Part shown: positions 1 through 64,000 of the stretch, piece by piece
Position numbering within the stretch: position 1 is the first letter of the stretch
How the letters are laid out: every line of letters begins with the position of its first letter
DNA from: Blastocatellia bacterium
GTDB taxonomy: Bacteria > Acidobacteriota > Blastocatellia > RBC074
Assembly: GCA_043783625.1 (NCBI GenBank)
Contig: JAYVZE010000200.1
Location: 14,097-78,096, forward strand
DNA length: 64,000 nt
Reading direction: 5' to 3'
Notes under the pieces: model-generated
Told to the model about the DNA's origin: nothing
The model's input: only the letters and a program-made list of their open reading frames with translations
Databases searched by the model: none
Made by a program: the position numbers and the translations under genes

Positions 1-1
1 G

Positions 2-502
2 CTGGCGCGGGCTGATGCCGGCCCCGCTGATTTGCATTTTGAGCCGATGAACATTGGTGATTTATGCACACGGGTAGTTGATTATTTAGCTCCGTTGGCA
101 GAAGTAAAAAATCAATCACTCGCTTACCAATCCGATTCAAAAGCTGAGCTGACCATCAAAGGAGATGCGCAGCGGCTGAAACAAATGTTGTTGAATTTAT
201 TGGATAACGCGATCAAATATACGCCGGGCGGCGGGCGCATCATGCTGACGTTAATGAAAGATAGCAAGGATGCAGTAATGATTATTTCCGACACCGGGCG
301 CGGCATTCCAACCGAAGACATTCCGCATATTTTTGAACGCTTCTTTCGGCACTCGCGTAGTACCAGCGATAAAACCGTCCAGGGTTCAGGGCTTGGGCTA
401 TCCATCGTCAAATGGATTGTCGAATCACATCAGGGAACCATCATCGCCGAAAATAATTCGGCTGGTGGCACGAAATTCACGGTGCGCTTACCGCTTCAAT
501 AA
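2..502 (+). CDS. sensor histidine kinase, C-terminal HATPase_c domain (5' truncated by window edge)
   Basis: Open frame from nt 2. Translation carries N-box LLDNAIKYT, G1 DTGRGIP, F-box FERFFR and G2 GSGLGLSIV motifs of HATPase_c. Confidence 0.8.
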   Translation: MARADAGPADLHFEPMNIGDLCTRVVDYLAPLAEVKNQSLAYQSDSKAELTIKGDAQRLKQMLLNLLDNAIKYTPGGGRIMLTLMKDSKDAVMIISDTGRGIPTEDIPHIFERFFRHSRSTSDKTVQGSGLGLSIVKWIVESHQGTIIAENNSAGGTKFTVRLPLQ

Positions 503-504
503 AA

Positions 505-579
505 ATGCAGAAGCCCGCACGTAGTAAGGGCGTCTTTTTAGATCGTAAAGATGCCCTTACTACGTGCGGGCTTCTGCAT
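505..579. repeat. REP-like palindromic element family 1 (arms ATGCAGAAGCCCGCACGTAGTAAGGGCGTC), between convergent genes
   Basis: Near-perfect 30 nt inverted repeat read directly. A second copy lies at 3804..3912. Confidence 0.75.
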
Positions 580-1827
580 CTATTTCTTCCCCGTAATCAA
601 TCTGGCTCCGCGTTGATAGGTGAAGTACGACCACGCCCAATTAAAAAGAGCGGCGACGCGATTGCGGAATCCAATCAAAAAAATCAAATGGATAAACAAC
701 CACGCTGCCCACGCAATGAAACCACTGAGATGAATTTTTCCCATCTCAGCAATCGCGGCGTGGCGTCCAATCGTAGCCATACTTCCTTTATCAAGATAGC
801 TGAACGATTGATAGGATTCGCCTTTCATCGCACGCAAAATATTTTCGGCGGCGCAGCGTCCCATCTGCATTGCCACAGGGCTGACACCCGGCAAAGGATT
901 CCCTGTCTGATGCGTAAAACTCGTCGTATCACCAATCGCAAAAATATTTTTATGATTTGGTAAAGTCAAATCAGGCTCCAGGATTAATCGCCCGATCCGA
1001 TCACGCGGAGTATTGATTTTATTGGCTAGAGCTGAAGCCTGAATCCCTGCCCCCCAAATGATCGTCGCCGCGTTGATCGTTTCGCCGTCCAGATAAACTC
1101 TGGCTTCAGCAATATTTTTGACCAGCGCATTGACGCGCACCTGCACTCCAAGCTGCGTTAGTTGCCGCTCTGCACTCGCGCTTAAATCTTCCGCAAAACT
1201 CGGCAGTACGCGGGGGCCGCCTTCCAACAAAATCACTTTAGCATCACGCGGATTAATATGTCGAAAATCTCGCGTTAAAGCGTATTGTGCCAGCTCTGAA
1301 ATCGCGCCGGCCAACTCAACTCCGGTCGGCCCGCCACCAACAACCACAAAAGTCATCAGCTCCTGACGCCGTACCAGATCATTTTCTTTTTCGGCTAATT
1401 CAAACGAGAGTAAAACACGGCGCCGAATTTCCAGCGCATCATCAAGACTTTTCATTCCCGGAGCAAATTTTTCCCAAGCATCATTTCCGAAATAACTCGT
1501 CCGTCCCCCCGTCGCAATAATCAGATAATCGTAGCTCAATTGCCCGTCGCTTAACTCAACAAGCTGCTTATCTAAATCAATGTTCGTAGCCTCACCAAGT
1601 AAAACCGTCACATTTTTTTGACTTCGGAGAATCGAACGAATCGGCGCAGCAATGTCAGCAGGAGAGAGTCCGGCGATAGCTACCTGATAAAGCAGTGGCT
1701 GGAAAAGATGATGATTCGCACGATCCAGCAGCGTGATGCGAACTGGTGCGGATTTGAGCGCACGAACTGTGGCAAGTCCTCCGAAACCAGCACCAATAAT
1801 TACGACATGTAGAAGTTGATTCGTCAT
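580..1827 (-). CDS. ndh: type II NADH:quinone oxidoreductase (NDH-2), FAD-dependent pyridine nucleotide-disulfide oxidoreductase
   Basis: N-terminal VVIIGAGFGG dinucleotide-binding motif, second GGGPTGVE motif, C-terminal membrane anchor helix, 415 aa. Confidence 0.8.
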   Translation of the reverse strand: MTNQLLHVVIIGAGFGGLATVRALKSAPVRITLLDRANHHLFQPLLYQVAIAGLSPADIAAPIRSILRSQKNVTVLLGEATNIDLDKQLVELSDGQLSYDYLIIATGGRTSYFGNDAWEKFAPGMKSLDDALEIRRRVLLSFELAEKENDLVRRQELMTFVVVGGGPTGVELAGAISELAQYALTRDFRHINPRDAKVILLEGGPRVLPSFAEDLSASAERQLTQLGVQVRVNALVKNIAEARVYLDGETINAATIIWGAGIQASALANKINTPRDRIGRLILEPDLTLPNHKNIFAIGDTTSFTHQTGNPLPGVSPVAMQMGRCAAENILRAMKGESYQSFSYLDKGSMATIGRHAAIAEMGKIHLSGFIAWAAWLFIHLIFLIGFRNRVAALFNWAWSYFTYQRGARLITGKK

Positions 1828-1890
1828 AAGAAGTCCTCAATAAAATCATACGATGAACACGTCACGATTTGTTCTCAGGGCGGTGGCTTT

Positions 1891-1955
1891 GGTGTGCCAG
1901 CATCCTGCTGGCAAATATTCATGAAGAAAAGCTGCCGGCAAGATGCTGGCGCACC
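1891..1955. repeat. inverted repeat containing GCNNGCAGGATGCNNGC hairpin motif (family also at 6204..6366, 25386..25444, 57107..57210)
   Basis: Arms ggtgtgccagcatcctgctggcaa and ctgccggcaagatgctggcgcacc are near reverse complements. Each arm carries an internal hairpin. Confidence 0.6.
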
Positions 1956-1970
1956 AATTGAAAGTTTGCT

Positions 1971-2753
1971 CTACAAAAATATTCGCCTAAAATTCGCGGT
2001 GGTAATCGCTGCGATTTCTTCAAAACTGACGTTCTGCAAAGCTGCCAATTGCATCGCAGTTTCTTTCACGAACGCAGGTTCATTGCGCTTTCCGCGATAC
2101 GGCACAGGCGCGAGGAACGGGCAATCCGTTTCGATCAATAAACGATCTTTCGGAACCGAAGCCGCTACTGCTCGCAAAGCATCCGCATTTTTGAACGTGA
2201 TAACTCCTGAAAAAGAAATCATAAAACCCATCGCCAACGCCGCATCTGCGAGTGTTTGTGTTCCGGTAAAGCAATGAATAATGCCCCCACGTTTTTTCAA
2301 ATCGTGCTGAAAATAAGCATCGCGCAAAATCTCTATCGTATCTTCTTCGGCGTCGCGGGTATGAATAATGACGGGCAAATCCGCCTGCAACGTCAGTTCT
2401 AATTGACGCCTGAAAACTTGTTGCTGCACTTCGCGCGGGCTGTGATCGTAGTAATAATCCAAGCCGATTTCACCCCAGCCAATCACTTTCGGATGCTGCG
2501 CCAGAGTCACAAATTTTTGTTCGAGAGCTTCATCGTATAAACTGGCTTCGTGCGGATGAAGACCGATGGCGGCATAAATGAAATCGTGTTTTTCAGCCAG
2601 AGCGATGCCAATATCCAATGACCCTTTGGCAACATCGCTCCCGGCAATTTCGAGAAATAATTCAACTCCGGCGGCTTGAGCGCGAGCAATTACGTCGTCA
2701 CGATCTTCATCAAAAGCGGGCGTATCTAAATGAGCGTGTGAATCTATCAACAT
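1971..2753 (-). CDS. tatD: TatD family metal-dependent hydrolase (DNase)
   Basis: MLIDSHAHLD start motif, conserved His/Glu/Asp TIM-barrel metal ligands, about 260 aa. ATG at 2753 preferred over TTG at 2786. Confidence 0.8.
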   Translation of the reverse strand: MLIDSHAHLDTPAFDEDRDDVIARAQAAGVELFLEIAGSDVAKGSLDIGIALAEKHDFIYAAIGLHPHEASLYDEALEQKFVTLAQHPKVIGWGEIGLDYYYDHSPREVQQQVFRRQLELTLQADLPVIIHTRDAEEDTIEILRDAYFQHDLKKRGGIIHCFTGTQTLADAALAMGFMISFSGVITFKNADALRAVAASVPKDRLLIETDCPFLAPVPYRGKRNEPAFVKETAMQLAALQNVSFEEIAAITTANFRRIFL

Positions 2754-2846
2754 ATCTATGACAATTTCCTGAAACTTTGAGAGCAAAATAAATGATGTGA
2801 TGAACTATCAATGTACACGACGCAATGCGAATCAAGAAGATTTTTT

Positions 2847-2960
2847 CCACGAAGGACACGAAGGGACATGAAGAAAAACATTTTTTTAGTGACCAAAAAA
2901 TTACAGAGATTTCTCTTTATTGGTGATGTCTTTCTTCGTGTCCCTTCGTGTCCTTCGTGG
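2847..2960. promoter_or_regulatory. 30 bp near-perfect inverted repeat (CCACGAAGGACACGAAGGGACATGAAGAAA) flanking a 54 bp AT-rich spacer in the divergent tatD/mqnA promoter region
   Basis: Arms 2847..2876 and 2931..2960 are reverse complements with one mismatch. Lies between divergently transcribed genes. Confidence 0.5.
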
Positions 2961-2991
2961 ATGATAAATTCTTTTCCTGCTTGTTAACTAT

Positions 2992-3804
2992 ATGCGAATT
3001 GCCGCTTCAACTTATCTCAATTCTGCGCCGTTGATTTACAGTTTCACTTCCGGCATGCAGCGCAATCGCGCCATTTTTATTGGCGATGCGGCTCCCGCTC
3101 GTTGTGCGCAAATGTTAGCGAACGGGCAATGCGACATCGCGTTAATTCCGGTGATTGAATACCTGCGAATCCCGAACCTCCGCATCATCCCGAACGTGGC
3201 CGTAGCCTCTAAAAACCGGATCGAAAGCGTCATCCTTGCCACCAAATGCGAACCAAATAAAATTTCAAAAATCGCCTTGGACAGCTCTTCGCGCACTTCG
3301 CAAACCTTAGTCAAAATTTTGATGGCAAACCGGTTTCATCACCAGCCAACTTATTGCGAACGACTTCCTGATCCCGGCTGCGCGAATATGTTTGAGGGAA
3401 CCGACGCCGCGCTGGTGATTGGCGATCCCGCTTTTCACGTCAAAGCCAACGCCGAACGGCTTCATTTGAAGATTTACGACTTAGCCGAAGAGTGGAGAGC
3501 CTTAACCGATTTGCCCTTTGTCTTCGCCGTCTGGGTCGTGCGCGAAGATGCTTTGCCGGAATATCATCGCTTCAAATTAGATTTTGAAATGGCGAAACGC
3601 GAAGGATTGGAACGCGCTCACGAAATCGCGGAACAATACGCGACAGTACTGAATAAATCTTCTGCTGAATTATTTTCTTATCTCACGAAAAATGTGAACT
3701 ACGAATTAGACGGCGAAAATTTAGCAGGGCTGCGCGAATATTTCCGAGAAGCGTTTGAATTGCGATTGGTTGAGCAACAGAAAGAATTATTATTTGTCTC
3801 CTAA
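2992..3804 (+). CDS. mqnA: chorismate dehydratase MqnA (futalosine pathway of menaquinone biosynthesis; MqnA/MqnD family)
   Basis: Motifs LNSAPLIYSF, DIALIPV, SRTSQTLVKIL, LVIGDPAF and DLPFVFAVWVVRED match the MqnA periplasmic-binding-like fold family. Confidence 0.65.
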   Translation: MRIAASTYLNSAPLIYSFTSGMQRNRAIFIGDAAPARCAQMLANGQCDIALIPVIEYLRIPNLRIIPNVAVASKNRIESVILATKCEPNKISKIALDSSSRTSQTLVKILMANRFHHQPTYCERLPDPGCANMFEGTDAALVIGDPAFHVKANAERLHLKIYDLAEEWRALTDLPFVFAVWVVREDALPEYHRFKLDFEMAKREGLERAHEIAEQYATVLNKSSAELFSYLTKNVNYELDGENLAGLREYFREAFELRLVEQQKELLFVS

Positions 3805-3912
3805 TGCAGAAGCCCGCACACAGTAAGGGCGTCTTTTCTCCACAAGAATTATAGATATTTTTTAGTGCCTTCAAAATGTGAAGGCGCCCTTACTGCGTGC
3901 GGGCTTCTGCAT
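3804..3912. repeat. REP-like palindromic element family 1, copy 2, with inner hairpin gccttcaaaatgtgaaggc
   Basis: Arms atgcagaagcccgcacacagtaagggcgtc and ggcgcccttactgcgtgcgggcttctgcat. Same sequence family as 505..579. Confidence 0.75.
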
Positions 3913-3996
3913 TCTTTCTGCAAAAATAATTGTCAGTTGATAATGGGTAGTTGATAATGTTCCTCGCCAAACTTCTTTCCCCGGAGTTCAAAATTT

Positions 3997-6201
3997 ATGA
4001 ATAAAATTCTTCATCTCGCGCTCTTCATTTTATTGTTTCTTTCCCCACTTCAGGCGCAAACCAAGCGCGGATTCCTGCCCGAAGACCTCTATCAACTCAA
4101 GGACGTTGCCGATGCCAACATTTCTCCTGACGGCTCCCGCGTCGCCTACACCGTCACCGAAGTCAGTGCCGATCATTCGCGCAACGTCACGCACATCTGG
4201 TTAGTCAAAACCGAAGGCGGCGAACCAACCCGCTTAACAAAAGATGCTGCTGATGAAAGCACTCCGCGCTGGTCACCGGATGGAAAATGGCTCGCGTATT
4301 ATTCACAAGATGCTTTATGGGTCATCAACCCTGATGGCGGAAAGTCGCTGCATTTGCCGGATGGGAATTGGGTGAAGACGCCAAATACCGAACCACAAAA
4401 AATCACTCGTGTCGCCCGGACAAATTTCTTTTTTACCAAAGCCGGAGAAAGCTTCACCTGGTCGCCTGACAGCAAACAAATTGCGTTTGTGAGTGATCCG
4501 ATCATTCTGCCTCCAAACCCAATGATGGAGCGGCTGACACGTGGTTTAAGTCAGGACGAATTGATGCGGCTTCCGACCGAAACCAGAAATACAATTTTGA
4601 AAGCGCAGGGGAAATCTGCCGAACAAATTTCCGCGCTGGAAGCGGATTACAAAGCACAACAGGCGAAAGCCAGCAACTACACGACTGATGTCAAAGTCGT
4701 GACGCGGTTGCAGTACAAATCACGGACTTCGTTTTCAGACAATTTGCAATCCCACATTTTTATTGCAGACGTAGCAACGAAAGAACTGCGCCAATTGACG
4801 AGTGGAAATTATGCCGAGCATTCCATCAACTGGTCTCCGAAAGGCGATGAAATTGTCTTCGTCTCCAACCACGAACCCGATCCCGACAAAATTAACAACA
4901 CCGATTTATTTGTAGCCAACGTCACCACAGGCGCAGTGCGACAACTGACCAAAACAAAGGGCTGCGAATGGCAACCCGTGTTTTCGCCGGATGGCAGTCA
5001 GATTGCGTATCTGGCTACGACACGCGATGTGACGACGATTGATAGTGTGGCAGAAGATGCACATGCTTGGGTGATTTCAGCAAATGGTGAGAATGCGAAA
5101 GAATCCAGATCGCCGAAGAATGAGGATACTGGGCGGACAATGACAGTGAAATGGTGGAATAAATCTGAACCTGCTTTTCTTACAAATCACATGGGGCAAA
5201 CATATTTTTATGTAGGAATACCATTCCGCCAGCTCTTGGATAGTGCATTTGCCCAAATAAATAATTTCTCCGTATCTAATGGAATAAAATTTGTAAACGT
5301 CATTAATCATGATACTAAAATTCCAGAGGTATACTGTAAAACTTTATCAACTCCGCTAAACTCACATTTAAATCCGATTTCAGTAAAATCTTTATCAAGC
5401 CACAACAAAGCGCTCCAAGATTTGCTTCAGTTCGCTCCAATGATCGAATTTCAATTTCCAAACGAAGGTTTTGAGATAGAAGGCTGGCTTGTGCTTCCGA
5501 TTAATCTCGATGAGAAGAAAAAATATCCGGTGATTCTTTATATTCACGGCGGGCCGCACGGGATGCACGGGTACAGTTTCAATGCGACGGTGCAGGCTCT
5601 CGCGGCGAAAGGTTATGGCGTACTGCTCATCAATCCGCGTGGCTCATCCGGCTACGGACAAAAATTTTCGGATGGATGCGTGAATGATTGGGGCGGCGGC
5701 GATTACCGCGATTTGATGCGCGGCGTAGATGTCGCGCTGGAAAAATTTTCGTATCTCGACAAAGACCGCAGGGGCGTGATGGGCGGCAGCTACGGCGGCT
5801 ATATGACGAATTGGATTGTCACGCAAAACGACCGTTTCAAAGCCGCGATTGCCTCCGCGAGCCTGTCAAATCTGATCAGTTTTTATTCGACTTCGCTCTA
5901 TCAGGATTTGGTTCACGCCGAATTCAACGGGATGCCGTGGGACAATTACGAAAAATTGTGGGATCGTTCGCCGCTCAAACATATCAAAAATGTGAAGACG
6001 CCGACGATGCTCATCCACGGCGAAAACGACAACGATGTTCACATCACGCAAGCCGAAGAAATGTACACCGCCCTGAAAATGCGCGGCGTAGACACAGTGC
6101 TGGTGCGCTACCCGCGCGAAGGTCACGACATCCGCGAACCGAAACATCGCGTGGATAATTTGCAGAGAAATTTGGATTGGTTTGAGAAATATTTGAAGTA
6201 G
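3997..6201 (+). CDS. secreted S9 family serine peptidase (prolyl oligopeptidase / acylaminoacyl-peptidase type) with N-terminal TolB-like beta-propeller
   Basis: Signal peptide, SPDG propeller repeats, catalytic GGSYGGYM (GxSxG) nucleophile elbow, Asp and His in the C-terminal alpha/beta-hydrolase domain. Confidence 0.8.
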   Translation: MNKILHLALFILLFLSPLQAQTKRGFLPEDLYQLKDVADANISPDGSRVAYTVTEVSADHSRNVTHIWLVKTEGGEPTRLTKDAADESTPRWSPDGKWLAYYSQDALWVINPDGGKSLHLPDGNWVKTPNTEPQKITRVARTNFFFTKAGESFTWSPDSKQIAFVSDPIILPPNPMMERLTRGLSQDELMRLPTETRNTILKAQGKSAEQISALEADYKAQQAKASNYTTDVKVVTRLQYKSRTSFSDNLQSHIFIADVATKELRQLTSGNYAEHSINWSPKGDEIVFVSNHEPDPDKINNTDLFVANVTTGAVRQLTKTKGCEWQPVFSPDGSQIAYLATTRDVTTIDSVAEDAHAWVISANGENAKESRSPKNEDTGRTMTVKWWNKSEPAFLTNHMGQTYFYVGIPFRQLLDSAFAQINNFSVSNGIKFVNVINHDTKIPEVYCKTLSTPLNSHLNPISVKSLSSHNKALQDLLQFAPMIEFQFPNEGFEIEGWLVLPINLDEKKKYPVILYIHGGPHGMHGYSFNATVQALAAKGYGVLLINPRGSSGYGQKFSDGCVNDWGGGDYRDLMRGVDVALEKFSYLDKDRRGVMGGSYGGYMTNWIVTQNDRFKAAIASASLSNLISFYSTSLYQDLVHAEFNGMPWDNYEKLWDRSPLKHIKNVKTPTMLIHGENDNDVHITQAEEMYTALKMRGVDTVLVRYPREGHDIREPKHRVDNLQRNLDWFEKYLK

Positions 6202-6203
6202 TC

Positions 6204-6366
6204 GGAGCGCCAGCATCCTGCTGGCTCCGCGAGCGCGTGCAACGCCGCTCGCGTAACGTGGCGAGGAGTGCGAGTGATTTGCCAGTTAGCTCCCTCACCA
6301 AAAGCATTTGCATCGCTCGCGCTTGCAAACGCAGCAAGCAGGATGCTTGCGCTCCCAGTACGCTCC
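6204..6366. repeat. compound palindromic element carrying two copies of the GCNNGCAGGATGCNNGC(G/A)CTCC hairpin motif, between convergent genes
   Basis: ggagcgccagcatcctgctggctcc at 6204..6228 and gcaagcaggatgcttgcgctcccag at 6331..6355, with further internal hairpins. Confidence 0.6.
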
Positions 6367-6368
6367 AA

Positions 6369-7793
6369 TTATTGCGGAGTAAATTGTTTCAGGCTGATCT
6401 CACTCGCAATCTGCTGACGCGCTTTATTCAGTGAAGAAAATCTTCCCGCCGCGACTGCTTGCACCAACACATTGCCAATCACCGTCGCTTCAATCGGGCC
6501 TGCTAAAACAGGCTTCTTGCAGGCATTTGCGGTCGCTTGATTCAAATAATTATTCAGCGAACCGCCACCCACAATTTGCACGCCGCGAATTAATTTTCCG
6601 GTGAGTTCTTCAATCGTGCGAATGACCGAAGCGTAACGAAGCGCGAGCGAATCAAGAATTATTTTCGCAATAAATGCTGGCTCGTCACTGTTTTTTTGTC
6701 CGCCCTCAATCAGTAATTCTTTGATCGCAGCCAACATACTCGGCGGATTAAAAAGCCGCTCATCATCTGGAAAAATAACAACGGAATCACCTGAAATTTT
6801 TGCGACATCGGCAAGCAATCCATCGTAATCAACGCTCAAGCCTTGTGTCTGCCATTCCTTGCGACAGGATTCCAACAACCACAATCCCATCACATTTTTT
6901 AGAAAACGAATGGTGCCGAATGCGCCACCTTCGTTGGTGAAATTATGTTCGGCAGTTGCGGCATTGATGAGCGGCGCATAAAGCTCTAGGCCGACGAGTG
7001 ACCAAGTGCCCGAAGAAATATATGCCCAGTCGTTTAGCAACGGCGCACCTGCGACTGCGCTGCCCGTGTCGTGCGTAGCGGGTGCAATGACTTTTACATT
7101 GTGCAAATTCAATTCTTCGGCAAGCTCAGGTTTCAAGAATCCAACTTCGTCTCCGGTGGAAATAATCTCAGTGAATAAATGTTGTGGCAGACTGAGCGCA
7201 GCAATAATTTTTTCATCCCACGTGCGGCTTTCCGCATTCACCATTTGCATCGTCGTCGCGTTCGTATATTCCGTGACAGCCTTGCCCGTCAGAAAAAAAT
7301 TTATCAGGTCAGGCATCAGCAAAAGCCTGTCAGCATTGGTCGCAATACCTGCTTTCGCGTGGGCGCAGAGTTGCGAACTGGTGTTGAGCGTCAAAAATTG
7401 AATCCCCGTCCTAGCATAAATTTCTTCACGCGGCAGCTGCTCAAACAGTCGCTCAAAAATATTTGCCGTTCGTTCATCGCGATAACAAATCGGGTCTTCA
7501 ATCAAATTCCCCTGCGCGTCAATTAAGCCATAATCCACTGCCCAACTGTCTACGCCAAGGCTGTGAATAGGGCGTCCGAGCGCATTCGCACGTTTCGCGG
7601 CGGCGGACAATCCAATTTTAATTTCTGAAAATATATGCGTGAAGTCCCAGCGCAAATGTCCATCCAACTGACGCGGCGGATATTGAAAACGATGCGTTTG
7701 CTCCAGTAAAAATTCACCGGATGAAAGTCCAGCCAAAAAGACGCGTCCACTGCCCGCGCCCAGATCAACCGCAATATAAAGAAAGTTATTCAT
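6369..7793 (-). CDS. rhaB: FGGY-family carbohydrate kinase, rhamnulokinase-like
   Basis: N-terminal AVDLGAGSGRV phosphate-1 motif typical of RhaB, FGGY N- and C-domains, 474 aa. Sits in the rhamnose locus. Confidence 0.65.
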   Translation of the reverse strand: MNNFLYIAVDLGAGSGRVFLAGLSSGEFLLEQTHRFQYPPRQLDGHLRWDFTHIFSEIKIGLSAAAKRANALGRPIHSLGVDSWAVDYGLIDAQGNLIEDPICYRDERTANIFERLFEQLPREEIYARTGIQFLTLNTSSQLCAHAKAGIATNADRLLLMPDLINFFLTGKAVTEYTNATTMQMVNAESRTWDEKIIAALSLPQHLFTEIISTGDEVGFLKPELAEELNLHNVKVIAPATHDTGSAVAGAPLLNDWAYISSGTWSLVGLELYAPLINAATAEHNFTNEGGAFGTIRFLKNVMGLWLLESCRKEWQTQGLSVDYDGLLADVAKISGDSVVIFPDDERLFNPPSMLAAIKELLIEGGQKNSDEPAFIAKIILDSLALRYASVIRTIEELTGKLIRGVQIVGGGSLNNYLNQATANACKKPVLAGPIEATVIGNVLVQAVAAGRFSSLNKARQQIASEISLKQFTPQ

Positions 7794-7864
7794 GACAAAA
7801 AATAGAGTGCGGAAAGTAAGAAATTTACTTTCCGCACTCTATTGTATCATCAAGAATCTATCAG

Positions 7865-7938
7865 AGTCAGTACTACCTGCGGTAGCGGGTGGAAGTAGCG
7901 TTGATGCTCACCACCCGCTACCGCAGGTGGTACTGACT
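7865..7938. repeat. REP element family 2 (arms AGTCAGTACCACCTGCGGTAGCGGGTGG), doublet hairpin; same family as the REPs flanking the RAYT gene
   Basis: 28 nt inverted repeat with 18 nt spacer immediately downstream of the receptor stop codon. Confidence 0.75.
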
Positions 7939-7947
7939 TCGCATAAA

Positions 7948-10900
7948 TTAGAAACTAAGCTTCATTACCGCCTGCACCTGACGCCCTGTCGCGCCAAATA
8001 ACAAGCTGGAAATCACACCAGCACTCGCCGTACCAATGGAATTTCCCGGATTCGCAAATTGCGCGTGATTGAATGCGTTGAAGAATTCCACTTTGAATTG
8101 ATGCTCAAAGCGATCACGGAATTTGGTAATTTTCACGAGTGAAAAATCTACGTTGACCTGTTTTGGTCCACGTAAAATGTTACGACCGGAATTGCCATAC
8201 GTGCCAGTTGCGTCTGGCACAATTTGGAAAGCGGCTGTATCAAACCATTTGTCAATCGTAGGAGTGCTCAGCAATCCCGATCCGAGTCGGTTCGGACGAT
8301 TGCCCGTTCCGGTTGAAGCGACACCAACTGATTGGTTGACGCTGAACGGCAGACCTGTGCGAGCCAGGAAAATACCGCTCAATTGCCAGCCACCCAGGAA
8401 TTTATCCACAATGGCATTGTCGCCCGTATTCAGCAGCTTGCCTTTGCCGACAGGTAAATCATACGTCCAGCTTGAACTGAAAGTATGCTTGATGTCGAAA
8501 TCTGAAACAGCGCGATCACGTCTGAAATCATACGCGTTTTGCACTGTGCCTTCTGTGTCGGAAACAACGTCAATTGTTTTGCCGAAAGTGTAGGCATTGA
8601 GGAATTGCAAACCGTTCGAGAAGCGGCTTGAAAATTTCATCAACAAGGCATGGTGATTGGAATCACCGCGACTTTGTACCTGTGACAACGAGCGTAAGCC
8701 TGGTGCCAGAACGATGAAAGGGCGGTTGACGTTGGAGTCAGAGATGCCCACTACCGGCTTCGCCTGATTAATGTCCATCTTGGCAACAAGGTGTGTGCCT
8801 TTGGAGCCAACGTAGGACATTTCCAGCGCGTAGTTTTTGCTGAGCTGTTGCGAGACGTTCAGGTTCCACTGTTGCGCATAACCATCTTTGAAATTCGTCT
8901 CAAAGATAGAGCGCGTTGTGCCTGTCGGAATAGCCGCAGGATTCAGCGCGGGTGGCGCAGGAATACCAGCACTGATTTTGTACAACGGCAAATAGGTGGT
9001 TGTTTGTGAATTGGAAAGCAGGAACGGCGGGCTATTCGCCTTGGAGGACGAAGTACCCGTCAGAGGGTTATTCCAGAAAATTCCATAGCCTCCACGGGCA
9101 ACGGTTTTGCCTTTGCCGAAAACGTCATAAGCAAAACCAATGCGCGGCGCGAAATCTTTTTTGGGAATCGTCTGCAAATAACGACCGACTTTGACACCAC
9201 CGATGGTGGCACTGTCAGACGCTACGATAAAGCGACCGATGCTGGCATCGAAATTCGATTGACGATTATACTGCTCAACATACGGCACAAACAGGTCGTA
9301 ACGTAAGCCTAAATTGACCGTCAACTTGCTGTTCACGCGCCAGTCATCCTGCACATACGCGCCATATTCAGGGCGGCGTTCACCATAAATTCCCTGCATA
9401 AGTCCACGTGTGACACCCGAAGCATAGCCCAGCATAAAGCTGGCAAGCCCAAAGCCGCTGGTTGCATTCTGGCTGCAACCTGACGCAATACCTGCGCAGT
9501 TCGAAGTCAGATTCTGGTTGAAGTTGAAATTTCCAACAATGCTATCAACGTTGAAAATGTTACGACGACGTTTCGTATAGCTACCACCCACTTTGATGGT
9601 ATGCGCGCCGCGTGTGTGGGTCACGTTATCAAAAAACTGGAACGTATCTAAAAACGTGAGCAGAGGTTGATTGCCGTTGGCTCCGAGGTTACGAATGTCA
9701 CCCTGAGCGAAGACAATCTGCGACATCGCGGTTGCCGTGTCCGTAATGTTGACGCCGGGAATTCCGACTGTACTTGCCAGATTTGTTCCGAAATCAATGG
9801 AAGTCACTTTGAACGCGATACGGCTGGCACCAAAGCGAAACTCATTCAACCAGTGTGGATTAATCGTATGCGTATCGTTGATGGCCAAACTTTGTCCGCG
9901 AATCAAACCGTTACCAGCACCGAACGTGGTACCCGCATCACCATGCGGCAAGGTTGCAGGCAGAAAACGATTGGTTCGCTCAAAGCTGTAACGCACAAAA
10001 GCGTGATTTTTCTCGGAAAAATAATGATCAATTTTCGTATCAAATTGATCGTCTTCGCGTTTCAAAACCGGGTTGCTCAGATAATTATTAATGACCTGAC
10101 CGTTCGCGGCGGTGGTTCCCGTCACGTTCGGCAATGGATATAACTGATCAATAATTTTACGTGAAGTCGGGTCAATCATGCTCGCAGGAATAACGTTCCC
10201 AGCAAACGCAGCTTTGGCAACCGGATCATAAATCGTGCGCGTCAATTCCGAAAAATCTCCGGCACGCATTTTCAAAGTTGGAACCGAGGAAAGATAAGTT
10301 TTACCGTCTCGGATTCTGGTTCCTTGATAATCGCCAAAGAAAAATGTTTTGTCGCGGTAGATGCGTCCACCTAACGTCCCACCAAATTGATTTTGCTTGA
10401 ACGGTGGTTTCTTGCGTCCGTTTTTATTATTGAAAAAATCGTTCGCGTCTAAAGCATCATTGCGCAAAAATTCAAACGCATTGCCATGAAAAGCATTTTG
10501 CCCGGATTTGATTTGGATGTTCACCACGCCGCCGCTGGAGCGTCCGAACTCTGCGGAATAGGTGCTGGTTTGCACTTTGAATTCTGCCAGCGCATCAATG
10601 CTGGGGAAGATCACCACCGAGTTCAGCCACGTTTCGTTATTGTCCACGCCGTCGAGCAAAAAGTTATTGTCGCGGGTGCGCATTCCGTTCGCCGAAAACG
10701 AAGCTGATGCACGCCACGCCAGACTGCCTGCGCCGTCAATATTCGCGCCGGGAATTCCGCGCAACACACCAGGCAAAGTTCTGGTCAATTGCACGAAGTC
10801 ACGACCATTCAACGGCAGATTTTTAATTTGTGATTCGTTGATCGTGCCGCTGAGATCAGAGCTATCCGTTTGAATTAAGGGCACTGTGCCTTCAATCTGA

Positions 10901-11241
10901 ATTGTTTCCGTTGCTTGTCCGACTTTCAAAGCGAGATCAATACGCGCCTTTTGGTCAACACCGAGCTGAACATCACTCACGGCTAATTTGCTGAAACCAG
11001 CCATTTCTACCGTGATGTTGTAAGCACCAATCGGCAGCGACGGCGCAATATATTCGCCAGAGCCATCACTGGTCAGCGTCCGTGAAACGCCAGTAGCTTT
11101 TTGCACCAGCGTAATTTTTGCACCAGCAACTGCGGCTCCACTCGGGTCAGTCACTGTGCCGAGAATCGTTCCACTTACTGCCTGTGCAAATGAAGAGGCA
11201 GCAAAAAGTGCCAGGAAGACGAGAGTTAGAAAAATATTCAT
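7948..11241 (-). CDS. TonB-dependent receptor with N-terminal carboxypeptidase-regulatory-like domain
   Basis: Signal peptide, CarbopepD_reg-like N-terminus, plug and 22-strand barrel length. Ends in a C-terminal aromatic residue (KLSF). ATG at 11241 gives a clean signal peptide. Confidence 0.8.
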   Translation of the reverse strand: MNIFLTLVFLALFAASSFAQAVSGTILGTVTDPSGAAVAGAKITLVQKATGVSRTLTSDGSGEYIAPSLPIGAYNITVEMAGFSKLAVSDVQLGVDQKARIDLALKVGQATETIQIEGTVPLIQTDSSDLSGTINESQIKNLPLNGRDFVQLTRTLPGVLRGIPGANIDGAGSLAWRASASFSANGMRTRDNNFLLDGVDNNETWLNSVVIFPSIDALAEFKVQTSTYSAEFGRSSGGVVNIQIKSGQNAFHGNAFEFLRNDALDANDFFNNKNGRKKPPFKQNQFGGTLGGRIYRDKTFFFGDYQGTRIRDGKTYLSSVPTLKMRAGDFSELTRTIYDPVAKAAFAGNVIPASMIDPTSRKIIDQLYPLPNVTGTTAANGQVINNYLSNPVLKREDDQFDTKIDHYFSEKNHAFVRYSFERTNRFLPATLPHGDAGTTFGAGNGLIRGQSLAINDTHTINPHWLNEFRFGASRIAFKVTSIDFGTNLASTVGIPGVNITDTATAMSQIVFAQGDIRNLGANGNQPLLTFLDTFQFFDNVTHTRGAHTIKVGGSYTKRRRNIFNVDSIVGNFNFNQNLTSNCAGIASGCSQNATSGFGLASFMLGYASGVTRGLMQGIYGERRPEYGAYVQDDWRVNSKLTVNLGLRYDLFVPYVEQYNRQSNFDASIGRFIVASDSATIGGVKVGRYLQTIPKKDFAPRIGFAYDVFGKGKTVARGGYGIFWNNPLTGTSSSKANSPPFLLSNSQTTTYLPLYKISAGIPAPPALNPAAIPTGTTRSIFETNFKDGYAQQWNLNVSQQLSKNYALEMSYVGSKGTHLVAKMDINQAKPVVGISDSNVNRPFIVLAPGLRSLSQVQSRGDSNHHALLMKFSSRFSNGLQFLNAYTFGKTIDVVSDTEGTVQNAYDFRRDRAVSDFDIKHTFSSSWTYDLPVGKGKLLNTGDNAIVDKFLGGWQLSGIFLARTGLPFSVNQSVGVASTGTGNRPNRLGSGLLSTPTIDKWFDTAAFQIVPDATGTYGNSGRNILRGPKQVNVDFSLVKITKFRDRFEHQFKVEFFNAFNHAQFANPGNSIGTASAGVISSLLFGATGRQVQAVMKLSF

Positions 11242-11539
11242 ATTCCCGAAAAATCGGGAATGCTTAGGATGGATCATTTGTATCTCCTTGAGAGTTTCGT
11301 TGATAGATAAATCACTTCATAGCAAAGATTGGCGGAAATATCCTTCTATTCAAAAGGTGATTTGCAAAACTCCCGACAAAGCTGATTTGAGTTTTTTTGA
11401 TTACTACTTTTTGGCAATCAGATTAATTCTTATTAGTAACACAACGCCTACGCATTTTCGTGCAACAATGGAATGAAGTATACCGCAATAAACTGCGTAC
11501 ACAAAATCATTGACCAATAATTAATGATTATAATGCAGG

Positions 11540-12838
11540 CTAAACAATTCCGGCTGAGATTCCAATTGCTGCCGGACGCTCTTCGGCTTTGTGCTGACGA
11601 TATTGGCTGGCGCGATAAACAGCTAACGGATCAATCGCACCACCGGCGTTTTGCCGTGCTTTCGCAATGATCGGCGCAACATCCATCGTGAACGCTTGCT
11701 TCAAAGTTTGCAGCGCAACCATGGCATCGCCTTTTTCCTGTGCTTCACGCAGGGCATCGCGATCTACCAAATGTGCCTGAACGAAGGCGCGCTGCAGTTC
11801 GACGGCACTCATCATCAATGATTCAATCGGGTCGGTGACGTTATGCGATTGATCCAGCATGTACGCTGGGTTGAAATCGGGCGTGCCGTCCAATTCTGCG
11901 TCTACGAGTTCGTTGAAAATCAAAAATAATTGGAATGGTTTGATCGAACCTGCGTCCAAATCATCATCGCCATATTTGCTGTCGTTGAAATGGAAGCCAC
12001 CGAGCTTACCCGCTTGAATTAAACGTGCGACGATCATTTCGATGTTGACATTCGGCGCGTGATGACCGAGGTCAACTAAGCATTGCGCTTTTGGCCCCAG
12101 TTGCGTAGCGCAAAAATAATTTGTCCCCCAATCATTAATCACAGTCGAGTAAAACGCGGGTTCATACATTTTGTGTTCCATAAACACGCGCCAATCATCC
12201 GGCAATGCTGCATAAATTTCGCGCATACTTTCAAGGTAACGTTCCAATGTTTTGCGAAAATTTTGTTGCCCTGGAAAATTCCCACCATCGCCAATCCACA
12301 CCGTATGCGCTTTGGAGCCGAGTGATTTTCCAATCTCAATGCACTCAATATTATGCTCAACAGCTTGCGCACGTACCGCAGCATCAGGATGCGTCAGGCT
12401 GCCGAATTTATAAGAAAATTTTTGCTCGGCCTGATCCTGAAATGTATTGGAATTCATCGCGTCAAAAGTTAAGCCGCGTTCATTCGCAAAAGATTTCATC
12501 GTCGCTACATTGTCAGGTTTATCCCACGGAATGTGCAGCGAAACCGCCGACGTAGCACGAACTAATTGATTAATCGTCGCGCAGTCTGCCAATTTTTCAT
12601 AAATCCCGCGTGGTTCGCCAATCCCTGGAAAACGAGCAAAGCGCGTGCCGCCCGTGCCTACGCCCCACGAAGGCACTGCGACCTGAAACGCTTGCGCACG
12701 TGCGGTGAGGTCTTCGATGTTGAGGTTACGGCGTTGTAATTGTTTGCCGAGATGTTCGTAATCTTCTTCGAGCCAGGGTTTGGCTTTATTATTTTGTTCG
12801 GCAATAAAATTTTCGTTAATTTCAAAAGGTGCAGTCAT
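11540..12838 (-). CDS. L-rhamnose isomerase (xylose isomerase-like TIM-barrel, Pseudomonas stutzeri L-RhI type)
   Basis: About 430 aa, conserved VAVPSWGVGTGGTRFARFPG and HIPWDKPD segments. Adjacent to kinase and aldolase. Alternative start at 12865. Confidence 0.6.
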   Translation of the reverse strand: MTAPFEINENFIAEQNNKAKPWLEEDYEHLGKQLQRRNLNIEDLTARAQAFQVAVPSWGVGTGGTRFARFPGIGEPRGIYEKLADCATINQLVRATSAVSLHIPWDKPDNVATMKSFANERGLTFDAMNSNTFQDQAEQKFSYKFGSLTHPDAAVRAQAVEHNIECIEIGKSLGSKAHTVWIGDGGNFPGQQNFRKTLERYLESMREIYAALPDDWRVFMEHKMYEPAFYSTVINDWGTNYFCATQLGPKAQCLVDLGHHAPNVNIEMIVARLIQAGKLGGFHFNDSKYGDDDLDAGSIKPFQLFLIFNELVDAELDGTPDFNPAYMLDQSHNVTDPIESLMMSAVELQRAFVQAHLVDRDALREAQEKGDAMVALQTLKQAFTMDVAPIIAKARQNAGGAIDPLAVYRASQYRQHKAEERPAAIGISAGIV

Positions 12839-12887
12839 AATTTCATTCCATATATCCGCCAACATTAAGTGCAGATGTTGATCTACA

Positions 12888-12963
12888 CCACCCGCTACGA
12901 CAGCGGTTACTGTGGCGTTGCAGTCGTGGCAGTTGAGTCAGTACCACCTGTGGTAGCGGGTGG
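12888..12963. repeat. REP element family 2 (degenerate left arm, intact right arm) flanking the RAYT gene
   Basis: Right arm agtcagtaccacctgtggtagcgggtgg, left arm ccacccgctacgacagcggttactgtgg. Confidence 0.65.
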
Positions 12964-12974
12964 TAGATTTTCCA

Positions 12975-13484
12975 TCAATCAAACTCTGGCAGATCATCAC
13001 CCTGCCCATTAAGAACATAATCAACGGCACGCTCTACACTCCGTTCATTCCATAAATAGCGAGTACTTCCTTTGTCCGCCCAAGGGCTTCGCTTAAGCAA
13101 CCATAGTCCATCTTGTTTCAGTTGTCTTGTAGCATTTGCTTTCAGCGCATTGAGCGCAAGCTCAACAGATTTTTCTCCGATACAAACAACAACATGAACA
13201 TGATTGGTACGGATGTTAAGTGCATAAATGTCCCATTTTCGGAAACCACACGTTTCGCGGACAGCAGTCTCAACTGAAGAACGATGAGTCGCCTCTAGTT
13301 TTACAGGTTCACAAACGAGCTTGCCTTCATTGTATTCGCGCCACTTCTCATTAGTCGGAATATATGGCGAACGATATTTATTATTAAATCGATTTATTGA
13401 GCCGCGTTCGTCACCATGTAGCCACGTTCCGTAACAACGAAACGTGATTAAGTAGGCAAGTGGGATTTCCGTGTTATTCCACAT
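12975..13484 (-). CDS. REP-associated tyrosine transposase (RAYT), IS200/IS605-like HUH Y1 transposase
   Basis: 169 aa, HUH motif TNHVHVVV, catalytic Tyr context RAVDYVLNGQ, flanked on both sides by family-2 REP palindromes. Confidence 0.75.
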   Translation of the reverse strand: MWNNTEIPLAYLITFRCYGTWLHGDERGSINRFNNKYRSPYIPTNEKWREYNEGKLVCEPVKLEATHRSSVETAVRETCGFRKWDIYALNIRTNHVHVVVCIGEKSVELALNALKANATRQLKQDGLWLLKRSPWADKGSTRYLWNERSVERAVDYVLNGQGDDLPEFD

Positions 13485-13543
13485 GATTTGTTTATGTCAG
13501 TGTTGTCGCTACCGATGATACCGACTCTAACTATGCTGCAACG

Positions 13544-13628
13544 ATTGAGTCAGTACCCGCTGCGGTAGCGGCGGGTTTTCTTTAGACAAGAGCTGCCACC
13601 CGCTACCGCAGGTGGTACTGACTCAATC
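13544..13628. repeat. REP element family 2 doublet flanking the RAYT gene
   Basis: Arms gagtcagtacccgctgcggtagcggcggg and ccacccgctaccgcaggtggtactgactc with extended outer pairing gattgagtcagtac / gtactgactcaatc. Confidence 0.7.
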
Positions 13629-13629
13629 G

Positions 13630-15819
13630 CTATCGCAAAAACCCGTCCTGCAATCCACCATCTACCGGAATCACATGCCCGGTAGTCTTACCCAAACGCT
13701 TCGTCACCAGCAAAAATATTGCTTCGGCTTGATCGTCGGGTTCAATGGCAACTTGCGTGAGCGTACGCTTGGCGTAAAAATTCGCCAGTTTATCGCGCAA
13801 CGTTTCCGTATCTTCGTCTTCGCTGAATTTAATTTCATATTTCGCCAGCGAAGCGATCACGCGATCACGCGGGAACATCGTGCTTCCCTTCACTACCGTA
13901 GCAGGCGCAACCGCATTCACGCGCACGAGCGGCGACATTTCAATCGCCAGTTCACGCACTAAATGATTCGCGGCGGCTTTGCTGGTGTCGTACGCTAGGC
14001 TTCCCTTTTTCGCTACGACGGCGTTTGCACTGGTGGTCAGCACAATGTTGGAAGGCAAGCCTTGCCGCTTGAAAACTTTGTTCGCTTCGTCAGCAACGAT
14101 GTACGCGCCCGTCACGTTAATGGCGAAAGTTTTATCCCATAAATTATCGGGGATATATCCAGCTTTATCAGGCGGAACAAAAATTCCGGCAGTTACGACT
14201 ACGGCATCAATTCCGCCGTAAGCGAGCATCACATCCGCGAACATTTTCTGCACGCTTTCACGATTTGTGATGTTGCAGGCAAGGCCAATCGCAGGGCCGC
14301 AATTGCTGATGCCTGTGCCAGCCACGCCAATGCCTTCGCCGTATTGCTTGATAATTTCCTGCGCAGTTTCTTTGGCGGAAGTTTCATCAAGGTCTACGCA
14401 AACGATGTGTGCACCTTCTTTGACCAAACGATGCGCAGTAGCTTTGCCGATGCCCGCGCCTGCGCCGATGACGACGTGGATTTGACGATCCAATTCTTTT
14501 TCGGCGGGCATTCGTCGCAGCTTGGCTTCTTCGAGCAACCAATATTCGATGTCGAAAGCTTCCTGCTGATCCATCGCTTCGTATTGGTCAATGGCCTCTG
14601 CGCCGCGCATCACTTCAATCGCGCAGTTATAAAATTCGGCAGCCACGCGAGATTCACTTTTGTTTTTTCCAAATGCGATCATGCCGATGCCAGGGATTAA
14701 AACTACGGTTGGATTAGCGTCGCGCATCGCGGGCGAATCGGGATGTTTGCAGCGGTCATAATACGCCGCGTAATCTTTGCGATATTGCACGATGCCCGTT
14801 TCGATCAATGTTTTCAAAGCTCCGATGTCACCGCTGACAGGATTCCAGTCAATAAATAACGGCTTGATCTTGGTACGCAAAAAATGATCGGGACACGACG
14901 TGCCGAGTTCAGCAAGGCGCGGCGCGTCTACGCTATTCACAAAACGCAACATTTTCGGATCGTCCTGCACAGTGCCAATCATGCGTTTATTTGACGAAAC
15001 CTTTCCGCGCAGCCAGGGCAACAAATCAACTAATAATTTTTGACGTTCGGCTTCGGGTAACGCCTGATGTTTTTGTCCGCCAAAAGTTTTTTCGCCTTTA
15101 TCTTTTGATTCGATATAACGCGCCGCCGTGTCAATAATTTCCAGCGCAGTTTCATAACAAGTCTTGTCGTTATTCGCCCACGAAGACATGCCGTGATGAC
15201 CAAGCACAATGCCTTTGGCTTTTGGGTTGTCGGCGATCATTGATTCAATAATTAAGCCAATATCAAAGCCCGGACGTTGCCACGGAATATATAAAACTTC
15301 GTCGCCAAAAATTTCTTTCGTCAAACGTTCCTGATTGACAGAAGCAGCGATGGCGATGACGGCGTTCGGATGCAAATGGTCTACGTGCTTGAATGGCACG
15401 AACGTATGGAGCGGCGTATCAATCGAACAAGCGCGTGGATTCAGGTTATATACACAATGATTGTAAAGCGGAACCATCGCGTCTTCGATTTCCGTCTTCG
15501 CGCCTTTGTTCGGATGATTCGTGTACAGCGGTTTCATCGCGCGAACTTTGTCGAGATAGAGCGAAGCAAAGCCGTCGCACTTCGCCGTGCGCAAATCACC
15601 GCCGGAGCCTTTGATCCATAAGACTTCAACGTCTGCGCCGGTGAGCGGGTCTTTTTCCATCAGCTTTGACGAAGTGTTGCCGCCGCCCGTATTCGTCAGC
15701 GTCAAATCATCGCCGAGCCGATTGGAGCGATAGACGAGACGATCTGCGCCGGATAATTTGTCGGCTTCTTCGTCTTTCCAAAGATATTGTACGTGTTGAT
15801 AAGAATCTTTTTTACTCAT
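13630..15819 (-). CDS. bifunctional rhamnulose-1-phosphate aldolase / short-chain alcohol dehydrogenase (class II aldolase-adducin domain fused to SDR)
   Basis: N-terminal aldolase domain starting MSKKDSYQHVQYLWKD with GGGNTS motif. C-terminal SDR with Rossmann GxGxxG and YxxxK-type active site. ATG at 15819 has GGAGGC 13 nt upstream. Confidence 0.7.
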   Translation of the reverse strand: MSKKDSYQHVQYLWKDEEADKLSGADRLVYRSNRLGDDLTLTNTGGGNTSSKLMEKDPLTGADVEVLWIKGSGGDLRTAKCDGFASLYLDKVRAMKPLYTNHPNKGAKTEIEDAMVPLYNHCVYNLNPRACSIDTPLHTFVPFKHVDHLHPNAVIAIAASVNQERLTKEIFGDEVLYIPWQRPGFDIGLIIESMIADNPKAKGIVLGHHGMSSWANNDKTCYETALEIIDTAARYIESKDKGEKTFGGQKHQALPEAERQKLLVDLLPWLRGKVSSNKRMIGTVQDDPKMLRFVNSVDAPRLAELGTSCPDHFLRTKIKPLFIDWNPVSGDIGALKTLIETGIVQYRKDYAAYYDRCKHPDSPAMRDANPTVVLIPGIGMIAFGKNKSESRVAAEFYNCAIEVMRGAEAIDQYEAMDQQEAFDIEYWLLEEAKLRRMPAEKELDRQIHVVIGAGAGIGKATAHRLVKEGAHIVCVDLDETSAKETAQEIIKQYGEGIGVAGTGISNCGPAIGLACNITNRESVQKMFADVMLAYGGIDAVVVTAGIFVPPDKAGYIPDNLWDKTFAINVTGAYIVADEANKVFKRQGLPSNIVLTTSANAVVAKKGSLAYDTSKAAANHLVRELAIEMSPLVRVNAVAPATVVKGSTMFPRDRVIASLAKYEIKFSEDEDTETLRDKLANFYAKRTLTQVAIEPDDQAEAIFLLVTKRLGKTTGHVIPVDGGLQDGFLR

Positions 15820-15872
15820 TAAAAAAATCAAGCCTCCATCTCTTCTTTCGAGATTATGCGTTCGTTTTCGTA

Positions 15873-18800
15873 TTATTTCTTTTCCCACACTTTGACCGGA
15901 CCAAGCAAGCCCGATGGTAACAATGGTGAATTTGCCTGATAAAAAGGCATCGTCGTATAAGTAATTTTGTTCGTCATATTCGGCTGCTGATCGCCGATGA
16001 GCCGATTCACCCACAAATTCGTCACCTTCACTTCCAACTTATTTTCCCCTTTTTTAACTGCACTGGAAACGTCTATGGTGAAGGACTGTTTCCAAAGAAT
16101 GCCCAAATTTTTTCCATTCACAATTACCTCCGCTAAATTCTTCACCGCGCCTAAATCAATTTCAATTCTTGTTCCTTTAGCAATGACCGGAAGGCTGAAG
16201 GTGGATTGATACGTTGCAGTCCCTGAAAAATATTTGATGCCCGCGTCAGGATTTTCCGTCCACGATTGCAGGGCGGTAAGAGTCGTTGTTGCGGGTGCGC
16301 CGCGCTCTGCTTGAAATGTTACTTTCCAGGGATTCGTAATTGTGGCGATTTGTTTTTCGACGGTTTTTGGTTGGGTGTAAGAAGCAACGGTTGCTTTGCC
16401 TTTGAAGATAACAAAAATAGCGTCATTCGGCTCTAAACGAAGCGGAATGATTGTTCGTCCATCTTTGATTTGAAACGAAACTTTTTCCATTTGCCCATTT
16501 TCGGGATGCCAGATTTCCGGCGTTTTACCTGTAACTCTGAAGCTCGTTTCAATCGCTTCAACCCGATCCTTTCTGTTGTTGATCCAATAAATTTCACGGT
16601 CGGGTAAGGTGCGATGTACGGATAAAATTTCTGTATCGTTGGTTAGTTTTGCGTAGGTGAAATCCGCTTGAATATTTTTCGCGGCGAGCGTTTGTTCTAG
16701 CGACTGCGCCTGAAAAACATTTTTATTATCGCTGCTCCAAACTTCGGCAACAATTGTTTTGAACTCTGCCTGATTGTCGCTCAAGCTCGCATTTTTTTCG
16801 GGCTTGATGCCTGTGATTGTGGCTCCGGCTTTCACCAAATCTCTGATTTTGTGCAGGACTGGCAGCGACATGTTTTTCGCATTTTCATCCAGTGCCAAAA
16901 CCTGATAGCTCATCCCACTGGGCGTCCCAATCTTGCCGTCTTTCACTGACAACACATTTATCAAGGCATCTGCATTAACGAAATCAAAGCTATAGCCTGC
17001 GGGAATGTTCGGTAATTTTTTGCCGAATAACGCGGTGATGTTGTTGTCTTCGCCGTAGTAATACAGCACATCAGCGACAAATTTTCCTTGCTGTAACAGA
17101 TAAGAACTGCGGCTCAAATAATCCGTCCAAGCCTTTGCCTGTTCCCCCCAGGTTTCATGCCGCGTGAACCATTGACCGAATGGCCCAAGGCCTAAACCAG
17201 GAATTTTTTGATCGGAAGGTTGATGCACCGAGGTATGAATGACGAAGCGATTTAAGCCGCTCGCCAGTTCAAGATCAGCCGTCGGTTTTAAATTTTCCGG
17301 CGAATAAGACCACGCCGAGCCGCCTACGCCGAGTGCCGTGAGCGATTCGGCAGCCACTAAATTTTGACCATAGATATGAGCGACAGCAGCAGATTCTAAA
17401 ATATCGGCGCGATGCCCTGTTTGGTCGCCTTGGTTGATTGGTCCCGGCGTCCAAATGGCGGACATTGGCACATCGGCTTTGCGCTTCACTTCCATCCCGT
17501 CAGCAATCATCGCACGACCGTTTTCGTGCGATTCGCTGTATCTGCCCATTCCGCGTTTGTGGAGCAAATCACCGAGTTGATCGTAATGATTTTCCGCGAT
17601 TAAATCAGCCAGCGTTTTTCTGAAGTCCCACAAAAATTGTTCGCTCGCTTCCGTGCTTTTGATGATCTTTCCGGTGAGTACAGGCATCCACGGCTTCAAA
17701 TCATAGCCGCGTCGCCTGGCAAATTCTGCCATCAGATTTTTCGTCCAGTTTGCGCCACCTGCTTCATAACTGTCTGTGACGAGGTATTGCACACCTTTTT
17801 TGCCCATCAATCCGCCTGTCGCATTTTTGTATTGGTCGAGATAATTTTCAAAATAATCTTTGACGGCTTGCGCGTCGAGTTTGTCTACTTCCAAGCCCGT
17901 AGCTTCGGGCGAAGCCGGGTGATTTTCAATGCCGAGCAATGAATATCCCATCCGCAACACAACCCAATTTCCAGCGGGAGCCACCCATTCAAGCGTGCCG
18001 TCCGATTTCATTTTGGAAGTTACATCCACCACATCATTCGTGGGAATTGCATCGGTTGTTTCAGGAGTGATGAATTTTGCCAATTCACCTGACGGTGTAA
18101 AACCTGCTTTCTCTTCCAAACGATTTACGCGGTACGCCGTATGCAAAACGATTTCGGCAACGTCCGTTCCTTTGGGTTTCATGTCCCCCATCGGCAGCCC
18201 CATCATCGCCGCAATCATATTCGGTTGCGGCGGAAGAGTTTTGAAATTGACGCGAAAAAACTTCGCCGTGACTGGAGCAAACGTCAGTGAATTCTGCGGA
18301 ATTTGCGTCGTTGGAATTTGCAAAATCTGTCGAAAATTTATTCCATCATCGCTGGCTTCCAACGTACGATTGCTGACCGCTTCACCAAATTGCGAAGCCG
18401 GTTCTCCGCCAACAATTGTCAGGGCTTTGAAGGTTTGTAGTTGCGCAAATTCAAATTGTATCCACGCGTTTTGTCCGATGGCGGCGGGCGGCAACAATGA
18501 CGATTTTGCGAGGTCGTCATCGGTCAATGCACTAACCTCAAATTGTCCGCCGCTGGAAGAAATTTTCGGATTCAATTCGCGCAAGGAAAGATCAGCTTCA
18601 GGAACACGATAGGCAATAACAACAGTATCTTCGTAAAATGTATGCGCAGGATTCGCTTCGTGCAGAAGCCCCAACGGATCACGAAAAGGAATGTTTTGAA
18701 ATGCTCCAGTTACACCAGAAGGCTGCGGTAATTTGCCAAAAAATGTTTGCCCGCCTTTGATGCGTGTTTCCGTCCAGACATATTTTTTCATGCCGTCTTT

Positions 18801-19217
18801 GGCGGGAACCCACGGGCCGCCGCTTTCGCTCCAACCGGGCGAACCTGCGATTGCCATTTCCAATCCTAATTTGTCGGCGAGTTCCGTCGTGAATTTAAAA
18901 GCGTCTTTCCACTCCGGCGTCATGTAAATTAATCGTTTGTCCACTACCTGCGGCGTGAATAAACTCGCATCAAAATTTTGAAAGCCTCCGATGCCGACGC
19001 GTTTCATCCATTCAAGGTCTTTTTGAATTCCTACTTTCGTGATGTTGCCGTTCATCCAATGCCACCATACGCGTGGCTTGGCGGCATCGGGTGGATTTTG
19101 GAAGCCTTGCATTAACGGATCGGTTTGTCCGATAGCGCTGCGTTCTGAAATTATTCCAGCGATGCTAACGACAACTAGCAGGCAAATTAAAAGGCGGATG
19201 AAATAGTGCTTTCTCAT
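15873..19217 (-). CDS. secreted large glycoside hydrolase, GH106-like (putative alpha-L-rhamnosidase)
   Basis: Signal peptide and N-terminal PRVWWHWMNGNITKVGIQKDLEWMKRVGIGG motif characteristic of this family. 1114 aa. Located in the rhamnose locus. Family assignment is from motif memory. Confidence 0.5.
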   Translation of the reverse strand: MRKHYFIRLLICLLVVVSIAGIISERSAIGQTDPLMQGFQNPPDAAKPRVWWHWMNGNITKVGIQKDLEWMKRVGIGGFQNFDASLFTPQVVDKRLIYMTPEWKDAFKFTTELADKLGLEMAIAGSPGWSESGGPWVPAKDGMKKYVWTETRIKGGQTFFGKLPQPSGVTGAFQNIPFRDPLGLLHEANPAHTFYEDTVVIAYRVPEADLSLRELNPKISSSGGQFEVSALTDDDLAKSSLLPPAAIGQNAWIQFEFAQLQTFKALTIVGGEPASQFGEAVSNRTLEASDDGINFRQILQIPTTQIPQNSLTFAPVTAKFFRVNFKTLPPQPNMIAAMMGLPMGDMKPKGTDVAEIVLHTAYRVNRLEEKAGFTPSGELAKFITPETTDAIPTNDVVDVTSKMKSDGTLEWVAPAGNWVVLRMGYSLLGIENHPASPEATGLEVDKLDAQAVKDYFENYLDQYKNATGGLMGKKGVQYLVTDSYEAGGANWTKNLMAEFARRRGYDLKPWMPVLTGKIIKSTEASEQFLWDFRKTLADLIAENHYDQLGDLLHKRGMGRYSESHENGRAMIADGMEVKRKADVPMSAIWTPGPINQGDQTGHRADILESAAVAHIYGQNLVAAESLTALGVGGSAWSYSPENLKPTADLELASGLNRFVIHTSVHQPSDQKIPGLGLGPFGQWFTRHETWGEQAKAWTDYLSRSSYLLQQGKFVADVLYYYGEDNNITALFGKKLPNIPAGYSFDFVNADALINVLSVKDGKIGTPSGMSYQVLALDENAKNMSLPVLHKIRDLVKAGATITGIKPEKNASLSDNQAEFKTIVAEVWSSDNKNVFQAQSLEQTLAAKNIQADFTYAKLTNDTEILSVHRTLPDREIYWINNRKDRVEAIETSFRVTGKTPEIWHPENGQMEKVSFQIKDGRTIIPLRLEPNDAIFVIFKGKATVASYTQPKTVEKQIATITNPWKVTFQAERGAPATTTLTALQSWTENPDAGIKYFSGTATYQSTFSLPVIAKGTRIEIDLGAVKNLAEVIVNGKNLGILWKQSFTIDVSSAVKKGENKLEVKVTNLWVNRLIGDQQPNMTNKITYTTMPFYQANSPLLPSGLLGPVKVWEKK

Positions 19218-19247
19218 ATTTTTTCTGACGATCAGTCAGCTCATTTT

Positions 19248-19814
19248 TTATTTGGTTTTCCAAACGCTCGCGTATTTTTTTCGGTATTTAGGATCAGTTT
19301 CGGTTTCGATGAATGCCAGTGCGGTTTCCTGAATTTTTTTGTCCGGCACTGCGTCAAAAAGTTTTTTCAGCGCAACGCAAATATCGTAGCGAAACAGTGT
19401 GCCATTTTTTTCAGTAGCGCATTCCTTAAACCGCAGCGTGTAACCACCCAGCACCAGTTGTAAGTATTTTTTGTTCACACGCCCGATTTTCCAAAGTGCT
19501 TGCAATGAATGACGCGCGGTCACGGTTCGTTCATCTCTGGTCACCGCCAACAATACGTCAAAATCTTTCAGCATTTTATTTTTCGGATCGCTTTGCGCGA
19601 GTTCACTTAAAAATTGCACAGCAATCGTACGCTGATGATTATCGCCGTTGCGCGTCATTTCTTTCAGCTCATCCCACACGTCATACGCCCAATCCACGGG
19701 GCTTTTGGCGAGCGTGAGTAATTCTTGAAATGCCGCGTAACGAACGTTCGCATCTTTTGAATGTAGCAAATCAGCTTTTGTGCGTAAGTCGGCATTCATA
19801 ATTTTTATCTTCAC
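19248..19814 (-). CDS. hypothetical alpha-helical (HEAT/AlkD-like repeat) protein
   Basis: 188 aa all-helical repeat pattern, 4 nt overlap with the upstream SGNH gene. No confident family call. Confidence 0.35.
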   Translation of the reverse strand: MKIKIMNADLRTKADLLHSKDANVRYAAFQELLTLAKSPVDWAYDVWDELKEMTRNGDNHQRTIAVQFLSELAQSDPKNKMLKDFDVLLAVTRDERTVTARHSLQALWKIGRVNKKYLQLVLGGYTLRFKECATEKNGTLFRYDICVALKKLFDAVPDKKIQETALAFIETETDPKYRKKYASVWKTK

Positions 19815-21127
19815 CGTTTCTTCGCAGCAGCAGCTTTAGGAGCAAAGATCGTCAAATCAATCGCATTCGCCATCGCTTCATATCCCGCATCGCCCGGATG
19901 CAACCAATCTCCTGCGTGAAAGGCTTCCATAAATTTTTTAGGATTTTTCGGATCACGTGTCGCCGCATCGAAATCAACTACGCCGTCGAACGCGCCACTG
20001 GTGCGAATCCATTGATTGACAGCGGTGCGCGCGGCTTCGCCTTTTTCAGTGAATGCACGCGAACCATCAAACGGAGTCAGCGTGCAACCGATAATTTTCA
20101 AGCCGCGTGCGTGTGCGTGTTCGATGATTTGTTTGTATCCCGTGAGCAAATCTTCAGCAACGGCTTTCGCGTCTGCTTCCGGCTGACGGGTGCGCCCACT
20201 AATGTCATTAATGCCTTCCATTAACAGCACAAATTTTACGCCGGGCTGCGTCAGGACATCACGTTCCAGTCGCGCCAGCGCGCTCATTCCACCCAGCACG
20301 CCGCCTCCATCACGCAACACCTGATTGCCGGAAATGCCTACATTCACGACGCCAAAATTCACAGTGCGTTTGTCAGCCTGTAAGCGTTTAGTGAAATAAG
20401 CAGGCCACGTATGATCTGTGTTCGGCATTGAGCCGTGTCCGTCGGTAATTGAATCGCCAAACGCCACGATTGTCGCAGCGTTGGCGGGAGCGAGAACATC
20501 AATGCCCGCGAGCCAGTAATACGCCAGCGAAGTCGTCGCCGCAGCAATTTCTGCGCTGCCGGAAAAATCGCCTTCCTTCGATAAATAAGCAGTATGTTCG
20601 CCAAACAAATGCGTACTCGTCGTGCTTTCTTTTGGCACAAACATACTCACAGCAATTTCGGCTAACGGAGCAACCGTTAAATCTACTGGATCGCTCAACA
20701 TCACCGCTCCCGGCGGAATTAAGCACGAAGAACGACCACTAAATTTCAGTACGCGATCTGAAGCGGGAATAATAGCGGAATCATTTTTGCGTAGCGCAAT
20801 ATGTGCGGCTCCAATTTCCAACGGCTTGCTGCCGAAAGCATTCACCAATCGAATTCGTACGCTACGCCCGCCAACACTGCCCCTGACGATCATTCGTACC
20901 GTTTGATTATTGACGCTTGACCACATTGATGGAATTGCCAGATTGACGGGCGGCGGCGGATTTTGCGGCGGACGCGGTGCGGTCGGGCCGTTGTAAATTA
21001 TTTGCTGCGCAGTTCCCCACGTAGCAACCCAATGTTCACCGTTTGATTGCGCCACAATCGCAAAATTCAAGCCAACCAATAGCAAAACCAGCAAGAATAT
21101 TTTTTGTTGAGTTTTCATGTTTTTCAT
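19811..21127 (-). CDS. secreted SGNH/GDSL hydrolase (carbohydrate acetylesterase-like) with N-terminal beta-sandwich domain
   Basis: Signal peptide. Block I FGDSITDG with catalytic Ser. C-terminal DWLHP block with Asp/His. Confidence 0.7.
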   Translation of the reverse strand: MKNMKTQQKIFLLVLLLVGLNFAIVAQSNGEHWVATWGTAQQIIYNGPTAPRPPQNPPPPVNLAIPSMWSSVNNQTVRMIVRGSVGGRSVRIRLVNAFGSKPLEIGAAHIALRKNDSAIIPASDRVLKFSGRSSCLIPPGAVMLSDPVDLTVAPLAEIAVSMFVPKESTTSTHLFGEHTAYLSKEGDFSGSAEIAAATTSLAYYWLAGIDVLAPANAATIVAFGDSITDGHGSMPNTDHTWPAYFTKRLQADKRTVNFGVVNVGISGNQVLRDGGGVLGGMSALARLERDVLTQPGVKFVLLMEGINDISGRTRQPEADAKAVAEDLLTGYKQIIEHAHARGLKIIGCTLTPFDGSRAFTEKGEAARTAVNQWIRTSGAFDGVVDFDAATRDPKNPKKFMEAFHAGDWLHPGDAGYEAMANAIDLTIFAPKAAAAKKR

Positions 21128-21210
21128 AAGTTGCGTAAGAACTTTACGAAGAGGCGTAGCTCAATTCCCAAAATCGTTATAGCTTTCAGAAAATGAACTT
21201 TCAATCAAAG

Positions 21211-21392
21211 CTCCAACGGAGCGAAATACAATAGCCCAGGGTGCAACCCTGGGTAGGATCAGAAATAGAATCCAAGCCCTGAAGGGGCGAAATAAATTAT
21301 TGCGCCCTTTCAGGGCTTGATTTTTTCCGTGCAATCAACCCAGGGTTGCACCCTGGGCTATTGTATTGCCACCCCTTCGGGGTTCTGTTCGG
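21211..21392. repeat. about 180 bp nested-palindrome element (family 3), copy 1
   Basis: Outer IR atagcccagggtgcaaccctggg / cccagggttgcaccctgggctat, inner IR gccctgaaggggcg / cgccctttcagggc, terminal ccaacggagcg. Second copy at 24091..24286. Confidence 0.7.
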
Positions 21393-21450
21393 AAAAACAT
21401 TTTCTTAATTTTTATAACCAAACAAACTACCCATTGAACTTTCGGAATTC

Positions 21451-22695
21451 TCACCACGGCATCAATCCCATTTGTTTTTTACCAAGCTCCGATAAATCTT
21501 CAAGCGTAGCGCGATTTTTAAAATTTACCTCGTAATCTTCCGCCGCAAAATCCGGCGAACTTTTTCCCGCTAAAAAGCTCTCAGCCTGACGCGTCAAAAA
21601 TCGCGCATTCTTCTCGCACCACGGCGCAGCACCGATGTAAATCACGTTGCTGTAATTGATGCCGCGATGTTCATTTTCGACGGCGTGGATCACGTCGGGA
21701 TGCCACCAAACGGTGTCGCCGGGTTCGACAGTTGGGATGCTGATTTCGGCTTGTAATAAAAGTTGATGCCATTGCGGATACGCCGCCAACGCACGTCCTG
21801 CCGCCGCTCCGCACAAATCATCCGGCGCGACATCGGGTTGCAACGCACGTAATAACAACCACGCCATGCTTCGCGCAATCGGAATAATTTTCAACGTACC
21901 ATCGCCCGGCCCTTGCTTCGTCAAAGCCGTCCAGCCTTGAAACGTACGAAACATGCTGCACACCGCAGGCGAAGGAATTTCTTTCGTGTTGGTGCGTCCT
22001 TCCGCACGAAACGGGTCGTACTTATTTACGTCGCCGAAAAAAACTTCGTGAAAGACGCGATGAAAACTGGGGTCGCACCAACGCTCTATCGAACCGCCAT
22101 CACAATGCGCCGACAGTCCTAACGATTTGTCGCCCGGTTCGCGGCGACGTATGCGGTCGGCGTAATTGCATTGCCGATCAGGATCAAATTCCATCGTTCC
22201 ATCGGCATGACTGAAATCCCACAAACGATTGAGCCAGCTTCGCGTCGCTGCTAAATTTTCATGTTGCCGCGCCTGCATCTGCGGACATGACCAATACAAA
22301 CCAAAAATCTGCGGTCGCCCTGATGCCAGCGCACTGAAATATTTATCCAGTCCAACTTTGTCTTTTGCTTTTTCGTAATAATTATTTTCGTCAATGTAAC
22401 GACCGATTTCTTCACTCCAAGCCGTTGCTTGTTGAGGAGCAAAGACTCCGCGAATGACTACACAGCCGCGCCGTCTGATGCGATTTTTTTGTGCTTCGCT
22501 AATCGTGCCTGACGACAAATCATGATAGGAAATGTTTGGTACCGCATCTGCGCCTTCGGCTTTGACCGCCGCTACTTCATCAGTCAGCCATTCATCCATC
22601 TGCGCCATTCGAGCAGCGCAATCCGGCATCTGCGCGAGCAGCGCAGCCTTCGCGTCAATTACAGCTTGCTTGGGGTTATTCATCCAGTTTTGCAT
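21451..22695 (-). CDS. hypothetical protein, possibly DUF1479/YbiU-like (double-stranded beta-helix oxygenase-like fold)
   Basis: 414 aa cytoplasmic protein. WHPDVIHAVE-type His motif. Family assignment from memory only. Confidence 0.35.
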   Translation of the reverse strand: MQNWMNNPKQAVIDAKAALLAQMPDCAARMAQMDEWLTDEVAAVKAEGADAVPNISYHDLSSGTISEAQKNRIRRRGCVVIRGVFAPQQATAWSEEIGRYIDENNYYEKAKDKVGLDKYFSALASGRPQIFGLYWSCPQMQARQHENLAATRSWLNRLWDFSHADGTMEFDPDRQCNYADRIRRREPGDKSLGLSAHCDGGSIERWCDPSFHRVFHEVFFGDVNKYDPFRAEGRTNTKEIPSPAVCSMFRTFQGWTALTKQGPGDGTLKIIPIARSMAWLLLRALQPDVAPDDLCGAAAGRALAAYPQWHQLLLQAEISIPTVEPGDTVWWHPDVIHAVENEHRGINYSNVIYIGAAPWCEKNARFLTRQAESFLAGKSSPDFAAEDYEVNFKNRATLEDLSELGKKQMGLMPW

Positions 22696-22701
22696 AAAAT
22701 T

Positions 22702-24039
22702 TTATATACCAAAAATATTCCGGTCTAAAAATTCATTGCGGAATTTTCCTTGTGGGTCGTATTGCTTCAGCAAATTTTGAAAATCAGCAAAGCGTTCATA
22801 ACGCGATTTTAATTGCGCGGGCGTGACTGTGAACAATTTGCCCCAATGCGGACGTATGCCAAACGGAGCCAGTTCTTTTTCAATCACAGGAATCAATTTC
22901 ATCACCGCAGCCGTGTTTTGTTTCCACGTAAAATGAATCGCGACGCTGGTTTGGTTGTAAGCAGTACTCATCCAAAGATTATCCGCAGCAATCGTACGAA
23001 TTTCTGAAATCATAATATCTTTCGACCATTTGTTGCCCAGGCGATTGATCGCGCTCAAAGCCGCATAAGCATTGCGGAGCGGAACAAAAAATTCTGACTG
23101 TAATTCTTTGCCGCTGCTGGGTGTAAAATTCATGCGGAAGTGCGGCAACCGTTCATGCCACGGGCCAGGCACGCCCATTTGCTCTGTGCAATTAATGGCG
23201 TCGAGTTCGGCAATCGGATGCAGATTTTTCTTCGCTAATTTTGCGCCAAAAAACTCCGGCTTCGGATTGATTGCACCACCGTCAATTCGGCTTTTGACCC
23301 AGACTTCGCTGACATTATTTTTCAGCCAATTTGTGAATAAACTGACGCTGTAGCTGCTCGACATAATCGCTTCAAAATTGCGCTCTAATTCACCGAACGG
23401 CAAATTTTCATAAACGTCTTGCCGCACCTGAAACGTTGGTTGGATGTCGAGCGTGACTTTTGTGACGACACCAATGCCGCCGAGGTTCACGACTGCGCCG
23501 TTGAATTGCTCGCTGTCTTTTCCGCGCGTTAAATTAACGACTTCGCCAGAGTCCGTGACAAACTCAATGCCCGCGACTGCCGAAGCCAAATTGCCATTTT
23601 TAATTCCTGATCCGTGCGTTGCTGTCGCGCAGGCTCCGGCGACAGAAATGTGCGGTAACGAGGCCAGGTTATGCAGCGCGTAGCCTTTGTTTACGAGGTA
23701 TTCCGCCAAAGTACCATAACGAATACCTGCTTCGACAGTGACGGTATTCGCTTGCGTATCAAGTGAAACAACCTTCGCCATTTTTTTCGTGGAAACAAGA
23801 TTATGCGGAGAATCAGCAATACGATTGAAGCAATGCTGTGTGCCTAACACGCGGAGCTTTGGTGTTTTCTTCACCAGTTCCTGCACCTGTTCGAGCGATT
23901 CAGGATAAAAAACATTTTCTGTGCTGTAGGTTAAATTCCCTGCCCAGTTTTTCAGTTTCTCACCTTTGGCCCAGGCACGGGAAAAAACCGCGTCTGCGAT
24001 AGAAGCGGATGACATTTTTAGAAACGTTCGTTTTCTCAT
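22702..24039 (-). CDS. FAD-linked aldonolactone/alditol oxidoreductase (FAD_binding_4 plus ALO C-terminal domain), Tat-type signal
   Basis: MRKRTFLKMSSASIA twin-arginine-like N-terminus followed by NWAGN motif typical of gulono/arabinono-1,4-lactone oxidases. ATG at 24039. Confidence 0.65.
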   Translation of the reverse strand: MRKRTFLKMSSASIADAVFSRAWAKGEKLKNWAGNLTYSTENVFYPESLEQVQELVKKTPKLRVLGTQHCFNRIADSPHNLVSTKKMAKVVSLDTQANTVTVEAGIRYGTLAEYLVNKGYALHNLASLPHISVAGACATATHGSGIKNGNLASAVAGIEFVTDSGEVVNLTRGKDSEQFNGAVVNLGGIGVVTKVTLDIQPTFQVRQDVYENLPFGELERNFEAIMSSSYSVSLFTNWLKNNVSEVWVKSRIDGGAINPKPEFFGAKLAKKNLHPIAELDAINCTEQMGVPGPWHERLPHFRMNFTPSSGKELQSEFFVPLRNAYAALSAINRLGNKWSKDIMISEIRTIAADNLWMSTAYNQTSVAIHFTWKQNTAAVMKLIPVIEKELAPFGIRPHWGKLFTVTPAQLKSRYERFADFQNLLKQYDPQGKFRNEFLDRNIFGI

Positions 24040-24090
24040 AGCTGACCTGTTGATTTGCGATAGCATTTCAAAAAATGCTCTTCCGAATAG

Positions 24091-24286
24091 AGTCCCAACG
24101 GGACGCCGATAACATAGCTCAGGGTGCAACCCCGGGTAAGATCGGAACATATAAAGTAGCCCTGAAGGGGCGACATAAAAAATCTGTGAATATCTCGCCC
24201 TTTCAGGGCTTGCGCAAAAATCTCAACGCTTCCCGGGGTTGCACCCCGGGCTATTACATTCCGCTCCGTTGGAGCTTTGTTCGGAG
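24091..24286. repeat. about 190 bp nested-palindrome element (family 3), copy 2, same orientation as copy 1
   Basis: Outer IR atagctcagggtgcaaccccggg / cccggggttgcaccccgggctat with compensatory A:T to G:C change relative to copy 1. Inner IR gccctgaaggggcg / cgccctttcagggc. Terminal cccaacggg / ccgttggag. Confidence 0.7.
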
Positions 24287-24310
24287 TTTATAATTAAACA
24301 AATTCTTGCG

Positions 24311-25321
24311 TTAGCGGCGGCTCGCCCAAGCCATTCCATCCGGCTGTTTGCCGACATCAATGCGACCGATGATTTCCAGCGATTTCAAATCAATGATGGC
24401 GACATAATCATCCGGCGTACAGGCAATGTAGGCTCGTGTGCCGTCCGGTTGCATCTGAATGCCTGCGGCTCCGCGTCCAAGCTTGATTCGTTTCACTTCA
24501 GTGCGCTTAGCGACATCAATAATCGTCGCATCCGAACCGCTGAGGGTTGAGATAAAAACGCGTTTTCCATCAGGCGTGAATTTCAGCCGATTGGCTCCTT
24601 TGACGTTAGCATCAAGTGTGTTTGTAACTTTTTTGCTGGCGACATCAATGATCGAAACCGTGCCATCCTGAGAATTCGACACCCAGACTTCTTTTCCATC
24701 AGGAGCAACATCGAATCCTTCCGGGCCTTTGCCGACAGGGATCAGCGTTTGATCCCAATCTTCACGACCTGGACGCAGCGCAGCTTTCTCAATCATACTC
24801 ACCGTACCCGAACCCATATTCGTAGTAAAAATCGGCGCAGTGGCTTCCGTCACAAAAAGCATGTGCGTTCTGCGCTGCCCCGTCCCGAAGACAAAATCTA
24901 CTTTCTTGGTGTTCGGATCATAGCTGCCAACGACGTTCGCCGCTTCCGCTGTGAACCAGACTTTTCCGCCTGCGAACACAATGCCGTGCGGCCCCTTCAA
25001 TGCTCCCAAATCAATTGACGGCAAAGCCTTCTGCTCGACCAAATCAAGCACCGCAATCGTGTTATAAGCACCGCCGCCATAATTGGTCACGTAAGCGAAT
25101 TTCCCATCAGCAGAAGCGATGACTTCATGCGGGTCTGGCCCGACGGGCATGCGGGCAATCACCTTCAGGCTGACAGGATCAACGATTGCTAAGGTGCGTT
25201 CTGTTTTGGAGAGAATCAGCAAAGATTGTGACGGCGTACTTTCTATCGGCAGATTGCCCATCGAAAAAAGACTGCTGAGTAAAAGTGCTGAAATTATTTT
25301 GATGTGTAGTAATGCAGCCAT
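24311..25321 (-). CDS. secreted YVTN-family beta-propeller repeat protein
   Basis: Signal peptide. Repeated YVTN / DG..V.V motifs every 40-45 residues. Confidence 0.7.
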   Translation of the reverse strand: MAALLHIKIISALLLSSLFSMGNLPIESTPSQSLLILSKTERTLAIVDPVSLKVIARMPVGPDPHEVIASADGKFAYVTNYGGGAYNTIAVLDLVEQKALPSIDLGALKGPHGIVFAGGKVWFTAEAANVVGSYDPNTKKVDFVFGTGQRRTHMLFVTEATAPIFTTNMGSGTVSMIEKAALRPGREDWDQTLIPVGKGPEGFDVAPDGKEVWVSNSQDGTVSIIDVASKKVTNTLDANVKGANRLKFTPDGKRVFISTLSGSDATIIDVAKRTEVKRIKLGRGAAGIQMQPDGTRAYIACTPDDYVAIIDLKSLEIIGRIDVGKQPDGMAWASRR

Positions 25322-25385
25322 AAATTCTTCCTCCAAAACTGTAAAAAACATTACGCAAGGAATCGCTTTCTTGTTACGATCTCCT

Positions 25386-25444
25386 GCGCACTACGTTTGC
25401 GTAGCTTCGCTCGCAAACGGCAGGCAGGATGCCTGCACTCCCAG
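25386..25444. repeat. hairpin cluster ending in ggcaggcaggatgcctgcactcccag (GCAGGATGC hairpin family)
   Basis: Stem gcaggca/tgcctgc around GGA loop followed by CTCCCAG, plus upstream hairpins ctacgtttgcgtag. Confidence 0.6.
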
Positions 25445-25445
25445 C

Positions 25446-26615
25446 TTATTGTTCAACTTTTTGCTTTGTGACTTCTGGTCGTGAAAAATTTGGTGCGGCC
25501 AGCGTCTGTGTTTTCAAATTGCGTGAACGTTGATATTCCGCGAACGCTTTTTGTTGCTCTGCCGCATTGCCTATTGTTCTGTAAGCTTGCGCCAATTGAA
25601 ACCACGCGACTTCATTGTTGCTGTTTATCGAAATTGCTTTGCGCAGCGGCGTGATCGCCTGCTCCGCGTGGTGCAACGCAACTTCTGTACGTCCTAAGCC
25701 AACCAACGCATCTTCAAAATCAGAATAATATTTCACAGCCAGTGCAAACAATTCTTTCGCCTGATCGAAGCGTGTAGCCTTGCGATGTAATTCGCCCGCT
25801 TCATACGCCGCATTTGCATTCGTCGGGTCAAGTTGCAATTCCTGTTCGAATTCTTTCAGTGCTTCCGCTTCGGCAGTGGCATCCTGTGCGACACGCGTTA
25901 ACTGCACGCGTCCGAGACGAAAATGAATGCCGGGATGATTCGGGTTTTTCTTGAGAACTTCGCGGTACGCACCAAGCGCAGATTCCAATTGCCCCTGACT
26001 TTCGTGCGCTTCGCCTGCCGCCAACTGTAGCCAGAGCGAATCCGGTGCGACCCGTGAGATTTTCACAGCGGAAAGATACGCATAATTCGCAAACAGACGA
26101 CTGGCATGATACAGAATTTCAGGGTCTTTGGGGTACAAACGAGTTAATTCCAAAGCAATTTCGACAGCTTTGTCGTCTTGTTGCAAACCCGTATACGCAC
26201 GCTGCAATTGCAATCCACTCGAACGCTTCAACGCCGCATCAGTCGTGCGCCTGAAACCTTTTTGCAAGATCGGAACGGCTTCCTGATATTGCCCTAATTC
26301 AGAAAGTGACATCGCCAGCAACACATCAATATTTGACAACGTTGGTTTTAATTTCATCGCCTGACGGAGTGCCGGAACTGCCTGTTCAAATTTTCCAGAT
26401 TGAAAATAAATCAGTCCGAGCCGCGCGTGTGCCTCAGCCATCGTCGGAGCCAGTTCGCGGATTTTTTCGTACGCCTGCGCCGCTTCATCATAACGCCCTG
26501 ATGCCAAAGCTTTTTCTCCGGCCTGCGCATACCGCTGCAACTGCGCATCGTTATTTGCCTGCGCCAGTCCGCACACAGGTAAGAAAAAAATAAAAATAAA
26601 TATCCTTGCTAACAT
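25446..26615 (-). CDS. secreted tetratricopeptide (TPR) repeat protein
   Basis: Signal peptide. Repeated 34-residue A/Y/L-rich helical repeats (AxxAYxxxG patterns). Confidence 0.7.
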   Translation of the reverse strand: MLARIFIFIFFLPVCGLAQANNDAQLQRYAQAGEKALASGRYDEAAQAYEKIRELAPTMAEAHARLGLIYFQSGKFEQAVPALRQAMKLKPTLSNIDVLLAMSLSELGQYQEAVPILQKGFRRTTDAALKRSSGLQLQRAYTGLQQDDKAVEIALELTRLYPKDPEILYHASRLFANYAYLSAVKISRVAPDSLWLQLAAGEAHESQGQLESALGAYREVLKKNPNHPGIHFRLGRVQLTRVAQDATAEAEALKEFEQELQLDPTNANAAYEAGELHRKATRFDQAKELFALAVKYYSDFEDALVGLGRTEVALHHAEQAITPLRKAISINSNNEVAWFQLAQAYRTIGNAAEQQKAFAEYQRSRNLKTQTLAAPNFSRPEVTKQKVEQ

Positions 26616-26692
26616 TTGTTGCTCCCTGAGAAAAGACCCGCCAGATCATTGTGACCTGACGGGTCTTATTGCTCAAGTATTCACCTGAGACA

Positions 26693-29600
26693 TCACCAAA
26701 CTAACTTGGCTCCAAGCTGGTTAATACGTGCGGCTCTGGCACTAAGTATCTTGCCAAAATTCACCGTATCAGCCACGCTACGAACTGGGTTGCCCCATTG
26801 CGTATGGTTGAAGGCATTGAACGATTCGAGACGGAATTGGAAGCTCAATTTCTCCGTGATGGTGAAATTTTTGAACAAACCTGTATCCCAATTGTTAATG
26901 CCTGGTAATCGCAGAATGCCACGCCCTGAAGTTCCGAGGAATCCAGCGGCAGGTTGTTTGAAAGCTGCGGTATCAAACCATTTGTCAATAGTTTTGAGCA
27001 ACGAGGCTTTCCCGACTATATCCGCCCGATTCGTTCCAAAGGTATCATTCAATCCCCCGACATCGGCTGCCGAAATTGTCATCGGGAAACCGTTCTGGAA
27101 GGTGGCAATTGCATTGACTTGCCAACCACCAATTAAGATGTCCGCAGCTTTGTGCAAATTGCCTCCGAATTTCTTGCCGCGTCCGATAGGCAATTCATAA
27201 ACGAAGCTGCTCACCAAGCGGTGATTCACATCGAATTCTGAACGTCCACGGTCACGACGAATGTCGCTATTATCTAAAAATCCCTGCCAACCCGCGACAT
27301 CGTTTCCGATACCGGCAGCGGCAGATTTGCTATCAATGCTCTTAGCCCAGGTATAGACCAAAGTGAAGAGCAACGAATTGCTACGATGCTCAACCTTGGC
27401 ATTGAAGGCATTGTAACTGGAGTTCCCTGACCAATCGCTATCAATGTAAGTAGCAAAATTAACGAAAGGTCTGCGAGCCAGCACAGGGCAATCACCAACC
27501 GTTGGGGTAGCGGCGCAAAGAGCAGGATTAACAGGCTTACGTGATTGGGCAATTTGTCGCCGCATCAGCAAGTGAGTCCCTTTTGAACCAATATAATTGA
27601 GTTCAAGGGTAGTGTTGGTACTGAGCGAACGTTGCGCGCCGAGTGACCATTGCTGAACATACGGATTTTTTGGGTTCGGCGAAATATTCACTGCCAGAAA
27701 CGTGTTTGCCGCCGGTGACGCTACGCCAACGTTGGCAAAATTCGGAAACAATTGGTTTGTGGTCAGCAAGTTTGTCTGACCTAAACTTTGCGTGTAATTC
27801 CCACGACTGACATACGGGAAAATATCTGCAGCTCCATCAATTTCGCGCCCTTCGGCGGAGTCGTAAAAAATGCCATATCCACCACGTAAAACTGTTTTGT
27901 CATCACTAAATGGACGCCACGCAAAACCGAGGCGCGGAGCAAAGACTTTCTTCGAGGCGTCAGCAGGATTGCGACGACCGGCAAACTTATAATAGCTTTG
28001 GTCGCCAACGATTCCTTTATCCACAAGAGTCTGATCCGCTACCAGCAAGCCCCCCTTTGGATTGGACAGATCGCGCCATCCCATGCGGTTGTTTGTTTCG
28101 TAGGGAACTGAGCGATAATCCCAACGTACTCCTAGATTCAGAGTGAGCCGTGAGTTAATTTTCCAGTCATCCTGAATATAAGGAGCAACATATAGAAAAT
28201 TAAATTCACGTGGATTGCCTGTCTTGCCTGCAACGCTAAAGCCTGCTGGCTGGAAGACGCTTGCACCCGAAAAATAACCTAACAGAAAATCCGCAATTGC
28301 ATTGTCTCTGGTAGCATTTCCGGTGAAAAACCCGCTGAACGTAAACTGACCTAAGAAATCATTCGCCAGATCGCGTTGCAGCGACCATTTACGGAAATTG
28401 AATCCCATATTCAGCGTATGACGACCACGAATCCAAGTCGTAGTGTTGCTGATGTCCACCATCGGCTGATTACTGGATTGGTAATCATTGACCGCGCTGC
28501 CTCCGCCGGAAAGCCCTGCTCCGACACCACCGAAACCGACTGCTGGATAGGAACGCTGATCGTCAGGTAATCCGGTAAAGACACCCGTCAATTTCAGAGT
28601 ATCTATATCAGCCTGTGGAGCGGTCGCTCCATGCTGAACAGCACCTGCCTCAATGTAACCAAAGCGAAATTGATTCACGAGATTTGAACTGAAGGGAATC
28701 GTATGCGAAATCTGCCAGTTCTTGGTTTTTTGAACGAAGTCTACGTCTCCTAGTTCAGTCGTGTTTCCGATGGCAGTGTTAGTGTAATCAGATTGTGTAT
28801 AGCGACCAAAGACTGTGCCCAAGCGACCAAGTTGCTGATCGCCGCGAATGGTGTATTGCTTTTGATCCAGCGGCAAATTGCGAACCCGAAGATAGTTTCC
28901 ACCCGTACCAGTGAAATTCGGCGCCGGGAAAAACTTCGTGGCAGCGAGCTGTGCCAGACGCGAAAAACGGTTCGTTGGAACAATGTTGCCGACAAATGGT
29001 AACCCTGTCACAGGATCAAGAATTTGCGAGGTGAATTTGCCCCCTAGCTGATCGGCAGTCGGGACAGTCAGCAAATCCGATGATCCCGCGATTCGCTTAT
29101 ACCCTTCAAAATTCGCCAGCCAGAATGATTTATTACGTCCATCATAAAGCTTGGGAATCCACACTGGACCGCCAACTACAAAACCATATTGATCTTGTTT
29201 TAATTTGGTTTTCTTGACTCCGCGCGCATTATTAAAGTAATTGTTAGCGTCAAATTTATCTCTCCGCCCAAACCAGAAAACCGTTCCGTGTAAATCGTTC
29301 GTCCCCGTCTTACTGACGATATTGACCTGATTGGCACTGAAGCCATACTCCGCTGAGTATGTTCCGGTTTGCTCTTTGAATTCCTGAATGGCATCAATAG
29401 ACAAAATTGCCGCCGGGGTTCCCAGTGCGGTATCCGTGTTTGACGTTCCATCAAGCAAGTAATTGTTTGAGGTTGGACGCGCACCATTAATACTAATAGC
29501 ATTACCCGCGCCTTGGCGCATTCCACCTTGCTCTCCGTTTGTCTCAACGGTTCCACCATTCAGAAATAACAAGGACAAAAAATTGCGCCCGTTAAGAGGT

Positions 29601-30037
29601 AGCTGTGTCACCTGTTTTTGTGTGATGGTCTGTCCCATCGAAGCAGTTTCAGTGTCGAGCGTGACCGCCGCCGCTTGCACATCCACTGTTGCGCTGACAT
29701 CACCGACTTTTAGATCGAAATCTGCACGAGCAATTTTATCCACTGTCAGTTGCACGTTGGATTGCCTGGAAGTAGTGAAACCCGGCTGTGCTACTGCTAC
29801 TGTGTAGTTTCCAACGGGCAACAAGGCAAACGAATAAGTGCCTTCTTCATTGGTCGTCGCTTCTCGCATAAAACCATTCGCTTGATTAGTGACAGTGACT
29901 TTTGCCCGCGCTAAAACGGCTCCGCTGGCGTCTTTCACTGTACCGGTAATTTGCCCCGTCGCGGTTTGCGCTTTAAGTGAACTGGTAACTCCTAAAAGCA
30001 ACGCGAGAAGAGCAAACAGAAAAGGTATTTTTCTCAT
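26693..30037 (-). CDS. TonB-dependent receptor with N-terminal carboxypeptidase-regulatory-like domain
   Basis: Signal peptide, CarbopepD_reg-like N-terminus, 1114 aa, C-terminal aromatic residue (KLVW). Confidence 0.8.
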   Translation of the reverse strand: MRKIPFLFALLALLLGVTSSLKAQTATGQITGTVKDASGAVLARAKVTVTNQANGFMREATTNEEGTYSFALLPVGNYTVAVAQPGFTTSRQSNVQLTVDKIARADFDLKVGDVSATVDVQAAAVTLDTETASMGQTITQKQVTQLPLNGRNFLSLLFLNGGTVETNGEQGGMRQGAGNAISINGARPTSNNYLLDGTSNTDTALGTPAAILSIDAIQEFKEQTGTYSAEYGFSANQVNIVSKTGTNDLHGTVFWFGRRDKFDANNYFNNARGVKKTKLKQDQYGFVVGGPVWIPKLYDGRNKSFWLANFEGYKRIAGSSDLLTVPTADQLGGKFTSQILDPVTGLPFVGNIVPTNRFSRLAQLAATKFFPAPNFTGTGGNYLRVRNLPLDQKQYTIRGDQQLGRLGTVFGRYTQSDYTNTAIGNTTELGDVDFVQKTKNWQISHTIPFSSNLVNQFRFGYIEAGAVQHGATAPQADIDTLKLTGVFTGLPDDQRSYPAVGFGGVGAGLSGGGSAVNDYQSSNQPMVDISNTTTWIRGRHTLNMGFNFRKWSLQRDLANDFLGQFTFSGFFTGNATRDNAIADFLLGYFSGASVFQPAGFSVAGKTGNPREFNFLYVAPYIQDDWKINSRLTLNLGVRWDYRSVPYETNNRMGWRDLSNPKGGLLVADQTLVDKGIVGDQSYYKFAGRRNPADASKKVFAPRLGFAWRPFSDDKTVLRGGYGIFYDSAEGREIDGAADIFPYVSRGNYTQSLGQTNLLTTNQLFPNFANVGVASPAANTFLAVNISPNPKNPYVQQWSLGAQRSLSTNTTLELNYIGSKGTHLLMRRQIAQSRKPVNPALCAATPTVGDCPVLARRPFVNFATYIDSDWSGNSSYNAFNAKVEHRSNSLLFTLVYTWAKSIDSKSAAAGIGNDVAGWQGFLDNSDIRRDRGRSEFDVNHRLVSSFVYELPIGRGKKFGGNLHKAADILIGGWQVNAIATFQNGFPMTISAADVGGLNDTFGTNRADIVGKASLLKTIDKWFDTAAFKQPAAGFLGTSGRGILRLPGINNWDTGLFKNFTITEKLSFQFRLESFNAFNHTQWGNPVRSVADTVNFGKILSARAARINQLGAKLVW

Positions 30038-30531
30038 ACATTAAACTCCTGAAATAAAATCGTTTAGGGATTGAAAACGACTTCCTGTGTGAAAACATTA
30101 TGGTCTCATCAGAAAAGATGAGTACACACACTAAACCTCAAGCTGAAGGGACTACTTCAGCTTAGATACAATTCGTAAAATAACGAGTGGCTGTCATTTG
30201 AATAGATGACAGCCTAGCTAACTTAATTAATTTTTCTATTTGTTAATTAGCCTGCTACTACGAGTAATTTCACTCAGCAAAGATGATTAGAAATCTTAGA
30301 AATTATTAGATCGAAAGTGACAATTATGAATTATGGTGCTTTTGTTTAAATTAGCAATAAGAAATATTTTGCGTATCTATTTTTCCATAATGCGGAACGA
30401 TCTTCTAATAAAATAAAAGACTTTACCAGGTTTAACCTGAAATAATTCAGAATATTAATTCCGATATATGGAATTAGTTAGTAAAATAAAGCTTCCAGGC
30501 TCATTACATCGCAGCACTTTTACTGAAGCAC
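30038..30531. promoter_or_regulatory. 494 bp strongly AT-rich intergenic region upstream of the TonB-dependent receptor gene, containing three stable hairpins
   Basis: Hairpins ctcatcagaaaagatgag, gctgaagggactacttcagc and ggctgtcatttgaatagatgacagcc. No ORF. Composition far below flanks. Confidence 0.45.
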
Positions 30532-31686
30532 TTATCTGTTATTTTTTACGGGGGTAGAGGAGATATCCGTTTCCGGCGGGTAAATTAATCCAACATTTTT
30601 TGGGGTAATCAATTGATGTTTGACGAAGACCGCTGAAGGAGTCGGCTTCTTTTGTAAAATGGCGAGGGCGAGGGGAATTAATTCTTCGCCGTAACGTTCC
30701 GGGAAATAACCGACACTGCCAATTAATCGGGTTCCCGGACGACGCAGTTCGTCACGTGCGGCGCGGGTGGCATTCTGTCCGATCACGGCACATTGATTGA
30801 TTCGCCCGCATTCTTCAAAGGCACGCAACGCGCCCAACGCACTGGGATCATTGACTGTCGTTACCAAAGTTCGCCTCGCTTTATTGCGCCGCAGATGACG
30901 GCGGACAACGTCCAGGCTATGCTCAAAATCGCCTTTGACTTCCAGATGTGTCGTAATCATCGCCACCCCCGGCAACGTTTGACTCAGCCCGGCCAAGGCT
31001 CCCGTGATGCGCAACTGAGGTAACGAACCAGCCAGTGGCAATTCCAATAACAAGACTTCCTCAACTTTACCTTCCCAGTTTTCTTTCGCCCAACGCCCTA
31101 ACGCGCGTCCGCCAATCACGCCGGCCTGATAACTGTCAGCTCCAAAATAGGTCGCACCGGGATGCGGAATTTCAATGGCGATAACGGGAATATTCGCCTC
31201 GACAAATTTTGAAGAAATGATTGGCGCAACATGCTCATACGCCTGAAATTCAAGGACTAAATTCACACCTTCCTTAATTAGTAAATCCGCATTGCGCAAA
31301 GCGGTTTTCGGGCTGTAATTATTATTGACGGCAATCAGCCGGACTTGTTCGCGTTCGGCGACGCGGTGCAGGCTTTGGCTGACATCTTGTGAAAACTCCG
31401 AGTCGGTTGATTGCGCAGCAAAGCCAATTGTGAACGTCGAAGAAGTAATAATCTGAATGCAACTTCGATAAACTCCTTTGCTGACACGTTCGATCATTCC
31501 GCCTTTGAGAAGGCTTTGTAATAAACGAAAACAGGTAGTTTTGCTCAGCTCGACGCGTTCGACGACTTGCCCCAAAGATAAGACTTCGTGATGCTGAAAG
31601 GCGCGGAGGATGCGGCAGGCACGCACTACGGCTTCAGCAGTTTCCGGTTCGTTTTGCGTTCTTAGTGCCATAATATTTATTGTCAC
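30532..31686 (-). CDS. transcriptional regulator: N-terminal winged-helix (IclR/MarR-like) HTH fused to periplasmic-binding-protein/LacI-type sugar-binding domain
   Basis: HTH segment LSLGQVVERVELSKTTCFRLLQSLLKGGMIER, then PBP-type two-lobe domain. GTGA overlap with upstream amidohydrolase; alternative ATG at 31671. Confidence 0.55.
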   Translation of the reverse strand: MTINIMALRTQNEPETAEAVVRACRILRAFQHHEVLSLGQVVERVELSKTTCFRLLQSLLKGGMIERVSKGVYRSCIQIITSSTFTIGFAAQSTDSEFSQDVSQSLHRVAEREQVRLIAVNNNYSPKTALRNADLLIKEGVNLVLEFQAYEHVAPIISSKFVEANIPVIAIEIPHPGATYFGADSYQAGVIGGRALGRWAKENWEGKVEEVLLLELPLAGSLPQLRITGALAGLSQTLPGVAMITTHLEVKGDFEHSLDVVRRHLRRNKARRTLVTTVNDPSALGALRAFEECGRINQCAVIGQNATRAARDELRRPGTRLIGSVGYFPERYGEELIPLALAILQKKPTPSAVFVKHQLITPKNVGLIYPPETDISSTPVKNNR

Positions 31687-32900
31687 CGTCGCTGAAAAAC
31701 GCCATCTTTCATAATCATCAAAATACGGCTGGTCTCCTGTAAAATGCTCACATCCAGCGTAGGATCACCATCAATCAGTAATAAATCTGCCAACCAATTT
31801 TCGTGAATCCAACCAACTTCCAAGCCCATCAATTGTCCACCAAGTTTCGTCGCAGCAACCAACGCTTCAGTCGGGCTATAGTCAAACAATTTCACAAATA
31901 ATTCCAGATCACGCGCATTCCGTCCAACTGGATTGTAAGGAAAACCGTAATCGCCACCAGGCAGTACACGAATGCCGCGCTTGCGCATTTCGGGATAGAG
32001 TTTTTGCATGCGCTCGACTTCGGCAAAGACACCCATTTTTTCGGCAACTTCGCGGGTAATGCCAAAGGCCTCGGCTTCGTACATCCGCGCATATCGCAGG
32101 CTCACCGCAGGTGCGACGAACACTTCATCTTTTTTCGCTTCGAGTAAATCAAGTGCCTCTTCGTCCGCGTGTGAACAGTGATACAAAATGCGAAATCCAT
32201 GGCGCAGCGCGATCTTAATGGACTCAGCAGATTGCGCGTGACACGACAGCCAAATGCCGCGTTTGTGAGCTTCATCGGCGGCAGCGGCAACTTCGTCTTC
32301 GGAGTAAATTAAATTTTGCGAAGCACCTTCAGAGAACGCATCGTCACCTGACAATAAAAGTTTGATGGAATCAATTCCCAGCTCCGACATCTCGGTTACA
32401 TAATTGCGCAGCGCCTCAACGCCGCGCCCGTGTTTATTGCCTTCGGCGGGAGGGACGCCCAAAACATTGTTTGGAGCCTGTTCCAGCGAAGATGCAATCA
32501 AACGCGGGCCTAGCAGCCAGCCACCTTCGATTTCTTTTTTGAGTGCAATTTCAAATCTTGTACCGAGCGAGCCGGCGGAATATGCACTCGTGAATCCAGC
32601 CTCCAGCGTGACACGGGCATTGTGTGCTGTCACCAATAAATGCTCTTCGGGCGGCAGCATCATCCCGTTGAAAATTCGCCCCACTGATGAAGGCCACGAC
32701 AGATGCGCGTGTGATTCAATTAAGCCGGGCATCAACGTTGCGCCGTGGCAATTGATAATTTCTGCGCCTTCGTGTGTGAGTTGATTCGCGCCTTCTGCAA
32801 TAGCGGTGATGCGATTGCCTGACACCATAACTTCACCCTCAAATGGAGCACGTCCAGAGCCATCAAAAATTTGCGCATCTGTGAAAAGGATTGATTGCAT
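31683..32900 (-). CDS. metal-dependent amidohydrolase family protein
   Basis: GLIESHAHL metal-binding motif, distal HxH/Asp ligands, about 405 aa. ATG at 32900, 1 nt after upstream stop. Confidence 0.65.
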   Translation of the reverse strand: MQSILFTDAQIFDGSGRAPFEGEVMVSGNRITAIAEGANQLTHEGAEIINCHGATLMPGLIESHAHLSWPSSVGRIFNGMMLPPEEHLLVTAHNARVTLEAGFTSAYSAGSLGTRFEIALKKEIEGGWLLGPRLIASSLEQAPNNVLGVPPAEGNKHGRGVEALRNYVTEMSELGIDSIKLLLSGDDAFSEGASQNLIYSEDEVAAAADEAHKRGIWLSCHAQSAESIKIALRHGFRILYHCSHADEEALDLLEAKKDEVFVAPAVSLRYARMYEAEAFGITREVAEKMGVFAEVERMQKLYPEMRKRGIRVLPGGDYGFPYNPVGRNARDLELFVKLFDYSPTEALVAATKLGGQLMGLEVGWIHENWLADLLLIDGDPTLDVSILQETSRILMIMKDGVFQRR

Positions 32901-32901
32901 C

Positions 32902-33345
32902 TTAGCCCTCAATTTTGCCTGGAGCTGCCACAAAGCCTGTCGCCGCAATTCCTGCCAAGGCACACAATTCATCATTGTCACCCGTATCGCCCGTGACACC
33001 GACTGCGCCGATAATTTCTTGATGTTCGTCGAGAATTAATACGCCGCCGGGCGAAGGCACTGCGCGCCCCTGACTGATCGTCGTCAGCGCATCAATGAAG
33101 GCTGGAAACTTCGCCGCACGTTCGGTGATTTCGCGTGTGCCGAAACCCATGCCGAGCGATCCCCACGCTTTACCATACGCGATGTCAAAGCGCACGATGC
33201 CTGCGCCGTCTTCGCGTTTGAAGACCATGACGTGACCGCCAGCATCCAGCACCGCAACAGCCATCGGAGCGAGTTTTAGCTTGCGGGCTTCGGCTAATGC
33301 CGTATCAACAATTTTTTCGGCATGTGCCAATTTTAGTTTTGCCAT
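32902..33345 (-). CDS. GlcG/HbpS-like heme-binding protein (DUF336)
   Basis: 147 aa, conserved AVLDAGGHV and GGVLI segments. Confidence 0.6.
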   Translation of the reverse strand: MAKLKLAHAEKIVDTALAEARKLKLAPMAVAVLDAGGHVMVFKREDGAGIVRFDIAYGKAWGSLGMGFGTREITERAAKFPAFIDALTTISQGRAVPSPGGVLILDEHQEIIGAVGVTGDTGDNDELCALAGIAATGFVAAPGKIEG

Positions 33346-33354
33346 AGGAATACA

Positions 33355-33420
33355 GGTGTCGGGTTTCGGGTGTTAGGTGTTAGGTAATCGAAATTAACCT
33401 GACACCCGACACCTAACACC
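33355..33420. terminator. imperfect GT-rich hairpin (ggtgttaggt repeats) between GlcG-like gene and upstream receptor gene
   Basis: ggtgtcgggtttcgggtgttaggtgttaggt pairs with acctgacacccgacacctaacacc. Confidence 0.4.
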
Positions 33421-33424
33421 TCTT

Positions 33425-36400
33425 CTAAAAAGTAAGTTTCATCGCTAATTGAATCTGACGCGGATCAAAGGTGCGGTTAATCGTGCCAAAAGAAGCACTC
33501 GAACGATTGCCGTTCGCCGGATAAAAATTCGTCTTGTTCAGGAAGTTGAAAAATTCTCCGCGAAATTGCAGCTTCGACCCTTCCCACGGTAAGCGAAAGT
33601 TTTTATGCAATCCCAAATCAACTTGAAAATAGGGATGGCTGCGCACTGTATTGCGTCCCGCATTGCCAAACGGTAGCGAGCGGTCAGTGGGGATGACGAC
33701 ATTATTGAGGTTAAAATAATTTGTAATCGTACGTTCTCCACTTGGTGCGAGCGCATCGCCGATCACATTCGGACGCGGATTGCTGCTGCCAACGCCGAAA
33801 GCTGCGGCGGGTGAATAGGTCAGCGTGATCGGCTGCCCGCTCCACATATTGTTGATAAAACTCATCTGCCAACCACCAACCAACGCATCGGCGAGAGCCG
33901 GCATCTTCGCGCCAAAGCGACGCCCGTTACCCAGCGGCATATCCCACACTACGCTGGTCACATTCGTCAACGTTTGGTCGTATGCCGACAAGCCTTTTTC
34001 CGCAGCGAGATTGAAATAATTTTGCGGCCCCGGCGAATTGCCGTTGGGGTTTTCCAGCACCTGCGCCGAATTATCCATCGCCTTTGACCAGGTAAACGAA
34101 TTCAATACATACAACCCGCCAGAAACGCGCCGCTCAAAGCGGGCTTGCAAACCATGATAATTTGACCAGCCGCCAGGAAAGTACGCGTTGATCGTAGCAA
34201 ACGTCGTAATCCGACGGCGCGCTTGCAGCGTAGCATTTTCGGTCGTCGCGTTCGGACGTGCCTGATTGAAGTCAGCCACCATCGGCAATTTCACCGCACG
34301 ATTCCCCACGTAAGCAACGTCCAGCAGCGTATTGCGAGCAATCTCTCGTTGCAGCGAAAGGAACCAGCTTTGCACATACGAACTCGGCAAATCACGCGGA
34401 ATATATTTCACCGAAGCGTTAAGCGGACGGAAGCTGGACGGCGAAGTAAAGTCCGTTGGATAGCCCTGCCCCGTCGTACGGAAGGTCGCATCCGTCGGCA
34501 ACTGATTGACGACTCCATTGACGACTTGCGGGCCGTTGACCGCTAACAGATTCGAGGTACCAGCGCGATTGAAATGGTTGAAGCTGATGCCAAAACCGCC
34601 GCGTGCGGTAATCTTCAAAGGCCCGCTGTAAGCAAAGCCAAGCCGTGGCCCCCAATTATTGCGATCAGGGTTCAGCAGGGAGCGTCCAGCCAAAGAATCG
34701 CCCGTTGGAAAAATAATCGCATTTGCCACCGGATCGAAATTGCTAATCTTGTTATCGCGTTCCCATTGCGGTGTCGCGTATTCATAGCGGACACCTAAAT
34801 TCAACGTCAATTTTGAATTCACCTTGAAATCATCCTGCACATAACCGAAATGCATCCGCTGACGATATTGCGCGATGAAAAAATTCACCAGCGCATATTG
34901 GCTGCGCAGACCGAAAAGAAAATCGGCTACGTTATAGGTTGCACTGTCCGCTACACCACCCGTCGGACGGCTGAAATTGCCGCCATAAGTGTCCTGCCCA
35001 TATAACGGATTCACGTCCATGATTTCAGTGTTGACGCTCTGATATTCATAGCCCGTTTTGATGGAGTGCCTGCCCTTTAAAAACGAGTAGTTCACTTTCG
35101 GATTGATGACAAACGGATGTTGCCATTGCGGATTTGAAGGACGACGTCCGAGGCTGGTGAAGCCCGTAATATTTTGGGTCGTCAGCGGCCCGGTCAACGT
35201 GCGATCTTCGGGCAATCCGGTGATGCCAAATAATTCTTTCATGCTGGGACCGCCAATGCCCACAGGCTCTTTGCCTGCGCGTGTACGCGTAATTCCCATA
35301 CGGAATTCCAACAACGAAGTCGTTGTCAACGTCCTCGTAATAGCTCCGGCAAGTTGCTGATTCAGCACCCTCGTGAAGCCGTTCCCTGACCCGCCGGACG
35401 CGCCTGGAATGACAGGTTCATTGAAGACGTTGCTCTTGCGCTGACCGATGCGCACAAATGCCGTCGTCCGCGTGTTAATTTGTTGGTCAAACTTCAGATC
35501 AAACTTGTCATTAAAATCTTTGCTGCGCGGTGAATATTGAAAATTATTAGCGCGTCCGGCGATGGTCGGCGTAGGAAGATTCTTGAGTACCTGTAACGCG
35601 AACGGCGTGATTTTATTGGTTGGAATCGCTGTATTCGCCGCGAACGTTTCATTCGTCAGCGGATTACGAACCGGTTTGTCAAAGAGTCCAATGCGGTCAT
35701 TCAGAGTTGGGATTGAAGTAAAGACCGGCACACGACTGACTTCGCGGAAGCCTTCGTAACTCAAAAAGAAAAATGTACTGTTGCGGCGAATCGGTCCGCC
35801 CAAGACGCCGCCGAATTGATTACGTTGCAACACGGGTTTAACGCCGCCGAGCGGTTTGAAAAATCCAACCGCATTGAAATTCGTATTACGCACAAATTCC
35901 CACAACGCACCGTGAAATTGATTCGTACCGCTCTTCACCGAAGCGTTGATCGTCGCGCCACCGCTACGTCCAAATTCGGCACTCATGTTGTTGGTTACGA
36001 CTTTGAATTCTTCCAGCGCATCAGGGGAAACCTGCATTGCCTGATTGGAAAAATTCTGATTACTGGTTCCGTAAGAATTATTGTCTACGCCATCGAGCAG
36101 GAAATTATTGAAGGTGCTGCGCAGCCCGTTAGCATTGAACGAACCTTCGCGCGCATCGCCGCCCTGTGAATCTACAGATTGCGAAAGTGTGGATTGACGG
36201 ATGCCCGTCGAGAGCAACGCCAGTGCCGAGTATTGGCGACCATTCAACGGTAATTCGACAATTTGTTGACGATTGATCACCTGTCCACGGTCGCTGGATT
36301 CAGCCTCGACGAGACTGGCTCCGCCCGTAACCTGTACGGTTTCCGTCAAGGAACCAACTTTCAAAACCATATCAACTCGCTGGCGTGCGCTGACGGTAAC

Positions 36401-36703
36401 GGTGATGCCATCAGCAACCGCAGTTGAAAAACCACTCATCTCCGCGCTGACCTTGTACGTCCCGATCTTGACGTTCAAAAATTGGTAGCTCCCATTTTCA
36501 TCGGTCAATGCCGTAGCAGTAATTCCAGTGCCGCTATTCGTCAAAGTAACTTTGACTCCAGCAACGATATTGTCACTGGCATCGCGGATCGAACCCAGCA
36601 CCGTGGCGGTATCGAATTGGGCGAAGGCTGGTGTCATGAATAGAAAATAGAGAACGACGACGACTTCCGCCGCACGTCGCAGCAGGCGAGTAAAACTCTT
36701 CAT
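33425..36703 (-). CDS. TonB-dependent receptor with N-terminal carboxypeptidase-regulatory-like domain
   Basis: Signal peptide, CarbopepD_reg N-terminus, 1092 aa, C-terminal KLTF. Confidence 0.8.
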   Translation of the reverse strand: MKSFTRLLRRAAEVVVVLYFLFMTPAFAQFDTATVLGSIRDASDNIVAGVKVTLTNSGTGITATALTDENGSYQFLNVKIGTYKVSAEMSGFSTAVADGITVTVSARQRVDMVLKVGSLTETVQVTGGASLVEAESSDRGQVINRQQIVELPLNGRQYSALALLSTGIRQSTLSQSVDSQGGDAREGSFNANGLRSTFNNFLLDGVDNNSYGTSNQNFSNQAMQVSPDALEEFKVVTNNMSAEFGRSGGATINASVKSGTNQFHGALWEFVRNTNFNAVGFFKPLGGVKPVLQRNQFGGVLGGPIRRNSTFFFLSYEGFREVSRVPVFTSIPTLNDRIGLFDKPVRNPLTNETFAANTAIPTNKITPFALQVLKNLPTPTIAGRANNFQYSPRSKDFNDKFDLKFDQQINTRTTAFVRIGQRKSNVFNEPVIPGASGGSGNGFTRVLNQQLAGAITRTLTTTSLLEFRMGITRTRAGKEPVGIGGPSMKELFGITGLPEDRTLTGPLTTQNITGFTSLGRRPSNPQWQHPFVINPKVNYSFLKGRHSIKTGYEYQSVNTEIMDVNPLYGQDTYGGNFSRPTGGVADSATYNVADFLFGLRSQYALVNFFIAQYRQRMHFGYVQDDFKVNSKLTLNLGVRYEYATPQWERDNKISNFDPVANAIIFPTGDSLAGRSLLNPDRNNWGPRLGFAYSGPLKITARGGFGISFNHFNRAGTSNLLAVNGPQVVNGVVNQLPTDATFRTTGQGYPTDFTSPSSFRPLNASVKYIPRDLPSSYVQSWFLSLQREIARNTLLDVAYVGNRAVKLPMVADFNQARPNATTENATLQARRRITTFATINAYFPGGWSNYHGLQARFERRVSGGLYVLNSFTWSKAMDNSAQVLENPNGNSPGPQNYFNLAAEKGLSAYDQTLTNVTSVVWDMPLGNGRRFGAKMPALADALVGGWQMSFINNMWSGQPITLTYSPAAAFGVGSSNPRPNVIGDALAPSGERTITNYFNLNNVVIPTDRSLPFGNAGRNTVRSHPYFQVDLGLHKNFRLPWEGSKLQFRGEFFNFLNKTNFYPANGNRSSASFGTINRTFDPRQIQLAMKLTF

Positions 36704-36779
36704 AGTTGGCTCCTAATCAAGTTGATGGTTCTTTGTCAGTTACTGTAATAATGAAAATATTATTTGTCCGTTTTAGAAT

Positions 36780-37337
36780 TTACGCCAGCCCTTCCGCAAA
36801 TCCTCCATCCAGCAAAACAAATGCCATCCGCGCTGCTTCGTTGGTGCGATTGCTCCACGCGTGATTTGTGCCGCGCTGAATCACAACATCGCCCACATTT
36901 AGTTTCGTTTCGCTTTCGTCCAGCACCAGCCATAATTCACCGGAAATCAAAATACCGTAATCAATAGTTTCGGTGCGGTGCATTAATTTGTGCGGTGAAT
37001 CGCTTTTCTGCGTTGTCGCACCTGCCGCACCCATTTGCGCAAAGCCTGCCGCGATGTCTTCGTCAGAAACATTGTTTTGAATCGAGTCAGGCGGAATGTC
37101 TACGAAGCGAATAATGCTGCCATTGGGTGTCGGATGAAGTTGCAACGGACGCAGCGTCGGATCAGCACTATTGTCAATGGGTACAGGGCTGGCATTCGTA
37201 TTCCAGATTTCATAAAACACCGTGCCGGGGACGGCAGCGAAGGGAATAATATTCGGCGGCGCACCTTCTGAGGCGATGATAGCTTTGCCTTCTTCATTGT
37301 GACCTGTGACGATTCTGCGCATCGTGGGAAGACTCAT
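36780..37337 (-). CDS. cupin domain protein
   Basis: 185 aa, conserved beta-barrel segment with G.VV...G..H.W motif. Confidence 0.55.
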   Translation of the reverse strand: MSLPTMRRIVTGHNEEGKAIIASEGAPPNIIPFAAVPGTVFYEIWNTNASPVPIDNSADPTLRPLQLHPTPNGSIIRFVDIPPDSIQNNVSDEDIAAGFAQMGAAGATTQKSDSPHKLMHRTETIDYGILISGELWLVLDESETKLNVGDVVIQRGTNHAWSNRTNEAARMAFVLLDGGFAEGLA

Positions 37338-37396
37338 TTCATAACTCCTGTTTGATGATTTTTACATTGTCGCAAAGTTCCACTTAAAAATGAGGT

Positions 37397-39082
37397 CTAG
37401 TGTACAATTTTGTACATCATTCCATCGGGCTTGGTAAAAAGATAGATTTCGCCTGCAACATCCTGTCCAATTCTTAAATCCACCTTCGTCGCTTGGCACA
37501 AGTCTTTCAGCGTGGTTGACTGACCATCCAGCGCGAGTGAAAATTCCTGGATTTTTGCTTGCGAATTTTCCTTAATGTCTTTCAGGTTTAGATAGAAAAC
37601 CCTTCCTCTGACGATTTCCCCAAAAATGTATTTGCCTTGTAATTGTGGTATTTGGCTTCCCGTATATTCAAAGCCGCCCATGATTGCATTTCCCTCGTCG
37701 TGATCGAATTGCGCTATCGGATAGGTGTATCCAAATTTTGCATCATCTTTGGGCAGGGGAGCTACGGAATTTATATTTGAAAGTGACGCAATCGAAAAGG
37801 TTCCTTCTCTCGCTGGCCAGCCGTAGTTTTTAGCGGGCTTTAATAGATAAAGTGATTCTATTTGTCTTTGCCCGATATTCGAGACAATAATCTTCCCATC
37901 TTTCATCCAGGAGATTCGATTAGGATTTCGAAAGCCTTCGGCATACACTTCACCAAGTCTGTCTTTCTCAAAGTATGGATTGGATTTTGGAATTCCATAT
38001 TGCCCATTTTTACTGTTATTACCTTTGGGGTCTATGCGCAGGACTTTGCCCCAAATATGATTTTTATCATTGGGAATCTCAGGAAAGCCTTTCTCGACCG
38101 CACCTCCATCACCCATTCCAAGGTAGAGTAAGCCATAATCCTGGTCGGAAGCCTTGGCGTAAGGATTGAACGCAATTTCCTGCATACCATGAATCACATT
38201 GACCACATTAACTCGCATCAGTTCACGTGGCTTTCCGGTCAGTGTTCTCGCGGTGGGGTCGTTCACCGTCCACTCAGTTACTACCCATTGAAGTTTGACA
38301 GGGATACTTTCTGCGTAACTAAAATCCGCTTTCCCGGCGTTACTTGATTCCGTATGCGTTGTATAAAAAAGTTTATTTTTCGCAAAGTCTGGATGAAAAG
38401 CAAAGCTGCCTAATCCTGTGGCGAGACCCGGGTTATTGATGAAATTTTTAAAATGGCTCGTAGCATCAAAAAATACTTCAGGTTGATTATTGGCATTCAG
38501 AAGATAAATTTTCCCCTGTAAATCTAATACCAGACTTTCCTTTGTGATCGGGTGAACGCCCATCTTATTGATCCTGGTACGCGGCTGAGTCTCACTGGTA
38601 AAAGGAAATTGCGTAATTTTTCTAAGGTTGAGAGTTATTTCTGACTTTGTAATTGGTTCAGGAAGTGGATTTTCTGAAGGAACTTTCTCTGAAGAATTAT
38701 TCGCTTCAGGAGCAGGTTTTTCTAAGATAAAGGCAATTATATCTTGTATCTCATTTGGCTTCAGATGATTGAAATCAGGCATCATTGCGCCAAATTTTTT
38801 ATATTTTTCAGAAGCGCGCTCATGTTTCGCAGCAACCATTGCTTTCGGACTTTTGATAAATTCCGTGAGATAGTTCTGGTCTACAACACCTTTCAATCCA
38901 CCAAGCTGCGGGCCAATTGCATCTTGTTTGAAGTTATGACAAGTTGCACAATTAAGTTCAAAAAGTTTTCCGCCATTCTCTGCATTTGGAGTATGTGAGG
39001 TTCCGCATTTTGTTAAGACGATCACTGAAAAAACAATAAGCTTAAGTAACGATGAAATCGAAAGGTGATTTAATAGATTCAT
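37397..39082 (-). CDS. PQQ-dependent sugar dehydrogenase (soluble glucose/sorbosone dehydrogenase fold) with N-terminal c-type cytochrome domain
   Basis: Signal peptide, CATCH heme-binding motif, then GSDH six-bladed propeller. Confidence 0.7.
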   Translation of the reverse strand: MNLLNHLSISSLLKLIVFSVIVLTKCGTSHTPNAENGGKLFELNCATCHNFKQDAIGPQLGGLKGVVDQNYLTEFIKSPKAMVAAKHERASEKYKKFGAMMPDFNHLKPNEIQDIIAFILEKPAPEANNSSEKVPSENPLPEPITKSEITLNLRKITQFPFTSETQPRTRINKMGVHPITKESLVLDLQGKIYLLNANNQPEVFFDATSHFKNFINNPGLATGLGSFAFHPDFAKNKLFYTTHTESSNAGKADFSYAESIPVKLQWVVTEWTVNDPTARTLTGKPRELMRVNVVNVIHGMQEIAFNPYAKASDQDYGLLYLGMGDGGAVEKGFPEIPNDKNHIWGKVLRIDPKGNNSKNGQYGIPKSNPYFEKDRLGEVYAEGFRNPNRISWMKDGKIIVSNIGQRQIESLYLLKPAKNYGWPAREGTFSIASLSNINSVAPLPKDDAKFGYTYPIAQFDHDEGNAIMGGFEYTGSQIPQLQGKYIFGEIVRGRVFYLNLKDIKENSQAKIQEFSLALDGQSTTLKDLCQATKVDLRIGQDVAGEIYLFTKPDGMMYKIVH

Positions 39083-39150
39083 AGATAAAAGGTAATTTTG
39101 TTACGACGAAGATATTATTTGAGTCTAAGTCAGGCAAAAAATAACGCCCC

Positions 39151-40272
39151 TCAAAGCGGTTGCGCCATCATTCCAATCATTTTTTTCGTGAGCCCCGGCG
39201 CATCAGCCTCCGGTGTCGGATTCATCTCCCACTCGCCAAGTTGTAACGAACCTTCGACAATAGATTTGCAGCGTTCAAATCGTCGCTGCATAAATTCATC
39301 CAGCAGGTTTGGTAACGGCTCATCACAGGCCAGCAGTTCACCAAGCACAACCCCATCTTCTACGGCTTGCGCTGCGCCCTGCCCTAAATGCGGGGTCGTT
39401 GTGTGCGCCGCATCGCCGATCAACAACACGCGTCCCTTGTGCCACGGTGCAGGCATCAACAACGTTTCGAGCGGACGATAAATCACCAGCGAAGAATCCG
39501 TAATTTGATCGCGCAAGCTCGCCATGACACCGGTCGCCGCCGCCAATCGTTCACGAAAAATGTCTGCCATTTTGTCTGCCGGATGATGCGGATTACCGGG
39601 TTCAGCTTGCACCAGCAAGACGTATCCGGTTTCCTGTGATAACGGAATGAAGCCGCATTTCCCAGCCTCCAACCCAACACACAAAAACGCATAATCCACC
39701 TCCGCAGGTCGCCGCACGTTGTAACGCCAGACGCCTTGTCCGGTGAATTTCGGTTGATATTGCTCACCAAAAATCAGGCTGCGCACTTTTGAATGGACGC
39801 CGTCCGCACCAATGACTAAATCGTATTCGACCGAAGTTCCATCCGTGAATTTCACTGTCGCACTATTTTCATTCTGCCGAATTTCGCTGAAGCTCGTCCC
39901 AAGTCGCACATTCGTCTTCGCTTCCAATGCGGCTTCGGAAAGAATTTTGTGTAATGCCGGACGCCCCATGCCGAGGTCAGTTGGATAGTTCGGACCCGCC
40001 ATCGGAATGCCGGGAATTTCGGCCACTGTATGTCCGTGCAACGTTTGAAATTTTACGCCGAAATAAGGGAAGCCTTCGGCGACAGCTTTGTCCGCAATGC
40101 CGAGGGCCGCCATCGCACGAATAAAATTTCCTTGCACAATAATGCCGACGTGATAGACCTTCCATTCACTTTTTATTTCGATGAGGTCTACGGCAATGCC
40201 TGCTTTACGCAAGGCAATTGCGGTGGATAAGCCACCGATGCCGCCGCCAATGATGAGTACTTTTTTGACCAT
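39151..40272 (-). CDS. FAD-dependent aromatic-ring monooxygenase (salicylate/3-hydroxybenzoate hydroxylase-like)
   Basis: VLIIGGGIGGLSTAIAL Rossmann motif, DG motif, GDAAH FAD-binding motif. Confidence 0.7.
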   Translation of the reverse strand: MVKKVLIIGGGIGGLSTAIALRKAGIAVDLIEIKSEWKVYHVGIIVQGNFIRAMAALGIADKAVAEGFPYFGVKFQTLHGHTVAEIPGIPMAGPNYPTDLGMGRPALHKILSEAALEAKTNVRLGTSFSEIRQNENSATVKFTDGTSVEYDLVIGADGVHSKVRSLIFGEQYQPKFTGQGVWRYNVRRPAEVDYAFLCVGLEAGKCGFIPLSQETGYVLLVQAEPGNPHHPADKMADIFRERLAAATGVMASLRDQITDSSLVIYRPLETLLMPAPWHKGRVLLIGDAAHTTTPHLGQGAAQAVEDGVVLGELLACDEPLPNLLDEFMQRRFERCKSIVEGSLQLGEWEMNPTPEADAPGLTKKMIGMMAQPL

Positions 40273-40377
40273 CTTATCCTTCTAGAAATTACGGCAGGAG
40301 GAGAAATTAAAGCAGGGCAAATTCAGAATCTGTCCTGCCTTCTTGCGACATTTTTTCTGTCCTAAATTTTTCTGTAT

Positions 40378-41964
40378 TTACTCCGCCACCCGCTTATTCA
40401 GCATAGCGAATCCATACAGCGTATCGCCCGCGCCTGCGACCAGGTATTGTGTGCCGTCCAGCTCATAAGTGATTGGCCCGTTGGCGACACTTCCGCCGAG
40501 ATTGGCGTGCCATAAGGCTTCGCCCGTGCGTGCATCAAGCGCGACAAAATTGTTTGAGCCATCGCCAGTGAACACTAGATTGCCCGCCGTGCTCAACACA
40601 CCTGAACGAGAGCCGCTGCCTTCCCACTTGTGGCTCCAGCGAATTTTGCCGGTCTTGTAATCAATGGCCTGCATCATCGCTTCCTGCCAGCCACCGCGAT
40701 CCGTGCCGCCCCAACCTTGCGGATTGTCGTCGGGATCGTAAATGTAATAGATGCTGAACGCGCGAAACGCATTCACGTAAAATAATCCGGTCTCAGGACT
40801 GAAGCTGGGCGGAGGCCAATTGGTAGCGCCGTATTGATTGGGCGTAACCAGTGCGCCATCCAATTGCGGTTCTTTCGCGGGATTCGGAATCGGTTGCCCT
40901 TTGGCGTCAATGCCTTTCGACCAATTGGTTTTAACGAACTCAGTGGTACGAACGTTTTTGCCCGTCGCACGATCCAGCACAAAGAAAAATCCGTTGCGGC
41001 TGGCTTGTGCAAGCAGCTTGCGTTTTTGTCCGTTAACCTCGCCGTCAAACAACACAGGCACTTGCGTAGCGTCCCAATCGTGTGTGTCGTGCGGCGAAGC
41101 CTGAAAATACCAAACCATCTTACCCGTGTCGGGATTGAGCGCGACGATGGATTCGGTATAGAGGTTCGCCCCCTCACGGTTCTTGTGCGCAATCACGGGT
41201 TGCGGATTGCCCGTCACGACATAAATCAAATTCAACTCAGGGTCATACGTGACCGGCTGCCACGTCATGCCACCGCCGTGTTTCATGGCCTCTTCGTTTG
41301 GCCAGGTTTCAGAGCCAGGTTCGCCCATCTTTTGCGGCACGACATACCAGCGCCATTGCATCTTGCCCGTGACGGGATCGTGCGATTGGATGTATCCGGC
41401 CCGGTCTAAATCGTCGCCGCTGATGCCCGTAATCACATGATTCTTGACAATGATCGGCGAGGTTGAGCCAAAAAAGAATTGATCCAAATCACAAATCGTC
41501 TTGTGCCAGCGTTCCTTGCCGTCTTTCAAATTGAGTGCCACCAGATTGCAATCCGCCGTTTCAACGTACAGCGTATCGCCCACAATACCTACGCCACGAT
41601 TGCCGATGTGGATGCCGCCTTGCGACGACCAGACGTGATGCCAGATTTCGCGCCCCGTACGCGCATCAATCGCCCAAGCGTGATCGGGTAGAGTAAAATA
41701 CATCACGCCATTCACGACCAACGGAGACGACTTGATCGCGCCTTGATTGACGTTGGCACGAAAGACCCACGCGAGGCTCAGCGAGTTGATGTTATTCGCA
41801 TTGATCTTATTCAGCGTGCTGAAACGGCGTCCCGAATAATCGCCGTGATAACTCGTCCACTCCTGCGTAGGTGCTTGCCCTACTTTAGCGGGATCGAGAC
41901 TGCCTTGCGCGAGCAATGGCGCAGCACAAAGAGCGAGGAAGAAAAACGTTCTGATGATTTTCAT
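40378..41964 (-). CDS. PQQ-dependent alcohol dehydrogenase, methanol/ethanol family (eight-bladed propeller quinoprotein)
   Basis: Signal peptide. Repeated W-motifs (WVFRANVNQGAIKSSPLVVNGVMYF). 528 aa. Confidence 0.75.
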   Translation of the reverse strand: MKIIRTFFFLALCAAPLLAQGSLDPAKVGQAPTQEWTSYHGDYSGRRFSTLNKINANNINSLSLAWVFRANVNQGAIKSSPLVVNGVMYFTLPDHAWAIDARTGREIWHHVWSSQGGIHIGNRGVGIVGDTLYVETADCNLVALNLKDGKERWHKTICDLDQFFFGSTSPIIVKNHVITGISGDDLDRAGYIQSHDPVTGKMQWRWYVVPQKMGEPGSETWPNEEAMKHGGGMTWQPVTYDPELNLIYVVTGNPQPVIAHKNREGANLYTESIVALNPDTGKMVWYFQASPHDTHDWDATQVPVLFDGEVNGQKRKLLAQASRNGFFFVLDRATGKNVRTTEFVKTNWSKGIDAKGQPIPNPAKEPQLDGALVTPNQYGATNWPPPSFSPETGLFYVNAFRAFSIYYIYDPDDNPQGWGGTDRGGWQEAMMQAIDYKTGKIRWSHKWEGSGSRSGVLSTAGNLVFTGDGSNNFVALDARTGEALWHANLGGSVANGPITYELDGTQYLVAGAGDTLYGFAMLNKRVAE

Positions 41965-43028
41965 TTGAGTGACTCCAAATAAGCGACCGTGTCGTGCATG
42001 TTTTTGTCAGTAATTTTGTCGAGCAATTCGATGTGCGCTTGCAGCGGATCAGTGACGACAACTTTGAGTGAAGCCGTGCGTTTCCACGAATGATATTCGC
42101 CTTTGTCATCTCGTAACGACACATTGAAATCATCCAGGTGAACTGGTGTGCCCGTAATGGCTGCGCCATTTGTGGGCGTGACGGTGACAGTTGATTTTTT
42201 CGTCCGAGCGCGCGGAAACATGAAACGTTGCTGGATATTAGCGACATTCGTGGTTTTGCCAAAGCCCGCCAGGTCGCCCGTGACAGAATGGCACGTGGCG
42301 CATTTACCTGCGCCGTTGAAATACGCCTCGCCTTCTTTCACGTTGCCCGTCAGCACATTTTGCACATTAAAAATTGGTGAACCTCGCAACGAATCGTAAA
42401 GGCGTTGATGGATAAAATGCGAAAGCTCTTCGACCTGAGTTTGGCTCAGGCTCTTGCTCGGGGCGCCGCTTTGCGTGGGATGTCCTTTTTGCAAAAACGG
42501 CCCCAGGTCGGTGCCGTAACGGTCACTCCACATCATATCTGAACGGATAAGATTTGAGCCGTTGTTACCGCCGCGCGCCGTCGTGCCGTGGCAGTTAATA
42601 CATTGCGCCGCCCATACGGCACGACCACGTTCGGCGACAGCGTTATCCACAATATGCTTGTCATTGGCACCTGCGCCCAGGACACCCACAGGTTTACCAG
42701 CAGGGCGTTTGTCCTGAACGGCACTGGTGTCGCGGCCATAGTTGCTCGCCAGATAATTCAGCACCGTCGCCATTTCCTCATCGGTTCCTTTCGCGCCTAT
42801 CGAAATCATTTTGCTGATGACATCTTCCCACTGGGCACGGCTGCGAGGCGACACGGTGGCACGCTCAAGCGCGTGGCAAGCAGTGCCGCAAACTTTTTGT
42901 GTGATCGCCCGTGCATCCTGTAGTGGTTGCGATGTAGCCTTAACCGGCTGCTGCGAGACAAAACTTGTCCAGCCTAAAAACAAAACCACCCCGGTCAGCG
43001 CGACCAGACGTTTCAATTGTTTATTCAT
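41961..43028 (-). CDS. multi-heme c-type cytochrome, likely electron acceptor of the adjacent PQQ dehydrogenase
   Basis: Signal peptide. Heme motifs CINCH and CATCH plus a CGTACH (Cx3CH) site. 4 nt overlap with the dehydrogenase gene. ATG at 43028. Confidence 0.65.
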   Translation of the reverse strand: MNKQLKRLVALTGVVLFLGWTSFVSQQPVKATSQPLQDARAITQKVCGTACHALERATVSPRSRAQWEDVISKMISIGAKGTDEEMATVLNYLASNYGRDTSAVQDKRPAGKPVGVLGAGANDKHIVDNAVAERGRAVWAAQCINCHGTTARGGNNGSNLIRSDMMWSDRYGTDLGPFLQKGHPTQSGAPSKSLSQTQVEELSHFIHQRLYDSLRGSPIFNVQNVLTGNVKEGEAYFNGAGKCATCHSVTGDLAGFGKTTNVANIQQRFMFPRARTKKSTVTVTPTNGAAITGTPVHLDDFNVSLRDDKGEYHSWKRTASLKVVVTDPLQAHIELLDKITDKNMHDTVAYLESLK

Positions 43029-43174
43029 ATTTTTGCTCCGAGAGTTTGAATAGATTGGCGGCGCATCCGCCTTGCCTACTAGCATAGAGCGAGCCATCGC
43101 CCACACCAACAAAGACTCTTTACCACGGAAAGATTCTCAGCACCAGAGATGTCAACGTCCTTACGAATGAAGTT

Positions 43175-45169
43175 TCAGTGCCGACGGACGGTAACACGCT
43201 CATAACTCAAACCGTAGCCGAATTTATACAGCGGCGTTTTGGTGTCATAAGGCGTGTCTTCGGCTTGCGCTTTGACCTCCGCCATTGACGAAGGCAACTC
43301 AAATGGCAGCTTGCCTTGCGGCGCAGCCTTACCGGTCAACGCATCGAACAATGCCGCGTCACTCACGCCGAAATTGCCGAGCAGTGCCGCGACCTTATCT
43401 TTCACGTTCGTCAGAATCGCCGGACGATCAAGATAGATCGTCACGACCGTAGCCACTTTCGCGCTCGCCATTTTGATCGCTTCGTAATCGGCATTGCCAT
43501 CGTGAAAACCCAAATCGCCTTCGTGCATCCGTGAGCCGAAAAAATAATTCGGATGCAGCCTCTCAAACGGTGTAGTGGCACGAATGATGGCGAGATCGGC
43601 GTCTTCCGGTTTTTCAACTATGGTGAATCCGCGTTCATGCGCCACTTGCGGGTTGATTTGGTAGAGATACAATTTTTTAATTTTGCTACTCAAAGGCAGC
43701 GTATTATTTTTGTTTTCGAGCAACGTTAACGCACGGCTTTGCGCGGCGAGGGATTCTTTGATGAACGTTGCGCTGCCCACGATGTTTTCTGTTTGTGCAA
43801 CATCCACGTAAGGGTTTTCAAATAATCCTTGCTGAAATTTTTGCAGCAAAATGCGAGACGCCGATTCTGCCAAACGGGCTTCGGTTAATTTTCCGGCTTT
43901 GACGGCTTCAACTAAAATTCCTGAATCTTCCGTGCCGCCAATCTGATCTAACCCCGCGTTGACACCTTTGACGAAGCGTTCGGAGCGCGTCAGATTTTCG
44001 ACGCCCCATGGCATTCCGATGTAAGCCGGAGAAGGTGGCACTCCCGGCGGCAGTCCGTCTACGCAAGGGCCTGTACAATCGTTGGTGATCGCCCAATCGC
44101 TGACAATCACACCGTTGAATTTATAACGCCCACGCAATTCATCCGTCAGTAGTTGCTTGTTGAATCCGGCGCCAACTGCCTCCAACGGTTTTCCGTTCAG
44201 CGAAACATTTTTTAGAATCGGATAGGTCGGCATGACGCCGGCAACGTTGGCGGCAAACGCACCAGTAAACGGAATGATGTGGTAGGCAAAATTATTTTTG
44301 GGAAAGACGGAAGTTTTGCCGTACGCAGAATGCCCGTCGAAGCCTTCCGGCTGTGCGCCGTACCCGACCCAATGCTTCACGACGGTAATTACACTGTCCT
44401 TGTTCAGACCAGTTGCGCCGTTCTGAAACCCGGTGATATACGCCTGCACCATTTTTTTCGTTAATTGTGCATCTTCGCCAAAGGTTCCAATGATGCGGCT
44501 CCAACGCGGTTCCGTAGCCAAATCTGCTTGCGGAGACAATGCTTCGTGAATGCCAACAGCACGATATTCCTGCCGCGCGATTTCGCCAAATCGCTGCATC
44601 AGTTTCACATCACCAATCGTGGCAAAGCCCAATGTTTCCGGCCATTGCGAGAAGCCCGTCCCGTCTGACGAGACGCCTTGTGTGTATTGAAAATGATGAC
44701 GCGGATCCGTGCTGATCGTTAACGGAATGCCCAGGCGAGACTCTTCGGCGAGCTGTTGCAATTTATTATTTTCTTCCGCAAGCTGGCGCGGCGGAGCTTG
44801 TAAACGCGTGATAAAGCTGTTGACCTTTGCCTCCTGAATTAGCTTGTGAATTTGTTCGAGGTCATAGCTGTTTCCGAATCCGACCGACCCCATTGGTCCG
44901 CCTGTGCGCAGCGTACCGTGCATCATCACACCCGCTTTTTCTTCGATGGTCATTTGTGCGACCAAATCATTGACCCGCTCATCAATCGGACGTCGCCAGT
45001 CTTCGTAAACATCCAGCTTGCCATTCTTATTGAGGTCTTTGAAAAGCAGGCCGTTGATTTGTAGGACTTGCGCGACACGCGCATTGATAACGGGCTGTTG
45101 CATTGTGTTTTGCGGAAAGGCATTCGCAAGCGGCAAAAACATCAAAAGAAGTGCAAGCAAGATTTTCAT
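43175..45169 (-). CDS. secreted glycoside hydrolase family 3 (beta-glucosidase/beta-xylosidase type)
   Basis: Signal peptide. GH3 N-terminal (beta/alpha)8 domain with KHWVGYG-type segment and SDW catalytic nucleophile region. 664 aa. Confidence 0.75.
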   Translation of the reverse strand: MKILLALLLMFLPLANAFPQNTMQQPVINARVAQVLQINGLLFKDLNKNGKLDVYEDWRRPIDERVNDLVAQMTIEEKAGVMMHGTLRTGGPMGSVGFGNSYDLEQIHKLIQEAKVNSFITRLQAPPRQLAEENNKLQQLAEESRLGIPLTISTDPRHHFQYTQGVSSDGTGFSQWPETLGFATIGDVKLMQRFGEIARQEYRAVGIHEALSPQADLATEPRWSRIIGTFGEDAQLTKKMVQAYITGFQNGATGLNKDSVITVVKHWVGYGAQPEGFDGHSAYGKTSVFPKNNFAYHIIPFTGAFAANVAGVMPTYPILKNVSLNGKPLEAVGAGFNKQLLTDELRGRYKFNGVIVSDWAITNDCTGPCVDGLPPGVPPSPAYIGMPWGVENLTRSERFVKGVNAGLDQIGGTEDSGILVEAVKAGKLTEARLAESASRILLQKFQQGLFENPYVDVAQTENIVGSATFIKESLAAQSRALTLLENKNNTLPLSSKIKKLYLYQINPQVAHERGFTIVEKPEDADLAIIRATTPFERLHPNYFFGSRMHEGDLGFHDGNADYEAIKMASAKVATVVTIYLDRPAILTNVKDKVAALLGNFGVSDAALFDALTGKAAPQGKLPFELPSSMAEVKAQAEDTPYDTKTPLYKFGYGLSYERVTVRRH

Positions 45170-45213
45170 AAGTATTTTCCTTGTGTGGGAAAGATCGGAA
45201 ATCTTTCCGTTTG

Positions 45214-45441
45214 TTATCGGTTGTGCCGTTGGGTCTTGGCGTAGACAAACACGCCCAAGAAGCCGCCCAAAAATCCACTTACCAAACCTGCAATTCCGTT
45301 ATTGATAGCATTAACAATTTCACTGGACGGCATCCCAATCAGAAAATATGTGACAACCGCGCTCATTAACGCGCCCGCCACCCCTCCAATCAAACCTTGT
45401 TTCAGACATTGCCCAATGGGTGACGATGTTGCGGTATTCAT
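45214..45441 (-). CDS. small glycine-zipper membrane protein (possibly GlsB/YeaQ/YmgE family)
   Basis: 75 aa, two Gly-rich transmembrane helices, 4 nt overlap with upstream gene. Confidence 0.4.
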   Translation of the reverse strand: MNTATSSPIGQCLKQGLIGGVAGALMSAVVTYFLIGMPSSEIVNAINNGIAGLVSGFLGGFLGVFVYAKTQRHNR

Positions 45442-46604
45442 TGGTTTGGCTCCATTCCTAAAATACGTTGTGCATTGCCGCCCAAAATCATCGCGCGATC
45501 CTTTTCGCTCAAAGTGTTCAGGCTTTCAATCAATTCGTGTACCTCGTAATCGCCCATATCAAATGCGTAATCGGTGCCGACGACGATTTGCGAAGCGCCG
45601 ACCTGGGCAATCAAATTGCGTAATTGGTCGGGCGAGTACACCAGCGAGTCGAAATAAATCTGCTTGAGATATTCGCTCGGTTTTTTCTGAATGCCACCAG
45701 CTTCGGGACGCACTTTGTAACCGTGATCGGAACGACCAATGTAGGCGGGCAAATAGCCGCCGCCGTGCGCCGCTACAATTTTGACGCCAGGGTTGCGATC
45801 AAGCACGCCGCCGAAAATCAGATTCGACAAAGCAATCGTAGTTTCCAGCGGTTGCCCGATCATATTCGCCAGATAGAACTGATTCACACGTTCGCCGAGC
45901 GAGGTGCCGAGCGGATGAATGAAGACGACGCAGCCAAGTTCATCTGCCTTCGCCCAGAATTTCTCAAATTTAGCATCCGCAAGATCAAGCCCATTGACCG
46001 CCGTAGAAATTTCTACACCTTTGAGTCCAAGCGTTTTGACGGCGTAACCAAGTTGCTCAACGGATAACTCAGGATGTTGCAAAGCAATCGTGCCAAGCCC
46101 TACAAAGCGTTCAGGATTCGTCGCGCAAGTAACGGCGACATGTTCATTTTGCACACGCACAATTTCTTTCGCCAAATCAGGTTCCGCCCAATAATAATAC
46201 TGGTTCGGCGAAGGACTGAGTACTTGCACGTCCACGCCCATTGCATCCATATCGCGCAGCCGCTCATCCAGATTCGTCATTTTGCGAAATGCTTCGGGTA
46301 GCATTTTTTGCACGTTGTGTTTCGCCGAATCTGCGCCTTGCGTACGCAACATCATTTCCGGCTCGCCTTTTTTTTGCGGGCAATCGGCGACGAGAGGCTC
46401 GACCGCAGGCGTGAGCAAATGCGCATGCAAATCTATGGTGAAGTGTTTGTGCGCACGGATTGTTTGCGTGTGCTTATCAGCGGAGCAATTAAAATCACAA
46501 GCATGTAAGGGCATAAAAAAATTGGGACTCACGTCTTTGCCGCACGGAAATTGTAGTGCCGAATCGCTCAGCCAAAGCACGGAACGACTCGGCACTACCG
46601 ACAT
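45438..46604 (-). CDS. amidohydrolase-2 family TIM-barrel hydrolase (candidate sugar lactonase, LigI/rhamnonolactonase-like)
   Basis: TIDLHAHLL metal-binding start, distal His and Asp ligands. Alternative ATG at 46514. Confidence 0.6.
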   Translation of the reverse strand: MSVVPSRSVLWLSDSALQFPCGKDVSPNFFMPLHACDFNCSADKHTQTIRAHKHFTIDLHAHLLTPAVEPLVADCPQKKGEPEMMLRTQGADSAKHNVQKMLPEAFRKMTNLDERLRDMDAMGVDVQVLSPSPNQYYYWAEPDLAKEIVRVQNEHVAVTCATNPERFVGLGTIALQHPELSVEQLGYAVKTLGLKGVEISTAVNGLDLADAKFEKFWAKADELGCVVFIHPLGTSLGERVNQFYLANMIGQPLETTIALSNLIFGGVLDRNPGVKIVAAHGGGYLPAYIGRSDHGYKVRPEAGGIQKKPSEYLKQIYFDSLVYSPDQLRNLIAQVGASQIVVGTDYAFDMGDYEVHELIESLNTLSEKDRAMILGGNAQRILGMEPNQ

Positions 46605-48163
46605 TACTTCAACTTCAGCCGTAGAATCGTCAATGAATGCGCCGGGAAGGTATAACTAAATCCGTTGTTCGCAATCGAAGCAGTCATCGTGCGCGTCACG
46701 GGTCTGATTTTTTTGTCATCGCCGAACGTGTGCGTAGCTTTCAGGTCAGGATGATTCATTTCCCACACGCCGACTTCGCTTTGCAAGCTGCCTTCCTGAT
46801 TATCAATGCGCGTAGTCAGGTCTTTGTCTTTGCTGCGATTCAGTACGTTGACGTAAACGGTTTTGTCATTCGCGTTGTAAGTCGTCGAAACATCCAGATA
46901 TTTCAGCGGCGCACGATTGCCGACTTTGTAAGTGGGTGCTGAGACATAAGCATCCACCGATTGATTACCTTTTTGTTTGGTGAATTCGACCAGCGGGAAA
47001 TAGATCGGTTGCAAAAACAGCCCTTGTTTATTGGTCGTGATCGGCGCGATGACGTTGACCATCTGGGCGATATTCGCCATTTTGACTACGTCGGCGCGGC
47101 GGAAGAACGAATTGAAAAACATCCCCATCGCCAGCGCGTCTTCAAAGTTGTAAGGCTCTTCGAGCTTCTTTTCGTTGAAGGCGCGATACCAGACGTTCCA
47201 TTCGTCGTAAGCAATAAAAATCGGACGGGGATTTTGCTGACGATTTTGCGCTTCCTTGATCTGGCTGGCCGTGACATTGATGTAATTATCAATCGTTTGT
47301 GAGTTCGCCATGAACTTCTCGAAATCGTTATCGCGGTTGTTGATGTAAGTATGCAGCGCGATGTAATCGGCCTGATTGCGCAACGTTTCGAGCACGGTGC
47401 GGTTCCAATGCATCCAGTCCGCCGTCGGTCCGTAATTACTCGATCCACTCGCAATCAACTTGATGCTGGGATCGGTTGAGCGCATGGCTTTGCCAGCTTC
47501 GAGCGCGAATTTGGAATACTCCTCAGCGCTCTTGTTGCCGAGTTGCCACGGGCCGTCAATCTCATTGCCGAGCGCCCAGAATTTCACCTTGTAAGGTTGC
47601 TCGCGGCCATTCTTGCGGCGTTGTTCGGCCCAGTAAGTATTTTTAGATTCGTTGCAATACTCGACCCAATGCCGCGCTTCATCAATCGTTCCCAGTCCAA
47701 GATTGACGCAGATGTAAGGCTCTGTGCCAATCGTCTCGCAATACTTCAAAAATTCATCGGTGCCAAAACGATTGCTTTCCAAATCGTCCCACGCCAGGTC
47801 TTTGCGCATCGGACGCTGATCTTTCGGTCCGATGCCGTCTTTCCAGTTATAACCCGAAGCGAAATTTCCGCCCGGCCAACGCAGGATCGAAACGTTGAGT
47901 TGCTTAACGACTTCCATCACGTCTTTGCGATAGCCGTCTTTGTCAGATAGCGGACTGCCTTCTTCATAAATGCCGCCGTAAATCATGCGCCCCAAATGCT
48001 CGGCGAAATTACCGAACAGCAGTTTGTCTACTTCGCCGATGGTTCGGTCAGTGTCTATTTTGATGCGGGCTTGCGGTGCTTGGCCTTGTGCAAAGACGAG
48101 GCTGTTGCACAGCAAACAAGCAGTGATGATGGTTGTGAGTAAGCGGGTGATTTTTAGTTGCAT
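46604..48163 (-). CDS. alpha-L-arabinofuranosidase, glycoside hydrolase family 51
   Basis: Signal peptide. [20 protein letters not shown] and [13 protein letters not shown] (catalytic acid/base Glu) motifs. 519 aa. Confidence 0.85.
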
Positions 48164-48181
48164 GAATTTTCTCCGGTTTAG

Positions 48182-48252
48182 GAACGCACGCTCCCTCGCG
48201 TGCCATCGTGGATTTCTTTCTGCTGAGACTGCACGCGGGGGCGCGTGCGTTT
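48182..48252. terminator. GC-rich compound hairpin (gcacgctccctcgcgtgc and cacgcgggggcgcgtg within outer IR gaacgcacgc / gcgtgcgttc)
   Basis: Read directly. Lies downstream of the esterase gene on the minus strand. Confidence 0.4.
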
Positions 48253-48256
48253 CGAG

Positions 48257-50196
<1,940 letters not shown>

Positions 50197-50218
50197 GAAT
50201 TTTTCTGCGTGAGTGAAA

Positions 50219-51736
50219 TTACGGTGTCTTGATCAACCAGCGTTGTTTCTCGCTCTTAGGATCGAATTTTGCGAGCGTAGCGAAACTGCTGCCCACTGCC
50301 GAAAGTGCCAGCGAATCTTTTGCGTTAGGAATCGCTTTGGGCATGATGCGCCAACTGCCATCGGCGAGCTGATCGAAACGCCAAAGCTGTTCAGGGCTTC
50401 CGGTAAAGGTTGGCAAGGCGATTAACTCGCCGCCTTCGGTCGCGGTCAGCGTTCGCGTAGTTCCGGCAATCGTGATTTTGAAATACGGCGCGCCAAGATA
50501 ACCGCCCGCGTTGGCGACTGGCTCAATCATCCATTTCTGTTGCGCCTGAAGCATGTAATTCCCCATGCGAACAGCAACGTCACCCGTCGGCCATTTTGTC
50601 GAAACTTCGGCGACATCTTGCGGCGGAATCGGTTTGCCCGTGCCGGCAAACATTCCACCGCCACCGCCGGGCGGCGGCCCAGCGTTAGTGCCGGGTGCGG
50701 GTGCGCCGCCTTGCGCTCCCGGTGGCGGGCCACGTCGCACCGGCCTGCCGCCGACAGGAAACCCTTCTACGGCAAGTTCAAGCGAAGTGCCGGTGCGCAC
50801 CGATTCAAACTGATAGGTGCCCGCCTGCAAATTCTCACCGGCAACCGGCCAGCCGTCTTTCCATTGCAACGGGCGAATGTCGAGCACGCTCGCTCCGCCT
50901 CGATCAAGGTCGGCTTCATAGTGCATTGAAAATTTCTGTACGCCATCGCCCAGATCGAATAATCCGAAATGACCAGGGCCAATCACGCGCCCAGATGACG
51001 TAACGAAAAGTTTGCCGCCGCCCTGAATCATGTCTACGCCCATGTTGTCTATGAAAGGGCCTGTGACTTTCTTGGCGCGACCGACGCGAATGTTATAGCC
51101 GGAATCTGCGCCGCGACAGCAACTGCCGTGCGTAACCAACAAGTAATACCAACCCTCGTGATAGATCATGATTGAGGCTTCACTGTTGATCGCAATGTTA
51201 CGCGGTTTTTCAAGTGGGTTGAGACGCTTGCCCGTTTTAGGATCAAGCTCTACCAACCGGATGGAACCGAAATAAGAACCATAAACGAGCCACAATTTTT
51301 TTGTCGTTGGATCAAGCAACACGCCCGGATCAATCGCGTTGCAATCTTCGACGCCGTCAGACGAAGCGACTACGCCACCCTCTTCCCATTTATAATCAGG
51401 CGAATTTGGGTCGAGCGTTTTGTTGGTGAGCAAATTGATGTCCGCTTTGGTGACTCCGCTATTGGCGGCGATATACAAAAAATATTTATCGCCGAGATGG
51501 ATAACATCAGGAGCCAATCCGCGTCGCGGCAGCCGCGTGCCTTGCCGCCACGTCCACCCGTCGTCAGAGACAAGCGCCGACCCACCCGTGCCGTAGGTGT
51601 AATACTTGCCATCGCAAAGAACGATGGTGGAAGGATCATGAATTCCGATTTGTCCATCCAACGCGATGGCACTCGAATTCTGAATGTAACCAGTTGCCAA
51701 CAGGAGCAAGGCGGCAGTCAAAAGATTTTTTTTCAT
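50219..51736 (-). CDS. secreted glycoside hydrolase family 43 (arabinanase/xylosidase five-bladed propeller) with Pro/Gly-rich linker and C-terminal beta-sandwich
   Basis: Signal peptide. IHDPSTIVLCDGKYYTYGTG catalytic Asp motif. PGG-rich linker near 50650..50790. Confidence 0.8.
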   Translation of the reverse strand: MKKNLLTAALLLLATGYIQNSSAIALDGQIGIHDPSTIVLCDGKYYTYGTGGSALVSDDGWTWRQGTRLPRRGLAPDVIHLGDKYFLYIAANSGVTKADINLLTNKTLDPNSPDYKWEEGGVVASSDGVEDCNAIDPGVLLDPTTKKLWLVYGSYFGSIRLVELDPKTGKRLNPLEKPRNIAINSEASIMIYHEGWYYLLVTHGSCCRGADSGYNIRVGRAKKVTGPFIDNMGVDMIQGGGKLFVTSSGRVIGPGHFGLFDLGDGVQKFSMHYEADLDRGGASVLDIRPLQWKDGWPVAGENLQAGTYQFESVRTGTSLELAVEGFPVGGRPVRRGPPPGAQGGAPAPGTNAGPPPGGGGGMFAGTGKPIPPQDVAEVSTKWPTGDVAVRMGNYMLQAQQKWMIEPVANAGGYLGAPYFKITIAGTTRTLTATEGGELIALPTFTGSPEQLWRFDQLADGSWRIMPKAIPNAKDSLALSAVGSSFATLAKFDPKSEKQRWLIKTP

Positions 51737-51786
51737 AGGGTTTTTAATCGAATAGCCATTGCAGTTACCGAAAGCTTGCAATGGCG

Positions 51787-52863
51787 TTACTTACAATTTT
51801 TATCGAAACAAAGATGCTTGCTGAAAAACGGCATCACAAAATTTTGAAAGCGCACAGCAACCGCGCTGGTATGCGTGCCTGAATAAATTTCAAAGCTATT
51901 CGCAATGCCGTATTTATCCATCGCATCGTGCAACTTACCGGAATCAACTTTTAGCCCGTCCTTGTCGCCGACATCAATTGAGATGGCACGATACATCCGC
52001 AAATTCGCAACGTATTGATCAAAGAAAGCCAGTGGCGAATTCGCCGCCCATTTCGCCAATATATCGGGTTGCACTTCGCCATTCTTTCTTGCCAGGTCGA
52101 GATAGAGCGGCGGATTTTTCGGATTCGGCGACCACGCCGCAGCCGCCGCAAGTTGCGCACGTGCGCCAAAGCCTAATTTCGCAGAATCTTCCGCCGTTTT
52201 CACTGCTTCAAGTGCTTTATCCATCTCTGCGTTCACGGGTCCCGCCTGGCGCGGAGACAAACAGCACGGACTCATGATGTACAAACTGCCGAACACATCG
52301 GCGTGCTTCATGCCGATGCGCGTTGCGCCGTATCCGCCCATCGAATGCCCTACTAGACCACGACTCAAGCGATTGGGCAACGTGCGATAATGCGCGTCAA
52401 TAAATGCCACAACATCACGCGCAATAAAATTCTCGAAATCGCCCGTTGTAGCCGAGCTTGAATACATTGATCCGTTGTGAACGGTCTTGGAATCAGGCAG
52501 CACGACGATCATCTCTTGTGCGCCTAACGCGAACGCGCCTTCGAGGGTTTGCGGCACGTGGATTTCTTTGCTCCATTGTTCAGCGCCGATGGAATATCCG
52601 TGCAGCGCATAAACCACTGGATAACGTCGTGATTTTTGTTTCTCATAACTCGGCGGCAAAAGTACGAGTACATCACGATCAACGGCGTCGCCTTCCAAAT
52701 TGCCTTCGAGCGTGACCCCGTGAATTTTGATGCGCTCAACTTTCGCGGGCTTTGCGCTCGCCACTATGGGAGGCACTTCGGTTTGCACTTGCGCGGCAAT
52801 CGGTAAGGCAACCGCCACAGCAAGTAACGACAAAATCAAAAATCGTAGCTTGTTAACCATCAT
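51787..52863 (-). CDS. secreted esterase, esterase D / CE1-like alpha/beta hydrolase
   Basis: Signal peptide. GHSMGG nucleophile elbow. Confidence 0.7.
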   Translation of the reverse strand: MMVNKLRFLILSLLAVAVALPIAAQVQTEVPPIVASAKPAKVERIKIHGVTLEGNLEGDAVDRDVLVLLPPSYEKQKSRRYPVVYALHGYSIGAEQWSKEIHVPQTLEGAFALGAQEMIVVLPDSKTVHNGSMYSSSATTGDFENFIARDVVAFIDAHYRTLPNRLSRGLVGHSMGGYGATRIGMKHADVFGSLYIMSPCCLSPRQAGPVNAEMDKALEAVKTAEDSAKLGFGARAQLAAAAAWSPNPKNPPLYLDLARKNGEVQPDILAKWAANSPLAFFDQYVANLRMYRAISIDVGDKDGLKVDSGKLHDAMDKYGIANSFEIYSGTHTSAVAVRFQNFVMPFFSKHLCFDKNCK

Positions 52864-52945
52864 TCATTTCCTCTTAATTTTATGCTCAATTTTCTCATTA
52901 CAACAAATGGCGCGTGATAAAGAATCTAACCGAACGATAGCGACG

Positions 52946-53926
52946 TTATTGCTCGTAACCAACGCGCTGTTCAATTGCGCCGAAAATCGAATAACCGTCG
53001 TTATCGAAAACTTCCATACGCACCGTATCGCCAAATCGCATGAAACCAGTTTTGCTTGCACCTTCGTCCAGCATTTCAATCACACGGCGTTCGCTGATGC
53101 AGGCGGAACCTGCGCTGCGATCTGCGTTAGAAACAGTACCGGAGCCGATGATTGTGCCAGCTCGCAAACGTCTGGTTTTCGCGGCGTGTGCGATCAATTC
53201 GTAAAAACCAAAATTCATTTCGCTACCGTTCGGATGTCCGAACCACGCGCCGTTCCATAGAATATTCAGCGGTAAATGCACGCGCCCATCACGCCACGCA
53301 TCACCGAGTTCGTCAGGTGTAATCGCCACCGGAGCGAATGCTGTTGCAGGCTTCGCGTGAAAAAACCCGAAGCCCGTTTTCATTTCGCGCGGGCCAAAAC
53401 CGCGCAAACTCCAGTCATTGATTTGCACAATTAATTTTATGTGTGATGGAGCTTCTTCCGGCGTACATCCCATTGGCACATCGTCCACGATCACGCCGTA
53501 TTCGCCTTCAAAATCAATGCCGTGTTCTTCGCTCAAAAATGGTGCATCATCACACGCACCGAGGAAGTCGTCCGACCCGCCTTGATACATCAACGGGATC
53601 GTCTCGAAATCCGCCATCGGCGGCGTATTGAAAGCTTTTTCCATCAGTCGCCCATGATTCAAAAATGCCGAGCCGTCGCACCATTGATAAGCACGGGGCA
53701 ACGGCGCAGCCACAGTTTTGGCTTCGAACGTAAAAGAGTCTTTCACCGTTCCAGCCCTGAGTTCAGCCGCCAGCATTTGCAATTGTGGTGCTGTCTTCGC
53801 CCAATCATCAAGCGCGTCTTGCATCGTCGAAGCAATTGTTTGCGCAGAAACAGCACGATTTAAATCATTGGCGACCACGATCAATGCGCCATCACGTGTT
53901 CCATTTTTAAGCGTGGCAAGTTTCAT
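52946..53926 (-). CDS. fumarylacetoacetate hydrolase (FAH) family protein (candidate 2-keto-3-deoxy-sugar-acid dehydratase)
   Basis: 326 aa. FAH-fold metal-binding Glu/Asp pattern in C-terminal half. Confidence 0.65.
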   Translation of the reverse strand: MKLATLKNGTRDGALIVVANDLNRAVSAQTIASTMQDALDDWAKTAPQLQMLAAELRAGTVKDSFTFEAKTVAAPLPRAYQWCDGSAFLNHGRLMEKAFNTPPMADFETIPLMYQGGSDDFLGACDDAPFLSEEHGIDFEGEYGVIVDDVPMGCTPEEAPSHIKLIVQINDWSLRGFGPREMKTGFGFFHAKPATAFAPVAITPDELGDAWRDGRVHLPLNILWNGAWFGHPNGSEMNFGFYELIAHAAKTRRLRAGTIIGSGTVSNADRSAGSACISERRVIEMLDEGASKTGFMRFGDTVRMEVFDNDGYSIFGAIEQRVGYEQ

Positions 53927-53929
53927 AAA

Positions 53930-55336
53930 TTACGAGCGAACGTATTCAAATTCAAACGGCTGATGATTGACACCGACTTTCGGCGGCGCGATCCAGTTGG
54001 CAATTTTTCCAACTTCAGTCACAGGAGTCATCAGGCTTTGCACATATTCGCGGTCTGCTAACATCGGCAGCCATTCACTCGAACGTCGCACAAATTCTTC
54101 TGCCGAAAGCGGCACACCTTGCACATCAAAATTGTATCCGGCATACGCTCCAACATGGCGATGGAAGCGGCGGCTCGGTAAATACAGGCGTTCGGCGATG
54201 TCTTCGTCAGCTAAGATTTTATTCCAGCGCAGCAATCCGCGCTCGCAATCTTTGCCGTATTCATTGCGCAGAACTTCATTCAACGCATTGCGCAGTGGCA
54301 CTTCTTTGAATTGCAGGCGATTCTCTTCCAGCACTTCAATGCTGTAACTGCCTTCCGCCACGATGTGATCTTCGTAGCGTTTTTGTTCTTCGTAGCGACC
54401 TTTCAAACCCGCCGCAAAAAAATCCGCTGAGTTGGAACTAATCTCGCCACCAAACAAATCAAGCGAATAGCTGTACCAGTAATTGATGTATTTCTGAATA
54501 ATCTCAAGCGGAATGCCGCCGCGTGCTTTCACCTCTTCATTGGGGCTTTCTTTCATCAACTGTGCGGTGCGTTTGACCACACGACCGATGCCCGTTTCAC
54601 CAACAAACAAATGATGCGCCTCTTCGGTCAGCATAAAACGACAAGTGCGTTGCAACGGCTCAAAGCCTGATTCAGCCAGTGCCGCCAACTGATATTTGCC
54701 GTCGCGGTCGGTGAACATCGCGAACGCGAAAAAGTTCAGCCAGTCGTCGCACGGTTGATTGAAGGCTTGCAGGATGCGCGGCTTGTCAGCATCACCGCTG
54801 CGGCGTTGCAATAACTCATCAGCTTCTTCGCGTCCGTCGCGTCCGAAATAACCGTGCAGCAAATAGACCATCGCCCATAAATGACGACCTTCTTCGACGT
54901 TGACTTGAAATAAATTTCTGAGGTCATAGAGCGATGGACAAGTCTTGCCGAGTTGTCGTTGTTGCTCTACAGAAGCAGGTTCGGTGTCGCCTTGCGTGAC
55001 AATGATGCGGCGTAGCGAGTTGCGAAATTCGCCCGGCACTTCCTGATAAACCGGCTTGCCGTAATTATCGCCAAAGCCGATAGTCGCGCCCTGCTGCGCC
55101 GGAGTCAGAAAAATTCCCCAGCGATAATCGGGCATTTTCACATAATCAAAATGTGCCCAGCCCGAAGGTTCTACGCTGATGGCAGTACGCAAATACACAT
55201 CTTTTTGCTGAAAACCATCCGGCCCCATTTCGTTCCACCAGCTCAAATAATTGGGCAGCCATTTTTCCAGCGCACGTTGCAAACGCACGTCATCGGCGAG
55301 ATTTACATTGTTAGGAATGCGGTCGTAAAGGCTCAT
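53930..55336 (-). CDS. boxB: benzoyl-CoA 2,3-epoxidase, diiron oxygenase component BoxB
   Basis: About 468 aa from MSLYDRIPNNVNLADDVRLQRALEKW. Diiron ligand motifs EEGRHLW and LTEEAHH. Adjacent to boxC. Confidence 0.7.
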   Translation of the reverse strand: MSLYDRIPNNVNLADDVRLQRALEKWLPNYLSWWNEMGPDGFQQKDVYLRTAISVEPSGWAHFDYVKMPDYRWGIFLTPAQQGATIGFGDNYGKPVYQEVPGEFRNSLRRIIVTQGDTEPASVEQQRQLGKTCPSLYDLRNLFQVNVEEGRHLWAMVYLLHGYFGRDGREEADELLQRRSGDADKPRILQAFNQPCDDWLNFFAFAMFTDRDGKYQLAALAESGFEPLQRTCRFMLTEEAHHLFVGETGIGRVVKRTAQLMKESPNEEVKARGGIPLEIIQKYINYWYSYSLDLFGGEISSNSADFFAAGLKGRYEEQKRYEDHIVAEGSYSIEVLEENRLQFKEVPLRNALNEVLRNEYGKDCERGLLRWNKILADEDIAERLYLPSRRFHRHVGAYAGYNFDVQGVPLSAEEFVRRSSEWLPMLADREYVQSLMTPVTEVGKIANWIAPPKVGVNHQPFEFEYVRS

Positions 55337-55339
55337 AGT

Positions 55340-55456
55340 GATTGCGGAGTGCGGATTTGGGATTGCGGGTTCAAGAATTGGACTTACAAAAATTTTTCTC
55401 CAATATTTGCGGAGCACAGTTTTTTTACCGCAACCCACAATCCCAAATCCGCAATC
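55340..55456. promoter_or_regulatory. 32 nt imperfect inverted repeat containing doubled GATTGCGG half-sites, in the boxC-boxB intergenic spacer
   Basis: Arm gattgcggagtgcggatttgggattgcgggtt at 55340..55371 pairs with accgcaacccacaatcccaaatccgcaatc at 55427..55456. Extra ttgcggag copy in spacer. Confidence 0.5.
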
Positions 55457-55458
55457 AA

Positions 55459-57081
55459 TTAAGTGCGTTTGTAATCAAATTTCGCCTGCGTCGGTTTGCC
55501 GTAATTGGTCAGTGCACCATTTTCGCCAACGGCGTTGGGGCGTTGAAAAATCCAGTTTTGCCACGCGGTCAATCGTCCGAAAATTTTTGTGTCGTGCGTC
55601 TCTGCTCCGGCAAAACGTAAGTTCGCTTCCATCCCTGTCAGCGCGTCGGGCGAAAGCGCAGTGCGCTCTTCAATCGCCAAACGGATTTCATCATCCCAAT
55701 CCAGATCGTCAGGCGCAGTGGTAATCAAACCCGCTTCATCAGCGGCTTCGGTGTCAAAGCGTGCGGTTTGCAAGACGGCTTCGACTTGTTCGGATTGCGC
55801 GAGGAAGCGCGATTGCAAGCGCGTCAAACCGTTACTCATCGGCAACGCTCCGGCGTTCAGCTCACTCGTAGCAATTTCAACCGGATGCGATGCATCGTTG
55901 AGCATGTAAGTGCGATCAGCCGCAAGCGCGAGTTCAAGCAAGCAGCCCGCAAAACAACTGCCGGGTTCGATCAGCGCGAAGAAACTCTTCGCCGTCAGGT
56001 CAAGCCGCCGCAACGTCCGCGCCATAAATAAAAGCGTTTCACGCACCAGCCAATGTTCACGCTGTTCGGTCAAGACGCGATCCACTGCCAGCACATTTTC
56101 AGCATTGCCTGTCGTTCGCAAAATCAGCAAACCGATTTCGGGTTCGTTGGCGCGTAAGTGCAACAGCGCGTTATCAAGGTCACGGAACGCGGCGAGCGGC
56201 CACCATGCATCACCAAGTTTTTGAATTTCATTCGCGTCAGTTGGTTGCGTATCTTCCGGCGCACGTAACGTCAATTCGGCATAACGCTTGTCCCGATGCA
56301 TACGCAAACTGACGTGATGGTATTCGCGTGCGTTGTCACTGCTTTCAATTTGCAACGGATGCAGTTTGATTCCTTGCAGCGATTCGCTTGTCGCCGCCAG
56401 TTCACGCGCTCGTGCCGTAATCGCTTCATCAAATTTTGTTGTCGGAAAATAATCGTCAATTAATCCCCATTCTTTCGCACGTTTGGCTTTGAAGCCTTCC
56501 GCTAACGTAGAAAAAATGTCCGCACGGTCACGGCGAATTTTGCGTTTGTCTACTAATCGCGTCAGCCCGCCCGTTCCCGGCAACACGCCGAGCAGTGGCA
56601 CTTCAGGTAATGAAACTGCGGCGTTGCCATCATCCACCAGATAAATTTCTTCGCACGCAATTGCCAGTTCATAACCGCCGCCCGAAGCCGTGCCGTTCAG
56701 CGCGGCGATGTATCGCTGCCCCGAATTGCGCGAAGCGTCTTCAATGCCGCAGCGCGTTTCGTTCGTAAATTTACAGAAATTGACTTTGTGCGCGTGCGAC
56801 GAAGTGCCAAGCATGTATATGTTTGCACCTGCGCAAAAGATGCGCGGTTTCAAACTCGTGACAATGACGACGCACACTGACGGATGCTCAAAGCGTAGTC
56901 GTTCGACAGCATCGGCGAGTTCAATGTCTACGCCAAGATCGTAAGAATTCAGCTTTAATTTATAGCCCTCAAACAGCGTCGCATCTTCATTCACATCCAT
57001 CGTCAACGTAGCGATTGCGCCATCAACGCTGAGCCTCCAATGCCGATAGAGTTCGGGAGAAGTTTCAAAATCAATATGCAT
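55459..57081 (-). CDS. boxC: 2,3-epoxybenzoyl-CoA dihydrolase (benzoyl-CoA-dihydrodiol lyase) BoxC, crotonase superfamily
   Basis: 540 aa. N-terminal MHIDFETSPELYRHWRLSVDG. Two enoyl-CoA hydratase-like domains. Confidence 0.7.
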   Translation of the reverse strand: MHIDFETSPELYRHWRLSVDGAIATLTMDVNEDATLFEGYKLKLNSYDLGVDIELADAVERLRFEHPSVCVVIVTSLKPRIFCAGANIYMLGTSSHAHKVNFCKFTNETRCGIEDASRNSGQRYIAALNGTASGGGYELAIACEEIYLVDDGNAAVSLPEVPLLGVLPGTGGLTRLVDKRKIRRDRADIFSTLAEGFKAKRAKEWGLIDDYFPTTKFDEAITARARELAATSESLQGIKLHPLQIESSDNAREYHHVSLRMHRDKRYAELTLRAPEDTQPTDANEIQKLGDAWWPLAAFRDLDNALLHLRANEPEIGLLILRTTGNAENVLAVDRVLTEQREHWLVRETLLFMARTLRRLDLTAKSFFALIEPGSCFAGCLLELALAADRTYMLNDASHPVEIATSELNAGALPMSNGLTRLQSRFLAQSEQVEAVLQTARFDTEAADEAGLITTAPDDLDWDDEIRLAIEERTALSPDALTGMEANLRFAGAETHDTKIFGRLTAWQNWIFQRPNAVGENGALTNYGKPTQAKFDYKRT

Positions 57082-57106
57082 ATTTCTTCACTGGGCGCGT
57101 CTTTTA

Positions 57107-57210
57107 CTGGGAGTGCCCGCATCCTGCGGGCGAATCCGTACTCAGGGAAACCTTTTTATCGCAGGTAGTTGCTCGCCACGGCTTCGCCCGCAGGATGCGG
57201 GCGCTCCCAG
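57107..57210. repeat. inverted pair of GCAGGATGC hairpin motifs (ctgggagtgcccgcatcctgcgggcg / cgcccgcaggatgcgggcgctcccag)
   Basis: Exact reverse-complement arms with 53 nt spacer between ligase and boxC genes. Confidence 0.65.
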
Positions 57211-57212
57211 TA

Positions 57213-58706
57213 TTATTCTCGTAACTTGAATCGTTGAATTTTGCCGCTCGCGGTTTTCGGCAATTTATTCACAAAATCAATCAGGTGCGGATACTGAAAG
57301 CGTTGTAACCGCGCTTTGCACCATTGCTGCAATTCGTTTTTCAGTACAGGCGTTTCTGCATTATGCAAAATAATCACAGCGCGAATCCGCAGCACGCCAT
57401 CAACGTTGACACCAACCACAGCGGCTTCATTGACTGCCGCGTGTTCGAGCAAAACATTTTCCATTTCAATCGGCGAAACCCATTCGCCGCCAACTTTGAG
57501 CATGTCGTCGGCGCGACCTTCATACCAATAAAAGCCCTCTGCATCGCAGCGATAACGATCTCCTGTGACCATCCATTCGCCTTGCATCGTGCGGCGTGTC
57601 TTCTCACGGTTGCGCCAATAATACGCCGCCGCGCTTGCGCCCTTAACCAGCAAATGTCCCGTCTCGCCAATAACGACAAGGCTTCCGTTGTCATCTATAA
57701 TTTTTAATTCGTAACCCGGTACGGCTTTGCCGCTCGATCCCGGCTGACATTCTGCCGTCGTATTCGAGCAGAAAATATGCAGCATTTCAGTCGAACCAAT
57801 ACCATCCAAAATTTCTAAGTCGTAGGTTTCTTTCCACCGCCGCCACGTCTCAGGCGCGAGCGGTTCGGCAGCAGAGATACAGCGACGCACCGAAGACAAA
57901 TCGCCTTTTCCGCCCTCATTCAAAATTGCGTTGTAAAGCGTCGGCACCAAACATAACACCGTCGGGCGATAGCGTTCGATTGCTTCGAGAATACCACGCG
58001 GCGCAACTCGTCCGGGCAACAGCACCGTAGCCGCTCCAATACTGAACGGGAAGCTTAGCGCGTTACCAATTCCGTAAGCGTGAAACAACACGCGCCCCAA
58101 CACAATGTCGTTTTCATCCAATGCCAGCACGTGTTTGCTGTAGGTCTCACACGTCGCCGGAATCGCGCCGTGCAAATGGACTACACCTTTGGGATTGCCG
58201 GTCGAGCCGGAACTATAAAGCCAAAACGCCATGTCATCGCGGTGCGTGTTGGCGGGAGAAATTTCTGTGGGATAGGCTTTGAGTAATTCGTTCAAATCTT
58301 CGGCGACGATCACGTGAACGGCTTCGCCATAACCAACTAACGCTTCGTTTAATTTCTCAGCATTTGCGGCATCAACAATCACCACGCAGGCTTCGCTGTC
58401 TTCCAGAAAAAAACGGTAATCGCTGACTTTATACAAAGGATTCACTGGCACAGGAACCGCACCAATGCGCATCGCGCCAAAAAAAGAAATTGGAAAAGCA
58501 GGCGTGTCGCCCAGAATCAGCAACACACGATTTTCACGCGCTACGCCAAGTGCTTGCAGTGCGCCTGCCATGGCACAAACACGCCGGAACAATTCGTCAT
58601 AGCTGATTTTTTCATCGCCAAAATAGATGGCGGTACGCGCACCGCGTCCTGCCGCCAAATTGTCGTCAATCAATGTACTCGCGTTGTGTCGCGCTGTGAA
58701 CATCAT
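57213..58706 (-). CDS. benzoate-CoA ligase family (AMP-binding adenylate-forming enzyme)
   Basis: SSGSTGNPKG P-loop-like AMP motif, TGD motif, about 497 aa from MMFTARH. ATGA overlap with upstream esterase stop. Confidence 0.7.
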   Translation of the reverse strand: MMFTARHNASTLIDDNLAAGRGARTAIYFGDEKISYDELFRRVCAMAGALQALGVARENRVLLILGDTPAFPISFFGAMRIGAVPVPVNPLYKVSDYRFFLEDSEACVVIVDAANAEKLNEALVGYGEAVHVIVAEDLNELLKAYPTEISPANTHRDDMAFWLYSSGSTGNPKGVVHLHGAIPATCETYSKHVLALDENDIVLGRVLFHAYGIGNALSFPFSIGAATVLLPGRVAPRGILEAIERYRPTVLCLVPTLYNAILNEGGKGDLSSVRRCISAAEPLAPETWRRWKETYDLEILDGIGSTEMLHIFCSNTTAECQPGSSGKAVPGYELKIIDDNGSLVVIGETGHLLVKGASAAAYYWRNREKTRRTMQGEWMVTGDRYRCDAEGFYWYEGRADDMLKVGGEWVSPIEMENVLLEHAAVNEAAVVGVNVDGVLRIRAVIILHNAETPVLKNELQQWCKARLQRFQYPHLIDFVNKLPKTASGKIQRFKLRE

Positions 58707-59638
58707 TTTGCGCTTGGAGCTTTCAGGAGTCCTTGAATGTTCAGCCATTCGCCAAACCGCTCAACCCAACTATCCACTGGCCAGCCGCGATTGGTCAGTC
58801 CGAAACCGTGGCCGCCTTTTGAATAAATGTGTAATTCGGCAGGGCGTTTGGCGGCTTTCCATTCGAGATAAAGTTTGGCGCTGCTCCCGGAAAATGTTTG
58901 GTCATCATCGGCGACCGCGATGAAGAGCGGCGGCGCGTCAGCCACGACGGGCAAGCCGCTCGTGCTGCCGCCATAAATCGGCGCAGCGAAATTCGGACGG
59001 CTGTCGGCGTCGTGTTGCATGACGACACTCATCGTCAACATGCCTCCTGCCGAGAATCCCATCAGTCCAATGCGATCAGGCGCGATGCCCCATTCGACGG
59101 CGCGTTGCCGCACGAGCTTGACGGCTTGTCTGCCATCCGCTGTTGCAAATTCAGCGGCCTTTTGCTGTGCCGGATTCAACACGGGTGCAGCCGCAGGCGT
59201 AGTTGGCGGTTGCGGCGTGCGCGCCCTGTTCGCCGCCGCTAGTTTTTGGTAGTCCTCTTCGCTGCCGGTATCCGCCACGCGGTACTTGAGTACGAAAGCC
59301 GCGACGCCACGCGCTTGTAACCAGCGGGCTACGTTATGGCCTTCTTTCTCGATGGCGAGATGCACAAAAGCCCCGCCAGGTGCAACGATAATCGCTGTGC
59401 CGTTCGCCTTATCACGTTCCGGCAAATACGCCGTCAACGTCGGCTGCGTCACATTGCGGATGCGCGTTTGTTTGTCAGGATTAACAAACGTGACTTCCTT
59501 TTGTTGCGCATTTTCAGAACCGGGTGCGATGCCGGAATACAAGGGAATCACGGGCTGTTGCGCACGAACGCTGGCGGACGCGCACAACAACAAGGCTGCG
59601 ATGCGGCAGGCTGTTTTAGAGAAATTGATTCTTGTCAC
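58703..59638 (-). CDS. secreted alpha/beta-hydrolase esterase with Pro/Thr-rich insertion
   Basis: Signal peptide. GFSAGG nucleophile elbow. Confidence 0.65.
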   Translation of the reverse strand: MTRINFSKTACRIAALLLCASASVRAQQPVIPLYSGIAPGSENAQQKEVTFVNPDKQTRIRNVTQPTLTAYLPERDKANGTAIIVAPGGAFVHLAIEKEGHNVARWLQARGVAAFVLKYRVADTGSEEDYQKLAAANRARTPQPPTTPAAAPVLNPAQQKAAEFATADGRQAVKLVRQRAVEWGIAPDRIGLMGFSAGGMLTMSVVMQHDADSRPNFAAPIYGGSTSGLPVVADAPPLFIAVADDDQTFSGSSAKLYLEWKAAKRPAELHIYSKGGHGFGLTNRGWPVDSWVERFGEWLNIQGLLKAPSAK

Positions 59639-59660
59639 AAGTCTCCTTATTCTTTTAGTT

Positions 59661-60752
59661 CTATTTGCCTAGATGTTGATGGAAGAAGCGAGCGACCTCT
59701 TGCCAGATTTCAACGGACTCCGGGGCTTGATAAAGACCCACGTAAAGCGAGTGAGACATCGCTTCAAAAACGTGAAGCTGTGCCGCTACTCCCGCCTGAC
59801 GTAATTTGCGATGGATGCGCACAGTGTCACTGAGAAAAATATCCCGAGTACCGGAAATCAGAATCGTGGGTGGTAATCCTTTCAGGTCTCCGTATATCGG
59901 AGAAATCAAGGGGTTCTTCAAATCTTCCGTCCCCGCATAGACCTGAGCCGCCAAAGGAAGAAATCCGTCAGGCGTTGGAAGTGCGTTGTCAATGTACTCA
60001 TTCGTGCGCAAACTATCGCTCGCCAGCGTCAAATCAACCCAGGGTGTCCCGCTAAAGATCGCGCCGGGTAAGGGCAGTTTCAGTGCCTTCAGCTTCAGCG
60101 CCGTCGCAATAGATAATCCCCCGCCACAAGAGCTGCCGCCAATTCCGATGTTGGCAGGTTTGTACTGCCTCATGACTTCCTTTATTACGGTGACAGTGTC
60201 ATCCAAAGCTGCGGGGAACGGATGTTCGGGAGCCAAGCGAAAGTCTACTGAGATAACCTTCATTTTCGTGTGAGCAGCAAGCAAGATGCCTTCCGAGATA
60301 CCAGTTCCGCCGCCGGAGAAAACATAACCACCTCCATGCAAATGGATGAGAACTCTGTTCCGATTCTCGGATGGAATCTGGTCAGGGGTTATCGTGTGAA
60401 TCTTCACTCCAGCCATGACACCAGGTTCAATTTTTCCCTGAAAGGTTTCGCTGATCGCTCTTACCAATCGCAACGCCCCAGCCGCCCTGGCCGAACGAGA
60501 GGCTTCCCATTCTTCCTTGCTCCTGGGAGTTGTAGAGCGAAAGAAGTTCAGCGCAGGTTCAATGGATGCCTCGATTGATTTTTGCAATTCAGGGCTGGGG
60601 TTGAGTGGCACCGGAATGCGGTGCGCCGGGATTTGGCGATCTGGCGGCTTGCCTGCATCCTGCGCTGCTTGTGAATAAGCGGCACTAGTGGGTAACCAGA
60701 TAAGCACAACCAGAAACATCAGATGGCTTCGATAGTTTATTTCGCTTCTCAT
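59661..60752 (-). CDS. secreted alpha/beta hydrolase fold-3 esterase/lipase (HSL-like)
   Basis: HGGGY oxyanion motif, GGSSCGG nucleophile region. Alternative start at 60719. Confidence 0.65.
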   Translation of the reverse strand: MRSEINYRSHLMFLVVLIWLPTSAAYSQAAQDAGKPPDRQIPAHRIPVPLNPSPELQKSIEASIEPALNFFRSTTPRSKEEWEASRSARAAGALRLVRAISETFQGKIEPGVMAGVKIHTITPDQIPSENRNRVLIHLHGGGYVFSGGGTGISEGILLAAHTKMKVISVDFRLAPEHPFPAALDDTVTVIKEVMRQYKPANIGIGGSSCGGGLSIATALKLKALKLPLPGAIFSGTPWVDLTLASDSLRTNEYIDNALPTPDGFLPLAAQVYAGTEDLKNPLISPIYGDLKGLPPTILISGTRDIFLSDTVRIHRKLRQAGVAAQLHVFEAMSHSLYVGLYQAPESVEIWQEVARFFHQHLGK

Positions 60753-60782
60753 AAATTATGACCCCTTGACTGCCCCAACTCG

Positions 60783-60813
60783 TTATAAAAATCCAAGTCC
60801 CATTCGATGTCAC
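60783..60813. repeat. 31 nt direct repeat copy B (ttataaaaatccaagtcccattcgatgtcac), matching 63927..63958
   Basis: 26/31 identity with copy A. Overlaps the last codons of the GH106-like gene. Minus-strand translation gives ..DIEWDLDFYNELG, echoing the C-terminus of the gene at the window end. Confidence 0.55.
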
Positions 60814-63800
60814 TTGCCTGTCTTTTGCCAAACAATTGCTTGCACGTATGGCGTCAGCACAACCGGCCCAACTAAGCCGTAGGGCTGCACGATTCCTCGC
60901 TTGGCGACATCATCGTCCAGCTTCACCAAACGATTATTCAACGTCGTGGCGACGCGCACCGCGATGGTGTTACGACCAGGTTTGAGATACGCGCCGATGT
61001 CGCCCGCCGCGCTGAGTTGGTCAATGCTGACGGGCTTGTCATTCACGGTGACAGTAAAAGTATCAAAGACTTCGCCAAGACTTAATCGTGCGCCATGCGC
61101 CTTCGTCCAATTGGACGGCAGCTCAATACTCGTAGTGTAAACACCGATGCCCGAAGTATTTTGCAGCACCGGAATTTCAGGCCACGCTTTGAGTTCTTTC
61201 AGATCAAGTTCGCTTTGTGTTTTGCGGGTTTCCACCGCTGCGGCTCCGAATGTCGTCGCGTAGGGATTCGCGGGCTGCCAGTCTTCTACTTTCAGACTCC
61301 AATTCGCTTTGGTTAAGTCTAATGCGGCGGGTGCGGCAGCGATGGTGCTGCGAACGGTGCGACCATTGCTAAGCGTTGTGCTGTATGTTCCTGATTTTGC
61401 CGCGCGGATTACAATTGAGTTTCCTTCTACGACCGCTTCGTCGGCGGTGGTTTGAGTGACGTGCAGCGCAGGAGCCGCGCCGCCAAAGCGATTGGGTTGC
61501 TCACTTAACGCAATCAACATGCCATTATCCCGCGATAACCGCAGGCGAAATGTGATGCGGTCGCCGCTGGTTTTGTAATTCGCAATCGGCGTAATTTTTC
61601 CTGACCACGCATCCAGCAGGTAAGGCTGTCCTCGCCCTTCCAAACTTACCTCGCGCTCCACGGGTTGTCCCGCAGCAGGCTCAAACAGTGTGGTCGGTTC
61701 GTCCGGCGGACTCATAATTCCCTGATTGTAGAAAAAGTAATAATCCGTTTTGGTGGCGTCGTCGCGCCGACGAAGGCTGAGCAATGAAGAGGGAGAAGCA
61801 GGTTCTGCTGCGGGGCGAACGCCCAATGCGCGCAATTTTTCTGGCACGTCGGATTCGTGCGCTGCGCGTGATACCGAACGCTCCGCCAGCAATTCGTCGA
61901 TCACAGATTTCAACGTCGCATCAGCTTCCGGCTTGTTGCCGGGCGTACGATCCGGCGGGGTTCCAATCACAATAATAGGCAGTCCCGCGCGTGCAAATCC
62001 AAGAATCTTGCGTGCGATTTCAATCGGCATTGCCGTCTTGACTGGATCAGTTGGGGGACCTTGTTCGCTATCAAGAATCAACGCTTTGTATGCAGGGCCA
62101 TTTGCTGCAAGACGTTTTCCGGTAACGGTGGCATTCGGCAAATTCAACATGTTCGGATTGAGGTAATCCCGCGTGTAACCCGCCTCTTGCAGTTTCGCAT
62201 CACCCCAATGCCGAAACTTCATGCTTTGCGATGGAGGGTAAAGATAATTCTGCATGTACACCGCTACATCGGTTTTTGCGTCTCCCTGCGTGAGGACTTG
62301 TTGGTTGCGAGCGAAATAATCGTTGTACGTGCGAGCGTCTATCCAAAACGGATTGCGTGGCCCCCACGCATTGGAAAACCCCGCTGCGCCAAAATTGTGA
62401 TAGCCCGGCCATTTCCACGTCGCGCCATCGCGGTACGGATAGACGTGATAGACAAGCTTCGTGATACCGCCGCCGAAACTGCGGTGCATCTTAATCACAG
62501 CATCCTGAAAAGTCTGTGCATTATTACGATTAAGCGTGGGGCAACATTCAGTCGAATACCAAGAATTTCCGGTCATGTGATTTGCCGAAGCCATTGGCAA
62601 GTAATTGTCAATTTCATCACCTACAAACAACGATTCATATTCAGGGCGATCAACCGCCGCCGTAGCTTGCACCATATCCGTGATCGGAATTGTCAGATTG
62701 GCTTCGCCTTCCACTTGCACGCGCAAAACGTTGTTGTACTTGCGAGCCCATTGCCGCAGCGGAGCGATTTGTTTTTCCAGCCAGATGTCGCCACGCACAG
62801 CATAAAAATCTTCGCGCACGCGCGGCGCACTGCCATCATTGAAATCGAAAATTTCGCGGAACAACGCAGGCAAATTTGGCATCAGCGGATAGTGGCGACG
62901 GCTACTGAATTCCTCCGCCATTTTGTTCGTCCAGAGTTCATCGGGGCTACCGCGATCTACGGAATGTGAATCAATAAAAATGTCTCCGCCATTTGCTTTC
63001 AAAAGCACCTTTACTTCCGGGCTTAACTCGCGTTCCAACCCGTTAATTAGCTCGGCATAGCCTTCTTCGCTGAACGGATCAGGCTGCGCAAAAACGCCGC
63101 GTGACCAGAAACCGATAACCATCCATTGCGCACCCGCCGGAGTCGTTGGGGCAGCCCACTGCAATTCGCCAGCCGTTGTTGCTCCCAATACGCCATCCTG
63201 ATTTTTCCCCGTGACTATCGCTGTCAAATCAATCACCGAAGAGCGATCCAGTTGCACTGACCCTGTCGCCTGACACGGCGTTTGTACGCAGCGATACGCC
63301 AGCACCGCAATAAGATTGGCGCGTTTTGCCTGCGGCCCTCGCCCTGCACCAGGCGGCGGCCCCGTCGGAGCGGCAGCCCCACGCGGCGGAGCAACTCCGA
63401 ACCCGCTACGGCTGCCTTGTGTTTGTGTAGGTGGCGGAACTGCGCCTTGAAATGTAGCTCCGGCGTTAACTGCAACTTTACCAACGAACAAAGATTTTCT
63501 TGCATGGTCAGCATCTATCGAATAGCCCACCGGATTTACAGTCGGCCCATGACTAAGGCTGACTTTCACGCCAAGCTGATTCGCAGCGGTCAGCAACGCG
63601 ACGAGTTGATCGTTGTTCGGATATGCGCCTTGCCCGATTTCTATACCAGCGATTCCGCTTTCGTGAAGTTGCCGTACAGTGTTTTTGATTTCCGCCGGAT
63701 CTGCTGTCGCGGGCATATTCATCCGCACCCACGGCAAATCTACGGCAGGCGGATGCGCGAATGTCGCCGCAGTAAGCGGAGTCACTGGATTAAACTTGCG

Positions 63801-63899
63801 CCATTCAGTGCGTAGCGTTTGAGCCACGTTGCCATTTTGGGCAGTCACAGAAAAGACGATCAGCAGGATGCTGGTCATAACAAGAAACGATTTCTTCAT
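60810..63899 (-). CDS. secreted large glycoside hydrolase, GH106-like (putative alpha-L-rhamnosidase), paralog of 15873..19217
   Basis: Signal peptide and N-terminal PWVRMNMP...EIKNTVRQLHESGIAGIEIGQG motif paralogous to the WWHWMNGN...MKRVGIGG motif of the other copy. 1029 aa. Contains GA-rich low-complexity insertion. Confidence 0.5.
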   Translation of the reverse strand: MKKSFLVMTSILLIVFSVTAQNGNVAQTLRTEWRKFNPVTPLTAATFAHPPAVDLPWVRMNMPATADPAEIKNTVRQLHESGIAGIEIGQGAYPNNDQLVALLTAANQLGVKVSLSHGPTVNPVGYSIDADHARKSLFVGKVAVNAGATFQGAVPPPTQTQGSRSGFGVAPPRGAAAPTGPPPGAGRGPQAKRANLIAVLAYRCVQTPCQATGSVQLDRSSVIDLTAIVTGKNQDGVLGATTAGELQWAAPTTPAGAQWMVIGFWSRGVFAQPDPFSEEGYAELINGLERELSPEVKVLLKANGGDIFIDSHSVDRGSPDELWTNKMAEEFSSRRHYPLMPNLPALFREIFDFNDGSAPRVREDFYAVRGDIWLEKQIAPLRQWARKYNNVLRVQVEGEANLTIPITDMVQATAAVDRPEYESLFVGDEIDNYLPMASANHMTGNSWYSTECCPTLNRNNAQTFQDAVIKMHRSFGGGITKLVYHVYPYRDGATWKWPGYHNFGAAGFSNAWGPRNPFWIDARTYNDYFARNQQVLTQGDAKTDVAVYMQNYLYPPSQSMKFRHWGDAKLQEAGYTRDYLNPNMLNLPNATVTGKRLAANGPAYKALILDSEQGPPTDPVKTAMPIEIARKILGFARAGLPIIVIGTPPDRTPGNKPEADATLKSVIDELLAERSVSRAAHESDVPEKLRALGVRPAAEPASPSSLLSLRRRDDATKTDYYFFYNQGIMSPPDEPTTLFEPAAGQPVEREVSLEGRGQPYLLDAWSGKITPIANYKTSGDRITFRLRLSRDNGMLIALSEQPNRFGGAAPALHVTQTTADEAVVEGNSIVIRAAKSGTYSTTLSNGRTVRSTIAAAPAALDLTKANWSLKVEDWQPANPYATTFGAAAVETRKTQSELDLKELKAWPEIPVLQNTSGIGVYTTSIELPSNWTKAHGARLSLGEVFDTFTVTVNDKPVSIDQLSAAGDIGAYLKPGRNTIAVRVATTLNNRLVKLDDDVAKRGIVQPYGLVGPVVLTPYVQAIVWQKTGK

Positions 63900-63910
63900 A
63901 GCTATTCCTA

Positions 63911-64000
63911 TTACGCGCCAAATTCTTTATAAAAATCTACGTCCCATTCGATTTCGCCCATCATAAATGGCGGCGGAGTTTGCATCCAGATCATTGTGCC
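63911..64000 (-). CDS. C-terminal fragment of a gene continuing beyond the window (ends ...MIWMQTPPPFMMGEIEWDVDFYKEFGA)
   Basis: Open minus-strand frame to the window edge with TAA at 63911..63913. The 3' end carries direct-repeat copy A. Confidence 0.4.
   Translation of the reverse strand, partial: GTMIWMQTPPPFMMGEIEWDVDFYKEFGA

Follow-up and report, generated by a model that had tools for sequence, protein, structure and literature searches.

The locus at the high-coordinate end of the window (the whole 64-kb stretch of DNA analysed here) probably unites two variants of a single Acidobacteriota aromatic-catabolism cluster, since the GH106-like gene and the FAA_hydro_N_2 gene (FAA_N2 below) lie 6 nt apart in relatives and are separated here by an extra block of genes. 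DNA of the second variant would have entered a VOC-GH106-like-FAA_N2 recipient through one illegitimate junction, in a manner resembling homology-facilitated illegitimate recombination (HFIR). The repeat on either side of the GH106-like gene is a scar of the ordinary kind that gene-cluster shuffling leaves, and gives no evidence of a recent arrival of this gene. The evolutionary inference drawn in the initial annotation is thereby reversed: the recent addition appears to be a benzoate-CoA ligase/boxC/boxB module with two esterases, not the GH106-like gene.

The two direct-repeat copies, at 60783-60813 (copy A) and 63927-63957 (copy B), were identical at 27 of 31 positions (26/31 had been counted initially), and ungapped extension paired 60774-60811 with 63918-63955 at 32/38 positions (84%). 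A degenerate 26-mer derived from both copies gave only two matches in the 64-kb window, with both strands searched, and none in 100 shuffles. The junction was base-for-base the same in two independent public assemblies (L001 and L002) and is therefore not an assembly artefact of this window. The 31-nt repeat around the GH106-like gene, as first described, is thus real. Read on the minus strand, copy B gives ...GEIEWDVDFYKEFGA*, the final codons of a gene that runs into the window from its edge. The last 29 codons and TAA of this gene occupy 63911-64000 (minus strand) and hold the extended copy B at 63918-63955; the full-length gene was taken from L001, whose sequence matches the window without a difference over 6,817 nt. 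It encodes a VOC/glyoxalase-fold, extradiol-dioxygenase-like protein of 320 aa with a Pfam Glyoxalase match and weak NCBIfam matches to HpaD/catechol 2,3-dioxygenase. The search returned 1,417 homologs, and the nearest among the matches listed all end in ...EI.WDVDFYKEFG. Between the VOC and GH106-like genes lies an 11-nt spacer (63900-63910, minus strand) orthologous to that of relatives; over the spacer region, TAATAGGAATAGCTATG in the window and CAATAGGAGTAGCTATG in L015 were identical by eye at 15 of 17 positions.

Copy A (60774-60811 when extended) is part of a VOC-tail relic of 20 codons (DIEWDLDFYNELGQSRGHNL) plus TGA at 60749-60811 on the minus strand. There it encodes DIEWDLDFYNELG and then QSRGHNL*, in a frame one base off the GH106-like ORF. 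Relic codon 1 (GAC, 60811-60809) overlaps the GH106-like stop TGA (60812-60810), and the relic stop overlaps the ATG of the next gene (ATGA). Similarity to VOC proteins covered 13 residues, and tblastn found no other part of a VOC gene at the site; DIEWDLDFYNELG agreed with the EI.WDVDFYKEFG of all close homologs at 9/13 aa and 29-34/39 nt. The earlier view of the distal copy as a relic of a 3' end is borne out: it is a non-functional remnant, belongs to the gene family of the upstream gene and shows where a rearrangement took place. The counter-explanation offered with that view, a conserved C-terminal codon block of a protein family, holds in part, the sequence being such a block of this VOC sub-family; the window carries only two copies in 64 kb.

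The relic and the resident VOC tail were identical at 32 of 39 nt. Of the seven differences, three are synonymous and also found as variants among orthologs; the other four are private to the relic, all non-synonymous and all at residues invariant in intact orthologs. Had the relic evolved neutrally from the time the lineages split, about 14 private substitutions would be expected in 39 nt (P = 0.002). The relic postdates these splits, an estimate that comes from only 39 nt. Its synonymous differences, being shared with orthologs, would fit a different allele better, if not conclusively, than a copy of the resident gene. Divergence of the relic under coding constraint was considered and rejected in favour of a distinct allele with subsequent decay: six of the seven differences fell at third positions (p = 0.007), and after polarisation three of the four private ones did (p = 0.11), all of them non-synonymous. 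Among the 120 listed VOC homologs of the 1,417, we found no donor tail with the L/N/L replacements, the best matches being the nearest clade, and no intact VOC ending in ...DIEWDLDFYNELGQSRGHNL.

A promoter/terminator scan returned nothing at the relic. An AAGGGG Shine-Dalgarno-like motif lies within it at 60762-60767, 9 nt ahead of the ATG of the first esterase. Judged by its sequence, the relic is probably non-coding today. The first esterase appears to take its Shine-Dalgarno-like motif and the spacer behind it from the last ~20 nt of the relic, which suggests that the block is read, and presumably expressed at present, as a member of the same minus-strand operon. Over its 20 codons the relic has no internal stop, and its frame is offset by +1 from that of the GH106-like gene at the UGA-C stop. 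This would be expected if the relic were still translated, either as a small ORF or after a +1 shift at AAG-UGA-C, which would give the GH106-like protein a VOC-like tail of 20 residues. Such translation is hardly credible: there is no slippery site, tRNA-Lys would presumably be unable to re-pair from AAG to AGU, GH106-like orthologs stop at the same codon with nothing comparable beyond it, and the private changes of the relic fall on invariant residues. Moreover, the sole in-frame start of the ORF, which has just 28 codons, is a TTG with no ribosome-binding site by eye. Both a programmed +1 frameshift and a small ORF were rejected, on the sequence and on orthologs that have no equivalent. We therefore suggest that 60749-60811 be annotated as a gene remnant, neither a small ORF nor the frameshifted end of a gene.

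The GH106-like gene itself (60810-63899, minus strand, 1029 aa) is intact and a long-standing cluster member. Its orthologs are 81-88% identical, and the common C-terminus ...VWQKTGK is the family norm. Divergence at 4-fold sites was 0.37-0.48 for the GH106-like gene, 0.42-0.47 for VOC and 0.44-0.47 for FAA, so the GH106-like gene is not younger than its flanks. The gene dates back to the lineage splits and is a stable, old-established partner of the dioxygenase/hydrolase backbone. The proposal of a recent acquisition is thus not supported: the neutral divergence equals that of the neighbours, the C-terminus is normal, and the extra DNA is instead a 6,883-nt block downstream. The idea that the gene entered the 3' end of its neighbour, or was duplicated together with it, also finds no support, as L014 and L015/L016 share the VOC-to-GH106-like order without a second tail copy. 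Nor did we find orthologous loci that lack the gene and carry a single repeat copy at an uninterrupted site: L012 has lost the gene and keeps its first ~10 codons, and in L018 the VOC gene is followed by an FAA_N2 relic and then an esterase.

Taken literally, that idea has the GH106-like gene entering the resident VOC gene at its 3' end, with duplication of ~38 nt, either like a target site or by co-duplication, with later decay of the distal copy. Two direct repeats do flank the gene, and removal of the box cassette together with one TAATTTATGA copy leaves VOC-GH106-like-VOC tail-FAA_N2, which resembles a split VOC-FAA_N2 backbone. However, the model is contradicted because the GH106-like gene dates back to the lineage splits and the relic is much younger. 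Every relative carrying the gene is without the second tail copy, three of the seven tail differences are synonymous variants common to other orthologs, and there is no mobile-element machinery; we regard this history as very unlikely.

The gene had also been called a second rhamnosidase paralog. Its protein scored 83 bits against PF17132 (gathering score 29), over model positions 306-708 only, and 105 bits against the NCBIfam equivalog NF049897 (cutoff 1300); its best PDB match was 5mqm (E = 9e-9 over ~230 aa). By comparison, the true GH106 of the window, at 15873-19217, scored 1134 bits against PF17132. Identity between the two was ~21% over 734 aa when the L014 ortholog, itself 88% identical to the GH106-like protein, served as query, and the window's own GH106-like protein gave no match at the 15873-19217 gene at E <= 1e-3. 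The GH106-like gene is therefore not a close paralog of that GH106.

The block missing from related loci spans 6,883 nt (53927-60809, minus strand) and stands where these loci have a 6-nt spacer (TTGCGT/TTGCTG) from the GH106-like stop to the FAA_N2 start. Homology to L014, L015, L016 and L021 ends right after ...GGCAAGTGA (at the GH106-like TGA) and resumes, 6,883 nt on, at ATGAAACT of FAA_N2. The block consists of the relic and five genes on the minus strand. The first is an alpha/beta-hydrolase esterase of 363 aa (59661-60752; Abhydrolase_3, hormone-sensitive-lipase/epsilon-lactone-hydrolase-like), followed by a second esterase of 311 aa (58703-59638) that is DLH/acetyl-esterase-like and has a 73%-identical ortholog in L009, behind a truncated copy of the first hydrolase. 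Then come a benzoate-CoA ligase family gene (57213-58748; TIGR02262, 520 bits, cutoff 375), boxC, encoding 2,3-epoxybenzoyl-CoA dihydrolase (55459-57081; TIGR03222 equivalog, 832 bits, cutoff 712), and boxB, encoding benzoyl-CoA 2,3-epoxidase subunit B (53930-55438; TIGR03225 equivalog, 740 bits, cutoff 499). The true start of boxB is probably ~35 codons downstream of the listed GTG, the alignment beginning at residue 38. The ligase, BoxC and BoxB, all above curated NCBIfam cutoffs, make up an aerobic benzoyl-CoA (box) module; the BoxA reductase and the downstream aldehyde dehydrogenase are not among the five genes of the block. Neither GC nor GC3 showed a step at either block junction, and the block contains a host-typical palindromic element.

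Beyond the block lies the FAA_N2 gene (52946-53926, minus strand, 326 aa), a fumarylacetoacetate-hydrolase-family gene that is the usual downstream partner of the GH106-like gene and a candidate homologous anchor. It has 83-87% aa identity to the gene located 6 nt past the GH106-like stop in L014, L015 and L021, and it is also present in L012 and L018. In its 5' third, 4-fold divergence was 0.57 for the window copy versus 0.43 among relatives, the pairs being non-independent, which gives a hint towards this anchor. The first esterase is 81% identical to the gene behind the intact VOC in L018/L019. Its 4-fold divergence from L018 was 0.31, compared with 0.47 for five backbone genes (Fisher p = 0.00075), and it looks like a recently exchanged gene. 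Relatives of this esterase occur in unrelated contexts in L007, L017, L020 and L023, and scans of genome and metagenome contigs with the esterase as query gave five loci, all truncated or in unrelated contexts.

A 13-nt direct repeat brackets the five genes. Its left copy, TCATAATTTATGA (60749-60761, minus strand), with the 10-nt identical core TAATTTATGA, covers the relic end and hydrolase start, and its right copy, TCGTAATTTATGA (53923-53935, minus strand), spans the boxB stop, TTT and the FAA_N2 start. The motif TC(A/G)TAATTTATGA encloses exactly the five genes, and the core occurs twice in the window against 0.11 expected. As the left copy is 48-60 nt in from the outer edge of the block, the repeat flanks the five-gene cassette and leaves the relic outside. 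TAATTT upstream of the first esterase or of FAA_N2 was found in no relative. The TAATTTATGA repeat hints at a nested cassette insertion and suggests that the relic may first have abutted FAA_N2, not the esterase, with at least two events. The block holds no transposase or integrase, all five genes being catabolic enzymes, and the best inverted match between its ends was 13 nt against a shuffle maximum of 12.5. A transposon or integron was rejected for want of recombinase genes and significant terminal inverted repeats.

All comparison loci are metagenome or MAG contigs. Among these related Acidobacteriota loci, the order VOC, GH106-like, FAA_N2 was present in L014 and L015/L016, and GH106-like followed by FAA_N2 after a 6-nt spacer was also present in L021/L022; the ancestral pair (GH106-like stop, 6-nt TTGC.. 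spacer, FAA_N2 ATG) thus occurs in three lineages. In L012, the VOC-GH106-like spacer and the first ~10 codons of the GH106-like gene remain, a stump that indicates gene loss. The order in L018/L019 is LysR-122aa-FAA-VOC, a decayed 5' relic of FAA_N2, esterase and FAA_N2; the scar there is a mirror image of that in the window. Sliding-window nucleotide identity and pairwise matrices, examined for a closest lineage or a point of crossover, were star-like and gave no sharp breakpoint, and no donor-type cluster with the full five-gene block was found among the loci compared.

We infer the direction of the event, that is, which half came second, and its recombination mechanism as follows. One variant has the order ...FAA-VOC-GH106-like-FAA_N2, and the other carries esterase-led cargo behind VOC; both exist among the loci compared. 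Homologous crossover would have taken place in or beyond FAA_N2, and an illegitimate joint would have connected the donor VOC gene, at codon ~307, directly to the nucleotide that follows the GH106-like stop, as in HFIR. Copy A would then be the last 20 codons of a second VOC/extradiol-dioxygenase-like gene, at the leading edge of the 6.9-kb block. If the donor read GGT GAC, GTGA would be a microhomology common to both sides of the joint.

The opposite direction, a weaker form of the initial idea, yields an identical product. Here VOC_B-GH106-like DNA of a sister variant would be imported into a recipient with ...FAA-VOC_A-esterase...boxB-FAA_N2 by homologous recombination in or upstream of VOC; the end after the GH106-like stop would join VOC_A codon ~307 illegitimately, most of VOC_A would be displaced, and the VOC_A tail and box block would be pushed downstream, as in the C-terminal displacement known from Rhs and T6SS effector loci. 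The VOC-tail scar follows naturally, because the anchor is VOC itself, and the scheme fits a displacement model with a conserved upstream anchor and the 3' end of the old gene moved downstream (PMC5361080). Furthermore, the window's LysR, 122-aa and FAA genes are slightly nearer the esterase-type L018 than L014/L015. We nevertheless consider it unlikely, if still a serious rival: two steps are needed from the arrangement common to L012, L014, L015 and L021, the required recipient arrangement was not observed among the loci compared, and the incoming fragment must end exactly at a stop codon. VOC and GH106-like also show no unusual divergence, whereas the esterase looks recently exchanged and FAA_N2 is mildly discordant.

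Deletion within one chromosome would produce the same junction in a single illegitimate event and with no DNA uptake, if VOC_B-GH106-like-FAA_N2 and VOC_A-esterase...boxB-FAA_N2 had stood in the same orientation as paralogous clusters and the DNA from the GH106-like stop to VOC_A codon ~307 was lost. It accounts for the uniform GC and GC3 and for the host-typical palindromic element in the block, and predicts that the surviving FAA_N2 is a paralog, which fits its higher divergence. However, relatives with 8 kb of downstream sequence show no second VOC or esterase/box block near the first cluster, and the lower divergence of the esterase than of the backbone genes (window versus L018) is left unexplained; a deletion seems quite improbable.

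The merger by uptake of second-variant DNA has counterparts in known systems. HFIR has been described for natural transformation in Acinetobacter baylyi, Streptococcus pneumoniae and Pseudomonas stutzeri and for conjugation in E. coli (PMC3240628), as well as by de Vries & Wackernagel 2002 (PMC122324, via PMC3240628). As in the window, one border is a gene common to the recipient (FAA_N2, or VOC if the direction is reversed), the other is an abrupt, base-precise, non-homologous joint near the anchor, and no recombinase gene is present. HFIR is, however, defined by experiments with known donor and recipient, whereas here we infer the crossover and the microhomology, and the inserted segment of the window (6.9 kb, five genes) is a complete functional module. 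Displacement of T6SS effector-immunity modules in Vibrio cholerae leaves 3' gene ends, with HFIR as the proposed mechanism (PMC5361080), and C-terminal displacement at Rhs loci was treated by Jackson et al. 2009 (PMC2935791, via PMC5361080). These arrays share with the window a complete gene followed by the orphaned 3' end of a homolog and its former downstream genes, and cargo at the same slot that varies between strains. They differ in that diversifying selection acts on them as toxin/immunity loci, whose genes are constant in their 5' part and variable in their 3' part; the window has catabolic enzymes and a 20-codon orphan, and its intact gene is separated from the orphan tail by a whole gene of an unrelated kind (GH106-like). 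Pseudogene fragments at operon breakpoints are likewise short, in-frame family fragments without the rest of the gene and with replacements at invariant residues, but the relic, unlike ordinary ones, now contains the ribosome-binding region for the gene behind it, and the history of the slot can be rebuilt with the help of companion scars in L012 and L018.

Recombination scars are well known as a phenomenon. Sister loci with different cargo and complementary scars make this a clean natural example of catabolic operon rebuilding without mobile-element genes, in Acidobacteriota, a phylum with scarce genetics. As a tentative extension, which we hold possible though doubtful, the VOC/FAA_N2 slot might be a recurrent, recombinase-free cargo-exchange site of Acidobacteriota aromatic-catabolism clusters, with the conserved flanking genes as homology anchors and short microhomologies like TAATTTATGA letting whole modules integrate in a cassette-like manner. 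If so, it would be a metabolic counterpart of the Rhs/T6SS displacement arrays, and every event would have left the end of a gene as its scar: the 3' tail of VOC in the window, the 5' stump of FAA_N2 in L018/L019 and, in L012, that of the GH106-like gene.

The direct repeat annotated around the GH106-like gene (60810-63899) exists, its copies being identical at 27/31 positions, and ungapped extension lengthened it to 32/38 (60774-60811 vs 63918-63955). A degenerate 26-mer from both copies matched only these two sites on both strands of the 64 kb, and 100 shuffles gave 0 matches. All genes concerned lie on the minus strand. Copy B encodes the final residues of the window-edge VOC gene (...GEIEWDVDFYKEFGA, then stop). 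Copy A translates as DIEWDLDFYNELG, then QSRGHNL and stop, in a frame one base off the 1029-aa GH106-like ORF. The distal copy had been read as a relic of the upstream gene's 3' end, and the relic reading was right: it is a 20-codon remnant of a VOC tail (60749-60811). Its first codon (GAC, 60811-60809) overlaps the stop of the 1029-aa ORF (TGA, 60812-60810). At the other end, the relic's stop (60751-60749) shares bases with the next gene's ATG (60752-60750). The relic was identical to the resident tail at 32/39 nt and to orthologous tails at 29-34/39. Of the seven relic-resident differences, three are synonymous and segregate among orthologs as well, and the four private changes of the relic (E>D, V>L, K>N, F>L) are all at residues invariant in intact proteins. 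This pattern fits a relic that would be the tail of a different allele, decayed after truncation. Translation of the relic, by +1 frameshift or as a small ORF, found no support.

Two public contigs, L001 and L002, were recovered by exact-protein look-up; L001 is identical to the window across 6,817 shared nt and runs beyond the window edge. The window-edge gene encodes a 320-aa two-domain VOC/glyoxalase-fold protein with weak extradiol dioxygenase matches. Among its 1,417 homologs the closest (82-94% identity) all terminate in ...EI.WDVDFYKEFG plus 1-5 residues, so the 31-mer is a conserved C-terminal codon block of this VOC sub-family. Such a block had been named as the alternative to a local duplication, and this alternative holds in part. 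The 1029-aa protein scored 83 bits against PF17132 with partial coverage and 105 bits against the NCBIfam rhamnosidase equivalog (cutoff 1300), with 5mqm as the best solved-structure match (E = 9e-9), and is predicted to be only a distant GH106 relative. Its description as a second rhamnosidase paralog was overstated, since identity to the window's bona fide GH106 (15873-19217) was ~21% with the 88%-identical ortholog from contig L014 as query; the window protein as query gave no match to that GH106 at E <= 1e-3.

Five genes follow the relic. They encode an Abhydrolase_3/HSL-type esterase and a second esterase, then a benzoate-CoA ligase family protein, BoxC and BoxB, and these three products score above curated NCBIfam cutoffs; upstream, beyond the window, are LysR, a 122-aa gene, an esterase, an FAA-family hydrolase and a PemK/RHH toxin-antitoxin pair. 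Together these genes form a cluster for aromatic catabolism and not one for rhamnose. The window also encodes GH3, a PQQ-dehydrogenase, the true GH106 and three ~1,100-aa CarboxypepD_reg + OMP_b-brl_4 (TonB-dependent-receptor-like) proteins (7948-11277, 26693-30037, 33425-36703), and, taken together, is an extensive region for plant-polymer and aromatic utilisation. The BoxB model alignment begins at residue 38 of the listed ORF (GTG 55438), so boxB probably starts ~100 nt further downstream, and an inverted repeat with 30-nt arms across the boxC/boxB boundary (55339-55457) would then be intergenic.

GH106-like orthologs with 87-88% identity were found in contigs L014 and L015 (the L016 protein is the same as that of L015), all three ordered LysR-122aa-Esterase-FAA-VOC-GH106-like-FAA_hydro_N_2. 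The VOC-GH106-like spacer is alignable between the window and L015 (15/17 nt, counted by eye). The window protein and its closest orthologs (P0122, P0123) all terminate in ...VWQKTGK, and the ends of the remaining close relatives lie no more than a few residues away. Two further loci, L021 and L022, carry the gene (85%) behind a different upstream neighbour (GH3, YjbR), and there too, as in L014 and L015, FAA_hydro_N_2 begins 6 nt past the GH106-like stop. Contig L012, whose VOC is 94% identical to that of the window, has no GH106-like gene; it retains the ribosome-binding region and first ~10 codons of the gene (39/42 nt as in the window), followed by ~190 nt with a long hairpin, then a TTGC..T spacer and FAA_hydro_N_2. 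This stretch (L012:7359-7588, also in L013) is entered by the gene caller as a 77-aa ORF, and its hairpin is long and perfect (GTGGCAACAGGCGTCAAGAGTCCA ... TGGACTCTTGACGCCTGTTGCCAC). The alignment indicates that L012 represents loss of the GH106-like gene, not a pre-insertion site. On a JGI 3300043331 contig with protein P0005, a different GH106-family gene (1136 aa) is located upstream of FAA-VOC, so GH106-type genes are recurrent around this backbone; on the same contig a gene of at least 391 aa begins 13 nt past the VOC stop.

The DNA match to L014, L015, L016 and L021 runs through ...GGCAAGTGA and diverges from the very next base, and the FAA_hydro_N_2 ortholog (83-87% aa) is located at 52946-53926; the window thus carries 6,883 nt (53927-60809) in place of a 6-nt spacer, the relic being the leading 63 nt. 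The proposed insertion or duplication of the GH106-like gene at the VOC 3' end was wrong in direction: relative to these loci the extra DNA is the block downstream, and L012, which lacks the gene, reflects loss. Neither a transposase nor an integrase was found for the block, nor any significant terminal inverted repeat, and GC and GC3 show no step there. A palindromic element inside it (57105-57212, between boxC and the CoA ligase gene) has arms matching an element at 6198-6361 and a half-site at 25424, so the block is compositionally at home in this genome. These three (the half-site spanning 25424-25446) form an intergenic REP/MITE-like family with common arms TACTGGGAGCGCC.GCATCCTGC. More long intergenic palindromes (505-579, 3803-3913; 7865-7938, 12887-12964, 13542-13629; 2834-2973; 21208-21384), whose arms span 26-48 nt at 83-97% complementarity, represent at least two additional sequence families (ATGCAGAAGCCCGCAC...; AGTCAGTAC.ACC.GCGGTAGCGGGTGG).

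Four-fold-site divergence between the window locus and its relatives was ~0.4-0.6 (K4 ~0.5-1.1). Divergence of the GH106-like gene equals that of VOC and FAA, so the gene is not young and its supposed recent acquisition was wrong in timing. Over its 39 nt the relic shows 4 private changes vs ~14 expected if neutral since the lineage splits (P = 0.002), which makes the scar younger than those splits. This age ordering, an old GH106-like gene and a younger relic, contradicts a literal target-duplication model. The first esterase differs from that of contig L018 at 46/148 four-fold sites, against 253/544 for five backbone genes (p = 0.00075), which marks it as recently exchanged cargo. The window FAA_hydro_N_2 is a mild outlier, mainly in its first 100 codons (0.57 vs 0.43 among relatives, the pairs being non-independent); this is expected if a homologous crossover there brought the block in, and no sharp breakpoint is visible.

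We consider it probable that the block is the newcomer and that two variants of one cluster merged. One homologous and one illegitimate junction would be involved, the homologous crossover in FAA_hydro_N_2 carrying the block in. The mirror scenario, import of VOC and the GH106-like gene into a VOC-esterase...boxB-FAA_hydro_N_2 recipient with displacement of all but the resident VOC tail, would yield an identical product; it is unlikely, as parsimony across lineages, the age ordering, the lower esterase divergence and the FAA_hydro_N_2 outlier favour the block as newcomer. A deletion between two paralogous clusters on one chromosome is more doubtful still. The merger would be a case of homology-facilitated illegitimate recombination in the sense of PMC3240628, a mechanism that has been proposed for T6SS effector modules, where the old gene's 3' end is left downstream (PMC5361080); Rhs 'C-terminal displacement' is cited in the latter. 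The feature adds one more case to a known class, that of recombination scars and gene remnants; its general interest is modest, and it has some value because operon remodelling in Acidobacteriota is well resolved here.

Two copies of a 13-mer, TC(A/G)TAATTTATGA, enclose precisely the esterase-to-boxB set of five genes: one closes the relic, just ahead of the esterase ATG (60749-60761), and the other comprises the boxB stop plus TTT just before the FAA_hydro_N_2 ATG (53923-53935). The 10-nt core of the 13-mer has two sites only in the window (0.11 expected), and the 13-mer is absent upstream of the esterase or FAA_hydro_N_2 in all relatives compared. Since ATGA occurs natively in both genes and boxB natively ends in TCGTAA, the non-trivial coincidence amounts to ~8/9 nt. 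Removal of the five genes with one copy makes the relic stop overlap the FAA_hydro_N_2 start, which suggests that the box cassette entered the VOC/FAA_hydro_N_2 junction first. Within the merger of cluster variants, the cassette would thus have integrated there by microhomology, and the composite would later have met the GH106-like variant; the 13-mer is suggestive of such nested integration, not proof.

First-esterase relatives (76-87% identity) mostly occur in unrelated contexts (L007, L017, L020, L023). In L018 and L019 an 81%-identical esterase occupies the same backbone slot (LysR-122aa-FAA-VOC-esterase-FAA_hydro_N_2), and the decayed first ~24 codons of FAA_hydro_N_2 (MQPATMKDGNGNGSLLVVAGDLSH against MKLATLKDGSRDGKLIVVSRDLT) lie between intact VOC and esterase (L018:4059-4150, same in L019), with intact FAA_hydro_N_2 after the esterase in L018. 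This stump is the mirror image of the window scar; cargo in the VOC/FAA_hydro_N_2 slot thus differs by lineage, each with a neighbour-gene stump. At 60726-60743 (minus; codons 4-9) six codons (GAAATAAACTATCGAAGC) that are not present in relatives follow ATGAGAAGC in the window esterase, the relatives having ATGAAAAGC-TATCTGATG; the difference resembles a small in-frame insertion within the putative signal-peptide region. An Acidobacteriota MAG (L009:5400-6200) has the esterase reduced to its last 64 codons (88%), directly before a second-esterase ortholog (73%) and downstream of a truncated FAD-monooxygenase-like ORF, and is a further decayed version of the gene pair.

Upstream, the 122-aa protein is homologous to the C-terminal ~120 residues of the adjoining PF00756 esterase (L001:1391-1759 and 1805-3073), and recombination between these repeats may account for loss of that esterase in L003, L004 and L018. 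The PemK-type toxin and RHH-like antitoxin (L001:4086-4654, opposite strand) are located between FAA hydrolase and VOC, just past the window's high-coordinate edge. The pair is absent in L014, L015 and L018, and in L003 the RHH gene stands alone at that position. L017, which carries the closest esterase relative, also has PIN toxin-antitoxin pairs around that gene.
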